This document shows, piece by piece, positions 1 to 34,898 of a stretch of DNA of 34,898 bases. Below the pieces are notes generated by a model. The model had not been told where the DNA came from and ran no database searches. It saw only the letters and a list, made by a program, of their open reading frames with translations. Made by a program: the position numbers and the translations under genes. The stretch is from NCBI GenBank assembly GCA_964607235.1, contig CAZSJU010000004.1, forward strand, positions 1 to 34,898, written 5' to 3'. The DNA comes from an uncultured Anaerolineae bacterium. Lineage in GTDB: Bacteria > Chloroflexota > Anaerolineae > S140-20. The first letter of the stretch is position 1; every line of letters begins with the position of its first letter.

Positions 1-18
1 AACTCCAAAGGTGCTTAC

Positions 19-47
19 ATTATACATGAAAATGCAGGATGTGTCAA
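19..47 (-). promoter_or_regulatory. sigma70-type promoter firing leftwards out of the window
   Basis: Minus strand reads TTGACA (47->42), a 17-nt spacer, then TATAAT (24->19), a perfect consensus. GGAG (6->3) follows, so a minus-strand gene probably starts just beyond position 1. Confidence 0.6.
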
Positions 48-91
48 TAGTTTATATACAAAAAGTTATACAATATAATATGATCGTCGCG

Positions 92-610
92 TTATTGCGC
101 TTCATCAAGGTGTTCGGCACGGATATGCCCCAGCGTGCGATGCTCCTCCCCCAGCGCCGTCTGTTCCACGAGGCCCTTGAGCGTCGCAAAGGAAACGTCC
201 ACGCCCGCCTGTTGGAATTGCGCCAGGGCTAAACGAAGGTCTTCGTATTCGGCTTTGACCGAGATGACCTTTCCCGCCTGGTCGAGGACTTTTTTGGTGC
301 GGACGGACGTTTGCACCGGTCCTCTAGCATTTTGCGCGGTCAGTCGCATTTGTTGGACCCGGTACTCGAAACGGATGTGGTCGGGGTCAAAGACGCGGAT
401 GCCGAGCGTGCCCAACTCACTGGCCAAAAAGCCGCCCAGCGCCTCAACGCATGCTTGGGGCGCGTCAACAAAGAATAAAAACTCCAGGCGGCCTTTTTTG
501 GTGATGGCCTGCACGACGTGCGCGCTCTTGGCGCCGCGGGCCATCAATCCCTCGATGACGTGCGGGATCGCTTCACCGGATAGATCGTCTACGTTCACTA
601 AAAGTAACAT
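92..610 (-). CDS. LarC C-terminal-domain-like protein (DUF111 fragment, stand-alone 'LarC2')
   Basis: 172-aa ORF with ATG at 610. The motif order VNVDDLSGE .. AITKKGR .. ELGTLGIRVF .. VKAEYEDLRLALAQ matches the generic pattern of the C-terminal half of LarC/DUF111 nickel-insertion proteins (xNxDDxxxE .. QMKKxRP .. TTxGVR .. KPEYEDC). The pattern is recalled from memory. No LarC N-terminal half is present. Confidence 0.6.
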   Translation of the reverse strand: MLLLVNVDDLSGEAIPHVIEGLMARGAKSAHVVQAITKKGRLEFLFFVDAPQACVEALGGFLASELGTLGIRVFDPDHIRFEYRVQQMRLTAQNARGPVQTSVRTKKVLDQAGKVISVKAEYEDLRLALAQFQQAGVDVSFATLKGLVEQTALGEEHRTLGHIRAEHLDEAQ

Positions 611-647
611 GGTTCAATCCAAATTCCAGAACGCCTTGTTCTGAATG

Positions 648-674
648 CAGGGGCGCAGCGTCGCTGCGCCCCTG
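648..674. repeat. 27-nt GC-rich near-perfect palindrome between two co-directional genes
   Basis: CAGGGGCGCAGCG-T-CGCTGCGCCCCTG with 13-nt arms. There is no U-tract on either strand, so it is not a canonical intrinsic terminator. It lies between the stop of the 595-aa gene (717) and the LarC-like start (610). Confidence 0.6.
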
Positions 675-716
675 ACCATAAACTGAATCGTGTCGTTTGA
701 ATAGTGACAGGGAGCG

Positions 717-2504
717 CTATCCTTCGACGTTCAAGTCCTTCAGGATGCGCACGGCCAAGCGGGCTACTTCACGGGCCGTTTCCTTGGCGCCAGGGATGGA
801 GCAGGTGATCTTGGCGGATTTTTCCGCCTTCTTGCCGGCATCCTTCCAGCTATACTTGCCCATCGCCGCAGCGACCACAGCAGGCACGACCGCGTCGATG
901 GTGCAGCAACCCACGTACATCAGTTCCTGGGCCACCGCCGCTGCCACGGTGATCGGCAGAGACAGTTCGGACTTTTTGTTAATGACGGCGTCGGGGATCA
1001 CCTTGTGGCTTAGTCCCTCGAACACAAACTCTTGCCCGTCAATCGTCACCACGGCGTCGATATCCGCGTCAAAGCCCCAGAAGGATTGGGCAAAGGGATG
1101 CTCGCGGCGCGCGCCGCCTTCCAGCTTGGTGAAATGGACGCCGATCTCTTTGCCAAAGAAAAAGCTCAGGATCTTGCCCGCGTTTTCTTCTACCCTGGCC
1201 TTGCGCGCCTGGTCTAGCGCCTGGCAGATATCTTTCAGGTCCTTGCCCGCGCTGAGGGCGTCATAAGCGTACCGGGCGCGGGCATAGAGTGCGTTGGCCC
1301 GGATGCCGTCGGTAGCCTTGATGATGCTCTCGCTGACCGGGCCACGGCGGATTTGTTCCGCCTTGCGGGCGACCGTGTTGGTCGAAAAGGCTGCCACCTC
1401 GGGGTCAATCCACTGTGTGAGCTTGACTTCCCGGACAATGTCGGCCACAGCTTCGACGTCGCCTTTGTGGTCGATCAACGCGTTCATGGCGATGACACAG
1501 TCGGCCGCCAGGTGGGCCAATGGCGGATTGACGGGGCCGCCGCCAAATCCGGCGCCGATCATCGGGCTTTCCATAAAGGCCGCCAGCATCTCGTTCACGG
1601 TCATCATGCCGATGACCGAAGGCGCACCGACGTCCTTGAGGATCATCCCCATGCCGCCGATAAAAGAGGCGGTATCATATTCTTTGCCCGTGCCGCGCAA
1701 GTGCAGCTTTTCGGGCAGCCCGGCAGCCTCGGCGGCGCCTTTGCCGGCCAGGTAGCCAGTGCCCTGGGTAAAGAATTCGCCATACTCGGCGCCGATCATC
1801 CCGTCAGGGTTGATGACCTCTAACACTGCGGCAGCGGCGAGCATCGCGCACTGGATAGGGCTGGGCGAGATGCCGGCGCCACGATAAGCCTTCATCATTG
1901 ACTCTACCGCGACTTTTGTGCCTTTGGTGCACAGGTCGATATAGACCATATCCTCACCCAGCACACTGTGGCCCATCGGCGCGCCACCCGCGACAAAGGC
2001 AGGCACGTCTGCGCCATCGATGCGGACCACCTCGCCCTTCATCATGGCATCGTAGAGCCCCTGGACGGCAGCAAAGCCGGACAACTTGTTGGTCAATTTT
2101 GAGGTGGGTATGGCTGTCACACCTGCACGGCCAACACCGGCCTTCATACGCGCCATGGCGCCCAACTTGCGGTTGCCGGCGGGGACGCCCGCCCGAGAAG
2201 CCGAGCCGGCAATAAGCAGCAGCGTGGCGGTGATGAGCGCCGCGTTCGCCGGAAAGGCACCCGCTTCCATCGCGGCTTTGACGCCCACTTCTACCACGTG
2301 GTCCAGCGGCAATTTTTCAAGGTTCGCGTCGGTCAACGAGATATCGCGACCCTGCAAGATCTCCCACGTCATCGCGTTGGCGGCGCTTATCGCTGCCAGG
2401 TTCAACATGCCGTGTCCCTTGGTCAGGGCCTCGATCCGGTCGCTGGTGCTATACTCGACGTTTGAAGCCATTGCCATAAGAGTGGCTACAATCTCTTGTT
2501 CCAT
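717..2504 (-). CDS. conserved-looking protein of unknown function, 595 aa, Gly/Ala-rich
   Basis: Long ORF. I prefer the ATG at 2504 because GGAGGTG (2517->2511) sits 6 nt upstream; the track start at 2519 is a TTG. I could not recognise any family signature. Notable strings are [20 protein letters not shown] and YVGCCTID. Confidence 0.85.
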
Positions 2505-2771
2505 TGTCAACACCTCCAAGTGTTTTTGATCAGGCTTTCAGAGCCTTGAGATTCTTGAACGCTTGTCAAACAGATTAGAATGTGTAGGCTATAGTTTTGT
2601 GTTTGGGTATCACCTCCACTGCGCATTGATTGAGCAATCTGAGCGTCTGGACGCTGACTTGCGGCAACTCGGCTGTGTTGGGATAGATGTCAGATTAGGC
2701 CAAGGACGCACAAATTCATATCGGGTGAGAAAAATAACACAAATTTGAAAAAGGGGGAAAACAAACTAAAC

Positions 2772-2813
2772 CGCTCCTGTCCAAAACCAATCATACACAG
2801 GAGCGCGTTTTTT
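2772..2813. terminator. 9-bp-stem hairpin with U-tracts on both strands (bidirectional terminator and/or operator)
   Basis: CGCTCCTGT (2772-2780), a 16-nt loop, then ACAGGAGCG (2797-2805). On the plus strand it is followed by CG+TTTTTT, and on the minus strand by G+TTTAGTTTGTTTT. It lies downstream of the PocR regulator gene and overlaps the promoter at 2790-2818. Confidence 0.5.
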
Positions 2814-2818
2814 GTCAA
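2790..2818 (-). promoter_or_regulatory. sigma70-type promoter for the 595-aa gene
   Basis: Minus strand TTGACA (2818->2813), 17 nt, TATGAT (2795->2790). The predicted TSS near 2783 gives a ~280-nt 5' leader before the ATG at 2504. Confidence 0.6.
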
Positions 2819-2918
2819 TAGAAAACTATTGCAAGTTATTGAGATTTGTAGCGATTTATGGAAAGAAGAAAAAGAGTAAAAGCGCTCTTCTAAAGGGTGC
2901 GGGGTGGCAAGAGAGTGA

Positions 2919-3665
2919 CTAATCTGTAACGATATGGGCGATATGGTGCAGTTTGCGCAGCAGAGAGAGCCGTTCTTGTCCGATGTTGGCCAACGTTTCC
3001 CCGGTGCGTTCGAGCAGGTGTGTCAGTTGTTCAGCACGTTCCGCGCTGAGCGAGCGCACAGAGAGCAGCGCGGCACGCAACTGCCCCGAGTTGAACCCAC
3101 AAGCTGCTTCCAGCGCGTCGACTCTGGCGCCGACCGTTTCCCGGTCGGCATCTATCACGATTTGGCCGGCAAAGATCATCGCGACGAATTGTTTTTCCAA
3201 TTCTATGCGGCCCCGGGCGTACAACAGCCCGGCGTGGCACTGGTGTAGTTGGGGCACGGGTTTTTCCTGATGGGCCAGGGTCCGCCAAGAATCGACGCAG
3301 CGTCGATGTCCCTCAGAGTTGCCCAAGACGAGGTCGCAAAACGCGCACGAGTTGCAAGGTGGACCTAGAGGCTGTCCATCCAAACGGGTCAACACAGAAC
3401 CGACGCCCATCGCCTCGGCAAAGATCGCTTGTGCCGACTTGACGCTTTCAAGGGAAAGCGTCTCGGTAGAAGGCTGCTCGGTTGGGCAGCAAGTTTGTGG
3501 CCGTTGTGTTCCAAGCCAGGCTATAATCTCTGGTTTTGAGAAGCGCCATTGTCCGCCTACCTTAAAGCCCGGCAACCGGCCCTCTTTTAGCATATGATAG
3601 AGGGTAGTGCGGTCGACCCGCAAGAACTCTTCGAGTTCGCGGGTGGTCATTAATTCATTCGACAT
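2919..3665 (-). CDS. transcriptional regulator, excisionase/MerR-type HTH fused to a PocR sensory domain
   Basis: The N-terminus TTRELEEFLRVDRTTLYHMLKEGRLPGFKVGGQWRF is an excisionase-family HTH. The C-terminal part has the PocR pattern (CxxCAFC .. C .. QCHAGLLYARGRI..FVAMIFAGQ). The ATG at 3665 has GGAGA 6 nt upstream. The alternative ATG at 3680 would be leaderless. Confidence 0.8.
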   Translation of the reverse strand: MSNELMTTRELEEFLRVDRTTLYHMLKEGRLPGFKVGGQWRFSKPEIIAWLGTQRPQTCCPTEQPSTETLSLESVKSAQAIFAEAMGVGSVLTRLDGQPLGPPCNSCAFCDLVLGNSEGHRRCVDSWRTLAHQEKPVPQLHQCHAGLLYARGRIELEKQFVAMIFAGQIVIDADRETVGARVDALEAACGFNSGQLRAALLSVRSLSAERAEQLTHLLERTGETLANIGQERLSLLRKLHHIAHIVTD

Positions 3666-3685
3666 GACAAATCTCCTCATTGTTC

Positions 3686-3713
3686 ATTTTATCACTTTCC
3701 CATCTTTTTTCAA
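3686..3713 (-). promoter_or_regulatory. sigma70-type promoter (extended -10) for the PocR regulator gene
   Basis: Minus strand TTGAAA (3713->3708), 16 nt, TGaTAAAAT (-10 hexamer at 3691->3686). Confidence 0.5.
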
Positions 3714-3755
3714 TGGGTAAATCGAGGGATTGGGTGGATTTCCGGTTCGGCAACA

Positions 3756-3784
3756 TTGCGCAACAGACCGATAACGGATACAAT
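3756..3784 (+). promoter_or_regulatory. sigma70-type promoter for hom
   Basis: TTGCGC (3756-3761), 17 nt, TACAAT (3779-3784), located 33 nt upstream of the hom ATG. Confidence 0.5.
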
Positions 3785-3816
3785 CCATATCAAGGTTGAT
3801 CAAGGAGGGAAAAAAG

Positions 3817-4854
3817 ATGAAACTAGGCTTGGCAGTTTTGGGTTTTGGTAATGTAGGAAGAGCTTTTGCTCGATTGTTGCTGCGCAAGGCTCCCGCATTG
3901 GCCTCCGATTATGATTTACAGTTATCGGTGACGGGGATCATGACCGCGCGCCACGGCAGCGCCATTGACGCAACCGGCATTGATCTGCAACAGGCGCTAG
4001 CGTTGGCGGCGTCCGGCGCCCCATTGGACGTGCTGTCCACCACTCCACCGCCGGACGATAGCTTGTTATTCTTGCACGCGTGCCCGGCGGATGTCTTGAT
4101 AGAGCTGACGCCCATTAATTTAAAAGACGGCGAACCGGCCGTCAGCCACGTGCGGATGGCGTTGGAAAAAGGGATGCATGTCGTCAGCGCCAACAAGGGA
4201 CCATTGGCCTTTGCCTGCCACGAGTTGCGTGACCTGGCCGCGTCACAAGGTCGCGGGTTTTTGTTCGAAGCCACAGTGATGGATGGTGCACCGGTCCTGG
4301 GCGTGGCGCGGGTGGGACTACCTGCAGCGCGGGTGCTGGGCTTTCGCGGTGTGTTCAACAGCACCACCAATTATATCTTGACCCAGATGGAGACCGGCGT
4401 GTCTTTTGACGAGGCCGTGCGTGCGGCTCAGGCGATGGGCATTGCCGAGACTGACCCTAGCGCCGATGTCGACGGATGGGATGCGACGGTCAAGACGGTG
4501 GTACTGGCCAATGTGCTGCTGGGCGCTGACCTGCGCCCGATCGACGTCGACCGCACCGGCATCCGTGACCTGACGCCGGCGGATTTGCAAGCGGCGTGTG
4601 AACGGGGGGAGCGCATCAAGCTGCTTTGCCAGGCTGAGCGCGAGGGCTCAAGCGGCGGCTGCGTGGCCCGCGTCGCTCCCATGCCTGTGCCGATTTCGGA
4701 CCCGCTGGCCAGCCTGGGCGGCACGTCCAGCATGATCACGCTAGAGACGGACACGCTCAAGCAACTCAGCCTGATCGAGTTTGAGCCACAACCCGCCCAG
4801 ACCGCCTATGGTTTGTTGGCCGACTTGGTCAACCTGGCCCGTGGCTGGTACTGA
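3817..4854 (+). CDS. hom: homoserine dehydrogenase (short form, no ACT domain)
   Basis: 345 aa from the ATG at 3817, with AGGAGG at 3804-3809. Motifs: GFGNVGRAF (NAD fold), VVSANKGPLA, FEATVMDGAPV, NSTTNYIL, and AETDPSADVDGWDATVK (catalytic D/K region). Confidence 0.8.
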   Translation: MKLGLAVLGFGNVGRAFARLLLRKAPALASDYDLQLSVTGIMTARHGSAIDATGIDLQQALALAASGAPLDVLSTTPPPDDSLLFLHACPADVLIELTPINLKDGEPAVSHVRMALEKGMHVVSANKGPLAFACHELRDLAASQGRGFLFEATVMDGAPVLGVARVGLPAARVLGFRGVFNSTTNYILTQMETGVSFDEAVRAAQAMGIAETDPSADVDGWDATVKTVVLANVLLGADLRPIDVDRTGIRDLTPADLQAACERGERIKLLCQAEREGSSGGCVARVAPMPVPISDPLASLGGTSSMITLETDTLKQLSLIEFEPQPAQTAYGLLADLVNLARGWY

Positions 4855-4863
4855 ACGGCGGGA

Positions 4864-6981
4864 TCAGGGCATCTCTTCCAGGCGATAAAAATAGTGCGCC
4901 GCTTCAGTGGTGACGGGCGCCAGACCGGAAACCAGCAACACCGCATGGTCAGCCTCGGCCAGCGCGAGGGGCCAATGGGCGGTCTGGTCCGTGCGCAAGG
5001 GTAGTCTTTGCACCGTTGTCTCGGCGCCAAAGGTAATGAGCTGCACCAGGTGTCCCTGCGGCACATAGTTGTTGATCCGCACAAAACCCTCGGCATGCCA
5101 ACCGTGCTCGTCCTGCTCTACGTCATCCAGGTAGTCGAGTTCGAGAATAGCGACGTCATCAATCGCCCAACCCGGGTTGTTCAGCGCGTCGTCCGTGACG
5201 TACTCAAAGCGTACCTGTAGCTGCTGACCTGCGTACGCGCTCAAATCAATCTGCTCCTCAATCCAGGTAGGGCCGCCGCCACTATAGCCTGTGTAGCCCC
5301 AGCCAAAGTTGTTGCCGTTAGGGTTACTGTCGGTGGTTGAAGGACCGCTCAGGATCTGCCAGGTGGCCCCGTCGTTGTTAGAGACCTGCACATAGCCATA
5401 GTCCCAGTCGCTCTCAATGTCATACCACGTCCAAAAGCTCAGCGTGGCTTGATTCAGGTCACTCAGGTCAAAGGTCTGCGTCAGTCGCATGTTACTGTCG
5501 TCACCCCGGTTAGCGTACCAGAAATAGTCACCACTGTAGGCCTGCGTATCGACCAGGCGCGCCCGCGTGTTACCGTAAAAGTCCAAAGTGAGGTCGCGCC
5601 CGCCCGCCAGGTAAATATAGTCCACGCCATACTGGGAGACGTCGGTCATCCGCTCAATCGGATAATCATTATGCTGGGCATCCAGCCTGGGTTGTGGTGT
5701 GTCTATTTGCTCGTAACCAAACTGCCCATCCGCCAGTTCAGGGGCATCCAGATACGAGGCGACCACCCAATCTGCAAAGACGTCTGTGAACGTCAACCCG
5801 GTGCCGCTTTCAGCCAGCACCGCGTCAATGCTGGCGATGCCGTTGGCCGGATGTCTCACCACGGCCTGGGTCATCGTCTCGCCAAAACGATCCATCAAAT
5901 AGGTCGCGAACAGAAAAGAGGCCCCGTAATGGGCCGAGCGGGAACTGTCGTCGGACCAGGTGTTGAGCTGTGTGTCGGGCCGCTGCGCCCAGGCGTACTC
6001 GCTGCCCCCCGGATCAAAACCATTAATCAGCGAGGCCAGCTCTGACATGGCTTCATTCAGCCAGGTCTCCTCGTTGCGATCCTGGTGCCAGTGAATCATG
6101 TGCTGGAACTCGTGGGCCAGGGTGCCCAGGTAAAAGTCAGAGCCCACGCTGGCATTGTCCGCATTGATGTAAAACATCTCCGTCTGGTTCGAGTCAGGGC
6201 GCACCTCAGCCGTGTACTGGTCGGCGCTCCAGTAATAGCCCGCCACACCTGAGCCGATCTGCCGGGCGTGTAACACGCTCAGGTGCGGGTCACCGTCTAT
6301 ACCTGGGGTGTTCTCGCTGCCGAAAAAGGCGCGGTTGGTGGGGTAAATGTCCCGCTCAAAGGTCTCGGCGGCCTGCGCCAACCGGTCTTGATTGATGTTG
6401 ACGCCGCGTTCGACCCACATGTATAGATGCTCGGTCTTGTAAAGCAACTCTGCTTCGACCAGCAGGATCTCTTGATTGTCGTCGTCATGCACTCTAAAAG
6501 TGCGGAGCGTGCCAACCGGATAATCGGGCGAGACGTCGCCGATGGTCTCCGGCACGTCGGGGCGCACGCCGCGTAGGCGTATGGCCAGGCTGCGCAGATC
6601 CCGCACCGGCACCTCGTGGGTGGCCAGTGACATGGCGCTGTACAAATCGTCTGCCGAGACGGGCTGGCGCATTAACGTCACATCTTGGGGAAGCGGCGGC
6701 GGCGCCTGTACCGTTTCCTGGGGCGTTTCCACAGTGGGCGAAGCGCTGGGTTCGGCGTTGTTCTGAAGGCCCGACTTGTCAGACGGCGATTCGCTCGTAG
6801 GGGGAGCCGGTGACGGTGACGGCGTCGGGGTCAGTGTTGGCGACCTTGGTGTGACGCTTGGCATCGCCACGGTCAGGGTGACCGTAGGCGTTGGCGCCTC
6901 TTCTTGCAATCGTGCAGTCAGGGCACAGCCCAGCAGCGCAAAGGTGAATAGAATGGACAGAAAAAACTTTTGTTTTGACAT
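4864..6981 (-). CDS. secreted lipoprotein zinc metallopeptidase (HExxH..E gluzincin) with InhA/MAM-like C-terminal beta domain
   Basis: I start at the ATG at 6981 (MSKQKFFLSILFTFALLGC), giving a signal peptide plus LLGC lipobox, followed by a Pro/Thr/Ser-rich linker. Other motifs: HEFQHMIHW..NEAMSE, and a C-terminal WQIL..DLSAYAGQQLQVRFEYVTDD..GWAIDDV pattern. Confidence 0.7.
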   Translation of the reverse strand: MSKQKFFLSILFTFALLGCALTARLQEEAPTPTVTLTVAMPSVTPRSPTLTPTPSPSPAPPTSESPSDKSGLQNNAEPSASPTVETPQETVQAPPPLPQDVTLMRQPVSADDLYSAMSLATHEVPVRDLRSLAIRLRGVRPDVPETIGDVSPDYPVGTLRTFRVHDDDNQEILLVEAELLYKTEHLYMWVERGVNINQDRLAQAAETFERDIYPTNRAFFGSENTPGIDGDPHLSVLHARQIGSGVAGYYWSADQYTAEVRPDSNQTEMFYINADNASVGSDFYLGTLAHEFQHMIHWHQDRNEETWLNEAMSELASLINGFDPGGSEYAWAQRPDTQLNTWSDDSSRSAHYGASFLFATYLMDRFGETMTQAVVRHPANGIASIDAVLAESGTGLTFTDVFADWVVASYLDAPELADGQFGYEQIDTPQPRLDAQHNDYPIERMTDVSQYGVDYIYLAGGRDLTLDFYGNTRARLVDTQAYSGDYFWYANRGDDSNMRLTQTFDLSDLNQATLSFWTWYDIESDWDYGYVQVSNNDGATWQILSGPSTTDSNPNGNNFGWGYTGYSGGGPTWIEEQIDLSAYAGQQLQVRFEYVTDDALNNPGWAIDDVAILELDYLDDVEQDEHGWHAEGFVRINNYVPQGHLVQLITFGAETTVQRLPLRTDQTAHWPLALAEADHAVLLVSGLAPVTTEAAHYFYRLEEMP

Positions 6982-7016
6982 GGTCTGACTCGCTTGTGGT
7001 ATACAGATTTTAAAAG

Positions 7017-7045
7017 ATGATAGCACACTTGAGGGAGAGGGTCAA
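7017..7045 (-). promoter_or_regulatory. sigma70-type promoter (extended -10) for the metallopeptidase gene
   Basis: Minus strand TTGACC (7045->7040), 17 nt ending in TGc, TATCAT (7022->7017). Confidence 0.5.
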
Positions 7046-7060
7046 CAAGGTGTGGAAATT

Positions 7061-7099
7061 ACAAACAAAAAGGGGCGTTATCAGCATGACAACGCCCCT
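7061..7099 (-). terminator. Rho-independent terminator after tRNA-Sec
   Basis: On the minus strand: AGGGGCGTT (7099->7091), an 11-nt loop, AACGCCCCT (7079->7071), then TTTTGTTTGT (7070->7061). It starts 8 nt after the tRNA 3' end. Confidence 0.7.
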
Positions 7100-7106
7100 G
7101 GACGTT

Positions 7107-7205
7107 TGGCGGGAGTGGATGGGAGTCGAACCCACCAGAGCTGGTTCTGCACCACCTCTCAGCGGTTTTGAAGACCGTGGAGCCCACCAGGACTCAACCA
7201 CCCCC
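7107..7205 (-). tRNA. selC: tRNA-Sec (anticodon UCA), CCA encoded
   Basis: The 99-nt minus-strand sequence is GGGGGTGG-TT-GAGTCC-TGGT-GGGCTC-CACGGT-CTTCAAA-ACCGcTG-AGAGGTGGT-GCAGA-ACCAGCTCT-G-GTGGG-TTCGACT-CCCAT-CCACTCCC-G-CCA. It has an 8-bp acceptor stem plus a 5-bp T stem (the bacterial 8/5 Sec fold). It also has a 6-bp D stem with a 4-nt loop, a 6-bp anticodon stem, a U33-UCA-A37 loop, a 9-bp extra arm and discriminator G73. Confidence 0.9.
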
Positions 7206-7215
7206 CTATGCCTTT

Positions 7216-7244
7216 AGGATACTCGGATTAGGCCTATTCGTCAA
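7216..7244 (-). promoter_or_regulatory. sigma70-type promoter for tRNA-Sec
   Basis: Minus strand TTGACG (7244->7239), 17 nt, TATCCT (7221->7216). The -10 ends 10 nt before the mature tRNA 5' end. Confidence 0.55.
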
Positions 7245-7275
7245 GTCGTTTGTTTTTGCATCCTCGCGGGCGCAA

Positions 7276-8490
7276 CTAGTCAAGGGTTATGCCACAGATG
7301 GATACCCAGGACGTGCCATTCTGATCGGCCGGACAACGGTCGTAACCGGCACGGTTACCCGTGGTGCCGTCTAACAGGCGCAAGGTCAAGTAGATCGGCG
7401 CCAGGCCGCAGACGTTGCGACGGTCCTCCTCATCGGCGATGCGTTGGTAAAATGTTTGGGCATCCCCGGCGCAAATGGTTTCAATGAGGGCATCATCGGC
7501 GGCAGCCAGGCGAGCGCGGCCCGTCAGGTCGACCGGCTGCGGGTCTCCAAAGGCGGGACCGACGTGCGCCAGGTCGCCGGCGGCGACGACAAGGGCGGTA
7601 CGTCCTTCCAGGGCATTGTGCAGCGCTTGCAGTGCCCGTGTAAAGGTTGGGTCGCTGACCGGCTCATAAGGAGTGTGCATAAAATGGTGAAAAGAGCCGC
7701 ACAAGATGGGCACCAGCTCGATTTTGTCGGCCGGTTGGCGCCTGCGAACGTGGTGTAGCCACACTGCTGCTAATTCGATGGAATGCTCGCTGACGTGGTG
7801 CAGCTCTTCGGCAAAGGCAAACTCTGGCCCGACCGCTTTGGCTATGGCGTCCACGACGTCGGTGGCGGTAGGCAGAACGCCATAGGGTGTGGCATAATGC
7901 TGGCGGGTCAATGTCAGTGTCCCTTGTCCCCCATTGTGGTCGGTGCCCAGGATCACGGCGACGTCGGCGGCCCGTGCGACGTCGGCGGCGTCTCGCCACA
8001 CCTGTGCGTAAACCGGTCCGCCCCGCTCATAGTCGATGTGCGGGCTGACCAGCCCGCGTCCGTCAAAGCGTTTCGCGGGCTCGGACAAATTGTCGATATA
8101 GCCGTCCAGCATCGCGGCCAATGCGTCAGGGTCGGCTGGATAGCTGGCGCCGGCTGAAGTCGGTGACCGGTGTGGCGCCTGATGATAGTCAGTTAGAGCA
8201 GTGTCACACGCCTCCTCAAAGCGCTCGTTGTGCAATAGCAGCGCGCGGTCTAGTTGCTCAATGACGTGGGTCATCTCGCTTTTACTAAGGCTCAGGCCGG
8301 CACGCACCGTCAATGACGCGCGTAGGGCATCCAGGTCTCGGGTACCGTCCAGTAGGAGCAGCATCGGCGCCATTTGTTGCGAGATGATGACTACGCGCTC
8401 GGTCAGATGGAGCGGATCACGCAGCAACAGGGCCGGCTGCCCGTTATGCAGCATCGGATAAGTATGGATAGGTCGCAGCTTGAGATTCAT
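7276..8490 (-). CDS. Memo-like protein (AmmeMemoRadiSam system protein B family) with ~110-aa N-terminal extension
   Basis: 404 aa, with AGGAG 10 nt upstream of the ATG at 8490. Memo/extradiol-type motifs: VSPHIDYERGGPVYA, ILGTDHNG, VSEHSIELAAVWL, AAGDLAHVG, NVCGLAPI. Confidence 0.75.
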   Translation of the reverse strand: MNLKLRPIHTYPMLHNGQPALLLRDPLHLTERVVIISQQMAPMLLLLDGTRDLDALRASLTVRAGLSLSKSEMTHVIEQLDRALLLHNERFEEACDTALTDYHQAPHRSPTSAGASYPADPDALAAMLDGYIDNLSEPAKRFDGRGLVSPHIDYERGGPVYAQVWRDAADVARAADVAVILGTDHNGGQGTLTLTRQHYATPYGVLPTATDVVDAIAKAVGPEFAFAEELHHVSEHSIELAAVWLHHVRRRQPADKIELVPILCGSFHHFMHTPYEPVSDPTFTRALQALHNALEGRTALVVAAGDLAHVGPAFGDPQPVDLTGRARLAAADDALIETICAGDAQTFYQRIADEEDRRNVCGLAPIYLTLRLLDGTTGNRAGYDRCPADQNGTSWVSICGITLD

Positions 8491-8519
8491 CGCTAATCAT
8501 CTCCTGACTAGATGACCCG

Positions 8520-8549
8520 ATTGTACAATAGCTTGAGGAGTTTGTCTAA
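8520..8549 (-). promoter_or_regulatory. possible promoter for the Memo-like gene
   Basis: Minus strand TTAGAC (8549->8544), 18 nt, TACAAT (8525->8520). This match is weaker than the others. Confidence 0.35.
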
Positions 8550-8572
8550 CGCGTCCTACTCTTGGGGTAACA

Positions 8573-8950
8573 TCAATAAACGCCCAGCTCACGCAGCCGG
8601 TCCTCATCCAGGCCAAAGTGGTGGCCCAGCTCGTGGATGACGACCATGCGTACGCGGGCTTGGACCTCTTGGGGTGTGCGGCAGGCGGCCAGGATGGGGC
8701 GACGGAAAAGTGTGATTTTGTCTGGCAGCACCATACCATAGCCGTGGCTGCGGCGGGTCCGTGGCACCCCTTCGTAAAGACCCATCAACGTGGTGTGAGG
8801 AGCAAGCCCCAGCCGCCGACGTTGCGCGGCGGATGGCGCCTCGTCCACGGTGACATCGACGTTGTCCATCTTGGTATGCACCCACGCGGGCAGCGTTTGC
8901 AGGGCTTGTACCACCAATTGCTCGAACGTGTCTCGATCTATATCTAACAT
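8573..8950 (-). CDS. small zincin-like metallopeptidase-family protein (DUF1025-like)
   Basis: 125 aa from the ATG at 8950, with AAGGTG 6 nt upstream. It has a C-terminal VIHELGHHFGLDE motif. The track start at 8956 (GTG) lies only 2 nt after the end of the upstream gene's stop codon (8961-8963); the preferred ATG at 8950 lies 10 nt downstream of it. Confidence 0.7.
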   Translation of the reverse strand: MLDIDRDTFEQLVVQALQTLPAWVHTKMDNVDVTVDEAPSAAQRRRLGLAPHTTLMGLYEGVPRTRRSHGYGMVLPDKITLFRRPILAACRTPQEVQARVRMVVIHELGHHFGLDEDRLRELGVY

Positions 8951-8960
8951 GAGCACACCT

Positions 8961-11900
8961 TCAAGGCTGCAGCGTGATGCGGGTGATGAGGATCACCCTG
9001 GTGCTCCCGTCATCCAGGACCAGGCGTTGCTGCGTGTCCGGGTCATACAGCCCCGCGATCAAGGCATATGAGCCCGGTGTCCCCTCGGCCGGGATGTCTA
9101 GGACGCGCGTGTCCAGGATGACTTCACCGGGCGCCCAGCCGGTGGTGGGGCGCGTCCAATCGGCAGGCTCTCCGTCCGACTGGGTCAGTAAACTGCCATC
9201 AGGCTTGAGCAGATGCAAAAAGACGCGGTAGCTGGTATGCATCTCGACCTGACCTTGCCAGGCCAGGGTCACCGTGAGCGTGACGGGCGCTTGCAGCGGC
9301 GTGGTGACGGTCGGTTGCAAGTTAGCGCCGAGCAGCGTCACACAGTCGTCTTTTTTGCCTTCTGGGAACGGTTCGTCCCCTGAGACCACGTGGGAGCAGG
9401 TGAGCGTGGCGTCCAGAGGCAACTGCAAGTCAGGCGGTTGCCAGCGTCGCGCCGGTGCCTGGACCTGGAGTTGACCTAGGGTGGCCTGGGGGGTGAAGGT
9501 CTGCTGGGTGACCGGGTCAAAAAGTTCCAGCCCCCAGGTATAGGTGCCGCTTGCCAGGGAGGCGGGCAAGCGTAAAGCGTGCTGCCCACGCCATAGATCG
9601 CCGGCTTGCCATTGTGAGGTGGACCAGTCGCTATGCACTAGCAAGTCCCGGGCATGGACGGTGTGGTCCTGTTGATCTTGCAGCGTCAGTCTAGCCTGCA
9701 GATCAGGTATCCGGTTGGTGTCGAGCTTGTGCCAGAAGAGGGTAACCAGCATGGGGTCGCCAGGAGCAGCTTGGGCGCGGTCTAGGTTGGCGCCAAGCAG
9801 GGTCAAGGGACCCATATCGACGTCCAGGTCATATTGCATCGTGACCGCGTCCGGGTCAAGCGCGTAGGAAGGGCGGGTCAGCGTGACTTGACCCACAACC
9901 AGGTTGGGGCCAGCGATTTGGCCAGACTCGTCAAACACGTCAAGTGGCGCTAGCGTCTCGCGATCAAAGGCAGTGAGCAGCAGATTGTAACGACCAGGCG
10001 GTGTCCCGGACAGCGGTTCGATGTCGAGTCCCTGTACCGCGTAACGCCCGTTGCCCCATGCCGAGCTAGGAGGAAGATCCGCGTAACCACGGCGGGGAAA
10101 GGCTGACTTGTCGCTCCAAAGCTGCCCATCGGGGCCTTGCAGCACCACGGTGGCTTTGTAGCTGCGAGTGGGACGGACATAGGCGCTCCAATAAAAAGCC
10201 AGGTGCAACGTCCCATCGCTGGGCATGTGCGCGGTGCTACGATCATAGCCCAGCAAGCGGACGCCGTCCTTAAAACGGACGTCTAGCGGCACGTCCACGT
10301 CAGCCAGTGTGCTGTCCGCTTGCAGGCCGGAATGGCGTAAAGGTGTGTCCGTGCGGTCAACCACAAACACCTTGAACGCCAACAACATTAACGCCAAAAG
10401 CGCTAGCGTGGCAATGTGCGCCCAGTTAAGTTGTGTGATAAAGCGATGCGTGGTCTGAGAGCGGTTCGGTGATGTGGCTTGGATACGGTCGGCGAAATAA
10501 TCCCTCACGCTAATGTAGGTGACAAAGGCAACGCTGGCCAGTGCCAGTATGGAGAGCATCGTGGCCCCAGCCCGAATTGGCGTGCTGCCCCAATCAATCT
10601 CCACCGTGTGGCGACCGGCCGACAGGTCAAAGGTAATCAACCCTTCGGGCGTGCTGGGGATGATCTCGACGGGGCGGCCGTCGACACGAACCTGCCAGCC
10701 CGCAAAGGCGAACGTCAGGTAACGGGCACGGGTGGCTTGGGGCGTCTCGATCTCTAGTTTAGCATAGTTGGGCGCATATCTGGCCCAGTGAATCGTCGTT
10801 CCATCGGGCAACGACTCGGTGTCAAAGCGAGCGATAGTGATTTCTCCATCGTCACTAGCAGAGTCCAGGGCAGCGGCATATTGGGCCTCCAACGGCGAGT
10901 CGATAGGACGAGCCTGTACAGTCACTGGGAAATAGCTACCCTCAGGATCCACACCCACCAAGCGACTAAGATGTTCGTAGGCAAAAAGATCGAGAATGTT
11001 AGGCTGGGGTTTAGTAGGACAGTAGCCAGTAGGTGGATAGGTGAACGGCAAAGCCGTGACGATCAATAATGTCACGCTTAAGACTAACAACAAGGATAGG
11101 GGCAGCTTGTGCCCACCCCATCCCAATGAGAGTAAAGCGGTGACAAAGGCGCCAGCGAGAAGTGATAGCGGCAGCACCGCGCGACCGACAAAGCGCCAGG
11201 GGAACTGCACAAAGGCAACCAAGGGCAGATTCTCCCACAGCGGGAGCGAAGCACGTGTGGCCATGAATACCATGATAACCGCGGAAAGGACCAGGAAAAC
11301 GACCGTGACCCAACGTTCACGGCTTGCGGCGTCCGGCTGGAAGGTGTCCTTCCGGGGGCGCCAGCACCATAGCCCTCCTATGCTTCCCAACAAAGCCAGC
11401 AGCGCCAGTGGCAGGCCGACCGGCAGCTGCAACGGCGGATTCAAAAGAGCCGAATCAACAGGCTCGGGGGGCGCAAATACCTCAGAGAGGTTGACAAAAT
11501 TGTAGTGAAAGTCATTGTTGCGCGTCATGCGCGACAAATGCAGTTGCACATAGTCCTTCTCTAGCACGGCTGGCGCCCAGAAAAAGGCGGTCAGTCCCAG
11601 GCTTAGCATCAGGGCGACGCCTGCGGTTACCAGGTGACCGCGCCGTCCTCGAGCCCACCACAAGGCCAACAAGTAAGCGACCAGGAAAGGTGTGAACAGC
11701 AAGCTAGAGATGTTGTGGGTCAAGTACAGCAGGGCCAATGACCCGACGCTGCTCAACAGATAGCGCGCCTGACCACCCAAGAGCAAGCGACGAAAGGCCC
11801 ACAAAATAAAAGGAAATAATGCCAGCGCCACCGATTCGGGCATATTGCCACGCACCAGGGCATCGATGAAAGTATAAGGCGCATAAACATAGGCCACAGC

Positions 11901-12287
11901 CGCGACGAGACCGGCCCATCTTCCGAACAGGTCGCGTCCCAACAGATAGACCCCGATCGCCGAAGCGAGCATCGCCAATACATAAACCAGGTTGAGGGCC
12001 AGCGGCAAAGGCAGGCCTATCAGGTGCAGCGCCAGCCCCAGGTAGTAAGAAAAGGCAGCCCGATAATTAAAAAAAGGATAGCCGTAACCAAACGCCAAGT
12101 CTGGGACCCAACGGGAGCCAAGTAACCCATCCTGCAGGGCATAGCGCATGGCCACGATGCGAAAGTAGTGCAATCCACCATCGTGTGTGCAGGGCGGATC
12201 GTCACGCAGCAAAGGGATGACGGCAGTAATCATCAGCAAGACGAGCACACCCAGCAACCCGATTTCTTTGGCCTGTTGTGACTTCAT
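8961..12287 (-). CDS. large polytopic membrane protein, GT-C-fold glycosyltransferase-like (COG5617-like N-terminus) with three C-terminal beta-module repeats
   Basis: 1108 aa. The N-terminal ~600 aa contain many hydrophobic helices (..HDGGLHYFR.., YGYPFFNYRAAFSYYL). The C-terminal ~450 aa hold three ~120-aa modules ending in the pattern PPGxYxLxLxxFD/YDP. Confidence 0.7.
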   Translation of the reverse strand: MKSQQAKEIGLLGVLVLLMITAVIPLLRDDPPCTHDGGLHYFRIVAMRYALQDGLLGSRWVPDLAFGYGYPFFNYRAAFSYYLGLALHLIGLPLPLALNLVYVLAMLASAIGVYLLGRDLFGRWAGLVAAVAYVYAPYTFIDALVRGNMPESVALALFPFILWAFRRLLLGGQARYLLSSVGSLALLYLTHNISSLLFTPFLVAYLLALWWARGRRGHLVTAGVALMLSLGLTAFFWAPAVLEKDYVQLHLSRMTRNNDFHYNFVNLSEVFAPPEPVDSALLNPPLQLPVGLPLALLALLGSIGGLWCWRPRKDTFQPDAASRERWVTVVFLVLSAVIMVFMATRASLPLWENLPLVAFVQFPWRFVGRAVLPLSLLAGAFVTALLSLGWGGHKLPLSLLLVLSVTLLIVTALPFTYPPTGYCPTKPQPNILDLFAYEHLSRLVGVDPEGSYFPVTVQARPIDSPLEAQYAAALDSASDDGEITIARFDTESLPDGTTIHWARYAPNYAKLEIETPQATRARYLTFAFAGWQVRVDGRPVEIIPSTPEGLITFDLSAGRHTVEIDWGSTPIRAGATMLSILALASVAFVTYISVRDYFADRIQATSPNRSQTTHRFITQLNWAHIATLALLALMLLAFKVFVVDRTDTPLRHSGLQADSTLADVDVPLDVRFKDGVRLLGYDRSTAHMPSDGTLHLAFYWSAYVRPTRSYKATVVLQGPDGQLWSDKSAFPRRGYADLPPSSAWGNGRYAVQGLDIEPLSGTPPGRYNLLLTAFDRETLAPLDVFDESGQIAGPNLVVGQVTLTRPSYALDPDAVTMQYDLDVDMGPLTLLGANLDRAQAAPGDPMLVTLFWHKLDTNRIPDLQARLTLQDQQDHTVHARDLLVHSDWSTSQWQAGDLWRGQHALRLPASLASGTYTWGLELFDPVTQQTFTPQATLGQLQVQAPARRWQPPDLQLPLDATLTCSHVVSGDEPFPEGKKDDCVTLLGANLQPTVTTPLQAPVTLTVTLAWQGQVEMHTSYRVFLHLLKPDGSLLTQSDGEPADWTRPTTGWAPGEVILDTRVLDIPAEGTPGSYALIAGLYDPDTQQRLVLDDGSTRVILITRITLQP

Positions 12288-12335
12288 AATGCGTTATCTC
12301 ACTCTTTCTTTTGCCCTGCAAGAAAAGGCTGGCGT

Positions 12336-12364
12336 ATTATAGCACGGTCAGCCCTCAGGTGCCA
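12336..12364 (-). promoter_or_regulatory. extended -10 promoter for the 1108-aa gene
   Basis: Minus strand TGcTATAAT (-10 at 12341->12336) with a weak -35 TGGCAC (12364->12359). Confidence 0.4.
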
Positions 12365-12498
12365 GAGCCGGTTTGCGATGTCTGCTCTACAATGCCAGCT
12401 TTCAAGCGGCTGACATCTCGACCGGTCATTTCCCTGATGGAGGAGAAATTGGACAAGCTTGTTCCGCCTACGCCGAGAGAACACAACGCCGCTGATTA

Positions 12499-14499
12499 TT
12501 AACGCAACAGCACGGGTCCCACAACCTTCAGATCGCCGGCTGGGTTACCGGCAGCATCTAGCACCGGCACGTTGACGATATCGGGAAAAGTGTACATTCC
12601 CAGGTGTATCCAGTACTGGCCCTGCGGTGCGTCGGCGTTTGTCTCAATAGAAAAGCGGGTCAGCACCAGGTCGCCGGTCTGCCATGCTGCGCTGTCCAGG
12701 CCCGCCATATCGTGTTGTCCCCAGCGTTTTCCTTCCGCGTCTACCAGATGCACAAAGAGGTGATAGTCGATGCCAGTCGGCGCTGGTCCGTCCAGCCACC
12801 AGGCCACCGAAAACTGGAGCGGTTGATGAGATTGCGCGTCGTCAATGCCGTAGGCGAGCCATTCGACACCGTTGGCCAGCCGGCGCGGTGCGGACAGCGG
12901 CGTCAGCCCTGCCAACACATCATCGCGGCTCGCATTGTCGCGCTGGAATAGCCAGTAACGAGTGTTCCCTGGCGCCGCTATGGGGTCCAGTGCGGTGGTG
13001 CCCGACAGTGCGCGCAACTGCACGGTGGCTGTTTGCACGTCGGGCGTGGTGATGTAAACTGCCGGTCCGAGGGGAAAGACCAATGCTTCGCGGCCGTCTA
13101 TCAGGCGGTGAGGCAGGTGCCGAGGCAGCAACACGTCCAAAGCGGCCGGTCGGTTATCCCACAGCGGGTCGTCCCCTTGAGCCACGAGCAGGATCTCGGC
13201 GCCACACGCTTGCGCAGCCGCTCCGGCGGCCTGGGCCGTTTGCCATAGTGGCCCGACCGTCGGACCATAGCCGTTGGGTGTGTCGTGCTGGGTCACAAAC
13301 CGGTTGAACGCCCGGTTCAGGTAGATTTGCCATCCCCCAATCAAGAGCAACAATCCCACCACGCTGATCATGCCATAGCGGCCCCAGCGTGGGCCATAAC
13401 GTTTCTGGAGCTGGGCGAGCCCGTCGCTCAACAGCAGGGCGATGATCAGATGTTGGACCGGATAGAGCAAGATGAAATAGTGTGGGTAAACCGGTTGGGT
13501 GTGACGGGTTTGGAGCGCTACTGGCACGAGCAGCCACAGCAACAGTACCAGGTTGCGTCCCAATGACGCCGGACGGGGTCGGTCTTTTTCTTGCGCCTGG
13601 CGCACGATGCGCGCGATCAAATAGATCACGCCTAGACCCAGCAACGCCATCTCGACCCCGTCGAGCCAGCGTAGAGGCGGCAGCGTGTCCAGGAACTGCG
13701 CATAGCGGGTGCCGGCCAGGTCTTGGTAATGATAGCCGCTGCTCAGCCAGACTGCAAAACGCGTCGCTTGCCAGTCAATCTGGGCAGGGCCACCTCCCAG
13801 ATCGAGAAACCCGCGCAGGTTGGCCCAACCGTGGGTCCCGGCGTCGTGGTAGAGATAGGGCGCAGCGCACAGCACCAAGACCGCTACGCTGACCAGCAGC
13901 GGTCGACGTTGTAGCTGCGCGCGGAAGGGCAGCAAGATCAACACCAGGATGATCAAAAAAACCAGTCCTCCCAGATGAGTGCCGACGAGGGCGACCAACG
14001 CCAGGCTGGCGCCCAGCAACGCCCAGGGCCGGCGCTCCACGATCAGCAAGAGTAAGAAAAAGATGAAAAGCGTCGTGGCCAACGGCCAGTTCTGAGTCCA
14101 CATCTTGCGCGCGTAATAGATCGCCCAGGGATTGACGGCCAGCAGCGCGGCAGCGATAAAGCCGACCCGGCGACTGAAAAAGCGGGCGCCCAGCACAAGC
14201 GTCATGCCTACCCCGGCTGTGTGGATCAAGGCAATGACCGCGATGGCCAGCCGGGGATCTGGGGTCAGTGCTAGGGGCAACGCCATCAAGTAGACTTGCA
14301 GCGGCGGATGGGCCGGCCCTTGCGAGGATTGGGGGCCTATGATGGGGAAATGGCCCTGGCGGACCAGTGCTAACGCCTGGCGCGTGATGCCGGCCTCGTC
14401 GGCTTTGAATTCGGCCAGGTCCAACTGCGTCAGGCGCAGGGCCGCGGCCAGCAGCAAGAGCAGCATTAGAGATAACCAGCGAGATTTTTGGGTTGTCAT
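12499..14499 (-). CDS. ArnT/PMT-like (GT39/GT83-type) membrane glycosyltransferase with one C-terminal beta module
   Basis: 666 aa. It has a first-loop DE motif (FKADEAGITRQAL), then ~11 hydrophobic helices and one C-terminal module (..YHLFVHLVDAEGKRWGQHD..APQGQYWIHLGMY..). The start overlaps the upstream stop as ATGA (14496-14499). Confidence 0.75.
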   Translation of the reverse strand: MTTQKSRWLSLMLLLLLAAALRLTQLDLAEFKADEAGITRQALALVRQGHFPIIGPQSSQGPAHPPLQVYLMALPLALTPDPRLAIAVIALIHTAGVGMTLVLGARFFSRRVGFIAAALLAVNPWAIYYARKMWTQNWPLATTLFIFFLLLLIVERRPWALLGASLALVALVGTHLGGLVFLIILVLILLPFRAQLQRRPLLVSVAVLVLCAAPYLYHDAGTHGWANLRGFLDLGGGPAQIDWQATRFAVWLSSGYHYQDLAGTRYAQFLDTLPPLRWLDGVEMALLGLGVIYLIARIVRQAQEKDRPRPASLGRNLVLLLWLLVPVALQTRHTQPVYPHYFILLYPVQHLIIALLLSDGLAQLQKRYGPRWGRYGMISVVGLLLLIGGWQIYLNRAFNRFVTQHDTPNGYGPTVGPLWQTAQAAGAAAQACGAEILLVAQGDDPLWDNRPAALDVLLPRHLPHRLIDGREALVFPLGPAVYITTPDVQTATVQLRALSGTTALDPIAAPGNTRYWLFQRDNASRDDVLAGLTPLSAPRRLANGVEWLAYGIDDAQSHQPLQFSVAWWLDGPAPTGIDYHLFVHLVDAEGKRWGQHDMAGLDSAAWQTGDLVLTRFSIETNADAPQGQYWIHLGMYTFPDIVNVPVLDAAGNPAGDLKVVGPVLLR

Positions 14500-17400
14500 G
14501 GGATATTGACCTCAATCGGCAGAAGGATCTGGTCGTTGGGCAATATGTTCCCCGCCGCGTCATAGACCGGCAGGCGCGCGCCGCTGAGCGGATCATATAG
14601 GCCCACGGCGACGTGGTAAGCGCCGGGAGGCGCGTCGTCCAGGACCGGCAAGGCCAATTCGTCAATGATGACCTGACCGGGCGCCCAGCTATGGGTCGGG
14701 GCTGCGCCGTTGGCCGGAGGGCGGTCCACCTGACCATAAATAGTATCGCGAGTGCCGGGGCCGCGCAAGTGGACAAAGACGATATAGCTCAGGTCGGTGG
14801 GACCGTTCGCTTGCCAATACAGCGTCAATGGGATCTGTTGGCCACCCTTTACTTCTAGCGCACCCGGGTGCTTTAGCGCAGCGTTCGGGAGATCAAAGCC
14901 GCGCAGTTGCACTTGTTGACCCAATCTAAGGTCCAGCGGGTAGGCAATACCCGCTGGCAGGCTAAAAAGCCGGTCACGGGCCAGGACTGTGAGCCTGGTC
15001 AGGACATAGTTGTCGGCCCACAGGGGCGTGCCGTCTGCATCTAGCACATTGAGCCGCAAATCATAGAGGCCGGCCGGTAAATCGGGCGGGATGGGCAAGT
15101 CATAACGCACCTGCTCCAGTTCCCCGTCACGCCATTGGCCCGTCGCATAGGGGCTCAAGGGGAGGGTTTGCCCCACTATGGGGCTGCCGGCAGGGGCGTC
15201 TGGGACCAACAACTGCCAGCGCAAGGCATAGTCAGTGTCGGGAGCGGTCGTGGCTTGCCAGAACAAGTCAAAGGACACCACGTCCCCCGAGGGCACTTGC
15301 GCCGGTGGCGGGTGCTGTCCCAGTAATCTCAGCGGGCCGGCCGCGCGGGGTGGGTCGATCCGCTGTGTCATATCTACCTCGCCCGGTGTGGGCGGACGTT
15401 CGGGGGCGGCGATGGTGACATGGCCCAAGTCCAGGCTCAAACCGGCAAACCTGCCGACCGTGTCCCAGGCACTCAGCCCCTTACCGCTGTCCGGATCAAA
15501 TGCGCCAAGTGCGACGCGATACTGGCCCGGCGGGATAGCTGGGGGCAAGGATAATTTAAAAGTCTGGTCGCTCCATTCGTTCGGCCTCCAGGCTGAGGGA
15601 TGTCGATAGTCAGCGTCCAATATCTCTTGCCCACCTTCTAGCCAGGTGCGCCCTGTCGCATCCCGCAAATGCAAGACTGCACGATAATCGCCGGAGAGAG
15701 GGGCTAACGCCGACCAGCGGACGACAACCGGCAGATCGTCAGGCCAGGACAACGGCACGCTGGGAAGCACGGTGCCGACGAGGCTCAATCGCTCCCCAAA
15801 TCGGGCTTTGGAGGGCGTCAGACGTGCTATACAATTACTCGGGTCGGTTGATGCCTCTGGAATGATCTGATAAAAAGTGGCACCAGCGATGAAAGCGACC
15901 TCGTGCAGTTCGCCGTAGCACGCGAGCGCTTGTTGCAAGTGTTGCATAGTGACCGGCGAAGCGGCGGATAGAGCGACGTACCATATATGTCCGGACTCGG
16001 TTTGTAGGGCGTGCAGACGCTCGGCGACCTGGGCCGCATTGCGGGCATCGGCCAGAGAGACTAGCGTGGCCGGGCCATTGTATGTACGAGTCAACGCCGC
16101 TTGTGTGTCAAGCAAGACCACGTCCTCCCGCGCGGCGTGCTCGCTCAGATAGGCCGCTTGTGCCAAGGGTGCTGGGTTGCGATAGAGCCGGGCGTAAATG
16201 ATCCCGGCGATCCGTTTTTCATAGACCAGCGTCGCATCGCCCTCCCCTTGGGGCCAATGCGTGCCTTGTTGCGGAGGGTGCAGGAAATAGTCGGCCTGGG
16301 AGAGGGTTGCTGTTGACAAGGGCACCGTTTGCCCGACGAATAGCGAGGCCAGCGGTGGGATTGAAGGGCTGGCGACGATTAACTGTTCGGCGTTGGGTTG
16401 CTCGTTTAACCAACGAGCCGCAGCGCCCGACCCTTCGCCCCATCCAACCGGCAACCATTCCAGGGCTGTCCGTGGCCCGCCCAACAAGGGATTAAAAAAA
16501 GCCAGCGGCGTGAACAGATAGGGCAAGAGGATCCCGATTTGGAAAAGGGCTACAAGAGCGCTGGAGAAACGATACAGTCTTTTCCCTCTGTCCCCTAGCC
16601 ATTCACTTATGCCTTGCCAACCCAATGCGGCGACCAGGGTTAGCGCTGGAAAGACGGGCAGCAGATAACGGTCGTGTTTCTTGCCGACCAGGGTGAGGCA
16701 CAGGCCGAACCCCAGTGCCCAACCGGTGAGCGCGAGGGCCCACTTGTCCTCACTTGTTCTCACTTGCCCTCGCTTGCCCTCCCTGCCAGAGGCGTGTCGG
16801 CGTGGGCTGCGGCGGCGCAGATGGCGCCACAGGCCGGCGAGCCAACCGAGCAGCACCCAGGGTGAGGCGCGCAGGAGCCCCACCACCGGGTAAAAGCCCG
16901 CGCCAGGTGTAAAGGTGTCCTGGCCGTGAAAGAAAATGGGCCGCAGCGCGCCCTCCACGTGCCGCTCCCCGACATCCAATAGCCCGCGCAAGGTGGACAG
17001 CGGCGCTGTCCACATGGCGGGGTAAAAGGCCAGGAAGGCCAGCCCGGCTGTCACTCCCCACAAGGTCAAGGCGATGAGGGCCTGATGCCACGTGAGGCGA
17101 CGCGTGAGCGCGGCGGACAAGAGCATGATGCCGGCAAAAGGCGCCAGCAGGCCGCCGGGCGTCTTGGTGAGCGCGGCCAGACCGGCCAGCAGACCTGACA
17201 AGGCGGCCCAGCGATAAGGGGCGGGTTGGGCGGGGCGGACGGTGAGCAATAGCGTCAGGATTGACAAGGTCGTCGCCGTGGCCAGCAGGCCGTCCACGTG
17301 CAACAGACCGCTATGGCCGATCAAAAAAGGGTCCAGGGCCAGTAAAAGGGCCGCCAACCAGGCGGTTTTGCGCCCCCACAATCGCGCGCTCAGGGCAAAG

Positions 17401-17813
17401 GCGCCGGCGACGCCCAAGCTCGTGACCACGGCGACCAGGACACGCCCCGCCGGCAAAAAGAAAGCCAGGGGGCCAAAGGCGGCGGCGTTTTGGGGAGAGA
17501 GGCCGGCCAGTCCGTCCAACCAGTTCAAATGGGCTGCGGCGGTGTCGGGGTCCAGCCAGCAGTGAATCTGTACCCCCAGGCTGCCCAGCCACATCGTCGT
17601 CACACCCGGGTGACCCGTGGCCGGCAATGCACTCAGATCACCCGCTGCCAACGCCTGGCGAAAGTGGATCGAACGTTGCACCCACGCTGGTTCGTCCGGT
17701 GTCACATAGCGGCCGCCGGGCGCCAGGCGTAACAACAGCGCCAGGGCAAAGATCAGCGCCAGGGACAGGTCATACAAGTTTTGCGACTCTATGGCTGTGG
17801 CTTTGTGCTGCAT
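14496..17813 (-). CDS. ArnT/PMT-like (GT39/GT83-type) membrane glycosyltransferase with three C-terminal beta modules
   Basis: 1105 aa from the ATG at 17813, with AGGAG at 17829->17825; the track start at 17825 is a GTG. It has a first-loop DE motif (YVTPDEPAWVQRS), a polytopic N-terminal half and three C-terminal ~120-aa modules. Confidence 0.75.
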   Translation of the reverse strand: MQHKATAIESQNLYDLSLALIFALALLLRLAPGGRYVTPDEPAWVQRSIHFRQALAAGDLSALPATGHPGVTTMWLGSLGVQIHCWLDPDTAAAHLNWLDGLAGLSPQNAAAFGPLAFFLPAGRVLVAVVTSLGVAGAFALSARLWGRKTAWLAALLLALDPFLIGHSGLLHVDGLLATATTLSILTLLLTVRPAQPAPYRWAALSGLLAGLAALTKTPGGLLAPFAGIMLLSAALTRRLTWHQALIALTLWGVTAGLAFLAFYPAMWTAPLSTLRGLLDVGERHVEGALRPIFFHGQDTFTPGAGFYPVVGLLRASPWVLLGWLAGLWRHLRRRSPRRHASGREGKRGQVRTSEDKWALALTGWALGFGLCLTLVGKKHDRYLLPVFPALTLVAALGWQGISEWLGDRGKRLYRFSSALVALFQIGILLPYLFTPLAFFNPLLGGPRTALEWLPVGWGEGSGAAARWLNEQPNAEQLIVASPSIPPLASLFVGQTVPLSTATLSQADYFLHPPQQGTHWPQGEGDATLVYEKRIAGIIYARLYRNPAPLAQAAYLSEHAAREDVVLLDTQAALTRTYNGPATLVSLADARNAAQVAERLHALQTESGHIWYVALSAASPVTMQHLQQALACYGELHEVAFIAGATFYQIIPEASTDPSNCIARLTPSKARFGERLSLVGTVLPSVPLSWPDDLPVVVRWSALAPLSGDYRAVLHLRDATGRTWLEGGQEILDADYRHPSAWRPNEWSDQTFKLSLPPAIPPGQYRVALGAFDPDSGKGLSAWDTVGRFAGLSLDLGHVTIAAPERPPTPGEVDMTQRIDPPRAAGPLRLLGQHPPPAQVPSGDVVSFDLFWQATTAPDTDYALRWQLLVPDAPAGSPIVGQTLPLSPYATGQWRDGELEQVRYDLPIPPDLPAGLYDLRLNVLDADGTPLWADNYVLTRLTVLARDRLFSLPAGIAYPLDLRLGQQVQLRGFDLPNAALKHPGALEVKGGQQIPLTLYWQANGPTDLSYIVFVHLRGPGTRDTIYGQVDRPPANGAAPTHSWAPGQVIIDELALPVLDDAPPGAYHVAVGLYDPLSGARLPVYDAAGNILPNDQILLPIEVNIP
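16741..16780. repeat. four tandem imperfect 10-mers inside the 1105-aa CDS
   Basis: CACTTGTCCT CACTTGTTCT CACTTGCCCT CGCTTGCCCT, exactly head to tail. The period is not a multiple of 3. It encodes ..GREGKRGQVRTSEDK.. in a loop region. Confidence 0.8.
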
Positions 17814-17860
17814 ACAGCGTCTCACTCCTGGGGAAGGCCTGGGTGATTCCAGGCGCGGGG

Positions 17861-17889
17861 ATTATAGGGGCAGGATGGACGATTGTCAA
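17861..17889 (-). promoter_or_regulatory. perfect-consensus sigma70 promoter for the GT-C operon
   Basis: Minus strand TTGACA (17889->17884), 17 nt, TATAAT (17866->17861). It lies ~48 nt upstream of the ATG at 17813. Confidence 0.65.
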
Positions 17890-17918
17890 GCTGCAAAAGG
17901 TGCGGGGGGGAAAAAGGT

Positions 17919-17948
17919 TTGACAATTTGTACAGTGATGTGGTACTCT
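17919..17948 (+). promoter_or_regulatory. possible divergent promoter for ppk
   Basis: TTGACA (17919-17924), 18 nt, TACTCT (17943-17948). The -35 is good and the -10 is poor. Confidence 0.3.
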
Positions 17949-18082
17949 TGTAAGCAGCAAGTGCTTTTTGTGGGGACTCGGAGTTGAAACGTGGTGCGAC
18001 GCCGTTTCGTCTTGATGAGGCCGCTTGCGTTGCGGGTGTAAAAAACGGTCTCTTGGAGGGCCAGTGGGATACGGGAGGAGAC

Positions 18083-20215
18083 ATGACAAAAAAAGATCAA
18101 CCTGAGGTCACTGTATCGAATTTGGATGATACCAGCTTGTTTATCAATCGTGAGCTGAGCTGGATTCAGTTCAATAAACGCGTATTAGAGGAAGCTGAGG
18201 ACAAGAGCCATCCGTTGTTGGAACGGGTCAAGTTTTTGTCCATCTTTCTCAGCAACCTGGACGAGTTTTTCATGATCCGTGTCTCCGGATTGCGTCGACA
18301 GCTTGCGGCGGGTGTCATCAAGACACCGCCCGATGGCATGACCCCGGCTGAGCAGCTTGTAGCGATCCGGCGCGAGTTGACCCCACAATTGGCCGAGCAC
18401 ATGAATTGCTGGCGCAAAGACGTGCTGCCCAAATTGCAACAAGAGGGCATCCAGGTGCTGCGCTATGATGATCTCAAGCGTAAACAGCGCAAGCTGTTGC
18501 GCCGTCACTTTGAAAGAGAGATTTTCCCGGCGCTCACGCCGTTGGCTTTTGATCCCGGCCATCCTTTTCCCCACATCTCTAATCTGAGTCTTAACCTGGC
18601 CGTCGTGGTGCAAGATCCCGATCTGGGCGAGCAGTTCGCCCGGGTCAAGGTGCCCAGTATTTTCCCGCGCCTGCTGCGCATACCCAGCGAGGAAAAGGCC
18701 GAGAGTTACGAGATTTTGGGCCTGGCCGACGTCAGGTCGAGCAATTTTGTGTGGCTTGAAGAGGTCATTGCCGCTAACCTGGAGATGCTATTCCCGGGGC
18801 TGGAGGTCAAGGCCGCTTATCCCTTTCGCATCACCCGTGACGCAGACCAGGAGATTGAGGAGGACGAGGCGGCCGATTTGTTGGACACGATTGAGGCCAG
18901 TGTGCACATGCGTCATTTTGGTATGGTCGTGCGGCTGGAAGTCGATGACGAGATGCCGGAACGCATTCGGGACATCTTGGTCAACAACCTGGGCCTGGCC
19001 CTTTACCAGGTATATACCGTCGATGGCCCGATTGGTATGGCGGACTTGATGGGATTGACCCATATAGACCGGATTGACCTCAAGGATCAGCCATTTCTGC
19101 CGTCGGTCCCCTCGTCGTTGGCTAGCAACGATAATATGTTTGATTTCATCAAGCACCACGATTTTTTACTCTACCATCCTTACGACAGCTTTGTCCCGGT
19201 CGTCGATCTTGTGGAGCAGGCAGCTCACGACCCCGATGTGCTGACTATCAAGCAGACGCTGTATCGTGTGGGGCCTAAATCCCCCATTGTGGCGGCGCTG
19301 ATGAAAGCTCGAGAGAACGGGAAACAGGTAGCGGCGTTGGTGGAACTCAAGGCCCGTTTCGACGAGGAGAACAATATCGTGTGGGCGCGCGCGCTAGAGC
19401 GAGCGGGAGTACACGTGGTTTACGGCTTGTTGGGGCTAAAAACCCACGCCAAGTTGTTGATGGTGGTGCGCCGTGAGGGCGACAGTATCACCCGCTATGT
19501 GCACATGAGCACCGGCAACTATAATGACGTGACGGCGCGCATCTATACCGACATTGGCTTTTTCACTTGTGACCCAGAGATTGGCGCCGACGTATCGGAT
19601 TTATTCAACGCCCTGACCGGTTACTCTCGCAAGCAGAAATACCGCAAGTTGCTGGTGGCGCCTGCTCAGATGCGGGAAGAGCTTTTATCGCGCATCGAGC
19701 GCGAGATTCAGCGCCACAAGGAACATCAAGACGGCCACCTGGCTTTCAAGATGAATGCGTTGGTAGATCCTGCCTGCATTCAGGCGCTCTACCGCGCTTC
19801 GCAAGCTGGGGTAAAGGTGGAACTGCAGGTGCGAGGTATTTGTTGCCTGCGCCCCGGCATCCCTGGCGTCAGTGATAATATCACGGTCACCTCGATCGTG
19901 GGACGTTTCCTGGAACATCCCCGTATCTTTTATTTTCATAACGGCGGGGAGAAAGAGTTGTTGCTGGGCAGCGCCGATCTGATGCCCCGCAATCTTGACC
20001 GGCGTGTGGAGCAACTGTTCCCCATGGAAGACGCTAACCTACTCGAGACGGTGCGCAAGCAAATCTTGGACGTTCACCTCCAAGACAACGTCAAAGCGCG
20101 ACGTTTGTTGCCCAACGGAGAATATAAACGCATAAGCCCTAGCGATGGTGCGGAACCGCTAAATTCTCAAATGTGGATGATCGAACACCGGGGAATGTGG
20201 CATCAAGAAGAGTAG
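18083..20215 (+). CDS. ppk: polyphosphate kinase 1
   Basis: 710 aa from the ATG at 18083, with GGAGGAG at 18074-18080. Hallmark PPK1 N-terminus: FINRELSWIQFNKRVLEEA..HPLLERVKFLSIFLSNLDEFFMIRV. It also has the two PLD-like C-terminal domains (..KTHAKLLMVVR.., ..HPRIFYF..GSADLMPRNLDRRVE). Confidence 0.95.
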   Translation: MTKKDQPEVTVSNLDDTSLFINRELSWIQFNKRVLEEAEDKSHPLLERVKFLSIFLSNLDEFFMIRVSGLRRQLAAGVIKTPPDGMTPAEQLVAIRRELTPQLAEHMNCWRKDVLPKLQQEGIQVLRYDDLKRKQRKLLRRHFEREIFPALTPLAFDPGHPFPHISNLSLNLAVVVQDPDLGEQFARVKVPSIFPRLLRIPSEEKAESYEILGLADVRSSNFVWLEEVIAANLEMLFPGLEVKAAYPFRITRDADQEIEEDEAADLLDTIEASVHMRHFGMVVRLEVDDEMPERIRDILVNNLGLALYQVYTVDGPIGMADLMGLTHIDRIDLKDQPFLPSVPSSLASNDNMFDFIKHHDFLLYHPYDSFVPVVDLVEQAAHDPDVLTIKQTLYRVGPKSPIVAALMKARENGKQVAALVELKARFDEENNIVWARALERAGVHVVYGLLGLKTHAKLLMVVRREGDSITRYVHMSTGNYNDVTARIYTDIGFFTCDPEIGADVSDLFNALTGYSRKQKYRKLLVAPAQMREELLSRIEREIQRHKEHQDGHLAFKMNALVDPACIQALYRASQAGVKVELQVRGICCLRPGIPGVSDNITVTSIVGRFLEHPRIFYFHNGGEKELLLGSADLMPRNLDRRVEQLFPMEDANLLETVRKQILDVHLQDNVKARRLLPNGEYKRISPSDGAEPLNSQMWMIEHRGMWHQEE

Positions 20216-20219
20216 GCCG

Positions 20220-20714
20220 TTACCAGTCCCACGTCCCGGGCTCTCCCTTGAACGGCCCTACAACGTCGCTGGTCACCCACCCGCCATAGAATTTACCCGG
20301 TTGTGGTTTAACCTGTTCGTCATCGACGTAACAGGCATCCATCTTGCCGGGGTAAAATGCGATATAGCCTTCCAGTTCCTCAAACCCCGGCTTGGGCTCA
20401 GCATAGAACCAGGCTGCTTGCGTGATTTTTTTCTCGCCGATGACCAGATCATAGTAGGCCGCACGGCCTTTCCATTCGCACCATGTCGCTTGGTTGGTGA
20501 GCACCAGATAGGCCATTTCGACGTCATCCGGCGGGATATAGTAAACGGGGGGATGGCTTGTCTCTAGCACGCGCTTGGCGCGATCGGTTTCAGCGATGAC
20601 AATGCCGTTAACCACGACTCGAACGTGTTTAGATGAATCTTCCACCCGTGGTGGGCGCGGGTAATCCCATACTGATTCTTGACCAGGACCGGGTGGAATC
20701 GGGTTGGGTTTCAT
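20220..20714 (-). CDS. DUF427 domain protein
   Basis: 164 aa. Motifs: VLETSHPPVYYIPPDDV and ..CEWKGRAAYYDL.., typical of DUF427. It is convergent with ppk, with only 4 nt between the stop codons. Confidence 0.7.
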   Translation of the reverse strand: MKPNPIPPGPGQESVWDYPRPPRVEDSSKHVRVVVNGIVIAETDRAKRVLETSHPPVYYIPPDDVEMAYLVLTNQATWCEWKGRAAYYDLVIGEKKITQAAWFYAEPKPGFEELEGYIAFYPGKMDACYVDDEQVKPQPGKFYGGWVTSDVVGPFKGEPGTWDW

Positions 20715-20831
20715 GTTCTACCTTTCAATTGTGAACGTTTGAATGGAATCGGTCGGCTCGTTGTAAGCTATAATTGGAGGAGACCCCGACAGTGCGTTTG
20801 CCTCCACGGGGATCATCATGATTCATCTGCT

Positions 20832-20859
20832 ATTTTACCCTCTTGTGCCCAAAAGTCAA
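20832..20859 (-). promoter_or_regulatory. sigma70-type promoter for the DUF427 gene
   Basis: Minus strand TTGACT (20859->20854), 16 nt, TAAAAT (20837->20832). It predicts a ~110-nt leader. Confidence 0.5.
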
Positions 20860-20891
20860 TCCATTAACCGGCGTCATGAAAATCAGCGCCC

Positions 20892-23800
20892 TCACGCGTC
20901 GCTGTCATCCAAGGCCAGTTCGATCAGTCGATGATAATCGGACAGGACGCGCCCGGCCATCATCTCCTTTATCGCCATCTGGACGGTATCACCGTGCGCG
21001 ACACGTTGACCGCGTTGCCACCAAGAGACGGCGGCGGCGCCAGCGCCGGCGATGGCTGCCATGTCTTTGGGCCGTGCGCGCAAGGCCAACCAGCCTAACG
21101 CGACGGCTACCCAGGGCCGCAGTGGCATCTCCCACTCTAGTTCATCCCAGGCCTTTTCCAGGTGTTGGATGGCTTGCTCCACGTGGTCGAGGGCCGGGTC
21201 GATCAACCCCAGCTTGCCTTCCACGCGTGCGGGGTGTTCTGTCTCCTGCATAGCATTCTCATAGGCCGTGAGGGCCTTTTCGTACCGGCCGGTTAATGCG
21301 TACACGTCACCCAGACGCTCGTAAGCGTGGGAGCGCTCCTGGCTCAGCGCTGGGTCCTCGTTCGAGATGTCTATTGCAGCCTGATAATAGCCTGACGCTT
21401 CATCCCAGGCCTGGCGGGTGCGGGCTTTGTCGCCGGCCAGGCGATTGTAGCGCACGCCTCGGGTTGGCGCGTCGCTGTGACTATAGTGGTAGGCCAGGGC
21501 CTCCAAGTGTGGATAAGCGTCACCCCGAGCCAGGTAATCGGCGATCACACGGTGCCACTTGCGACGCTGTGCATAAGGCACGCTGCTATAGACCGCGTCT
21601 TTGAGCAATGGGTGCACAAAGGTATATTCGGCGGCCGGCGGCTCTGGCGTGAGCAGGGATTGTTCAGCCAGGACTGTCAGATGTTGCACGAGTTGCGCTT
21701 CATTCAGGGCACTGGCTTGGGTCGCCAGGTGGCGTAGGGACTCCCAGAGGACGGTGTCACCAATGACCGAGGCCAGCTTGGCGACGATGCGCGTCGTTTC
21801 GTCAAGTTGGTCGACCCGGCTAAGCATGATCTCGCGCACGGTAGGGGGCAGGCTGGGCAGTGTTTTGTTCAGAGTCACGCAGCCCGTGGCCGGATCGATG
21901 CTCAATCCATCGGCGCCGGCCAGGGCGTACAGCAATTGTGAGGTAAAGAGCGGATTCCCCTGGCTGCGCTGGTGCAACCAGTTCACCAGCTCGGGCGCGG
22001 CCTCTCTGGCACGGATAAGCTGGGCCGCCAATTTGCCGGTGCTGGCCCAGTTCAGGCCTTCCAGCAGCAGCCTCTCGGCTCCGGTCTCGGCCACCCACTG
22101 TTTCTCGGCTTGACCTAGCCGGGCCGTGCTCAGCAAGAGGATGGGATAACGTGCCGTGGCGTGCGCCAGGGTGATCAGCGCAGCCCAGGAAGCATGATCC
22201 GCCCACTGCAAATCTTCAACGATCAAGAGAATGGGCTTGTCTTGCTGGACAATCTCTTTGAACAGGGTGAGTAACGCCTGGTCGGGGTGGATGCGCTGCC
22301 CCAGGCGCTCCCACAACGAAGGCAGTTCAGTGGCCAGGGAGGGGTCGCGTTCGGTCAGGCGCCGCACCAACGTCAGGTAAAGATCCCGTCCTACAGAAGG
22401 GGGTTGTGCGATCCGTTCCCGCAGGATCGCGTACAAGTCCGGTCGTCCCTCAAGGCGCGGGACGGCGCTGCGCGATGGCAGAGAGGCAAAGGTCTGAGGT
22501 AACCCAAAAAGCTGGCAGAACGCCTCGGCCAATTGCCCCTGGCCCAATTGTTCCAAGACCCGGTGGACGCGGACGTGACGTTCAGTGTCGTCGGCGGCTG
22601 TGTCTAGCTCGAACCAACGCCACAGTGCCTCAATCCAGGGGGTGTAGGGTATAGTCTGAGCGTAGGAAAGGCAGCGACCGGCCAACAGCGTGACATCCCA
22701 ATAGCGCGCGCGTCGGGCCAGCTCGGCGATGAGGCGTGTTTTGCCCATGCCGGTTTCACCAATCAGAAGCACAGTGCCGCCTTGTCGTTTCTCCAACTGG
22801 TTCAATTTATTCTCGAGGATGCTCAGCGGTTCTTCTCGGCCGACCAGCGGGCCGACGGCAGCCTCGATCAGCCAGGCGCTGGCCGGCACGCGCCGCTCTA
22901 CGGCGTACACTGTTACAGGCTTGGCTTTGCCCTTGAGCTGCATCGGCTCTAATGGGCGACACTCAAAGGATTGACGCACGCGATCGTACACCCGGCCGCT
23001 GATAAGGATCTGGTTGGGCTTGGATTTGTTCATCAGCCGCGCGGACAGGTTCACGTCGTCGCCGACGACGACGTATTCTCGACGTTCTTGCCAACCCACT
23101 TGACCGGTATAGATGGGGCCATACGTGATGCCGATGTGATGGACAAGTTGCAGGCCCTCGGCCTGATCCCCGATTTGCTCTTGGAGCACTGTTTGCAGGT
23201 CTTGGTTCAATGCCTGGAGTTTTTCGTTCAGGCGCAGCGCGGCGGCAGTGGCGCGGTGGGGCGTCTCTTCTTGCGCCAGCGGTGCGCCAAAAGGACACAG
23301 CAACGTAAAGCCTTTAGCATAGGGGTCCACGTGCGTGACCAGGCCGCCGCAGCCGGCCAGCGTTTCCTGGGCTTCGATAAAATAACGGTTGACCCAGTAG
23401 GTGAGCCGTGATAGATCTTGGGGCCCCAGCGTCTCTAGCAGCGTCTCAAAACCGCGCAGGTTGACAAACATGACCGCTACAAGGCGGTGCTCGCCGGGAA
23501 ACAGGCGCTCGCGTTGGTGGGCCAGGATGCGTTGCAGCACGTTAGGCGGGAAAAAAGGCGCCAGCCTTTCAATGTCGACCAGTGTCATTTCGGCCGTATC
23601 GAGCAAGGCGTCGGGCTCTCGCTCTAGCACCAACCGTCTGCGGTAACGGCGTTGGGACGATAGCCCGCTCACTTCAAAATCTCCCAGCTCGTCTCCCAGG
23701 TCGTCCACCACCACTTGGTAGCCTTTGGGCAGCGCGGTCAGGCGGAATCGATCATCCAACACTTTTTCCATGCCTGGGGCCAGGACTACCTGGCGCGGGT

Positions 23801-24440
23801 CAGCTTTTGACTCTGCCTGCATCGACTGTTGAATGGGTTCACCGGTGACCAGATATTCCATGCGTTGCGCAGTGCCGATCTGCGCAGCCAGAAAACGGCC
23901 CCGCGCCAGGCCAATGCTCATGCTCAACGGGGTTGGGCCACTGTCAAAAGGCACAATGGCGCGCGCCATGCGCAGTCCGGCGCGGATGGCCCAGACGGCA
24001 TCCTGGGCGTTTGCCATAGCAGGAAAAAAAGCCTGCACAGCGTCGCCGGCAAAGATGAGCAGTTCACCTCGCGAGCAGGAAAGGGGATCAAGCAAGGCCG
24101 TGAACAGATCGTTGATCATGCGGTTAAGGCGCTCGGCGCCCTCTTCGCCCATTTCACGCAAGCGTTCGGTTAGCGGCGTAAAGCCGGTGACGTCCGCGAA
24201 CAAGATGGTGCCCTCTAGCAGCTCGCTTGAGGGCACGCCGGGCGTTGGGTCAGAAAGCACCAGGGAACGAGGCAAATAAGTGACCAGGTTGTGATGCAAG
24301 GAATTGAGGGCATGGACGATCTCTACCAGGTCGTCGAGCGTTGGTTCACAATCCAGGCGTGCAACCAAGCCGGCGGGCAAAAAAGCTCGCAGACGCGAAT
24401 ACAGTTCTTCTAATGTCGCCCGGTGCGTGGTATCGACCAT
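20892..24440 (-). CDS. tandem class III nucleotidyl cyclase domains fused to STAND/AAA_16 ATPase and TPR repeats
   Basis: 1182 aa. CHD1: ILFADVTGFT .. LIFAGDAVQAFF. CHD2: VMFVNLRGFE .. HIGITYGPIYTGQVG..YVVVGDDVNLSARL. P-loop: LLIGETGMGKTRLI. The C-terminus is TPR-like (YERLGDVYALTGRYEKALTAYENA). Confidence 0.85.
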   Translation of the reverse strand: MVDTTHRATLEELYSRLRAFLPAGLVARLDCEPTLDDLVEIVHALNSLHHNLVTYLPRSLVLSDPTPGVPSSELLEGTILFADVTGFTPLTERLREMGEEGAERLNRMINDLFTALLDPLSCSRGELLIFAGDAVQAFFPAMANAQDAVWAIRAGLRMARAIVPFDSGPTPLSMSIGLARGRFLAAQIGTAQRMEYLVTGEPIQQSMQAESKADPRQVVLAPGMEKVLDDRFRLTALPKGYQVVVDDLGDELGDFEVSGLSSQRRYRRRLVLEREPDALLDTAEMTLVDIERLAPFFPPNVLQRILAHQRERLFPGEHRLVAVMFVNLRGFETLLETLGPQDLSRLTYWVNRYFIEAQETLAGCGGLVTHVDPYAKGFTLLCPFGAPLAQEETPHRATAAALRLNEKLQALNQDLQTVLQEQIGDQAEGLQLVHHIGITYGPIYTGQVGWQERREYVVVGDDVNLSARLMNKSKPNQILISGRVYDRVRQSFECRPLEPMQLKGKAKPVTVYAVERRVPASAWLIEAAVGPLVGREEPLSILENKLNQLEKRQGGTVLLIGETGMGKTRLIAELARRARYWDVTLLAGRCLSYAQTIPYTPWIEALWRWFELDTAADDTERHVRVHRVLEQLGQGQLAEAFCQLFGLPQTFASLPSRSAVPRLEGRPDLYAILRERIAQPPSVGRDLYLTLVRRLTERDPSLATELPSLWERLGQRIHPDQALLTLFKEIVQQDKPILLIVEDLQWADHASWAALITLAHATARYPILLLSTARLGQAEKQWVAETGAERLLLEGLNWASTGKLAAQLIRAREAAPELVNWLHQRSQGNPLFTSQLLYALAGADGLSIDPATGCVTLNKTLPSLPPTVREIMLSRVDQLDETTRIVAKLASVIGDTVLWESLRHLATQASALNEAQLVQHLTVLAEQSLLTPEPPAAEYTFVHPLLKDAVYSSVPYAQRRKWHRVIADYLARGDAYPHLEALAYHYSHSDAPTRGVRYNRLAGDKARTRQAWDEASGYYQAAIDISNEDPALSQERSHAYERLGDVYALTGRYEKALTAYENAMQETEHPARVEGKLGLIDPALDHVEQAIQHLEKAWDELEWEMPLRPWVAVALGWLALRARPKDMAAIAGAGAAAVSWWQRGQRVAHGDTVQMAIKEMMAGRVLSDYHRLIELALDDSDA

Positions 24441-24446
24441 ACCCCT

Positions 24447-24475
24447 AGTATACTGACAAGATCACAAAAGTAAAG
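24447..24475 (-). promoter_or_regulatory. possible promoter giving a leaderless cyclase mRNA
   Basis: On the minus strand, TATACT (24452->24447) ends 6 nt before the ATG at 24440. The -35 is weak: TTTACT with a 16-nt spacer, or CTTTAC with 17 nt. Confidence 0.3.
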
Positions 24476-24515
24476 CGGGCCTTTTTTCCTATTACGTTGG
24501 CGCCCTGACTAGACT

Positions 24516-26090
24516 TTACTCGATCAGCGTGTGAATCTGCTCGTGCATGTAAAGCGGCAGATAATAGTGTCCCCCGGCGTTCTTGCCGCTCGATCCGGAT
24601 CCTTTCCAGCCGCCAAAGGGTTGGTAACCAGGCCACGCGCCGGTGGTTGCCCCTTGTGGGCGATTAGCATAGGCCACGCCAGCTTGGATATTGTCAAAGA
24701 ACCAGCGTGTTTCCTCTTTATCTCCGTAAAAGCCCGCCGTCAGTCCATAATTCACGTCGTTGGCCAAATGCAGCGCTTCTTCCAGGTTTTTGACCTTGTG
24801 TACCATAGTGATGGGCAAAAACATCTCATGAGACCACAAACAGTGGTCCATTGGCACGTCTGCCACGATTGTGGGGGCGCAGAAATACCCTTTGGCGCGG
24901 TTCCCCTCGGTCAGCACGTGCCCGCCGGTGAGGAGGGTGCCGGCCTGTGACAGCTCTTGGGAGAAATCATAAAAGTCTTGGTATGCTTGGGGGTTGATCA
25001 CCGGACCCAGATAGACGTTCCGCTCGGTTGGGTCGCCGCTGGTCAATTTTTCGGTCGCAGTCACCAGCCGCTCGACCAGTTCTTCATAGACCGGGGCTTC
25101 GATAAAGACCCGGCTGCAGGCCGAGCACTTTTGTCCCTGCAAGCCAAAAGCCGAACGCACGATGCCCAGAGTGGCCCGTTCCAGGTCGGCGTGTCGTGAG
25201 ACGAGAGCGGGATTTTTGCCGCCCATTTCCAGGATAGCCGGACGAGGGCAGCAGCCCTCGGTAAACTGGCGATAGATGCGCATCCCTACCTCGTGTGAAC
25301 CCGTGAAGGTGATACCATCCACCTCCAAACTGTCCGTCAGCGCCTGGCCTAACGTGCCGCCGGGGCCGGTGACATAGTTCAAGGTCCCCTCTGGCAGGCC
25401 GGCGTCGCGGAACGCCTCGGCCAGCAAGCGCGCGGTCCAGGGCGTGCTAGAGGCGGGTTTCATTACGACAGTGTTGCCGGTTACCAGCGCCGCGCCAGCC
25501 GGGCCGGCCGTCAGCGCGGCCGGAAAGTTGAACGGGCTGATGACAACCCAGACCCCATAGGGCCGCATCACCGAAAAGTTGGTGGCTTGGTAGCCCACCA
25601 GCGGGTCACGTCCCATCTCGACGACAAAGCCATCGTGCCGTTCCATCTGATCGCAGGCATAGCGGATCAATGCGACGGCTTCAGCAATGTCCCCCAGTGC
25701 TTCCAGGCGGTTCTTGCCCACTTCTAGCGTAATGACCGCCGCAATCTCAAATATGCGCGCGTCTATCAGGTCGGCCGCCTTGCGCAAGGCGGCGACCCGC
25801 GTTTGCCACTCCATCCTGGCCCAGGTTAAAGCAGCGCGGCGGGCGGCGGCGATGGCGTCTCGGGCGTCTTGAACGGTCCCTTTTTGAAAAGCGCCCAACA
25901 CCACGTCCGTGTTGGCAGGAAAGTGGTTAATGAACTGGGTGGAGGCGGAGCGATCTTGGCCGGCGATGAACATATGATGTTCTTGTCCTAGCTTGGCTTT
26001 GACCTGTCTCAGTGCCGCTTCATAACGTGTGTGCAACGCTTCGGGCGGGTTGAACATGGTGGCGTAGGTCAACTCGAACTTTTCTGCCAT
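24516..26090 (-). CDS. pruA: L-glutamate gamma-semialdehyde (1-pyrroline-5-carboxylate) dehydrogenase
   Basis: ALDH superfamily with P5CDH-specific strings: LEVGKNRLEALGDIAEAV, EMGGKNP, FGLQGQKCSACSR, and a C-terminal QPFGGWKGSGSSGK. I prefer the ATG at 26090 because AGAGGA lies 10 nt upstream. The track start at 26099 is 1 nt from that SD. Confidence 0.85.
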   Translation of the reverse strand: MAEKFELTYATMFNPPEALHTRYEAALRQVKAKLGQEHHMFIAGQDRSASTQFINHFPANTDVVLGAFQKGTVQDARDAIAAARRAALTWARMEWQTRVAALRKAADLIDARIFEIAAVITLEVGKNRLEALGDIAEAVALIRYACDQMERHDGFVVEMGRDPLVGYQATNFSVMRPYGVWVVISPFNFPAALTAGPAGAALVTGNTVVMKPASSTPWTARLLAEAFRDAGLPEGTLNYVTGPGGTLGQALTDSLEVDGITFTGSHEVGMRIYRQFTEGCCPRPAILEMGGKNPALVSRHADLERATLGIVRSAFGLQGQKCSACSRVFIEAPVYEELVERLVTATEKLTSGDPTERNVYLGPVINPQAYQDFYDFSQELSQAGTLLTGGHVLTEGNRAKGYFCAPTIVADVPMDHCLWSHEMFLPITMVHKVKNLEEALHLANDVNYGLTAGFYGDKEETRWFFDNIQAGVAYANRPQGATTGAWPGYQPFGGWKGSGSSGKNAGGHYYLPLYMHEQIHTLIE

Positions 26091-26134
26091 CTTTTTCATT
26101 TCCTCTTGTCTTTGTGCTCACGGACTCTTGAAAG

Positions 26135-26163
26135 AGTATAGATTGGACTGTCGTTGGCGTCAA
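26135..26163 (-). promoter_or_regulatory. sigma70-type promoter for pruA
   Basis: Minus strand TTGACG (26163->26158), 17 nt, TATACT (26140->26135). Confidence 0.55.
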
Positions 26164-26201
26164 AAGGATAAAAGCGGACCGGTGTAAAATCGAAAAGCCG
26201 G

Positions 26202-27326
26202 TCAGGGAGAGCTGGACGCATCACGCAGCGCGGCGATGATTTGATGGTCGGCGGCGGAAAAGGCGAATCGCTCCACCTCGTTCAAGGTGATCCAACGCCA
26301 GTCGGCGCAGCCCACTGCTTGTGGCTGTCCAGACGCCATATAGCAGTGAAAGGCATGTAGGGTGATGCGAAAGTGCGTAAAAGCGTGTGGCACGACGGTC
26401 AGCGGTGTGCCCACAATGACGTCGATGTCCAGTTCCTCGGCCAGTTCGCGCCGCAGACACGCGGGCAAGGTCTCTCCAGGTTCTTGCTTGCCGCCGGGAA
26501 ACTCCCACAGTCCTCCCAGGAGCCCCTCGGCCGGTCGTTGGGCGATGAGAAAACGGTCACCGTCGTCAACTTGATCCGCGAGGTCCCCCGGCCGGGCGTT
26601 TTTCCAGATGATGCCCGCCGTCACCTCATAGTGGGGCACCGGACGGCGGGGGCGGCGAAGGGGGTACTCTTGTTCCTGGCCCGCCTGGTGCGCCCGGCAG
26701 TCCTGGGCCAGGGGACATTGGTGGCACTGCGGCGCGCGAGGGGTACATACTGTTGCGCCCAGGTCCATAAGGGCCTGGTTGAAATCGCCGGCCCGGCCCG
26801 ATGGCAGCAGCGATGCGGCCAGTTCCCATAATTGGCGCTTGCCTTTCCCCCGGGTGACGTCTTGATCGATGGCAAACGCGCGGCCGAGTACACGGCGGAC
26901 GTTGCCGTCAGGTGCGACCACGTCCTGCCCGTAGGCGACGCTCAGTATAGCGCCCGCGGTATAGGGCCCTATTCCAGGCAGTGAGGAGAGCGCTTGCATT
27001 GTGTCTGGAATCTGGCCCTGGAACTCGGACACGACCTGACGGGCTGCCGCGTGCAGGTGACGTGCCCGCGCATAATAGCCCAACCCTTCCCACAGCTTGA
27101 GCACCGCGTCCAGGTCAGCCGCCGACAGCGTCTCTATGGTGGGGAAACGGGCCAGGAAGCGTTCATAGTAGGGAATGACGGTGGTGACCTGCGTCTGTTG
27201 CAGCATCACCTCGGCCACCCAGATGTGGTAGGGGTCGCCGGTCCGCCGCCAGGGCAGGTCGCGCCGGTGCTCGGCGTACCAGGCGAGCAAGCGAGCGGTC
27301 AAGTCAATATTTTGGGCAACGTGCAT
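26202..27326 (-). CDS. mutY: A/G-specific adenine DNA glycosylase
   Basis: 374 aa. Motifs: LLAWYAEHRRDLPWR..DPYHIWVAEVMLQQTQV, an HhH-GPD core, the 4Fe-4S Cys cluster CxxxxxxCxxCxxxxxC (CTPRAPQCHQCPLAQDC) and a NUDIX-like C-terminal domain. Confidence 0.9.
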   Translation of the reverse strand: MHVAQNIDLTARLLAWYAEHRRDLPWRRTGDPYHIWVAEVMLQQTQVTTVIPYYERFLARFPTIETLSAADLDAVLKLWEGLGYYARARHLHAAARQVVSEFQGQIPDTMQALSSLPGIGPYTAGAILSVAYGQDVVAPDGNVRRVLGRAFAIDQDVTRGKGKRQLWELAASLLPSGRAGDFNQALMDLGATVCTPRAPQCHQCPLAQDCRAHQAGQEQEYPLRRPRRPVPHYEVTAGIIWKNARPGDLADQVDDGDRFLIAQRPAEGLLGGLWEFPGGKQEPGETLPACLRRELAEELDIDVIVGTPLTVVPHAFTHFRITLHAFHCYMASGQPQAVGCADWRWITLNEVERFAFSAADHQIIAALRDASSSP

Positions 27327-27344
27327 CGCGTTTCCTTCAAGCGC

Positions 27345-28406
27345 TCACGGTTCGCCGGCGGGTTGCAGCAGCGCCAGGTAGCGGTCCAGCGTATCCTGGT
27401 CCAGTGGGCCGACGTGCCGGGCGACGATGCGACCTTTGCGATCGATGAAAAAGCTGGTCGGCAGACCACGCACCTGGTAGGCAGCGTTGACCTGGCCCGT
27501 CTGATCCAACAGCGGCGATGACAGGCCCAGTTCGTCGGCGACGGCCTGGACCTCTGCAGGGGATTCGCGCACATCTATGGTCAACACGAGCAGGTCGGTC
27601 GCACTTGCTCGCGTGGTTGCCTGCAACAGGCGCAACTCGTCGCGGCACATTGTGCACCAGGTGGCCCAAAAGATGAGCAGCACCGGGCGGCCTCTCAAGT
27701 CAGATAGCGTCACAGCCGTCCCGTCGGTTGTCGCCAGCCTAAAGTTGGGCGCCAACTCGCCCACGCCAGGCCCGGCGGGGAGCGTCGTTTGTATGGGGGG
27801 CGGCTCGGGCGTCGGGGGGAGAGATGATGAGAGAGGGTACAGGCTCTCCCTGATCTCTATCTGCGCCTGATCCCGCAAGGCGGCAACCCAGGCCTGGGCG
27901 TCTCCATCCGGTGACAGCGTGTTCAGCGCTTGCTCTACCCGCAACAGGCGCGGGATGACCTCTTGTACCAAATCTGCGCGCGTGAGTTGACTGCGTTCAA
28001 GCGCCTGGTCAAGGGCAGCCTGGGTCAAGTTTTGCGCCGCTATCAAGTCCGCCAACCACGCTTCCGCCTGAGCCGGGTCCGTCTCGGGGATACCGGCCGC
28101 CGCGGCTTGTCTCAGCACCAGGCGTTGGTTGATCAACTGTTCCAACGTTTCCTCGGGCGTCGGGGGAGACTGGCCGAGCAACCCGCTCATGACCTGGTCC
28201 AGTGCCACTGCCTGTTCCCACTCGTGACGCCAGATGGACAACCCGTCCACGGTGGCCACTGCCGGAGGCGTAGGCGTCACGGCGGTCGGGGAGGGTGGAA
28301 GCAAACGTGGCGTTTGCCTCAAGGACACGAGCATCGCGGCGACCAATCCCAGGCCGCCGATCAGGGCCACGCCAAAAAATAGGATGCGTCGAAAAGAGTT
28401 TGACAT
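27345..28406 (-). CDS. membrane-anchored TlpA/ResA-like thiol-disulfide oxidoreductase with SurA_N-like helical segment
   Basis: 353 aa with an N-terminal signal anchor (ILFFGVALIGGLGLVAAMLV). The middle region resembles the SurA/PpiD N-terminal chaperone segment. The C-terminal thioredoxin fold has VLLIFWATWCTMC (CxxC). It lies 18 nt upstream of mutY, so the two are probably co-transcribed. Confidence 0.75.
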   Translation of the reverse strand: MSNSFRRILFFGVALIGGLGLVAAMLVSLRQTPRLLPPSPTAVTPTPPAVATVDGLSIWRHEWEQAVALDQVMSGLLGQSPPTPEETLEQLINQRLVLRQAAAAGIPETDPAQAEAWLADLIAAQNLTQAALDQALERSQLTRADLVQEVIPRLLRVEQALNTLSPDGDAQAWVAALRDQAQIEIRESLYPLSSSLPPTPEPPPIQTTLPAGPGVGELAPNFRLATTDGTAVTLSDLRGRPVLLIFWATWCTMCRDELRLLQATTRASATDLLVLTIDVRESPAEVQAVADELGLSSPLLDQTGQVNAAYQVRGLPTSFFIDRKGRIVARHVGPLDQDTLDRYLALLQPAGEP

Positions 28407-28415
28407 ATGTCAAAG

Positions 28416-28444
28416 ATTATATGTATCTGTGCACCATTTGGCAA
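28416..28444 (-). promoter_or_regulatory. sigma70-type promoter, near-leaderless, for the TlpA-like gene
   Basis: Minus strand TTGCCA (28444->28439), 17 nt, TATAAT (28421->28416). The -10 ends only 9 nt before the ATG at 28406 and there is no SD. Confidence 0.55.
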
Positions 28445-28513
28445 GCGATAGCTGTGAGATGTTGAAAAAGTGGCGCGTGATGATGCTCACCTCTCGTCTG
28501 TTACAAATATCAA

Positions 28514-28542
28514 TTGTGTGGGAATTCATAAAATGCTATAAT
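28514..28542 (+). promoter_or_regulatory. extended -10 promoter for the 28623-31248 operon
   Basis: TTGTGT (28514-28519), 17 nt ending in TGc, TATAAT (28537-28542). Confidence 0.5.
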
Positions 28543-28553
28543 GGTGTAGGTAT

Positions 28554-28590
28554 AGGGCCGGATTCGCCCGAGAGACCTGGCCCTTTTTCT
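28554..28590 (+). promoter_or_regulatory. terminator-like hairpin plus U-tract in the 5' leader (possible attenuator)
   Basis: AGGGCCGG (28554-28561) pairs with CC-t-GGCCCT (28576-28584) around a 14-nt loop, followed by TTTTTCT. It starts ~5 nt after the predicted TSS and ends 33 nt before the ATG at 28623. Confidence 0.35.
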
Positions 28591-28622
28591 ACATTTTTCC
28601 TCTCTGGTGCAGGGAGCGCAGC

Positions 28623-29696
28623 ATGGTGTTGCCTGGCACAAAGCCATTGGATGGAGAATTCTGGTACGTTTTGGACGATCGGAACAACGTGGATTGGCGA
28701 CCACGTCCAAAACAACGCGGGGATTTTTACCTGGGCTGGTTGGGACAAGGAAAGAACGTCATCGGGGCCGGATTGGCGCGGCTCAAGCAAGGGCAGTTGG
28801 TGCACATTTGCACCCATGGGACCCCGTATTATTGGCTGCAGCCTTATGAGGTGTTGCCGGTTACCGGCCAGGTGTTGCTGGATCAACAGATGTCGGGCGC
28901 GGACGCGATGGCTTGGGATTATTCCCTGGGAGGGTGGGAACTGCGTGACCAGACACCTACTCGGGTTCATCCCTGGCCTGATGCGCCCACTATCCCGATG
29001 AACAAGGCCACGTTGAGCCAGGCCGTCCTGGTGATTTTGCGCAACGCTCGCATTGACGGCGAGGCTCCGCCGCCCCAGGTGCAAGGATTACTGGCTCGGA
29101 CCGAGCAAGCGCCTCCGCCGGATCCCCTCCAGGCGCTATTGGATCGTCTCTGCGAACGCCTGGGCAAACCGAACGTCTTGCCCATTTTGATCGAGTTGGT
29201 CAAACATGACGTGAACGTGATGCCGGCCTATCGCCGCTCTGATCTATTTGAGAACTTGATGACGGACGAGGTGGTGCCGCCGCCCAGCAAAGTCGCGCGC
29301 CTGGTGCTCAGCACGGTTTATCACTTGAGCCCCCTGCTGAACAGCCAGCGACTCAGTAGCGCATTGTTATTGAACAGTCTGCGTCAGCGTCACCCCTTTG
29401 ACGTGGCCTGGGGCACCGATTTTCTCGTCCAGTGTATTGGGCTGGCAAACCTGGTCCGGTTGTTGCAGGTCGCCATCGTCAAAGAAGGGGACGACCAGGT
29501 GCGCGGCAACGTGTTGGACCTGTTGCAGGATCTGGGGTATGGCCTCAACGCCGGCTTGGAAGGCCAGGTGTTGAGCCGTCTAGATAAACTGGCCGGGCAA
29601 GATAGCCTGGGTGCTTTGACACAAGTAATCCACTCTCATCTGTCCTTCTTGCAAGAGTACGTCCGTCAAAGGGACGCCGCTCATCCAATTCGTTGA
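28623..29696 (+). CDS. hypothetical protein, 357 aa (Trp/Tyr-rich N-terminal domain, Leu-rich helical C-terminal domain)
   Basis: ATG at 28623 with GGGAG 6 nt upstream. No family signature recognised. Confidence 0.7.
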   Translation: MVLPGTKPLDGEFWYVLDDRNNVDWRPRPKQRGDFYLGWLGQGKNVIGAGLARLKQGQLVHICTHGTPYYWLQPYEVLPVTGQVLLDQQMSGADAMAWDYSLGGWELRDQTPTRVHPWPDAPTIPMNKATLSQAVLVILRNARIDGEAPPPQVQGLLARTEQAPPPDPLQALLDRLCERLGKPNVLPILIELVKHDVNVMPAYRRSDLFENLMTDEVVPPPSKVARLVLSTVYHLSPLLNSQRLSSALLLNSLRQRHPFDVAWGTDFLVQCIGLANLVRLLQVAIVKEGDDQVRGNVLDLLQDLGYGLNAGLEGQVLSRLDKLAGQDSLGALTQVIHSHLSFLQEYVRQRDAAHPIR

Positions 29697-29697
29697 C

Positions 29698-30132
29698 ATG
29701 AGTAGCAGGCAAAACCGTATGAACCAGCGAAACTCTGGCCATTTGGCCATACATCGGCGCTCGGATGAGGTGACGTTTCTCAAGCAGCGCTTGCGTGACC
29801 TGGAAGAGATGCTGCAGGACGAGCAAGCACAAGGGGAGCAGACAGCGACCTGGCGGCGGGAACGTGACCTGGCCGATGAATTGCTCCACACGCGCCACAC
29901 CGAACCGCTGGGTGAGACCTTGCAGCGCCGATTGGCGATGGCCGAGCTTGTTTGTCGCGACCTGACGACCATCCAGCGTAAAGGCGCTGAATCGCTCGTC
30001 GCGCCTTTGGGCCGGCCGTCGACGCCGGTTTCAACGCGGGCGAGCCGGCGAAATTATGGGATAGCAGAGACCGAGCGCCGAGCCCTGGCCGACATGCTCC
30101 AACAATGGTGGGCCTGGCTGCGCAGACTGTAG
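29698..30132 (+). CDS. hypothetical protein, 144 aa, Arg/Glu-rich predicted coiled coil
   Basis: The start is 1 nt after the upstream stop (TGAcATG), so it is translationally coupled. It contains a heptad-like LKQRLRDLEEMLQDEQAQ. No family recognised. Confidence 0.55.
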   Translation: MSSRQNRMNQRNSGHLAIHRRSDEVTFLKQRLRDLEEMLQDEQAQGEQTATWRRERDLADELLHTRHTEPLGETLQRRLAMAELVCRDLTTIQRKGAESLVAPLGRPSTPVSTRASRRNYGIAETERRALADMLQQWWAWLRRL

Positions 30133-30141
30133 AGCGATGTT

Positions 30142-31248
30142 ATGTCAAGTGTTCCCCTCATCATCTTTGGACTGGGCCGCGTAGGCCGCACCTTTTTGCG
30201 CCAACTTGTCAGTAACCGGCAGGCGTTGGCTCAGCGATTGGACCTCGATCTGGTCGTGGTGGGGCTGGCTGCGCTTGAGCACATGGTCTTTGATCCGGCC
30301 GGTCTAACAGATGAGCGCTTGCTGGCCTTGGTGAAAGCGTTGGAAAGCGGCGACTCTTTGCTCGATTTTGAGGGCGGGCAAGTCAAAGCCAGCAATCAAG
30401 AACTGCTGGCAAGGTTGTTCGACACCCTGGGTGAGGTGCCGATTATCATCGACACGACCAACGCCGAAGAGATGGCCACGGACCTGATTTACGCGCTCGA
30501 TCAGGGATGTTGTATGGCGTTGACCAACGGGCGGGCGCTGGTGGGCCCCTGGTCGACCAGCCGGCGCTTTTTCGAGTCGCCGCACGTGCGTTTCGAAGCG
30601 ACGGTGGGGGCCGGCCTGCTGGCGACGTGTCTGCTGCGCGACCTGTTGGAGACCGGCGATAAGGCGAGCGCGATCGAGGGGTCGCTGAGCGCGACGGTGG
30701 GATATATTTGCTCGCAGCTTCAGCTCGGCGTGCCCTTTTCCGCAGCGCTGGCGCAGGCACAAGACCTGGGCTACACGGAACATGACCCCCGCGAGGATTT
30801 GAACGGTCAGGACTCGGCCCGCAAGATTTTGATCATGGGCCGGTTGGCCGGCTGGCCGCTGGAAATGCGTGACGTGCAAGTAGAGCGGCTTTGTTCTCCC
30901 AATCTGGCGAGCTTGCCGCCGGGTCTCTTTATGGAGCGGGTCTCGCAACTGGATGATAACATGGCCCAGCGGGTCCAGGTGGCGCGGGAGGATGGATGCG
31001 TGCTGCGCTACGTGGCCGAGATCGACGCGGGGGGCGCACGTGTGGGCCTGCGTGCCGTGCCGCGCGTCAGTCAGTTGGGCGTGTTGCAAGGATCCGAGTG
31101 CCTGGTGACGATATTTACCGCCCGTTACACAGTGTCGCCGCTGACCATTTCGGGGCGTGGGGTCGGCCCTGAACTGGGCGCCGCCGCGTTGTTGCGGGAT
31201 GTCGTGTCGCTGGCTTGCTCTCGTTTTAGGATGTCGCCAATAGAATAA
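30142..31248 (+). CDS. ThrA-type homoserine dehydrogenase-like protein, stand-alone, with NK lysine replaced
   Basis: 368 aa. Motifs: IIFGLGRVGRTF (NAD fold), FEATVGAGL, and DLGYTEHDPREDLNGQDSARKILIMGR, which closely follows the ThrA/Hom6 GYTEPDPRDDLxGxDVARK block. The usual xxNK motif reads ALTNGRAL. Confidence 0.75.
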   Translation: MSSVPLIIFGLGRVGRTFLRQLVSNRQALAQRLDLDLVVVGLAALEHMVFDPAGLTDERLLALVKALESGDSLLDFEGGQVKASNQELLARLFDTLGEVPIIIDTTNAEEMATDLIYALDQGCCMALTNGRALVGPWSTSRRFFESPHVRFEATVGAGLLATCLLRDLLETGDKASAIEGSLSATVGYICSQLQLGVPFSAALAQAQDLGYTEHDPREDLNGQDSARKILIMGRLAGWPLEMRDVQVERLCSPNLASLPPGLFMERVSQLDDNMAQRVQVAREDGCVLRYVAEIDAGGARVGLRAVPRVSQLGVLQGSECLVTIFTARYTVSPLTISGRGVGPELGAAALLRDVVSLACSRFRMSPIE

Positions 31249-32179
31249 CGACCGAGACCACCACTGCCAGTAGGACCCCTCCCCCGACCCAAGCCCAGGT
31301 CGGGATGTTGGCCACGCTGCCCGAGGATTTTTTACGTTGCATTGCCATAGCTTTTCTAGAAAACACGCCGCTATCCGTCATCAGCCGCGTCTGCGCGGCT
31401 TGCACGGCCTCGTGTAGGGCGTTGGCTAACGCGTTGGCCGTTTGATAGCGGCTCTCTGCTCGTTTGGTCAGGGCCTTGAGCAAGATGGCATCCAAAGCCG
31501 GTAACAGGTCCGGTCTGTGCGCGCGCGGCACTTTGGGACGCTGGGTCAGGTGGGCTTGCATGACCTCTGCCCCGCTGCCTTCAAACGGTGGTTTTCCCGT
31601 CAACATTTCATAGAGCACCACGGCCAGTGCATAGGTGTCGCTGCGTTGGTCGGCGGCCCCAAAATTGCGCGGGTCCACTTGTTCCGGCGCGACATAGGTG
31701 GCAGGGGCGCCCACTGCTTCTAGCAGATAAAAGTTGTCCAACCATACGTGCTCGTCTTGTACATATATGTTGGACGGTCGCACATCGTGGTGATAGATGC
31801 CTTGTCCATGCGCGTAATCCAGCGCCTGCGCTAGCTGGGTGATGACGGACAAGAGGTCGTCGATTTCCAGAGGCCCGTGGCTGGCCAAGTGTTGTACGAG
31901 CGAGATGCCAGGCGGCATCCCCGTTACGAGATAAAAATGATCTTGCGCGCTCACGTCGCGGACGGGCACGATGTGAGCGTGTTGCAAGCGGGCAAGCTGC
32001 TCCGCTTGGTGGCGGAAATGTTCTGTGATTTGAGCATCGTCTTGCAAATGGGGGTGGACCAGTTTGAGCATCACCGGTTGACCACGCTTGAGATCGTGGG
32101 CGCGATACACATTGAGCAGATCTCCTTGTCCCTCGCGCGCCAACAATTTGTACCGGCCTACCTGTTTGATCTCGGGCAT
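31226..32179 (-). CDS. Ser/Thr protein kinase-like protein, C-terminal tail anchor, divergent catalytic motifs
   Basis: 317 aa with AAGGAGA 5 nt upstream of the ATG. Hanks-type layout: GQGDLLNVY, VMLK, YHHDVRPSNIY (in place of HRDxKxxN), LDNF (in place of DFG), YVAPE. The C-terminal TM is WAWVGGGVLLAVVVSVVILLATS. The 3' end overlaps the convergent 30142-31248 gene by 23 nt. Confidence 0.75.
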   Translation of the reverse strand: MPEIKQVGRYKLLAREGQGDLLNVYRAHDLKRGQPVMLKLVHPHLQDDAQITEHFRHQAEQLARLQHAHIVPVRDVSAQDHFYLVTGMPPGISLVQHLASHGPLEIDDLLSVITQLAQALDYAHGQGIYHHDVRPSNIYVQDEHVWLDNFYLLEAVGAPATYVAPEQVDPRNFGAADQRSDTYALAVVLYEMLTGKPPFEGSGAEVMQAHLTQRPKVPRAHRPDLLPALDAILLKALTKRAESRYQTANALANALHEAVQAAQTRLMTDSGVFSRKAMAMQRKKSSGSVANIPTWAWVGGGVLLAVVVSVVILLATS

Positions 32180-32259
32180 TATGCTCTCCTTGCCACTTTA
32201 CATCCTGAACTGCGACGGCCCCGACTAGAAAAGTCCTGACTTGTTTTCCGACGAGGGTC

Positions 32260-32289
32260 ATTATACACTCGCTTGTTGGAATGACGCAA
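32260..32289 (-). promoter_or_regulatory. sigma70-type promoter for the kinase-like gene
   Basis: Minus strand TTGCGT (32289->32284), 18 nt, TATAAT (32265->32260). Confidence 0.5.
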
Positions 32290-32438
32290 CATGGGGCCAG
32301 CAATTCCAAATCTGTCATTGCGAGGAGCGTTTTTTTGCGACGAAGCAATCTCCAAACAGCGGAGGAGATTGCTTCGCCCCGGAAAAAGCGTCCGGGGCTC
32401 GCAATGACATCTCAAATTTGGAATTGCTGACATGGGGC
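32289..32438. mobile_element. MITE-like element: 132 bp with ~27-nt terminal inverted repeats and 9-bp direct flanking repeats
   Basis: ACATGGGGC occurs at 32289-32297 and again at 32430-32438. The left TIR is CAGCAATTCCAAATCTGTCATTGCGAG (32298-32324). The right end is CTCGCAATGACA[tctcaaa]TTTGGAATTGCTG (32398-32429), with 25 of 27 left-arm bases paired. The core holds two perfect hairpins (13 bp at 32341-32376 and 7 bp at 32377-32397) and no ORF. Confidence 0.7.
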
Positions 32439-32474
32439 GCGTCGCTATTACCATCGCGCGTCGCTATCACCATC
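32437..32474. repeat. tandem 19-mer direct repeat (2 units plus a partial third)
   Basis: GCGCGTCGCTATTACCATC followed by GCGCGTCGCTATCACCATC, then GCG. It ends 11 nt upstream of the -35 at 32486. Confidence 0.8.
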
Positions 32475-32485
32475 GCGGGACGTGA

Positions 32486-32514
32486 TTGCGATTCGTTGCC
32501 TGTTGTGCTAAAAT
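32486..32514 (+). promoter_or_regulatory. sigma70-type promoter for the UbiB-like gene
   Basis: TTGCGA (32486-32491), 17 nt, TAAAAT (32509-32514). Confidence 0.55.
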
Positions 32515-32614
32515 CGCTTCAGGTGTTGAACGTGGGTTTGTGTAGGGCGAGAGGTTGCTGGCGGACGCGAGAGTTGGGAACGGTCGTTAGGGACACAAGG
32601 AGAGCGGGAGATTG

Positions 32615-32647
32615 ATGCGTATTATATTGCCGAGTCGTGATGCCTGA
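32615..32647 (+). promoter_or_regulatory. candidate 10-codon leader uORF (MRIILPSRDA) overlapping the UbiB-like start
   Basis: The only strong SD in the leader (AAGGAGAGCGGGAG, 32597-32610) precedes the ATG at 32615. The uORF stop TGA (32645-32647) overlaps the main ATG (32640) in another frame. Confidence 0.35.
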
Positions 32648-34316
32648 CCGTCATCTGCGCCGGCGCTACTTTCGTATCCTATTTTTCGGGATGCGGCTCG
32701 TGCTCTCCCTGATCTTTTGGGAGGTCATCCTAAAGCGCATATTGGGCGAGCGCCTTGTGCGGCGCGGGACGATTCCCCGCCTGCGGCGCCTGGCGCGCGA
32801 CTTTCGCGCGTTGGCGGTCGAGATGGGTGGGGTCCTGATCAAGTTGGGGCAGTTTCTCAGCACCCGTGTGGATGTCTTGCCGGCCGAGGTGATCCAAGAG
32901 CTGGCTGGCTTGCAAGACGAGGTCCCACCAGAGCCGGTAGCGGTCATCCTGGCCCTGGTCGAGGCAGAGTTGGGACCGGTCGATCAGCTGTATGAATTTT
33001 TCGACCGGGACGTTCAGGCGGCGGCTTCGTTGGGCCAGGTCCACCAGGCGCGTTTGACCAACGGTGAGGCCGTGGTCGTCAAGGTACAACGGCCGGGCAT
33101 CGAGCGCTTGATCGACGTCGACCTGGCAGCGGTGCGGGTCGTGGCACGCTGGATTGGTCGCTATCCGCCCGTGCGTCGCCGCATGGACCTGTTGGCACTG
33201 TTGGATGAATTTGCCCATACCTTGTATCAAGAGCTGGACTATTTGGCCGAAGCTCGCAACGCTGAGATTTTTGCCAAAAACTTTGCGGGAAATCCCTTTA
33301 TCTATATTCCTGCGCCTTATTGGACGCACATCACCCGCCGGGTGCTCACGTTGGAAGACGTCAGCAGCATCAAGATCGCGGACATTGCGGGGATAGAGGC
33401 GGCCGGCATTGACCGCTCGGCGGTGGCACAGCGGCTTTTTCGCGCTTATCTGCAACAGGTGTTTTACGATGGCTTTTTTCACGCCGACCCGCACCCCGGC
33501 AACTTGTTCGTGCATCCCCTGGATTGGGGGCGCGACAATGGGGGCCTGCCGGGACGCCCTTTTTATCTGGTATTTGTGGATTTTGGCATGGTGGGCCATA
33601 TTACCCCAGCGGTCAAGGCCCAGTTGCGTGAGCTGGTCATCGCTTTGGGGACCCGTGACCCGGCGCGCCTGGTGAGCGCCTATCAGCGCCTGGGGTTCCT
33701 GTTGCCGGGGGCGGACCTGGCATTGATCGAGCGCGCCACCACGCGCGTCTTGGATCGTTTTTGGGACATCAGTATGGGAGAACTGGCCCAACTGGATTAC
33801 GAGGCTATGCTCGATTTGCTGCGTGAATTTCGTGACTTGCTCTACGATTTGCCCTTTCAGATCCCCCAAGACTTTATCTACCTGGGGCGGATGATGGGCA
33901 TCCTTTCAGGGATGGCAACCCAGATTGACCCGGACTTTAACGTGTTCGTCGAGGCGGAACCTTTTGCACGCCAGTTGCTCAGTGAGGAAATGGGCGGGGG
34001 ATGGGAGGCCCTGCGGCAAGAGGTAGAGCGTTGGACCCGCACGCTGTTCGGTTTACCCGGCCAGATTGACCTGGTGTTGACCAAGACTGCCCAGGGTAAA
34101 CTCGAGTTGCGCGTGGGGCCAGATTGGGAGGGCCGCCAGGCGGTGCAAAGGGTCGAGGTTGCGCTGGATCGATTGCTGTGGGGCATCGGCGGCAGTGCGT
34201 TGCTATTGTCCGGCGTGATTTTGGGCGTGAATGGGCAGACCGACGTGGCGCGCTGGCTCTACGGTGGCGCAGGAGCAGCGCTATTGCGGTTGCTTTGGTT
34301 GGGGCGGAGGGTGTGA
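32640..34316 (+). CDS. ABC1/UbiB family atypical kinase
   Basis: 558 aa (ATG at 32640; GTG at 32637 is also possible). Motifs: LIKLGQFLSTRVDVLPAEVIQELAGLQDEVPP, AASLGQVHQARL..GEAVVVKVQRPGI, FHADPHPGNLFV, and C-terminal TM helices. Confidence 0.85.
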   Translation: MPDRHLRRRYFRILFFGMRLVLSLIFWEVILKRILGERLVRRGTIPRLRRLARDFRALAVEMGGVLIKLGQFLSTRVDVLPAEVIQELAGLQDEVPPEPVAVILALVEAELGPVDQLYEFFDRDVQAAASLGQVHQARLTNGEAVVVKVQRPGIERLIDVDLAAVRVVARWIGRYPPVRRRMDLLALLDEFAHTLYQELDYLAEARNAEIFAKNFAGNPFIYIPAPYWTHITRRVLTLEDVSSIKIADIAGIEAAGIDRSAVAQRLFRAYLQQVFYDGFFHADPHPGNLFVHPLDWGRDNGGLPGRPFYLVFVDFGMVGHITPAVKAQLRELVIALGTRDPARLVSAYQRLGFLLPGADLALIERATTRVLDRFWDISMGELAQLDYEAMLDLLREFRDLLYDLPFQIPQDFIYLGRMMGILSGMATQIDPDFNVFVEAEPFARQLLSEEMGGGWEALRQEVERWTRTLFGLPGQIDLVLTKTAQGKLELRVGPDWEGRQAVQRVEVALDRLLWGIGGSALLLSGVILGVNGQTDVARWLYGGAGAALLRLLWLGRRV

Positions 34317-34322
34317 GCGCTT

Positions 34323-34898
34323 ATGTTGCTTGAAGGCCCTCGGGTCACGGTACGTCGTTTGGCGCGCGCGGACCTGGCGCAGATGGTGGCGCTGCGTCCA
34401 TTTCAAGACCCGCTGTACGCCGACGCCAACTGGATGCACCGCTCTCGACAAGATTTGGAGCGCTGGTACACCCACTATAGCCAGGACCCAAAGCGTTTGT
34501 TGTGCGCTGTGTTGGACAAGCGTGACCGGTTCATCGGCAGCATCACGCTGCGGCACATTGATGGACGGTGTTTGGCCCGCTTGGGCATTACTTTGGGGTC
34601 CGAGTTTGTGGATCGCGGCTATGGCAGTGAGGCTTTGACCTTGTTCCTGGACTATTATTTTGACGTGTTGGGTTTTGCCAAGATCGTGTTGGACGTGGCT
34701 GGATACAATCAGCGGGCCATTCACGTCTATCAAAAGTTAGGGTTTGTCACCGTTGAACAGCGGGAGCAATCTCTGGGCTGGGGTAAAAAGTGGGTTTTTC
34801 TCCAGGCGCCTCATTATACCGGGGCCCGGCGCTTTTTTCGTCGTGATTGGCTAGGCCGGCGCTGGATGCTGTGTTACGAGATGGCGCTAAAGCGTGAG
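34323..34898 (+). CDS. GNAT family N-acetyltransferase (RimJ/RimL-like), 3' end not reached within the window
   Basis: Not in the supplied ORF track because no stop occurs before the window end. My own translation from the ATG at 34323 is MLLEGPRVTVRRLARADLAQMVALRPFQDP...ITLGSEFVDRGYGSEALTLFLDYYFDVLGFAKIVLDVAGYNQRAIHVYQKLGF. It contains the acetyl-CoA motif A (RGxGxxA-like RGYGSEA). Confidence 0.7.
   Translation, partial: MLLEGPRVTVRRLARADLAQMVALRPFQDPLYADANWMHRSRQDLERWYTHYSQDPKRLLCAVLDKRDRFIGSITLRHIDGRCLARLGITLGSEFVDRGYGSEALTLFLDYYFDVLGFAKIVLDVAGYNQRAIHVYQKLGFVTVEQREQSLGWGKKWVFLQAPHYTGARRFFRRDWLGRRWMLCYEMALKRE

Follow-up and report, generated by a model that had tools for sequence, protein, structure and literature searches.

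A conserved gene pair of an orphan helical protein and a stand-alone LarC2, a candidate nickel-pincer system linked to H4MPT C1 metabolism

Introduction

The chemistry of the nickel-pincer (NPN) cofactor is reversible hydride transfer, and in an enzyme that uses it a lysine that tethers the cofactor and a histidine that ligates the nickel are expected within one pocket. The LarC cyclometallase binds CTP through its LarC2 half, and the features of the LarC2 class are hexamer formation and the CTP-dependent CMPylation that activates the pincer precursor. The closest described gene arrangement is the lar cluster (LarA, LarB, LarC1/LarC2, LarD and LarE in Lactiplantibacillus plantarum), in which maturation genes surround a single client, LarA, in the service of 2-hydroxyacid racemisation. 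The LarC of Lactiplantibacillus is naturally made from two ORFs (PMC13510736). Many genomes, from hundreds of prokaryotes, make NPN without LarA and the client enzymes concerned are being sought; AKR-type NphT and ornithine cyclodeaminase are new NPN scaffolds that were discovered through such gene adjacency (PMC13524815).

Two other systems are relevant to the locus described here, namely the H4MPT-dependent formaldehyde oxidation of methylotrophs (Fae, MtdA/B, Mch and FhcABCD) and the pseudoknot riboswitches, which combine an H-type pseudoknot with a competing terminator. We have analysed a stretch of 34,898 nucleotides from an uncultured Anaerolineae bacterium (the window), near one edge of which a stand-alone LarC2 is encoded beside a 595-aa protein, referred to here as protein A or simply A.

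Results

The elements listed in the initial annotation (a regulator, promoters, a leader, the 595-aa ORF, a palindrome and LarC2) are all present on the minus strand in the places given for them. The regulator is a 253-aa ORF (2919..3680, minus) with HTH_17 (residues 10-59, E 1e-13) and PocR (residues 75-234, E 2.7e-26) domains, both exceeding their Pfam cut-offs. Translation probably begins at the ATG at 3665, which follows AGGAG and yields 248 aa, as in the gene predicted on the near-identical contig L006. As an equivalog of Salmonella PocR it was rejected (27.5 bits vs a cut-off of 500). The promoter scan, which detected 5 promoter-like sites in 4 kb where 1.7 were expected, found TTGAAA-16-TAAAAT with a TG extension at the regulator (3713..3686, minus; 10/12 matches), TTGACA-17-TATGAT at the A gene (2818..2790, minus; 11/12) and a perfect sigma-70-type site, TTGACA-17-TATAAT (19..47, minus; 12/12), at the window edge. 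The A gene (717..2504, minus) begins with the ATG at 2504 behind the SD GGAGGTG (2517..2511, minus), while an alternative TTG start at 2519 would give 600 aa. Just 3' of its stop codon, a GC palindrome of 27 nt, CAGGGGCGCAGCG-A-CGCTGCGCCCCTG (674..648, minus), forms a hairpin without a U-tract, and RNAfold gave -41 kcal/mol for the A-LarC2 intergenic region that includes it. At the corresponding site, L010, L012, L016, L023, L024, L028 and L073 also have strong hairpins, though with other sequences. The GC hairpin probably fixes a high A:LarC2 ratio.

Protein A had been described as impossible to place in any family, and this has held up. Sequence searches of Pfam, NCBIfam and the PDB found no relative, none of 18 diverse members of the A family matched a Pfam or NCBIfam family, and Foldseek found no match in the PDB (top entry E 0.011, TM 0.11) despite a confident AF2 model (pLDDT 91.1, pTM 0.91). 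Helices make up most of the predicted fold, which has a single small sheet. Homology to the LarA superfamily received no support from Pfam or NCBIfam, and the LarA-type alpha/beta fold is absent from the model. A is a soluble protein of 595 aa, largely helical, and its family is uncharacterised. There were 171 matches to it in 1.84e9 representatives, approximately 17 of them full-length lineages, and a pattern-seeded scan of 185,579 species genomes, which may miss divergent members, confirmed 81 relatives. Identity between Chloroflexota and Thermoleophilia is 75-86%, and that to methanogens is around 50%. The conserved polar residues include His 31, 179, 268 and 331 and Lys 113, 136, 290 and 381, each conserved at 95% or above, as well as four Arg. 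The family alignment contains no conserved Cys, and the protein has neither a His-rich patch nor a PP-loop.

NCBIfam identified the downstream ORF of 172 aa (92..610, minus) as a stand-alone LarC2 (NF052512, 66 bits; cut-off 50), and in Pfam it aligned with the C-terminal portion of Ni_insertion (PF01969, E 3e-19, profile positions 248-362 of 375). Its PDB sequence matches were LarC (12bi, residues 270-388) and MK0293 (3c19). Comparison of 16 A-adjacent LarC2 proteins with two C-terminal domains of full-length LarC identified D8, K38, K39, R41, G70, H78, K106 and E149 as invariant. In a tree in which the canonical set came from Methanosarcinales only, 61 A-adjacent LarC2 proteins formed one clade, to which the LarC2 domains of complete LarC proteins did not belong. 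Their identity to the corresponding domain of the LarC from the same genome is only 26-33%, but they keep the shared invariant residues. The A-adjacent proteins score 40-73 bits on the LarC2 model compared with 111 bits for the canonical domain. Given that it belongs to a clade of its own, the paired LarC2 looks like an accessory dedicated to A, as had been suggested at the outset.

The core finding of this study is that A and LarC2 are a conserved two-gene unit. Our census covered 74 testable loci, 40 archaeal and 34 bacterial (the latter flanked by 5 kb or more), and in 70 of them A is immediately followed by a LarC2-like gene, so that the adjacency initially noted in one genome extends across two domains of life. 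Four loci depart from this, and three of them carry lar genes, LarC2 or others, just upstream of A. The pair occurs in Chloroflexota, Thermoleophilia, Desulfobacterota, Clostridia and many methanogens, and in Methanosarcinales the A-type LarC2 is additional to a complete LarC.

Neither Pfam analysis of the 24 main ORFs, which covered LarA-like, LarB, LarE and LarC1 genes, nor tblastn with LarB, LarC1, LarE and full-length LarC found any such gene in the window, and an 11.8-kb sister contig also lacks LarB, LarC1 and LarE, which leaves the 172-aa LarC2 with no LarC1 partner in either. The initial annotation was correct on this point for the window, but the absence is local, as A sits elsewhere inside LarE/LarB/LarC1 clusters. 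The window ends 91 nt past the LarC2 stop codon, and the lack of lar or partner genes is therefore partly an edge effect. The orders LarE-LarB-LarC1-A-LarC2 (L024), LarC2-LarB-LarC1-A (L026), A-LarC2-LarB-LarC1 (L017) and A-LarC2-LarB-LarC (Methanosarcina) were found, with all of the lar genes concerned exceeding their NCBIfam cut-offs, and in several genomes A fills the slot within the lar cluster that LarA would hold. No LarA-like gene was recognised among the annotated neighbour clusters. Within 10 kb of A, LarB was seen in 14 of the 40 archaeal loci and 11 of the 34 bacterial ones and LarE in only two loci, and LarC1 or full-length LarC accompanies A in 21 of the 74. LarB and LarC adjoin A in 25 loci, the window itself not being one of them.

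The elements had also been taken to form one compact module, yet contig L006 continues past window position 1 with DUF2193, MtdB and H4MPT genes, so that A-LarC2 is followed by MtdB/H4MPT genes in the layout seen in other bacteria and the H4MPT C1-oxidation genes begin just past the window edge. MtdB-like, Fhc, Ftr or Mch genes lie within 10 kb in 19 of the 34 bacterial loci, usually directly downstream of A. There the pair heads operons for an MtdB-like methylene-H4MPT dehydrogenase, the formyltransferase/hydrolase complex, the cyclohydrolase and H4MPT biosynthesis, this last represented by an RFAP-synthase-like GHMP kinase, DUF447, a flavoprotein, a pterin-binding protein and ATP-grasp ligases. 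The hosts of A are only methanogens or bacteria with H4MPT genes beside A (approximately half of the well-flanked bacterial loci); A is missing from most methanogens and from H4MPT-producing classical methylotrophs. The A clusters showed neither a Fae-type gene nor a methanol or methylamine dehydrogenase of known type, and the only hints of a substrate at these loci are a MIP channel and the PocR domain. The tie between A and H4MPT C1 metabolism is one of gene neighbourhood.

Leaders of related loci contain a riboswitch-like RNA element, of which 91 copies were validated overall. Its core is a conserved 64 nt comprising a P1 helix and an H-type pseudoknot, both covarying: all five P1 pairs show compensatory changes across 76 distinct copies, and pseudoknot pair 12-53 is GC in 48, AU in 13 and GU in 8 copies. 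A terminator lies 3' of the element in 65 of 81 distinct copies, its 5' arm overlapping the aptamer's 3' strand. Some copies are arranged in tandem. The regulon is a narrow one, with the element preceding A, the DUF2180/DUF2193-MIP operon or an RFAP-synthase-like-LarB-LarC1-A cluster in 80 of 82 well-flanked copies. No family in Rfam 15 matched it, and in these relatives it is probably an ON riboswitch, for which it is our candidate.

The leader of the A gene in the window (approximately 279 nt; 2783..2505, minus) contains a decayed version of this element. Alignment with related leaders identified the remnants CTCACCC (2729..2723, minus) and CAGCCGAGTTGCCG (2675..2662, minus), the GGAGGTGAT box (2617..2609, minus), a small hairpin (2546..2532, minus) and the SD, and showed that the terminator has been lost. 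Covariance model R1 found no aptamer in 2505-2783 even with filters off, nor did this leader match Rfam. An intact aptamer with its terminator lies at 5354-5445 on L006, approximately 100 nt beyond window position 1 and upstream of the DUF2193 start at 5983, and it is towards this RNA and the DUF2193 operon that the outward promoter at 19..47 is directed. The ligand induction envisaged in the initial annotation is suggested by the leaders of relatives, but the window's own leader has lost the element. The PocR regulator, by contrast, had been counted as part of the module and is not conserved with it: it is present at three of the 34 bacterial loci and in the window, all from Chloroflexota, and is lineage-specific.

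Discussion

Like the lar clusters, the A loci place maturation genes around one client, with LarC split into LarC1 and LarC2 ORFs and with LarB, LarC1 and LarE equivalogs flanking A in several genomes. The lar operon includes LarD, and A is similarly co-regulated with a MIP-family channel. However, A differs from the client LarA in sequence, in its mostly helical model and in having no PDB match, its context is H4MPT C1 metabolism rather than 2-hydroxyacid racemisation, and its LarC2 forms a separate clade that is extra to a complete LarC in Methanosarcinales. With the NphT and ornithine cyclodeaminase NPN enzymes A would share hydride transfer, but those enzymes have known NAD(P)-type folds (TIM barrel and cyclodeaminase, respectively), whilst A has no recognisable fold relative, keeps a private LarC2 and is known from genes and a model. 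Genes similar to those of the methylotroph H4MPT modules follow A-LarC2 in one direction, but the upstream positions are taken by A-LarC2 and DUF2193-MIP, and the bacteria concerned are anaerobes (Chloroflexota, Desulfobacterota, Clostridia and Thermoleophilia). The A-linked RNA shares an aptamer core, an overlapping terminator, tandem copies and a narrow regulon with described pseudoknot riboswitches, but has no Rfam 15 family, and the copy before A in the window is degenerate.

We consider it an even call that A represents a new scaffold among nickel-pincer-dependent enzymes, served by a LarC2 of its own and linked to C1 metabolism. Its LarC2 paralogue would supply or install the cofactor. 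Because NPN chemistry is hydride transfer and A is found in methanogens and in H4MPT-gene neighbourhoods, we propose that A may catalyse a hydride transfer that feeds or interconverts a C1 unit of the H4MPT pathway; it could, for instance, oxidise some small neutral C1 compound as far as the formaldehyde/methylene-H4MPT level. In relatives, one terminator-coupled RNA element may gate both A and the DUF2180-DUF2193-MIP channel-flavoprotein operon, whereas in the window control of A has probably passed from the decayed RNA to the strong promoter together with the PocR-domain regulator encoded nearby, PocR domains being ligand sensors. A more far-reaching version, which we advance tentatively, is that A founds a new nickel-pincer fold class that performs an unassigned hydride-transfer step on or into the H4MPT C1 pool, with a private LarC2 that loads the cofactor and a new riboswitch class that switches the system on in bacteria by sensing the pathway substrate or a pathway cofactor. 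Candidate activities would then be a nickel-pincer methanol/formaldehyde-level dehydrogenase or a methylene/methenyl-H4MPT oxidoreductase.

It is unlikely, in our judgement, that A and its LarC2-like partner instead make or modify another cofactor (H4MPT, a methanofuran/methylofuran step or a nucleotide-activated intermediate), the LarC2-like protein being a generic CTP-dependent nucleotidyl-transfer or scaffold subunit outside NPN synthesis. Such a role would suit the position of the bacterial pair directly beside H4MPT-biosynthesis genes, the lack of a further lar gene within 10 kb at most archaeal loci and the low LarC2 scores of the A-adjacent proteins (only 40-73 vs 111 bits). Stand-alone LarC2-like proteins for which we know of no function do exist, MK0293 among them, so that likeness to LarC2 need not imply NPN. 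However, just 81 relatives were confirmed by a scan that can miss divergent members, and, being absent from most methanogens and from classical methylotrophs with H4MPT, A cannot be a general biosynthetic step. Furthermore, LarB, LarC1 and LarE, for which no role outside NPN synthesis is known to us, flank A in at least 25 loci, and A even lies between LarC1 and LarC2.

That same position in L024, together with the near-constant LarC2 neighbour and the lack of nearby LarC1 and LarE in the window and many other loci, could indicate that A is a part of NPN maturation, whether carrier or storage protein, nickel-delivery partner of LarC2 or replacement for LarC1 or LarE, and not a cofactor user. 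We rate this lower again. With LarC1 or full-length LarC present beside it in 21 loci, A is no substitute for LarC1, and A has no His-rich patch, conserved Cys or PP-loop. Its size and extreme conservation suit an abundant catalytic protein, as do the strong promoter, the strong SD and a hairpin that would favour A over LarC2, and co-regulation with a catabolic-looking MIP channel, a flavoprotein and an MtdB-like gene suggests metabolism. An ordinary PocR-regulated inducible operon, in which the LarC2 gene survives as a fragment of a split larC and is functionally unconnected with A, would account for the ligand-sensing domain and for the regulator's own promoter near that of A, and two-ORF LarC does occur naturally in Lactiplantibacillus (PMC13510736). 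This seems very improbable and is already contradicted by the neighbourhood census, in which the A-LarC2 adjacency spans Bacteria and Archaea with LarC2 ORFs that are intact and conserved, while the PocR gene is present at few Chloroflexota loci only.

The A family is a directly testable candidate for an NPN client, lacking a fold relative and nearly always accompanied by its own LarC2. The regulon holds a second orphan module (DUF2193, DUF2180 and the MIP channel) that is widespread in methanogens and has no assigned function, and the RNA is a possible new riboswitch outside Rfam whose ligand would name the pathway substrate or cofactor. Even without a nickel-pincer role, an unannotated protein with 75-86% cross-phylum identity merits characterisation. 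If the proposed role is true, nickel-pincer chemistry would join archaeal-type C1 metabolism in methanogens and anaerobic bacteria.

Layout of the module

All the elements that the initial annotation had listed between positions 92 and 3713 are present on the minus strand. They begin with a 253-aa regulator carrying Pfam HTH_17 and PocR domains (2919..3680), with a promoter-like site upstream of it from a promoter scan (3713..3686), followed by a promoter, TTGACA-17-TATGAT (2818..2790; 11/12 matches), and a leader of ~279 nt with an SD sequence GGAGGTG at 2517..2511 and an ATG at 2504. The 595-aa ORF (717..2504), whose product we call A, is followed by the palindrome CAGGGGCGCAGCG-A-CGCTGCGCCCCTG (674..648) and a 172-aa ORF (92..610) which matches the C-terminal part of Pfam Ni_insertion alone and lies above the NCBIfam cut-off for LarC2, the CTP-binding half of the LarC cyclometallase (66 vs 50 bits). 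A perfect promoter, TTGACA-17-TATAAT (19-47, minus strand), lies 45 nt past the LarC2 stop codon and points outward. Pfam scans of the 24 main ORFs and tblastn with LarB, LarC1, LarE and full-length LarC revealed no other lar gene in the window, which ends 91 nt past LarC2, so that the lack of downstream partners reflects the window's edge.

The remaining functions in the window are unrelated, comprising homoserine dehydrogenases, large glycosyltransferase-like membrane proteins, polyphosphate kinase, MutY, an aldehyde dehydrogenase and kinases. Two genes belong to the homoserine-dehydrogenase family (3796-4854 and 30142-31248, both on the plus strand), the former divergent from the PocR regulator. 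Three successive very large ORFs (1108, 666 and 1109 aa) at 8961-17825 on the minus strand have glycosyltransferase-like membrane domains of the PMT_2 or PTPS-related kind, and the plus-strand AT-skew peak of 0.354 at 11-12 kb lies inside the 5' (N-terminal) part of the 1108-aa ORF (8961-12287).

Protein A and its relatives

Neither A nor any of 18 diverse relatives matched a family in Pfam or NCBIfam, and no accepted relative was found among PDB sequences, whether A alone or an 18-member profile was used. Besides a designed helical repeat, the profile matched in the PDB only the uncharacterised cupin-like protein 4h7l; this sole non-designed match is a marginal one of 78 residues (E 3.6e-4) over A residues ~443-520, a small beta-sheet region, and was taken as chance. 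An AlphaFold2 model built from an 18-sequence alignment (pLDDT 91.1, pTM 0.91) predicts a mostly helical fold with one small sheet at 454-496, and Foldseek returned no match to this model among 350,542 PDB chains (best E 0.011, TM 0.11), the hits being helical-bundle noise. The initial annotation's view that A could not be placed in any family was borne out by these searches. Across 1.84 billion cluster representatives, an exhaustive HMMER search matched A to only 171, of which ~17 are full-length matches with 35-54% identity, and no match ties A to a larger family; homology with DUF2193 was ruled out (hhalign probability 1%). Source annotations call A a "hypothetical protein" with one exception, P0274 (a protein of the P0122 cluster; JGI), labelled "methylthioribose-1-phosphate isomerase", a name that none of the profile searches bears out and that is probably an automatic mis-annotation. 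Nor is the A family described in the literature that we found on the nickel-pincer cofactor and tetrahydromethanopterin (H4MPT), on LarB/LarC and Methanosarcina, or on DUF2193.

Scanning one genome for each of 185,579 species, with a pattern seeded from six closer members of the family, confirmed 81 relatives and yielded 79 loci. Bacterial carriers are found in Anaerolineales and other Chloroflexota, Thermoleophilia, Desulfobacterota (including the cultured Dethiosulfatarculus sandiegensis), Clostridia and Synergistaceae, and the archaeal carriers include many Methanosarcinales, Methanobacteriales, Methanocellales and Methanomicrobiales. A is 75-86% identical between Chloroflexota and Thermoleophilia and ~50% identical to the methanogen members. 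Residues at least 95% conserved include H31, H179, H268 and H331, K113, K136, K290 and K381, R112, R119, R126 and R466, and several Asp and Glu; conservation analysis revealed no conserved Cys in the family. A is rich in Ala (16%) and Gly (10%) and soluble by hydropathy; with two weakly hydrophobic stretches and a GRAVY of 0.19, a membrane protein was ruled out.

Association with LarC2 and lar clusters

Of the 74 loci that extend 700 nt or more downstream of A, 70 have a LarC2-like gene directly 3' of A by tblastn; in three of the four others, LarC2 or further genes of the lar set lie immediately upstream of A. All 61 LarC2 proteins encoded next to A group in a single clade that excludes the C-terminal domains of complete LarC, and in Methanosarcinales the two LarC2 copies of one genome are only 26-33% identical. 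Residues D8, K38, K39, R41, H78, K106 and E149 are nevertheless invariant and common to both groups. A dedicated accessory for the orphan protein, as initially proposed, is supported by the adjacency and by the separate clade.

The lack of lar context is a feature of the window that fails beyond it, where LarE, LarB and LarC1 (the nickel-binding half of LarC) cluster with A in several genomes. Curated models identify the order LarE (304 bits) - LarB - LarC1-only - A - LarC2 in a Desulfobacteraceae locus (L024), LarC2 - LarB - LarC1 - A in Gracilibacter (L026), A - LarC2 - LarB (279 bits) - LarC1-only in a Thermoleophilia locus (L017), and A - LarC2-like - LarB - full-length LarC in Methanosarcina. 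As A lies within the lar clusters of several genomes, it holds the place of a client enzyme. Among the 34 bacterial loci whose flanks reach 5 kb or more, the PocR regulator, which had been taken for a conserved part of the module, is found beside A in only 3; these and the window, which also has it, are all from Chloroflexota. Of the earlier interpretation, the orphan enzyme with its dedicated accessory is supported; the conserved PocR component and the absence of lar context are not.

An H4MPT C1 neighbourhood

A near-identical sister contig, L006 (A 100% and regulator 99.6% identical), runs beyond window position 1. Its order is LarC2, DUF2193, a 68-aa zinc-ribbon-like protein, an FMN-reductase-like flavoprotein, an MtdB-like methylene-H4MPT dehydrogenase, an ATP-grasp ligase and then the first formyltransferase/hydrolase-type gene. 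A 720-kb Chloroflexota contig has PocR - A - LarC2 - MtdB-like - ATP-grasp - Fhc/Fwd-type subunits - Ftr - Mch - RimK - CitG. Such H4MPT C1 genes lie within 10 kb of A in 19 of 34 bacterial loci, often accompanied by H4MPT-biosynthesis genes; no Fae-type gene or known C1 dehydrogenase was found in these clusters. The archaeal carriers are without exception methanogens, which use H4MPT natively. We found no paper joining nickel-pincer chemistry with H4MPT.

A candidate riboswitch shared with DUF2193

Alignment of close relatives' leaders uncovered a conserved 64-nt element which sits before A and also before DUF2180/DUF2193 genes, with the consensus gGCU ACCC uGCGGAuGGGA CYGCgAGGCUG ... AUCCGC ... 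CAGCCGAGCUGCC. The element corresponds to no Rfam 15 family, and Rfam searches at E up to 1 gave no match for the window or for four related loci. A covariance model and one metagenome pattern scan of at least 120 matching stretches, with a threshold of at least 46 bits, gave at least 91 copies, at least 76 of them distinct, among the matches listed; examples are L016:152-215, L010:2921-2984 and L006:5354-5420, with at least 88 more in alignment A7. Pattern matches beside integrase genes reached only 31-36 bits; they are probably unrelated and were excluded.

Among the matches listed, the P1 helix has compensatory changes at all five pairs, with 96.6% of cells paired, and a pseudoknot absent from the covariance model also covaries (pair 12-53: GC 48, AU 13, GU 8); support for an alternative hairpin, 12-15/22-25, is weaker. 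A hairpin and U-run follow 65 of 81 distinct copies among the matches listed, the 5' arm reusing the aptamer's 3' strand. This overlap points to a transcriptional-switch layout in which the folded aptamer would prevent termination, so that the element may act as an ON switch, and we regard it as a candidate new riboswitch class with a narrow target set. Among the matches listed, the first gene downstream is DUF2193 for 46 copies, DUF2180 then DUF2193 for 11, A for 21, an RFAP-synthase-like gene then LarB for two (with LarC1 and A where the contig is long enough) and an MtdB-like gene for one; none was recognised for two, and the flank was too short to tell for seven. Two or three copies stand in tandem at several loci. 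Arrays before DUF2193 (L113, L118, L126, L134, L168, L178, L196) have a terminator for each copy, and the three copies in L134 are ~112 nt apart. Upstream of LarB in the Desulfobacteraceae cluster, a weak match (L024:3055-3119; 17 bits, E 0.34) precedes two hairpins with U-runs and may be a diverged copy.

The conserved module that shares the element with A consists of DUF2180 (or the 68-aa zinc-ribbon-like protein), DUF2193, a MIP channel and an iron-sulfur-flavoprotein-like gene, the last two types lying 3' of DUF2193; it is located at L001:12010-15560, at L006:5983-8600 and at many metagenome loci. According to a 2025 study (PMC12375889), DUF2193 binds Fe-S clusters and has no known function; of the methanogen genomes with DUF2193, 91% encode a MIP or porin beside it.

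The A leader of the window has no intact riboswitch: the covariance model, even with filters off, finds no aptamer in 2505-2783. Alignment with related leaders reveals remnants (CTCACCC, 2729..2723; CAGCCGAGTTGCCG, 2675..2662; the GGAGGTGAT box, 2617..2609) and the loss of the element's core and terminator. On L006, an intact aptamer and terminator lie ~100-190 nt past window position 1, between the counterpart of the 47..19 promoter and DUF2193. Given the decayed leader, A seems freed from RNA control in the window genome; what apparently remains is its strong promoter together with the PocR regulator nearby. Two other Chloroflexota loci retain both regulator and element. The GGAGGUGAU box (window 2609-2617), a perfect 9-nt Shine-Dalgarno complement in mid-leader ~100 nt before the real SD, is conserved and recurs after the terminator in L004, L005, L009-L012, L016, L027 and L081. 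It may serve ribosomes as a loading or standby site, or mark where a leader peptide starts; the short ORFs 3' of it are not conserved. At least eight bacterial loci have a strong GC hairpin at the same point past the A stop codon; the hairpin sequences are unrelated, and most lack a clear U-tract. Conservation of position without sequence suggests an mRNA-end or attenuation element that would favour A over LarC2.

Interpretation

Taken together, A's orphan status, its conservation, the adjacency to LarC2, membership of lar clusters, the H4MPT genes nearby and the shared RNA control are best accounted for if A is a new scaffold that uses the nickel-pincer cofactor as a client, has a LarC2 paralogue dedicated to it, and acts in the H4MPT C1 pathway or feeds into it. 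LarC2 is known to CMPylate the pincer precursor ahead of nickel insertion by LarC1 (PMC13510736), and the paralogue would be the cofactor loader for A, which would use the cofactor for chemistry that may be hydride transfer, on a putative C1 substrate. Adjacency of this kind recently led to nickel-pincer enzymes other than LarA, and there are many cofactor-producing genomes that lack LarA (PMC13524815).

The A-LarC2 pair might instead make another cofactor, a reading in keeping with the H4MPT-biosynthesis genes nearby; with the LarE, LarB and LarC1 neighbours in view, we consider it unlikely. That A is a maturation factor rather than a client would agree with its place between LarC1 and LarC2 in L024; LarC1 or full-length LarC is present alongside A in other loci, and we think this improbable. 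An ordinary PocR operon beside an unrelated LarC2 fragment is how the window might look by itself; with LarC2 next to A in 70 of 74 loci and PocR in so few, such an explanation is very hard to credit. The finding is directly testable, and nothing known explains it.

Follow-up and report, generated by a model that had tools for sequence, protein, structure and literature searches.

Bacteria incorporate selenocysteine (Sec) at UGA by an established pathway. tRNA-Sec is serylated by SerRS and converted by SelA, with selenophosphate supplied by SelD, and the charged tRNA is delivered to UGA by SelB. The tRNA gene, selC, is also a known hotspot for island integration in enterobacteria.

The window analyzed in this study, 34,898 nucleotides long, is an entire contig (C4) of a MAG with 448 contigs, 3.66 Mb and 59% GC, from an uncultured Chloroflexota bacterium of the Anaerolineae type. 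Among named loci, the nearest came from Chloroflexia and Anaerolineae MAGs. The MAG is 86.8% complete with 3.5% contamination. The closest described system to its tRNA gene is the bacterial tRNA-Sec of the 8/5 type (selC, RF01852), as in E. coli and Aquifex aeolicus. The window tRNA shares with it the UCA anticodon, the 13-bp 8/5 branch, the 6-bp D stem with a 4-nt loop, the long extra arm, G73, a length of about 95–99 nt, the single copy, and selA, selB, and selD alongside. Nothing categorical differs between the two; the window copy carries an A28/C44 mismatch (or a bulged C) and an encoded CCA.

Related variants were described by Mukai et al. 2016 (PMC5389517): a minor 8/4 form of tRNA-Sec that occurs in some Actinobacteria and Chloroflexi, SelC* tRNA-Cys with U73, and allo-tRNAs with 8/4 or 9/3 branches. 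The window tRNA shares with these the long V-arm, the extended acceptor, and the tetraloop D-arm, and some of them were reported from Chloroflexi. FdhA, HdrA, FrhD/MvhD, and Prx-like thiol:disulfide oxidoreductase are prokaryotic selenoprotein families (Zhang et al. 2006, PMC1794560). N-terminal NifS-SelD fusions were found in only two bacterial instances by Mariotti et al. 2015 (PMC4561486), and all such fusions had SelD-Cys except the Sec-containing one of Geobacter sp. FRC-32.

The features found are listed in Table 1. The locus is almost certainly a canonical selC in a genome that decodes some UGA codons as Sec, with selC most likely forming a stand-alone unit.

Table 1. Location of selC, its predicted signals and neighbors, and genes on other contigs. 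Positions without a contig name refer to the window.
Feature	Location	Strand	Evidence
selC, tRNA-Sec, anticodon UCA, 99 nt including G73 and encoded CCA	7107..7205	(-)	ARAGORN, Rfam RF01852, fold, covariation
Predicted sigma-70-type promoter, TTGACG-N17-TATCCT	7216..7244	(-)	Consensus scan, conservation in relatives
Predicted intrinsic terminator: hairpin 7099..7071 and T-rich tail	7061..7099	(-)	Consensus scan
Memo-like / AmmeMemoRadiSam system protein B gene, upstream neighbor	7276..8490	(-)	Pfam PF01875, TIGR04336
InhA-like MAM-domain metalloprotease gene, downstream neighbor	4864..7026	(-)	Pfam PF20773
Predicted promoter of the InhA-like gene, TTGACC-N17-TATCAT	7045..7017		Consensus scan
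Three consecutive membrane proteins (1108/666/1109 aa) with PMT_2, PMT or PTPS-related glycosyltransferase-like domains	8961-17825	(-)	
Predicted HdrA2-like selenoprotein, 840 aa, C-terminal MvhD/FlpD fusion	C70:5014-7536 (L014)	(-)	
Third HdrA-like gene	C71:4519-5373 (L059)		
selD (NifS-SelD fusion)	C52 (L010:33-2252)	(+)	NCBIfam, Pfam

Identity and structure of the selC tRNA

ARAGORN identified a single tRNA in the 34.9-kb window, tRNA-SeC (tca), with the anticodon at tRNA position 35. The only Rfam match in the window was a full-length match to RF01852 at 7111-7205 (-), with 70.8 bits against a gathering threshold of 47 (E 9.5e-13). The first-pass annotation had described a 99-nt tRNA with anticodon UCA and had named tRNA predictors as the check. 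ARAGORN and Rfam both bore this out, returning tRNA-Sec and not a type-II tRNA-Ser/Leu. That annotation gave no strand for its claims; the selC unit, the promoter, the terminator, and the surrounding array are all on the minus strand.

The Sec hallmarks that had been listed (8-bp acceptor, 5-bp T stem, 6-bp D stem with 4-nt loop, long extra arm, and G73) were all present in the minimum free energy (MFE) fold of the 99 nt. In this fold, the acceptor stem was followed by a 2-nt linker and the D stem; the anticodon stem closed the loop CUUCAAA, and the extra arm had 8 bp with one internal mismatch. The T stem consisted of G-U, U-A, G-C, G-C, and G-C, with no 51a bulge. The acceptor/T branch was 13 bp with an 8/5 split, followed by the discriminator G73 and the encoded CCA.

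The conservation of this structure was investigated in 40 related genomes searched with RF01852. Of these, 32 contained a tRNA-Sec scoring at least 63 bits. Thirty loci were fetched, and ARAGORN called tRNA-SeC(tca) in every one of them. The window's cloverleaf was scored on an alignment of 31 sequences (the window and 30 orthologues), with 500 shuffles and with the 3' partners slid by 1–3 columns as controls. Standard pairs occupied 97.7% of the alignment cells, and both-sided (compensatory) changes were found in 19 of the 33 pairs. No shuffle was as good as the observed alignment (0/500), and pairing fell to 47–53% in the slid controls. The acceptor helix was 98.8% paired, with three pairs changed on both sides. 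The T helix and the D stem were both 100% paired, the latter with both-sided changes in five of its six pairs, and covariation was seen in all eight pairs of the extra arm. The same cloverleaf was predicted independently by RNAalifold. G73 and the anticodon loop were invariant in all 31 sequences.

At the base of the anticodon stem, pair 28:44 was A/C in 4 of the 31 genes (the window, G028, G002, and G040) and G-U or C-G in the remaining ones. The MFE fold of the window tRNA gave a bulged C instead of the A28/C44 mismatch, and this position could be either an A+-C wobble or a bulged C. A full CCA was encoded in only three of the 31 aligned genes, the window's among them.

Two other identities were weighed. 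The gene might be taken for a wrongly called type-II tRNA (Ser or Leu), for an opal suppressor or for a pseudogene, since type-II tRNAs of this and related genomes cross-match RF01852 at 40–53 bits. However, the score of the window tRNA was well clear of these cross-matches, and its 8-bp acceptor and 6-bp D stem with a 4-nt loop are Sec-specific. Ser tRNAs (cga, gct, gga, and tga) and four Leu tRNAs were found separately in the assembly, and the orthologues covary. Such a mis-call is scarcely credible.

The other possibility is that the gene encodes a tRNA-Cys(UCA) of the SelC* type or an allo-tRNA, in which case UGA would be read as Cys or Ser. These look-alikes, with their long V-arms and tetraloop D-arms, match the tRNA-Sec covariance model well (PMC5389517). 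They are distinguished by U73 or by an 8/4 or 9/3 branch, whereas the window tRNA has the invariant G73 and the 8/5 branch. Unlike those variants, it has a five-pair T stem without the 51a bulge, which is the canonical form. It was also the only tRNA-Sec and the only UCA tRNA of an assembly with complete selA, selB, and selD, and a look-alike is therefore extremely improbable. The feature is a genuine canonical bacterial selC of the 8/5 type, and nothing contradicts this identification.

Sec machinery and UGA-containing genes in the genome

The first-pass annotation had reasoned that a tRNA-Sec implies selA, selB, and selD. All three genes were present above their NCBIfam cut-offs, and their domain architecture was confirmed. 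selA was located on contig C207 (545 bits vs. a cut-off of 268), and its product contained the Pfam domains SelA and Se-cys_synth_N. selB was on C74 (353 bits vs. 242), and its product had the Pfam SelB beta-barrel and winged-helix domains. selD was on C52 (398 bits vs. 125) and encoded a 739-aa protein in which a NifS-like class-V aminotransferase (Aminotran_5) is fused to AIRS/AIRS_C SelD. The SelD active-site motif was GCACK, the Cys type. All three genes were on contigs other than that of selC, and none was within 7 kb 3' or 27 kb 5' of it.

The SelD of this MAG has the same N-terminal class-V aminotransferase/NifS-like domain and Cys-type SelD as the fusions described in PMC4561486. The 2015 survey held two bacterial cases, whereas in a metagenome-scale search all 120 clusters among the matches listed (119 without the query's own) had this architecture, with 71–85% identity. 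The named clusters with the fusion were mostly Anaerolineae, Anaerolineales or Chloroflexi. Judging from these matches, the fusion, whose gene lies outside the window, is common in this lineage.

No selU/ybbB gene (selenouridine trait) was found in the genome of this MAG, which is 87% complete. This result agreed with the published absence of the trait in Chloroflexi (PMC1794560, PMC5322559). The window contig is linked to the contigs of the sel genes through the binning of a fragmented MAG, and binning error is a small caveat. The closest relatives of the tRNA, the promoter, and the flanking genes were all in the same class, which counts against such an error.

UGA-containing genes were searched for by a home-made scan for TGA codons that were in frame and flanked by coding potential, together with Pfam and NCBIfam searches and a genome search with PF00384. 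At least one UGA selenoprotein gene had been expected from the tRNA. At least four were predicted, all on contigs other than that of selC, each with a TGA in frame within a conserved domain and a hairpin after it. They encode FdhA, two HdrA-like proteins, and a Prx-like protein. In all four, the hairpin was within about 20 nt downstream of the TGA and had −16 to −25 kcal/mol; the selenoprotein and SECIS scans were home-made filters. The TGA was spanned by the matched domain in three of the four genes, and in the HdrA-like gene on C356 by a full-length NCBIfam HdrA2 match.

FdhA (C119, 900 aa) matched TIGR01591 with 856 bits against a cut-off of 666, and its U356 was in the motif CARL-U-HSVT. 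It fell below the first filter with a low upstream coding score and was recovered by the PF00384 search. The HdrA-MvhD protein on C70 had a single TGA, located in the HdrA part, with the U in MDCSI-U-ILAPK inside the FAD domain. The HdrA-like protein on C356 had the same U context (MDCSI-U-IL). The Prx-like protein (C319, 159 aa) was an AhpC/TSA SelL-related redoxin with the motif FN-U-PFC, and the Pfam domain spanned its TGA. A third HdrA-like gene, on C71, had the Sec context TLDCST-U-ILGPKM, and its frame broke after about codon 270. This break may reflect a frameshift, pseudogenization or an error of assembly. The four UGA genes were all within the families of PMC1794560; differing from these, one HdrA was fused to MvhD/FlpD with its single TGA in the HdrA part, MvhD/FrhD being itself a selenoprotein family. 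A tyrosine recombinase gene (PF00589, 35 bits) was also noted at C119:8917-9366 (-), about 200 nt downstream of the Sec-containing fdhA.

Of the 71 TGA read-through candidates that passed the first coding-potential filter, ten were taken to Pfam. Three of them were real (the two HdrA-like genes and the Prx-like gene), three had no Pfam match, and the remaining four were pairs of adjacent genes in the same frame. These pairs were an SMR/EamA-type transporter with PMT_2, HD with aconitase, Fer4 with an aldo/keto reductase, and Cas4 with Cas1. When the search was relaxed to redox motifs close to U, 13 candidates came up, including the HdrA-like gene on C71; the new ones on C189, C414, and C447 were dropped for lack of Pfam support. 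The absence of a TGA-split selenoprotein gene from the window, as noted in the first pass, held: its two same-frame TGA junctions were adjacent genes with differing Pfam domains.

The tRNA, the machinery genes, and the TGAs followed by hairpins in conserved domains were observed directly, and we infer from them that the tRNA is aminoacylated and that Sec is inserted. SerRS would charge the tRNA with serine. SelA would then turn Ser-tRNA-Sec into Sec-tRNA-Sec using selenophosphate made by SelD, here fused to a NifS-like desulfurase/selenocysteine lyase domain. SelB would bring Sec-tRNA-Sec to an in-frame UGA followed by a SECIS hairpin. The recoded UGAs would be those of the formate dehydrogenase alpha subunit, two (possibly three) HdrA-like flavoproteins, and the Prx-like redoxin.

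Transcription and neighborhood of selC

A promoter of selC's own (TTGACG-N17-TATCCT) and a strong terminator had been claimed in the first pass, and both were recovered by the consensus scan. The annotated span, 7061-7244, runs from the T-run of the terminator to the -35 hexamer. The promoter matched the consensus at 9 of 12 positions, and 10 nt separated the end of its -10 hexamer from tRNA position 1. Three promoter-like sites were found in the surrounding 1 kb, compared with 0.4 expected. The same-family relative G002 had identical hexamers with the same 17-nt spacing. A promoter of at least 9/12 ending 4–20 nt upstream of tRNA-Sec was found in 17 of the 28 relatives with upstream sequence, which are not independent of one another and differ in their flanking genes. 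At control positions in the same loci, the frequency was 0.7% of about 10,000. Since the flanking genes of the relatives differ, the promoter travels with the tRNA.

The predicted terminator had a 13-bp stem (7 G-C) closing a 3-nt loop, followed by the tail TTTTTGTTTGT. Its core hairpin had −19.8 kcal/mol and started 8 nt past the CCA. A strict search found a terminator downstream of tRNA-Sec in only five relatives.

From the position of these signals, we infer that both are used and that selC is most likely transcribed on its own as a short unit. The sigma-70-type promoter about 10 nt upstream would start a short selC transcript, the short leader would be cut off by RNase P, and the transcript would end at the intrinsic terminator just past the encoded CCA.

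Alternatively, selC could be mainly co-transcribed with the Memo-like gene and excised by RNase P and 3' processing, with the hexamers being incidental. The consensus scan detected no terminator between the tRNA and the stop codon of the Memo-like gene (7276), which are 70 nt apart. Read-through from that gene may therefore also contribute, and a 9/12 promoter is only a partial match to the consensus. This explanation is rather unlikely, given that the hexamers recur unchanged in G002 and that 17 of 28 relatives, with other upstream genes, have such a promoter at the same distance. Co-transcription and stand-alone transcription are not mutually exclusive.

A further suggestion can be made, which we regard as a long shot. 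The promoter directly before selC recurs in many Anaerolineae families whose neighboring genes differ, and this may reflect an independent supply or regulation of tRNA-Sec in the class, for example by selenium or anoxia. If true, stand-alone selC would be a lineage-specific control point for an FdhA/HdrA-centered selenoproteome.

selC had been placed inside a long co-directional gene array, and this agreed with a minus-strand run at 4864-17825 (about 13 kb, 6–7 genes), with genes of the plus strand on either side (3796-4854 and 17984-20215). The run contained the InhA-like metalloprotease gene, selC, the Memo-like gene, one small ORF, and the genes of three large membrane proteins related to PMT_2/PTPS. 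The last three are upstream of selC and co-directional with it. The InhA-like gene has its own predicted promoter and probably starts at the in-frame ATG at 6981.

In a Chloroflexia MAG (L057, CAVPAL010000021), tRNA-Sec was at 2-99, an InhA-like homologue at 464-2164, and a Memo-like homologue at 4001-5206. The three genes were within 5 kb, and their order and orientation were unlike those of the window, indicating rearranged microsynteny. In the remaining 29 relatives, no shared neighbors were found within flanks of 1.5 kb, so the position of selC is not conserved.

As a known enterobacterial integration hotspot, selC could also have taken up a genomic island or prophage here. The first pass had seen neither an integrase nor a duplicated tRNA 3' end nearby, and the searches of the window came to the same result. 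No Pfam integrase was found among the window ORFs, and the PF00589 matches of the genome were all off this contig. The 27-nt tRNA 3' end was present once in the window, even allowing three mismatches. Both flanking genes had Chloroflexota homologues, which in one relative were within 5 kb of tRNA-Sec. An island inserted at selC was rejected for the window, and its probability is considered minimal.

Other features of the window were also observed. Homoserine-dehydrogenase-domain paralogues were located at 3796-4854 (+) and 30142-31248 (+), within 27 kb; the second was preceded by two ORFs without a Pfam match (28623-29696 and 29698-30132). A 1182-aa signaling protein at 20892-24440 (-) combined an adenylate/guanylate cyclase domain with an AAA_16 ATPase and TPR repeats. 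A 600-aa ORF without a Pfam match, at 717-2519 (-), adjoined a PocR/HTH_17 regulator gene at 2919-3680.

Meaning of the Sec trait

The Sec trait is common and standard in this lineage. The machinery and the selenoprotein families are all known, so the trait is not novel, and knowledge of the Sec system is unchanged by these findings. Their value is mainly in annotation: without UGA recoding, the fdhA-, hdrA-, and prx-like genes will be split or truncated by gene callers. The selenoproteins found, namely formate dehydrogenase, HdrA/MvhD-type flavoproteins, and a redoxin, point to an anaerobic formate and electron-bifurcation metabolism and to a requirement for selenium.

Follow-up and report, generated by a model that had tools for sequence, protein, structure and literature searches.

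The CBM-like domain of the GT-C enzyme EmbC binds the acceptor (PMC3044687), as does the C-terminal Ig-like CBM of the Citrobacter GT136 enzyme ORF12 (PMC11127046), with AftD and EmbA/B cited in the latter source as further CBM-bearing GT-C cases. Since CBM-like domains on GT-C enzymes are thus already established, the three genes described here (A, B and C) introduce no new principle and are a real, tidy and unsurprising variation on a known enzyme design. In common with EmbA/B/C and AftD, their products combine a polytopic GT-C core, the proposed use of a polyprenyl-phosphate sugar and extracytoplasmic β-sandwiches, which in Emb/AftD bind the acceptor polysaccharide and may do so here; moreover, several GT-C genes would act on one polymer, and the structural matches of protein A include AftA. 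An Ig-like C-terminal domain is also shared with GT136 ORF12. Unlike the Emb/AftD CBMs, to which they bear no sequence relationship (no such match in the PDB even at E≤10), the present modules all belong to one domain family and stand at the very C-terminal end, in A and C as an ordered triple; in addition, the cores belong to PMT_2/PTPS_related families rather than to GT53, the family of the mycobacterial arabinofuranosyltransferases Emb, and others, and the host is a member of the Chloroflexota rather than an actinobacterium.

The genes come from an uncultured Anaerolineae bacterium (Chloroflexota) of a microbial mat, and lie within the analyzed stretch of 34,898 nt, referred to as the window. 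An ORF check bore out the original prediction of three consecutive minus-strand genes of 1105, 666 and 1108 aa, the first two overlapping by ATGA, and the perfect consensus promoter that it placed upstream of A matches at all 12 positions. B and C are separated by a gap of 211 nt, in which an Rfam search gave no match and which includes a second promoter-like site. From these elements, two transcription units are predicted, A-B and C, the latter perhaps including the zincin gene that follows it. A search for RNA runs containing the sequence found none.

17861..17889, minus strand: promoter-like site of the A-B unit, TTGACA-17 nt-TATAAT (12/12 match), with 47 nt separating its end from the downstream ATG at 17813
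14496..17813, minus strand: gene A, 1105 aa from ATG (1109 aa if started at an upstream GTG); PMT/ArnT-like GT-C core, α/β domain and modules m1-m2-m3
12499..14499, minus strand: gene B, 666 aa; ArnT-like GT-C (PMT_2), soluble central region and a single module at the C-terminus
12336..12365, minus strand: promoter-like site of C, CTGGCA-18 nt-TG-c-TATAAT (10/12 match with extended -10), inside the B-C gap
8961..12287, minus strand: gene C, 1108 aa; PTPS_related/YfhO-like GT-C core, extracytoplasmic loop domain, extra two-helix hairpin and m1-m2-m3
8573..8956, minus strand: Zincin_1 gene (PF06262, E 4e-32), directly downstream of C

The N-terminal halves of all three proteins are polytopic and exceed the Pfam cut-off for PMT_2, in agreement with the GT-C identity first proposed for them; this assignment is supported by a structural model together with Pfam for A, and by Pfam matches for B and C. 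The AlphaFold2 (AF2) model of A (pLDDT 88.5, pTM 0.83) has a predicted eleven-helix core followed by a soluble domain.

16494..17813, minus strand: GT-C membrane core of A, residues 1-440, eleven helices by DSSP on the AF2 model
15810..16493, minus strand: soluble α/β domain of A, residues 441-668, between core and modules; helices and strands in alternation, modeled with high pLDDT

Foldseek matches the model of A to ArnT (5f15, E 1.3e-7), as well as to ALG12, ALG9, Pmt4, STT3 and AftA, with GT-C matches spanning E 1e-7 to 6e-6 and target-normalized TM-scores of 0.35-0.57. By sequence, A scores 33.4 bits against PMT_2 and 27.8 bits against PMT (cut-off 22.7), the latter match covering profile positions 86-243 of 245 only, and a Pfam search with its α/β domain gave no match. 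The first extracytoplasmic loop contains D40-E41 (nt 17691-17696), invariant in 28 orthologues. Basic loops at residues 144-149, 193-201, 238-239, 334-355 and 409-412 are found on alternating sides of the eleven transmembrane (TM) helices; they fit the cytoplasmic side, so that sequence and model together suggest a C-terminus outside the membrane. ArnT (GT83) and GT39 enzymes share with A the best-matching folds, the first-loop Asp-Glu and the Pfam PMT/PMT_2 signatures; however, ArnT has a small periplasmic domain only, one loop of eukaryotic PMTs contains a MIR β-trefoil, and neither has a C-terminal β-sandwich array. Assignment to the ArnT family is not supported, as no NCBIfam ArnT model was matched and the sole match was to the distant TIGR03663 (17-25 bits against a cut-off of 126). 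ArnT is the best fold match of the model of A, but Chloroflexota are generally considered to lack LPS, whose lipid A is the ArnT acceptor.

B scores 30.3 bits against PMT_2 (cut-off 26.1), and its homologues (n=65, 28-65% identity; mostly ~650-700 aa and 40-65%) are, where named, ArnT-like or GT39. Its first loop includes D34-E35 (nt 14395-14400); across 19 orthologues E30, F31, K32 and E35 are invariant, and D34 is present in at least 90%. C exceeds the cut-offs for both PTPS_related (54.8 bits) and PMT_2 (27.8 bits), and neither B nor C matches Pfam PMT. The first-loop motifs anticipated for the three proteins, DE in A and B and HDG in C, are all there; of H35-D36-G37 in C, D36 (nt 12180-12182) is the sole residue shared by all 13 orthologues. 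Between its core and modules, C has an additional segment, whose hairpin would bring the chain back outside.

10359..11048, minus strand: soluble loop and hairpin of C, residues 414-643; loop 414-575 (162 aa), TM 576-594, short basic loop and TM 625-643, from a hydropathy scan

In this part, C resembles YfhO and PgfM1, in which a late TM helix is likewise preceded by a large loop outside the membrane; its matches to the C-terminal part of YfhO and PgfM1/2 are weak and confined to residues ~509-590. Unlike these proteins, C has a further TM helix and three modules. Membership of these families is rejected by scores below the cut-offs (YfhO 11.7-15.8 against 28.5 bits, PgfM1 22.3 against 1400, PgfM2 20.3 against 1500).

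Each protein ends in one or more copies of a module of ~135 aa, distributed 3+1+3 over A, B and C.

15399..15806, minus strand: A module 1 (m1), residues 670-805; HMM scores m1 127.8, m2 80.5 and m3 57.4 bits
14949..15380, minus strand: A module 2 (m2), residues 812-955; m2 108.4 bits; degenerate, framework residues alone kept
14499..14942, minus strand: A module 3 (m3), residues 958-1105; m3 142.2 bits
12502..12927, minus strand: B module, residues 525-666; m1 best at 84 bits, then m3 at 65 bits
9870..10316, minus strand: C module 1 (m1), residues 658-806; m1 116.8 bits
9423..9857, minus strand: C module 2 (m2), residues 811-955; m2 111.6 bits
8964..9374, minus strand: C module 3 (m3), residues 972-1108; m3 117.9 bits; full conserved polar/aromatic set

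The seven copies align in register, with all seven motif strings at the expected residues, and score 84-142 bits with position-specific HMMs trained without the proteins of the window; a six-frame HMM scan of the window detected no eighth copy. The C-terminal halves of A and C are 28% identical over 449 aa by BLAST (E 7e-40), and the third module of A matches both the first of C (E 1.4e-11) and that of B (E 5e-10). The claim of seven copies of one module thus holds as far as homology and the 3+1+3 arrangement are concerned, but the copies are not equivalent, consisting of two m1-m2-m3 triples and one singleton. This order is fixed in 93 ORFs of related loci, whose reduced forms include m3 alone, the commonest, in 41 ORFs and m3-m3 in 23. 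A near-invariant H/Q/D/W/E/D/Y/R set is kept by m3 only, m1 and m2 retaining framework residues alone: m3 of A has H1015, Q1028, D1030, P1033, P1039-T1040, W1043, G1046, D1051, Y1073 and R1080, at positions whose conservation among 104 m3 modules is 0.92-1.00. The module of B keeps the counterparts of the m3 H, Q, D, W, G and Y and is without those of D1051 and R1080. This pattern of conservation suggests that m3 alone retains a candidate ligand site.

An AF2 model of m3 of A alone (pLDDT 93.4) has eight to nine strands, supporting the β-type architecture first suggested for the module and pointing to an E-set/Ig-like β-sandwich with generic structural neighbors. These include the glycan-binding C-terminal domain of Wzt (2r5o, query-normalized TM-score 0.54-0.56) and the Ig-like domains of β-galactosidases, the best by E-value being not CBMs but the lipid- or prenyl-binding RhoGDI, NPC2 (TM-score 0.5-0.6) and Unc119; the whole three-module array of A aligns with the MG-domain arrays of complement C3/TEP and with RbmA. 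Because TM-scores over these neighbors are only ~0.4-0.6, at 7-17% identity, the fold comparison cannot assign a ligand. Moreover, although the C-terminal domain of Wzt, NPC2/ML and RhoGDI resemble the module in size and likewise form E-set-type β-sandwiches, they have no sequence-level relationship to it, and their ligands (a glycan terminus, a sterol and a prenyl group) differ, so that none is transferable to it. As had been supposed, the module does not correspond to a named family of Pfam or NCBIfam: its best Pfam matches have E 0.013-0.15 (DUF4832, DUF4625, Plectin, CopC), and profile searches of the PDB gave no significant match (best E 0.02-0.1, RbmA and a sialidase linker). On these Pfam and PDB searches, its assignment by sequence to a known CBM or Ig-like Pfam family is rejected, as is that to the ML domain (PF02221), against which A scores 14.4 bits and the best relative, P0066, 21.1 bits (cut-off 22.7), with no match for six of the seven modules. 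A search of the literature found no paper describing the family. Neither a described Pfam family for the module nor N-terminal halves other than GT-C, the two outcomes specified in advance as contrary to the original prediction, was encountered.

The modules are predicted to lie outside the membrane, as originally proposed: topology places them there, and the eleven TM helices of the A model agree with this, as do m3-like copies that follow extracytoplasmic PASTA repeats. Far from being peculiar to one lineage, the module is carried by 26,892 protein clusters at 50% identity and by at least four GT-C subfamilies, its hosts always being extracytoplasmic glycosyltransferases except where it is placed after PASTA repeats. 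Nor are the three genes the product of a recent local expansion, as the terms paralogs and lineage-expanded had implied. The N-terminal halves of A and C have no BLAST similarity and belong to different Pfam families; A, B and C fall into three different GT-C families, orthologues of each of which occur across Anaerolineae, and both the A-to-C adjacency and the overlapping A-B pair recur in other genomes. They are neither recent nor close paralogues. In this class, arrays that comprise as many as six GT-C genes with modules are common, and an A-type gene usually stands at their head.

In relatives, the conserved operon consists of SurE, an ArnC-like GT2, an AlkP-like enzyme and the GT-C array. 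The GT2 gene is present on the same strand within four ORFs upstream in 44 of 79 loci, and encodes a full-length homologue of ArnC (E 3e-60), GtrB (1e-41) and DPMS (5e-17); a flippase-like LPG_synthase_TM protein is found in 18 loci. This pairing of an ArnC/GtrB-type GT2 and a flippase-like protein with GT-C genes is reminiscent of the three-component systems GtrA/GtrB/GtrC and ArnC/ArnEF/ArnT. Unlike in those systems, the flippase candidate is LPG_synthase_TM rather than GtrA, MATE or SMR, one GT2 gene accompanies up to six GT-C genes, and an AlkP-like phosphodiesterase gene is usually interposed between the GT2 and the A-type gene. The window itself has no GT2 or flippase-like gene, so that it is the relatives that suggest a lipid-linked donor, and its description as a complete three-component system (polyprenyl-phosphate sugar synthase, flippase and GT-C) is rejected; such a complement is seen in many related loci.

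The reading we favor, with a probability of about 0.6, is that A, B and C are envelope glycosyltransferases dependent on lipid-linked sugars and equipped with CBM-like acceptor-binding modules, comparable to EmbC, AftD and GT136. An ArnC/GtrB-type GT2 would make the putative donor, a polyprenyl-phosphate-sugar, which would then be flipped across the membrane; the genes for both steps would have to sit elsewhere in this genome. At the outer face of the cytoplasmic membrane, the catalytic first loop, with its conserved Asp-Glu (A, B) or Asp (C), would most likely transfer a single sugar from this donor to an extracytoplasmic acceptor, possibly a glycoprotein or else a polysaccharide of the wall or sheath. 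The acceptor glycan may be bound by m3 of A and C and partly by the module of B, with m1 and the degenerate m2 acting as a scaffold that positions m3. By analogy with the systems above, substrate binding by the modules is plausible.

An unlikely alternative is that the proteins are strict PMT/GT39 protein O-glycosyl (mannosyl) transferases, whose modules recognize secreted, S-layer or sheath proteins in a MIR-like role. A does exceed the Pfam PMT cut-off and has the DE motif, relatives are annotated as GT39 or mannosyltransferase, Pmt4 is among the best structural matches of A (TMt 0.54) and some module hosts resemble TMEM260, of a protein O-mannosyltransferase family. However, the PMT match is partial, no MIR or PMT_4TMC domain was found with Pfam, and ArnT and ALG9/12, whose acceptors are not proteins, match A equally well or better; C comes from a different, YfhO-like family, and the association of a single ArnC-like gene with as many as six different GT-C genes is more suggestive of stepwise assembly or decoration of a polymer.

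The framework-only conservation of m1 and m2, the alignment of the array with complement C3/TEP and RbmA, and a pTM for A that suggests fixed inter-domain packing could also indicate that the modules have no specific ligand and form a rigid stalk, spacer, oligomerization or wall-anchoring scaffold, in the manner of macroglobulin-type/FnIII arrays or RbmA. We hold this to be quite improbable, in view of some ten polar and aromatic m3 residues conserved at ≥94% in 104 diverse proteins, which exceeds the needs of the fold; furthermore, the prevalence of single m3-type modules among reduced forms and the occurrence of m3-like ones after PASTA repeats suggest that m3 has a function of its own. Very little credence is given to modules that act as ML/NPC2/RhoGDI-like lipid-binding sandwiches for a polyprenyl tail, either that of the donor or that of the carrier lipid after its release. 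The top matches by E-value all bind lipid or prenyl groups, and ML scores approach the cut-off in P0066, yet every one remains below it and the structural similarity is low. Conservation falls on polar residues (H, Q, D, E, D, R), not on ones suited to lining a hydrophobic cavity, the best-conserved module is the farthest from the membrane core along the chain, and the characteristic cysteine pattern of NPC2-type ML domains has no conserved counterpart in the module.

The favored reading of acceptor-binding glycosyltransferases can be extended, in a form that we regard as doubtful, to m1-m2-m3 being a new and very large carbohydrate-binding family that marks an uncharacterized Anaerolineae pathway for an envelope polymer. 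Arrays of different GT-C enzymes, supplied by one ArnC-like lipid-sugar synthase, would assemble or decorate a polysaccharide of the wall or sheath outside the membrane, in a manner comparable to mycobacterial arabinan synthesis, with m3 clamping the growing chain and a rigid m1-m2 stalk spacing it from the active site as a "ruler". In mats, sediments and digesters, Anaerolineae rank with the most abundant of the uncultured bacteria, yet little is known of the chemistry of their envelope; because the module always occurs on extracytoplasmic glycosyltransferases or after PASTA repeats, it offers a tangible way into an envelope polymer that has gone unstudied. If the family were defined with its three subtypes, thousands of proteins now labeled "GT39 family" could be better annotated. 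Mutagenesis could readily be aimed at the conserved m3 residues, and the conserved operon represents a pathway open to reconstitution.

Finally, the zincin gene is no conserved partner of these GT-C genes: a homologue is present at none of 80 related loci, and it adjoins C in near-identical contigs from this organism but nowhere else. Here it is probably co-transcribed with C, its start lying 10 nt past the C stop codon if translation begins at ATG, and the predicted 4 nt past it if it begins at GTG.

The minus-strand genes A, B and C, which encode GT-C glycosyltransferases of 1105, 666 and 1108 aa, lie exactly where the original prediction placed them, and both the ATGA overlap of A and B and the perfect consensus promoter ahead of A that it described are present:

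Gene A, 14496-17813, minus strand, ORF of 1105 aa counted from the ATG
Gene B, 12499-14499, minus strand, ORF of 666 aa
Gene C, 8961-12287, minus strand, ORF of 1108 aa
Promoter-like site of A, 17889-17861, minus strand, 12/12 sigma-70-type match (TTGACA, 17 nt, TATAAT)
Second promoter-like site, upstream of C, 12365-12336, minus strand, extended -10 element

A possible alternative start of A, a GTG four codons upstream of the ATG, overlaps the probable ribosome-binding site. A gap of 211 nt separates B from C, and, with one promoter-like site upstream of A and another upstream of C, A-B and C look like two transcription units; the sequencing runs that contain the window sequence consist only of DNA from microbial-mat metagenomes. 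In a JGI contig apparently derived from the same genome (3300012009; L082, 4512-7792), the annotation splits A into two genes (236 and 876 aa), which suggests a frame difference or an assembly error in one version. The strong positive AT skew (+0.22) of the plus strand at 10001-13000, where C and B encode their membrane domains, fits the T-rich second codon positions of hydrophobic residues encoded on the minus strand and does not call for a separate feature.

All three N-terminal halves match Pfam PMT_2 above cut-off, with additional matches to PMT in A and to PTPS_related (54.8 bits) in C; NCBIfam contributes only distant, sub-threshold matches. An AlphaFold2 model of A built with an alignment of 28 orthologues (mean pLDDT 88.5, pTM 0.83) consists of eleven membrane helices (residues 11-432), a soluble α/β domain (~445-665) and three β-sandwiches. 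Foldseek matches of this model in the PDB to ArnT (E 1.3e-7, target-normalised TM 0.52), ALG12 (0.57), ALG9, Pmt4 (0.54), STT3 and AftA confirm the predicted GT-C fold of A, so that the GT-C identity originally proposed for the N-terminal halves is borne out by structure prediction for A and, for B and C, is suggested by their Pfam matches. Pfam offers no informative match for the soluble stretches that link core to modules (A 441-668, B 395-524, C 414-575), and the sole match of C 414-575 among PDB sequences, a designed repeat protein, was judged spurious.

In the first loop, D40-E41 of A is invariant (28/28 sequences), as are E35 of B, next to a D34 kept in at least 90% of 19 sequences, and D36 of C (13 sequences). 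The HDG motif previously read in C was rejected, as the flanking His varies and conservation is limited to the Asp, within T-x-D-G. Because of the helix count and the location of the basic loops of A after TM2, TM4, TM6, TM8 and TM10, its N-terminus is predicted to be inside, with the DE loop and everything beyond residue ~433 outside the membrane; in C, a 162-aa outside loop is followed by an additional two-helix hairpin (576-643), which would again leave the modules outside. Predicted topology of A and C thus agrees with the extracytoplasmic placement first suggested for the modules. After TM9 of A, and by helix parity on the outer face, lies the segment K-K-H-D-R-Y-L-L-P (residues 378-386; window ~16656-16682, minus strand), whose K379, R382, Y383 and P386 are invariant in 28 A-type orthologues. 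In ArnT, basic residues serve in donor-phosphate binding, and by analogy this segment could be a donor-phosphate-binding site.

The seven module strings quoted in the original prediction all occur in A, B and C, and the modules (A1-A3, B1 and C1-C3) align in register over ~135-aa segments. Their mutual similarity is far above chance: A and C are 28% identical across 449 aa of their C-terminal halves (BLAST E 7e-40), A3 matches C1 (E 1.4e-11) and B1 (E 5e-10), and HMMs trained only on proteins of other organisms score the seven window modules at 84-142 bits; no eighth copy appears when the window is scanned in six frames. In agreement with the original reading, which did not recognise it as a named domain, the module has no match in Pfam or NCBIfam (best Pfam E 0.013-0.15, to DUF4832, DUF4625, Plectin and CopC), profiles of 7 and 75 modules retrieve nothing significant from PDB sequences (best E 0.02, FnIII-type RbmA), and no paper describing it was found in the literature.

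Modeled alone with 75 diverse modules, A3 forms an eight- to nine-stranded β-sandwich (pLDDT 93.4), whose predicted fold class, an E-set β-sandwich, is clear. Its structural neighbours are generic E-set sandwiches such as RhoGDI, NPC2/ML and Unc119, together with the glycan-binding C-terminal domain of Wzt (query-normalised TM 0.54-0.56) and Ig-like domains of β-galactosidases; in a search with the full-length A model, the three-module array aligns with RbmA and with the macroglobulin-domain arrays of complement C3/TEP. All neighbours of A3 lie at E 1e-5 to 1e-3, TM ~0.4-0.6 and 7-17% identity, and solved relatives are therefore too distant for a ligand to be transferred to the module.

Rather than seven equivalent copies, as first read, position-specific HMMs resolve three subtypes in fixed order: A1 and C1 are m1, A2 and C2 are m2, and A3 and C3 are m3, with the single module of B scoring best as m1 and second as m3. 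Among the ORFs of 80 related loci, the architecture m1-m2-m3 occurs in 93, m3 alone in 41, m3-m3 in 23 and m1 alone in 20. Conservation is highest in m3.

Conserved residues of m3 (fraction per column over 104 proteins, numbering of A)
F1013, 0.97
H1015, 0.94
Q1028, 0.97
D1030, 0.99
P1033, 0.99
P1039-T1040, 0.99 and 0.98
W1043, 1.00
G1046 and Glu at 1047 (Gln in A itself), 0.92 and 0.95
D1051, 0.97
Y1073, 0.98
R1080, 0.99

By comparison, m2 keeps only framework residues (W1000, W1043, G1064 and Y1066 in A numbering), and m1 is intermediate. C3 carries the full m3 set and A3 the same set save Gln for Glu, whereas the B module keeps the equivalents of the m3 H, Q, D, W, G and Y and loses those of D1051 and R1080. 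This polar and aromatic cluster, confined to m3, has the appearance expected of a candidate ligand site.

Searched exhaustively with a module profile, 1.84 billion cluster representatives gave 26,892 proteins at E<=1e-3, 16,982 at E<=1e-10 and 3,783 at E<=1e-30. Among the best 150 of the 26,892, 144 have three module copies and six have four, the median distance from the end of the last copy to the C-terminus is 7 residues, and proteins of at least 800 aa have 4-13 predicted membrane segments (mostly 7-10) before the first module. The N-terminal halves of module proteins fall into the PMT_2, PMT, PTPS_related or TMEM260-like families, and several GT-C subfamilies have thus acquired the module unit. 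Named examples ('glycosyltransferase family 39', 'ArnT family', 'mannosyltransferase') come from Anaerolineae or Chloroflexota MAGs, plus one from a MAG labelled Bacteroidota, and their annotations without exception reflect the N-terminal half alone. In addition, two metagenome fragments (P0270 and P0284) end in an m3-like module that sits behind one PASTA domain or two; they probably derive from the outer portion of a PASTA kinase or penicillin-binding protein and give the module an independent, wall-facing context other than GT-C. In a word-indexed search for homologues, the module alignments brought up only short fragments (83-280 aa) that carried almost no names or Pfam context. Small module proteins of 135-157 aa that lack a signal peptide were not counted as evidence of a free-standing form, as they may be fragments or miscalled genes.

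The view of the three genes as lineage-expanded paralogs needs correction: BLAST shows no similarity between the N-terminal halves of A and C, and A, B and C have separate sets of orthologues, so that recent local duplication was rejected and A, B and C are, judging from these comparisons, old and distinct families. Among the best 150 representatives are full-length proteins of A type (about 30) and of C type (12); for B, 65 homologues share 28-65% identity with it, most of them 40-65%; and a scan with a 6-sequence alignment located 526 A-type loci in species-representative genomes, the best 80 of which are nearly all from Anaerolineae/Chloroflexota MAGs, one being labelled only 'uncultured bacterium'. 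In roughly two dozen of the 80 loci, mostly from closer relatives, a C-type gene comes directly after the A-type gene. As many as six module-bearing genes can stand in a row, and a 1.84-Mb contig has the overlapping A-B pair again (A 50%, B 59% identical), with no C after it.

Conserved partners, from clustering of all ORFs of the 80 related loci
GT2 enzyme, 47/80 loci, no more than four ORFs upstream, same strand, in 44/79
AlkP-like type I phosphodiesterase (PF01663), 31/80 loci, usually immediately upstream of A
LPG_synthase_TM 'flippase-like' protein, 18/80 loci
SurE, 16/80 loci
GT4, 12/80 loci

The partner GT2 is a full-length homologue of ArnC (E 3e-60), GtrB (1e-41) and dolichol-phosphate-mannose synthase (5e-17), enzymes that make polyprenyl-phosphate sugars for GT-C enzymes. 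In about 30 loci (among L002-L047), an AlkP-superfamily gene sits between the ArnC-like GT2 and A-type genes; its ~545-aa product (PF01663, E 1e-43; for example, L037 8274-9929) has no obvious signal peptide. None of these five partners is found in the window, where a divergent ppk1 gene lies ahead of A and the remaining neighbours are unrelated housekeeping genes. The zincin gene after C has no homologue in any of the 80 loci, nor do Memo and ppk1; all three are found beside C only in near-identical contigs from this organism, and a functional tie to the GT-C genes was rejected.

Most likely, A, B and C are polyprenyl-phosphate-sugar-dependent extracytoplasmic glycosyltransferases of the Anaerolineae envelope, in which the terminal m3 would bind the acceptor glycan and m1 and m2 would serve as scaffold. 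The acceptor-binding role is proposed by likeness to EmbC, in which a C-terminal CBM that binds arabinan acceptors is required for full activity (PMC3044687); similarly, the C-terminal Ig-like CBM of the GT136 enzyme ORF12 binds its O-polysaccharide acceptor (PMC11127046), and AftD and EmbA/B are further CBM precedents as cited there. Three less likely rivals to acceptor-glycan binding are strict protein O-mannosylation with modules that recognise proteins, modules that act as a ligand-free stalk or anchor, and ML-like lipid binding. Lipid binding is the weakest of the three, because every ML match falls below cut-off, for which reason ML-domain membership was rejected, and the conserved residues are polar.

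In summary, the original description is borne out and its interpretation in part: the GT-C identity, outside placement and namelessness of the module stand, and the paralog and lineage-expanded framing, seven equal copies, HDG motif and any bearing of the zincin gene call for revision. A GT-C core with CBM-like β-sandwiches, served by an ArnC/GtrB-type synthase, is already known; new are the very large unnamed domain family, the fixed m1-m2-m3 order common to different GT-C families, the m3-specific candidate site suggested by residue conservation and the conserved Anaerolineae operon.

Elsewhere in the window, a tRNA-Sec gene (7107-7205, minus strand, anticodon TCA, Rfam 70.8 bits) lies between an InhA-like MAM gene and the Memo-like gene (7276-8490, minus strand; AmmeMemoRadiSam system protein B, TIGR04336, 97.8 bits), for which neither an AMMECR1 nor a radical-SAM partner turned up in the window's large ORFs. 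Two long ORFs of 600 aa (717-2519, minus strand; called as a 595-aa gene in other assemblies of the same organism) and 357 aa (28623-29696, plus strand) have no Pfam match, and two separate homoserine-dehydrogenase-like genes (3796-4854 and 30142-31248, both plus strand) occur within the 35 kb. About 3 kb upstream of the GT-C cluster, beyond ppk1, a gene at 20892-24440 (minus strand) encodes a 1182-aa signalling protein that combines an adenylate/guanylate cyclase, an AAA_16 ATPase and TPRs.
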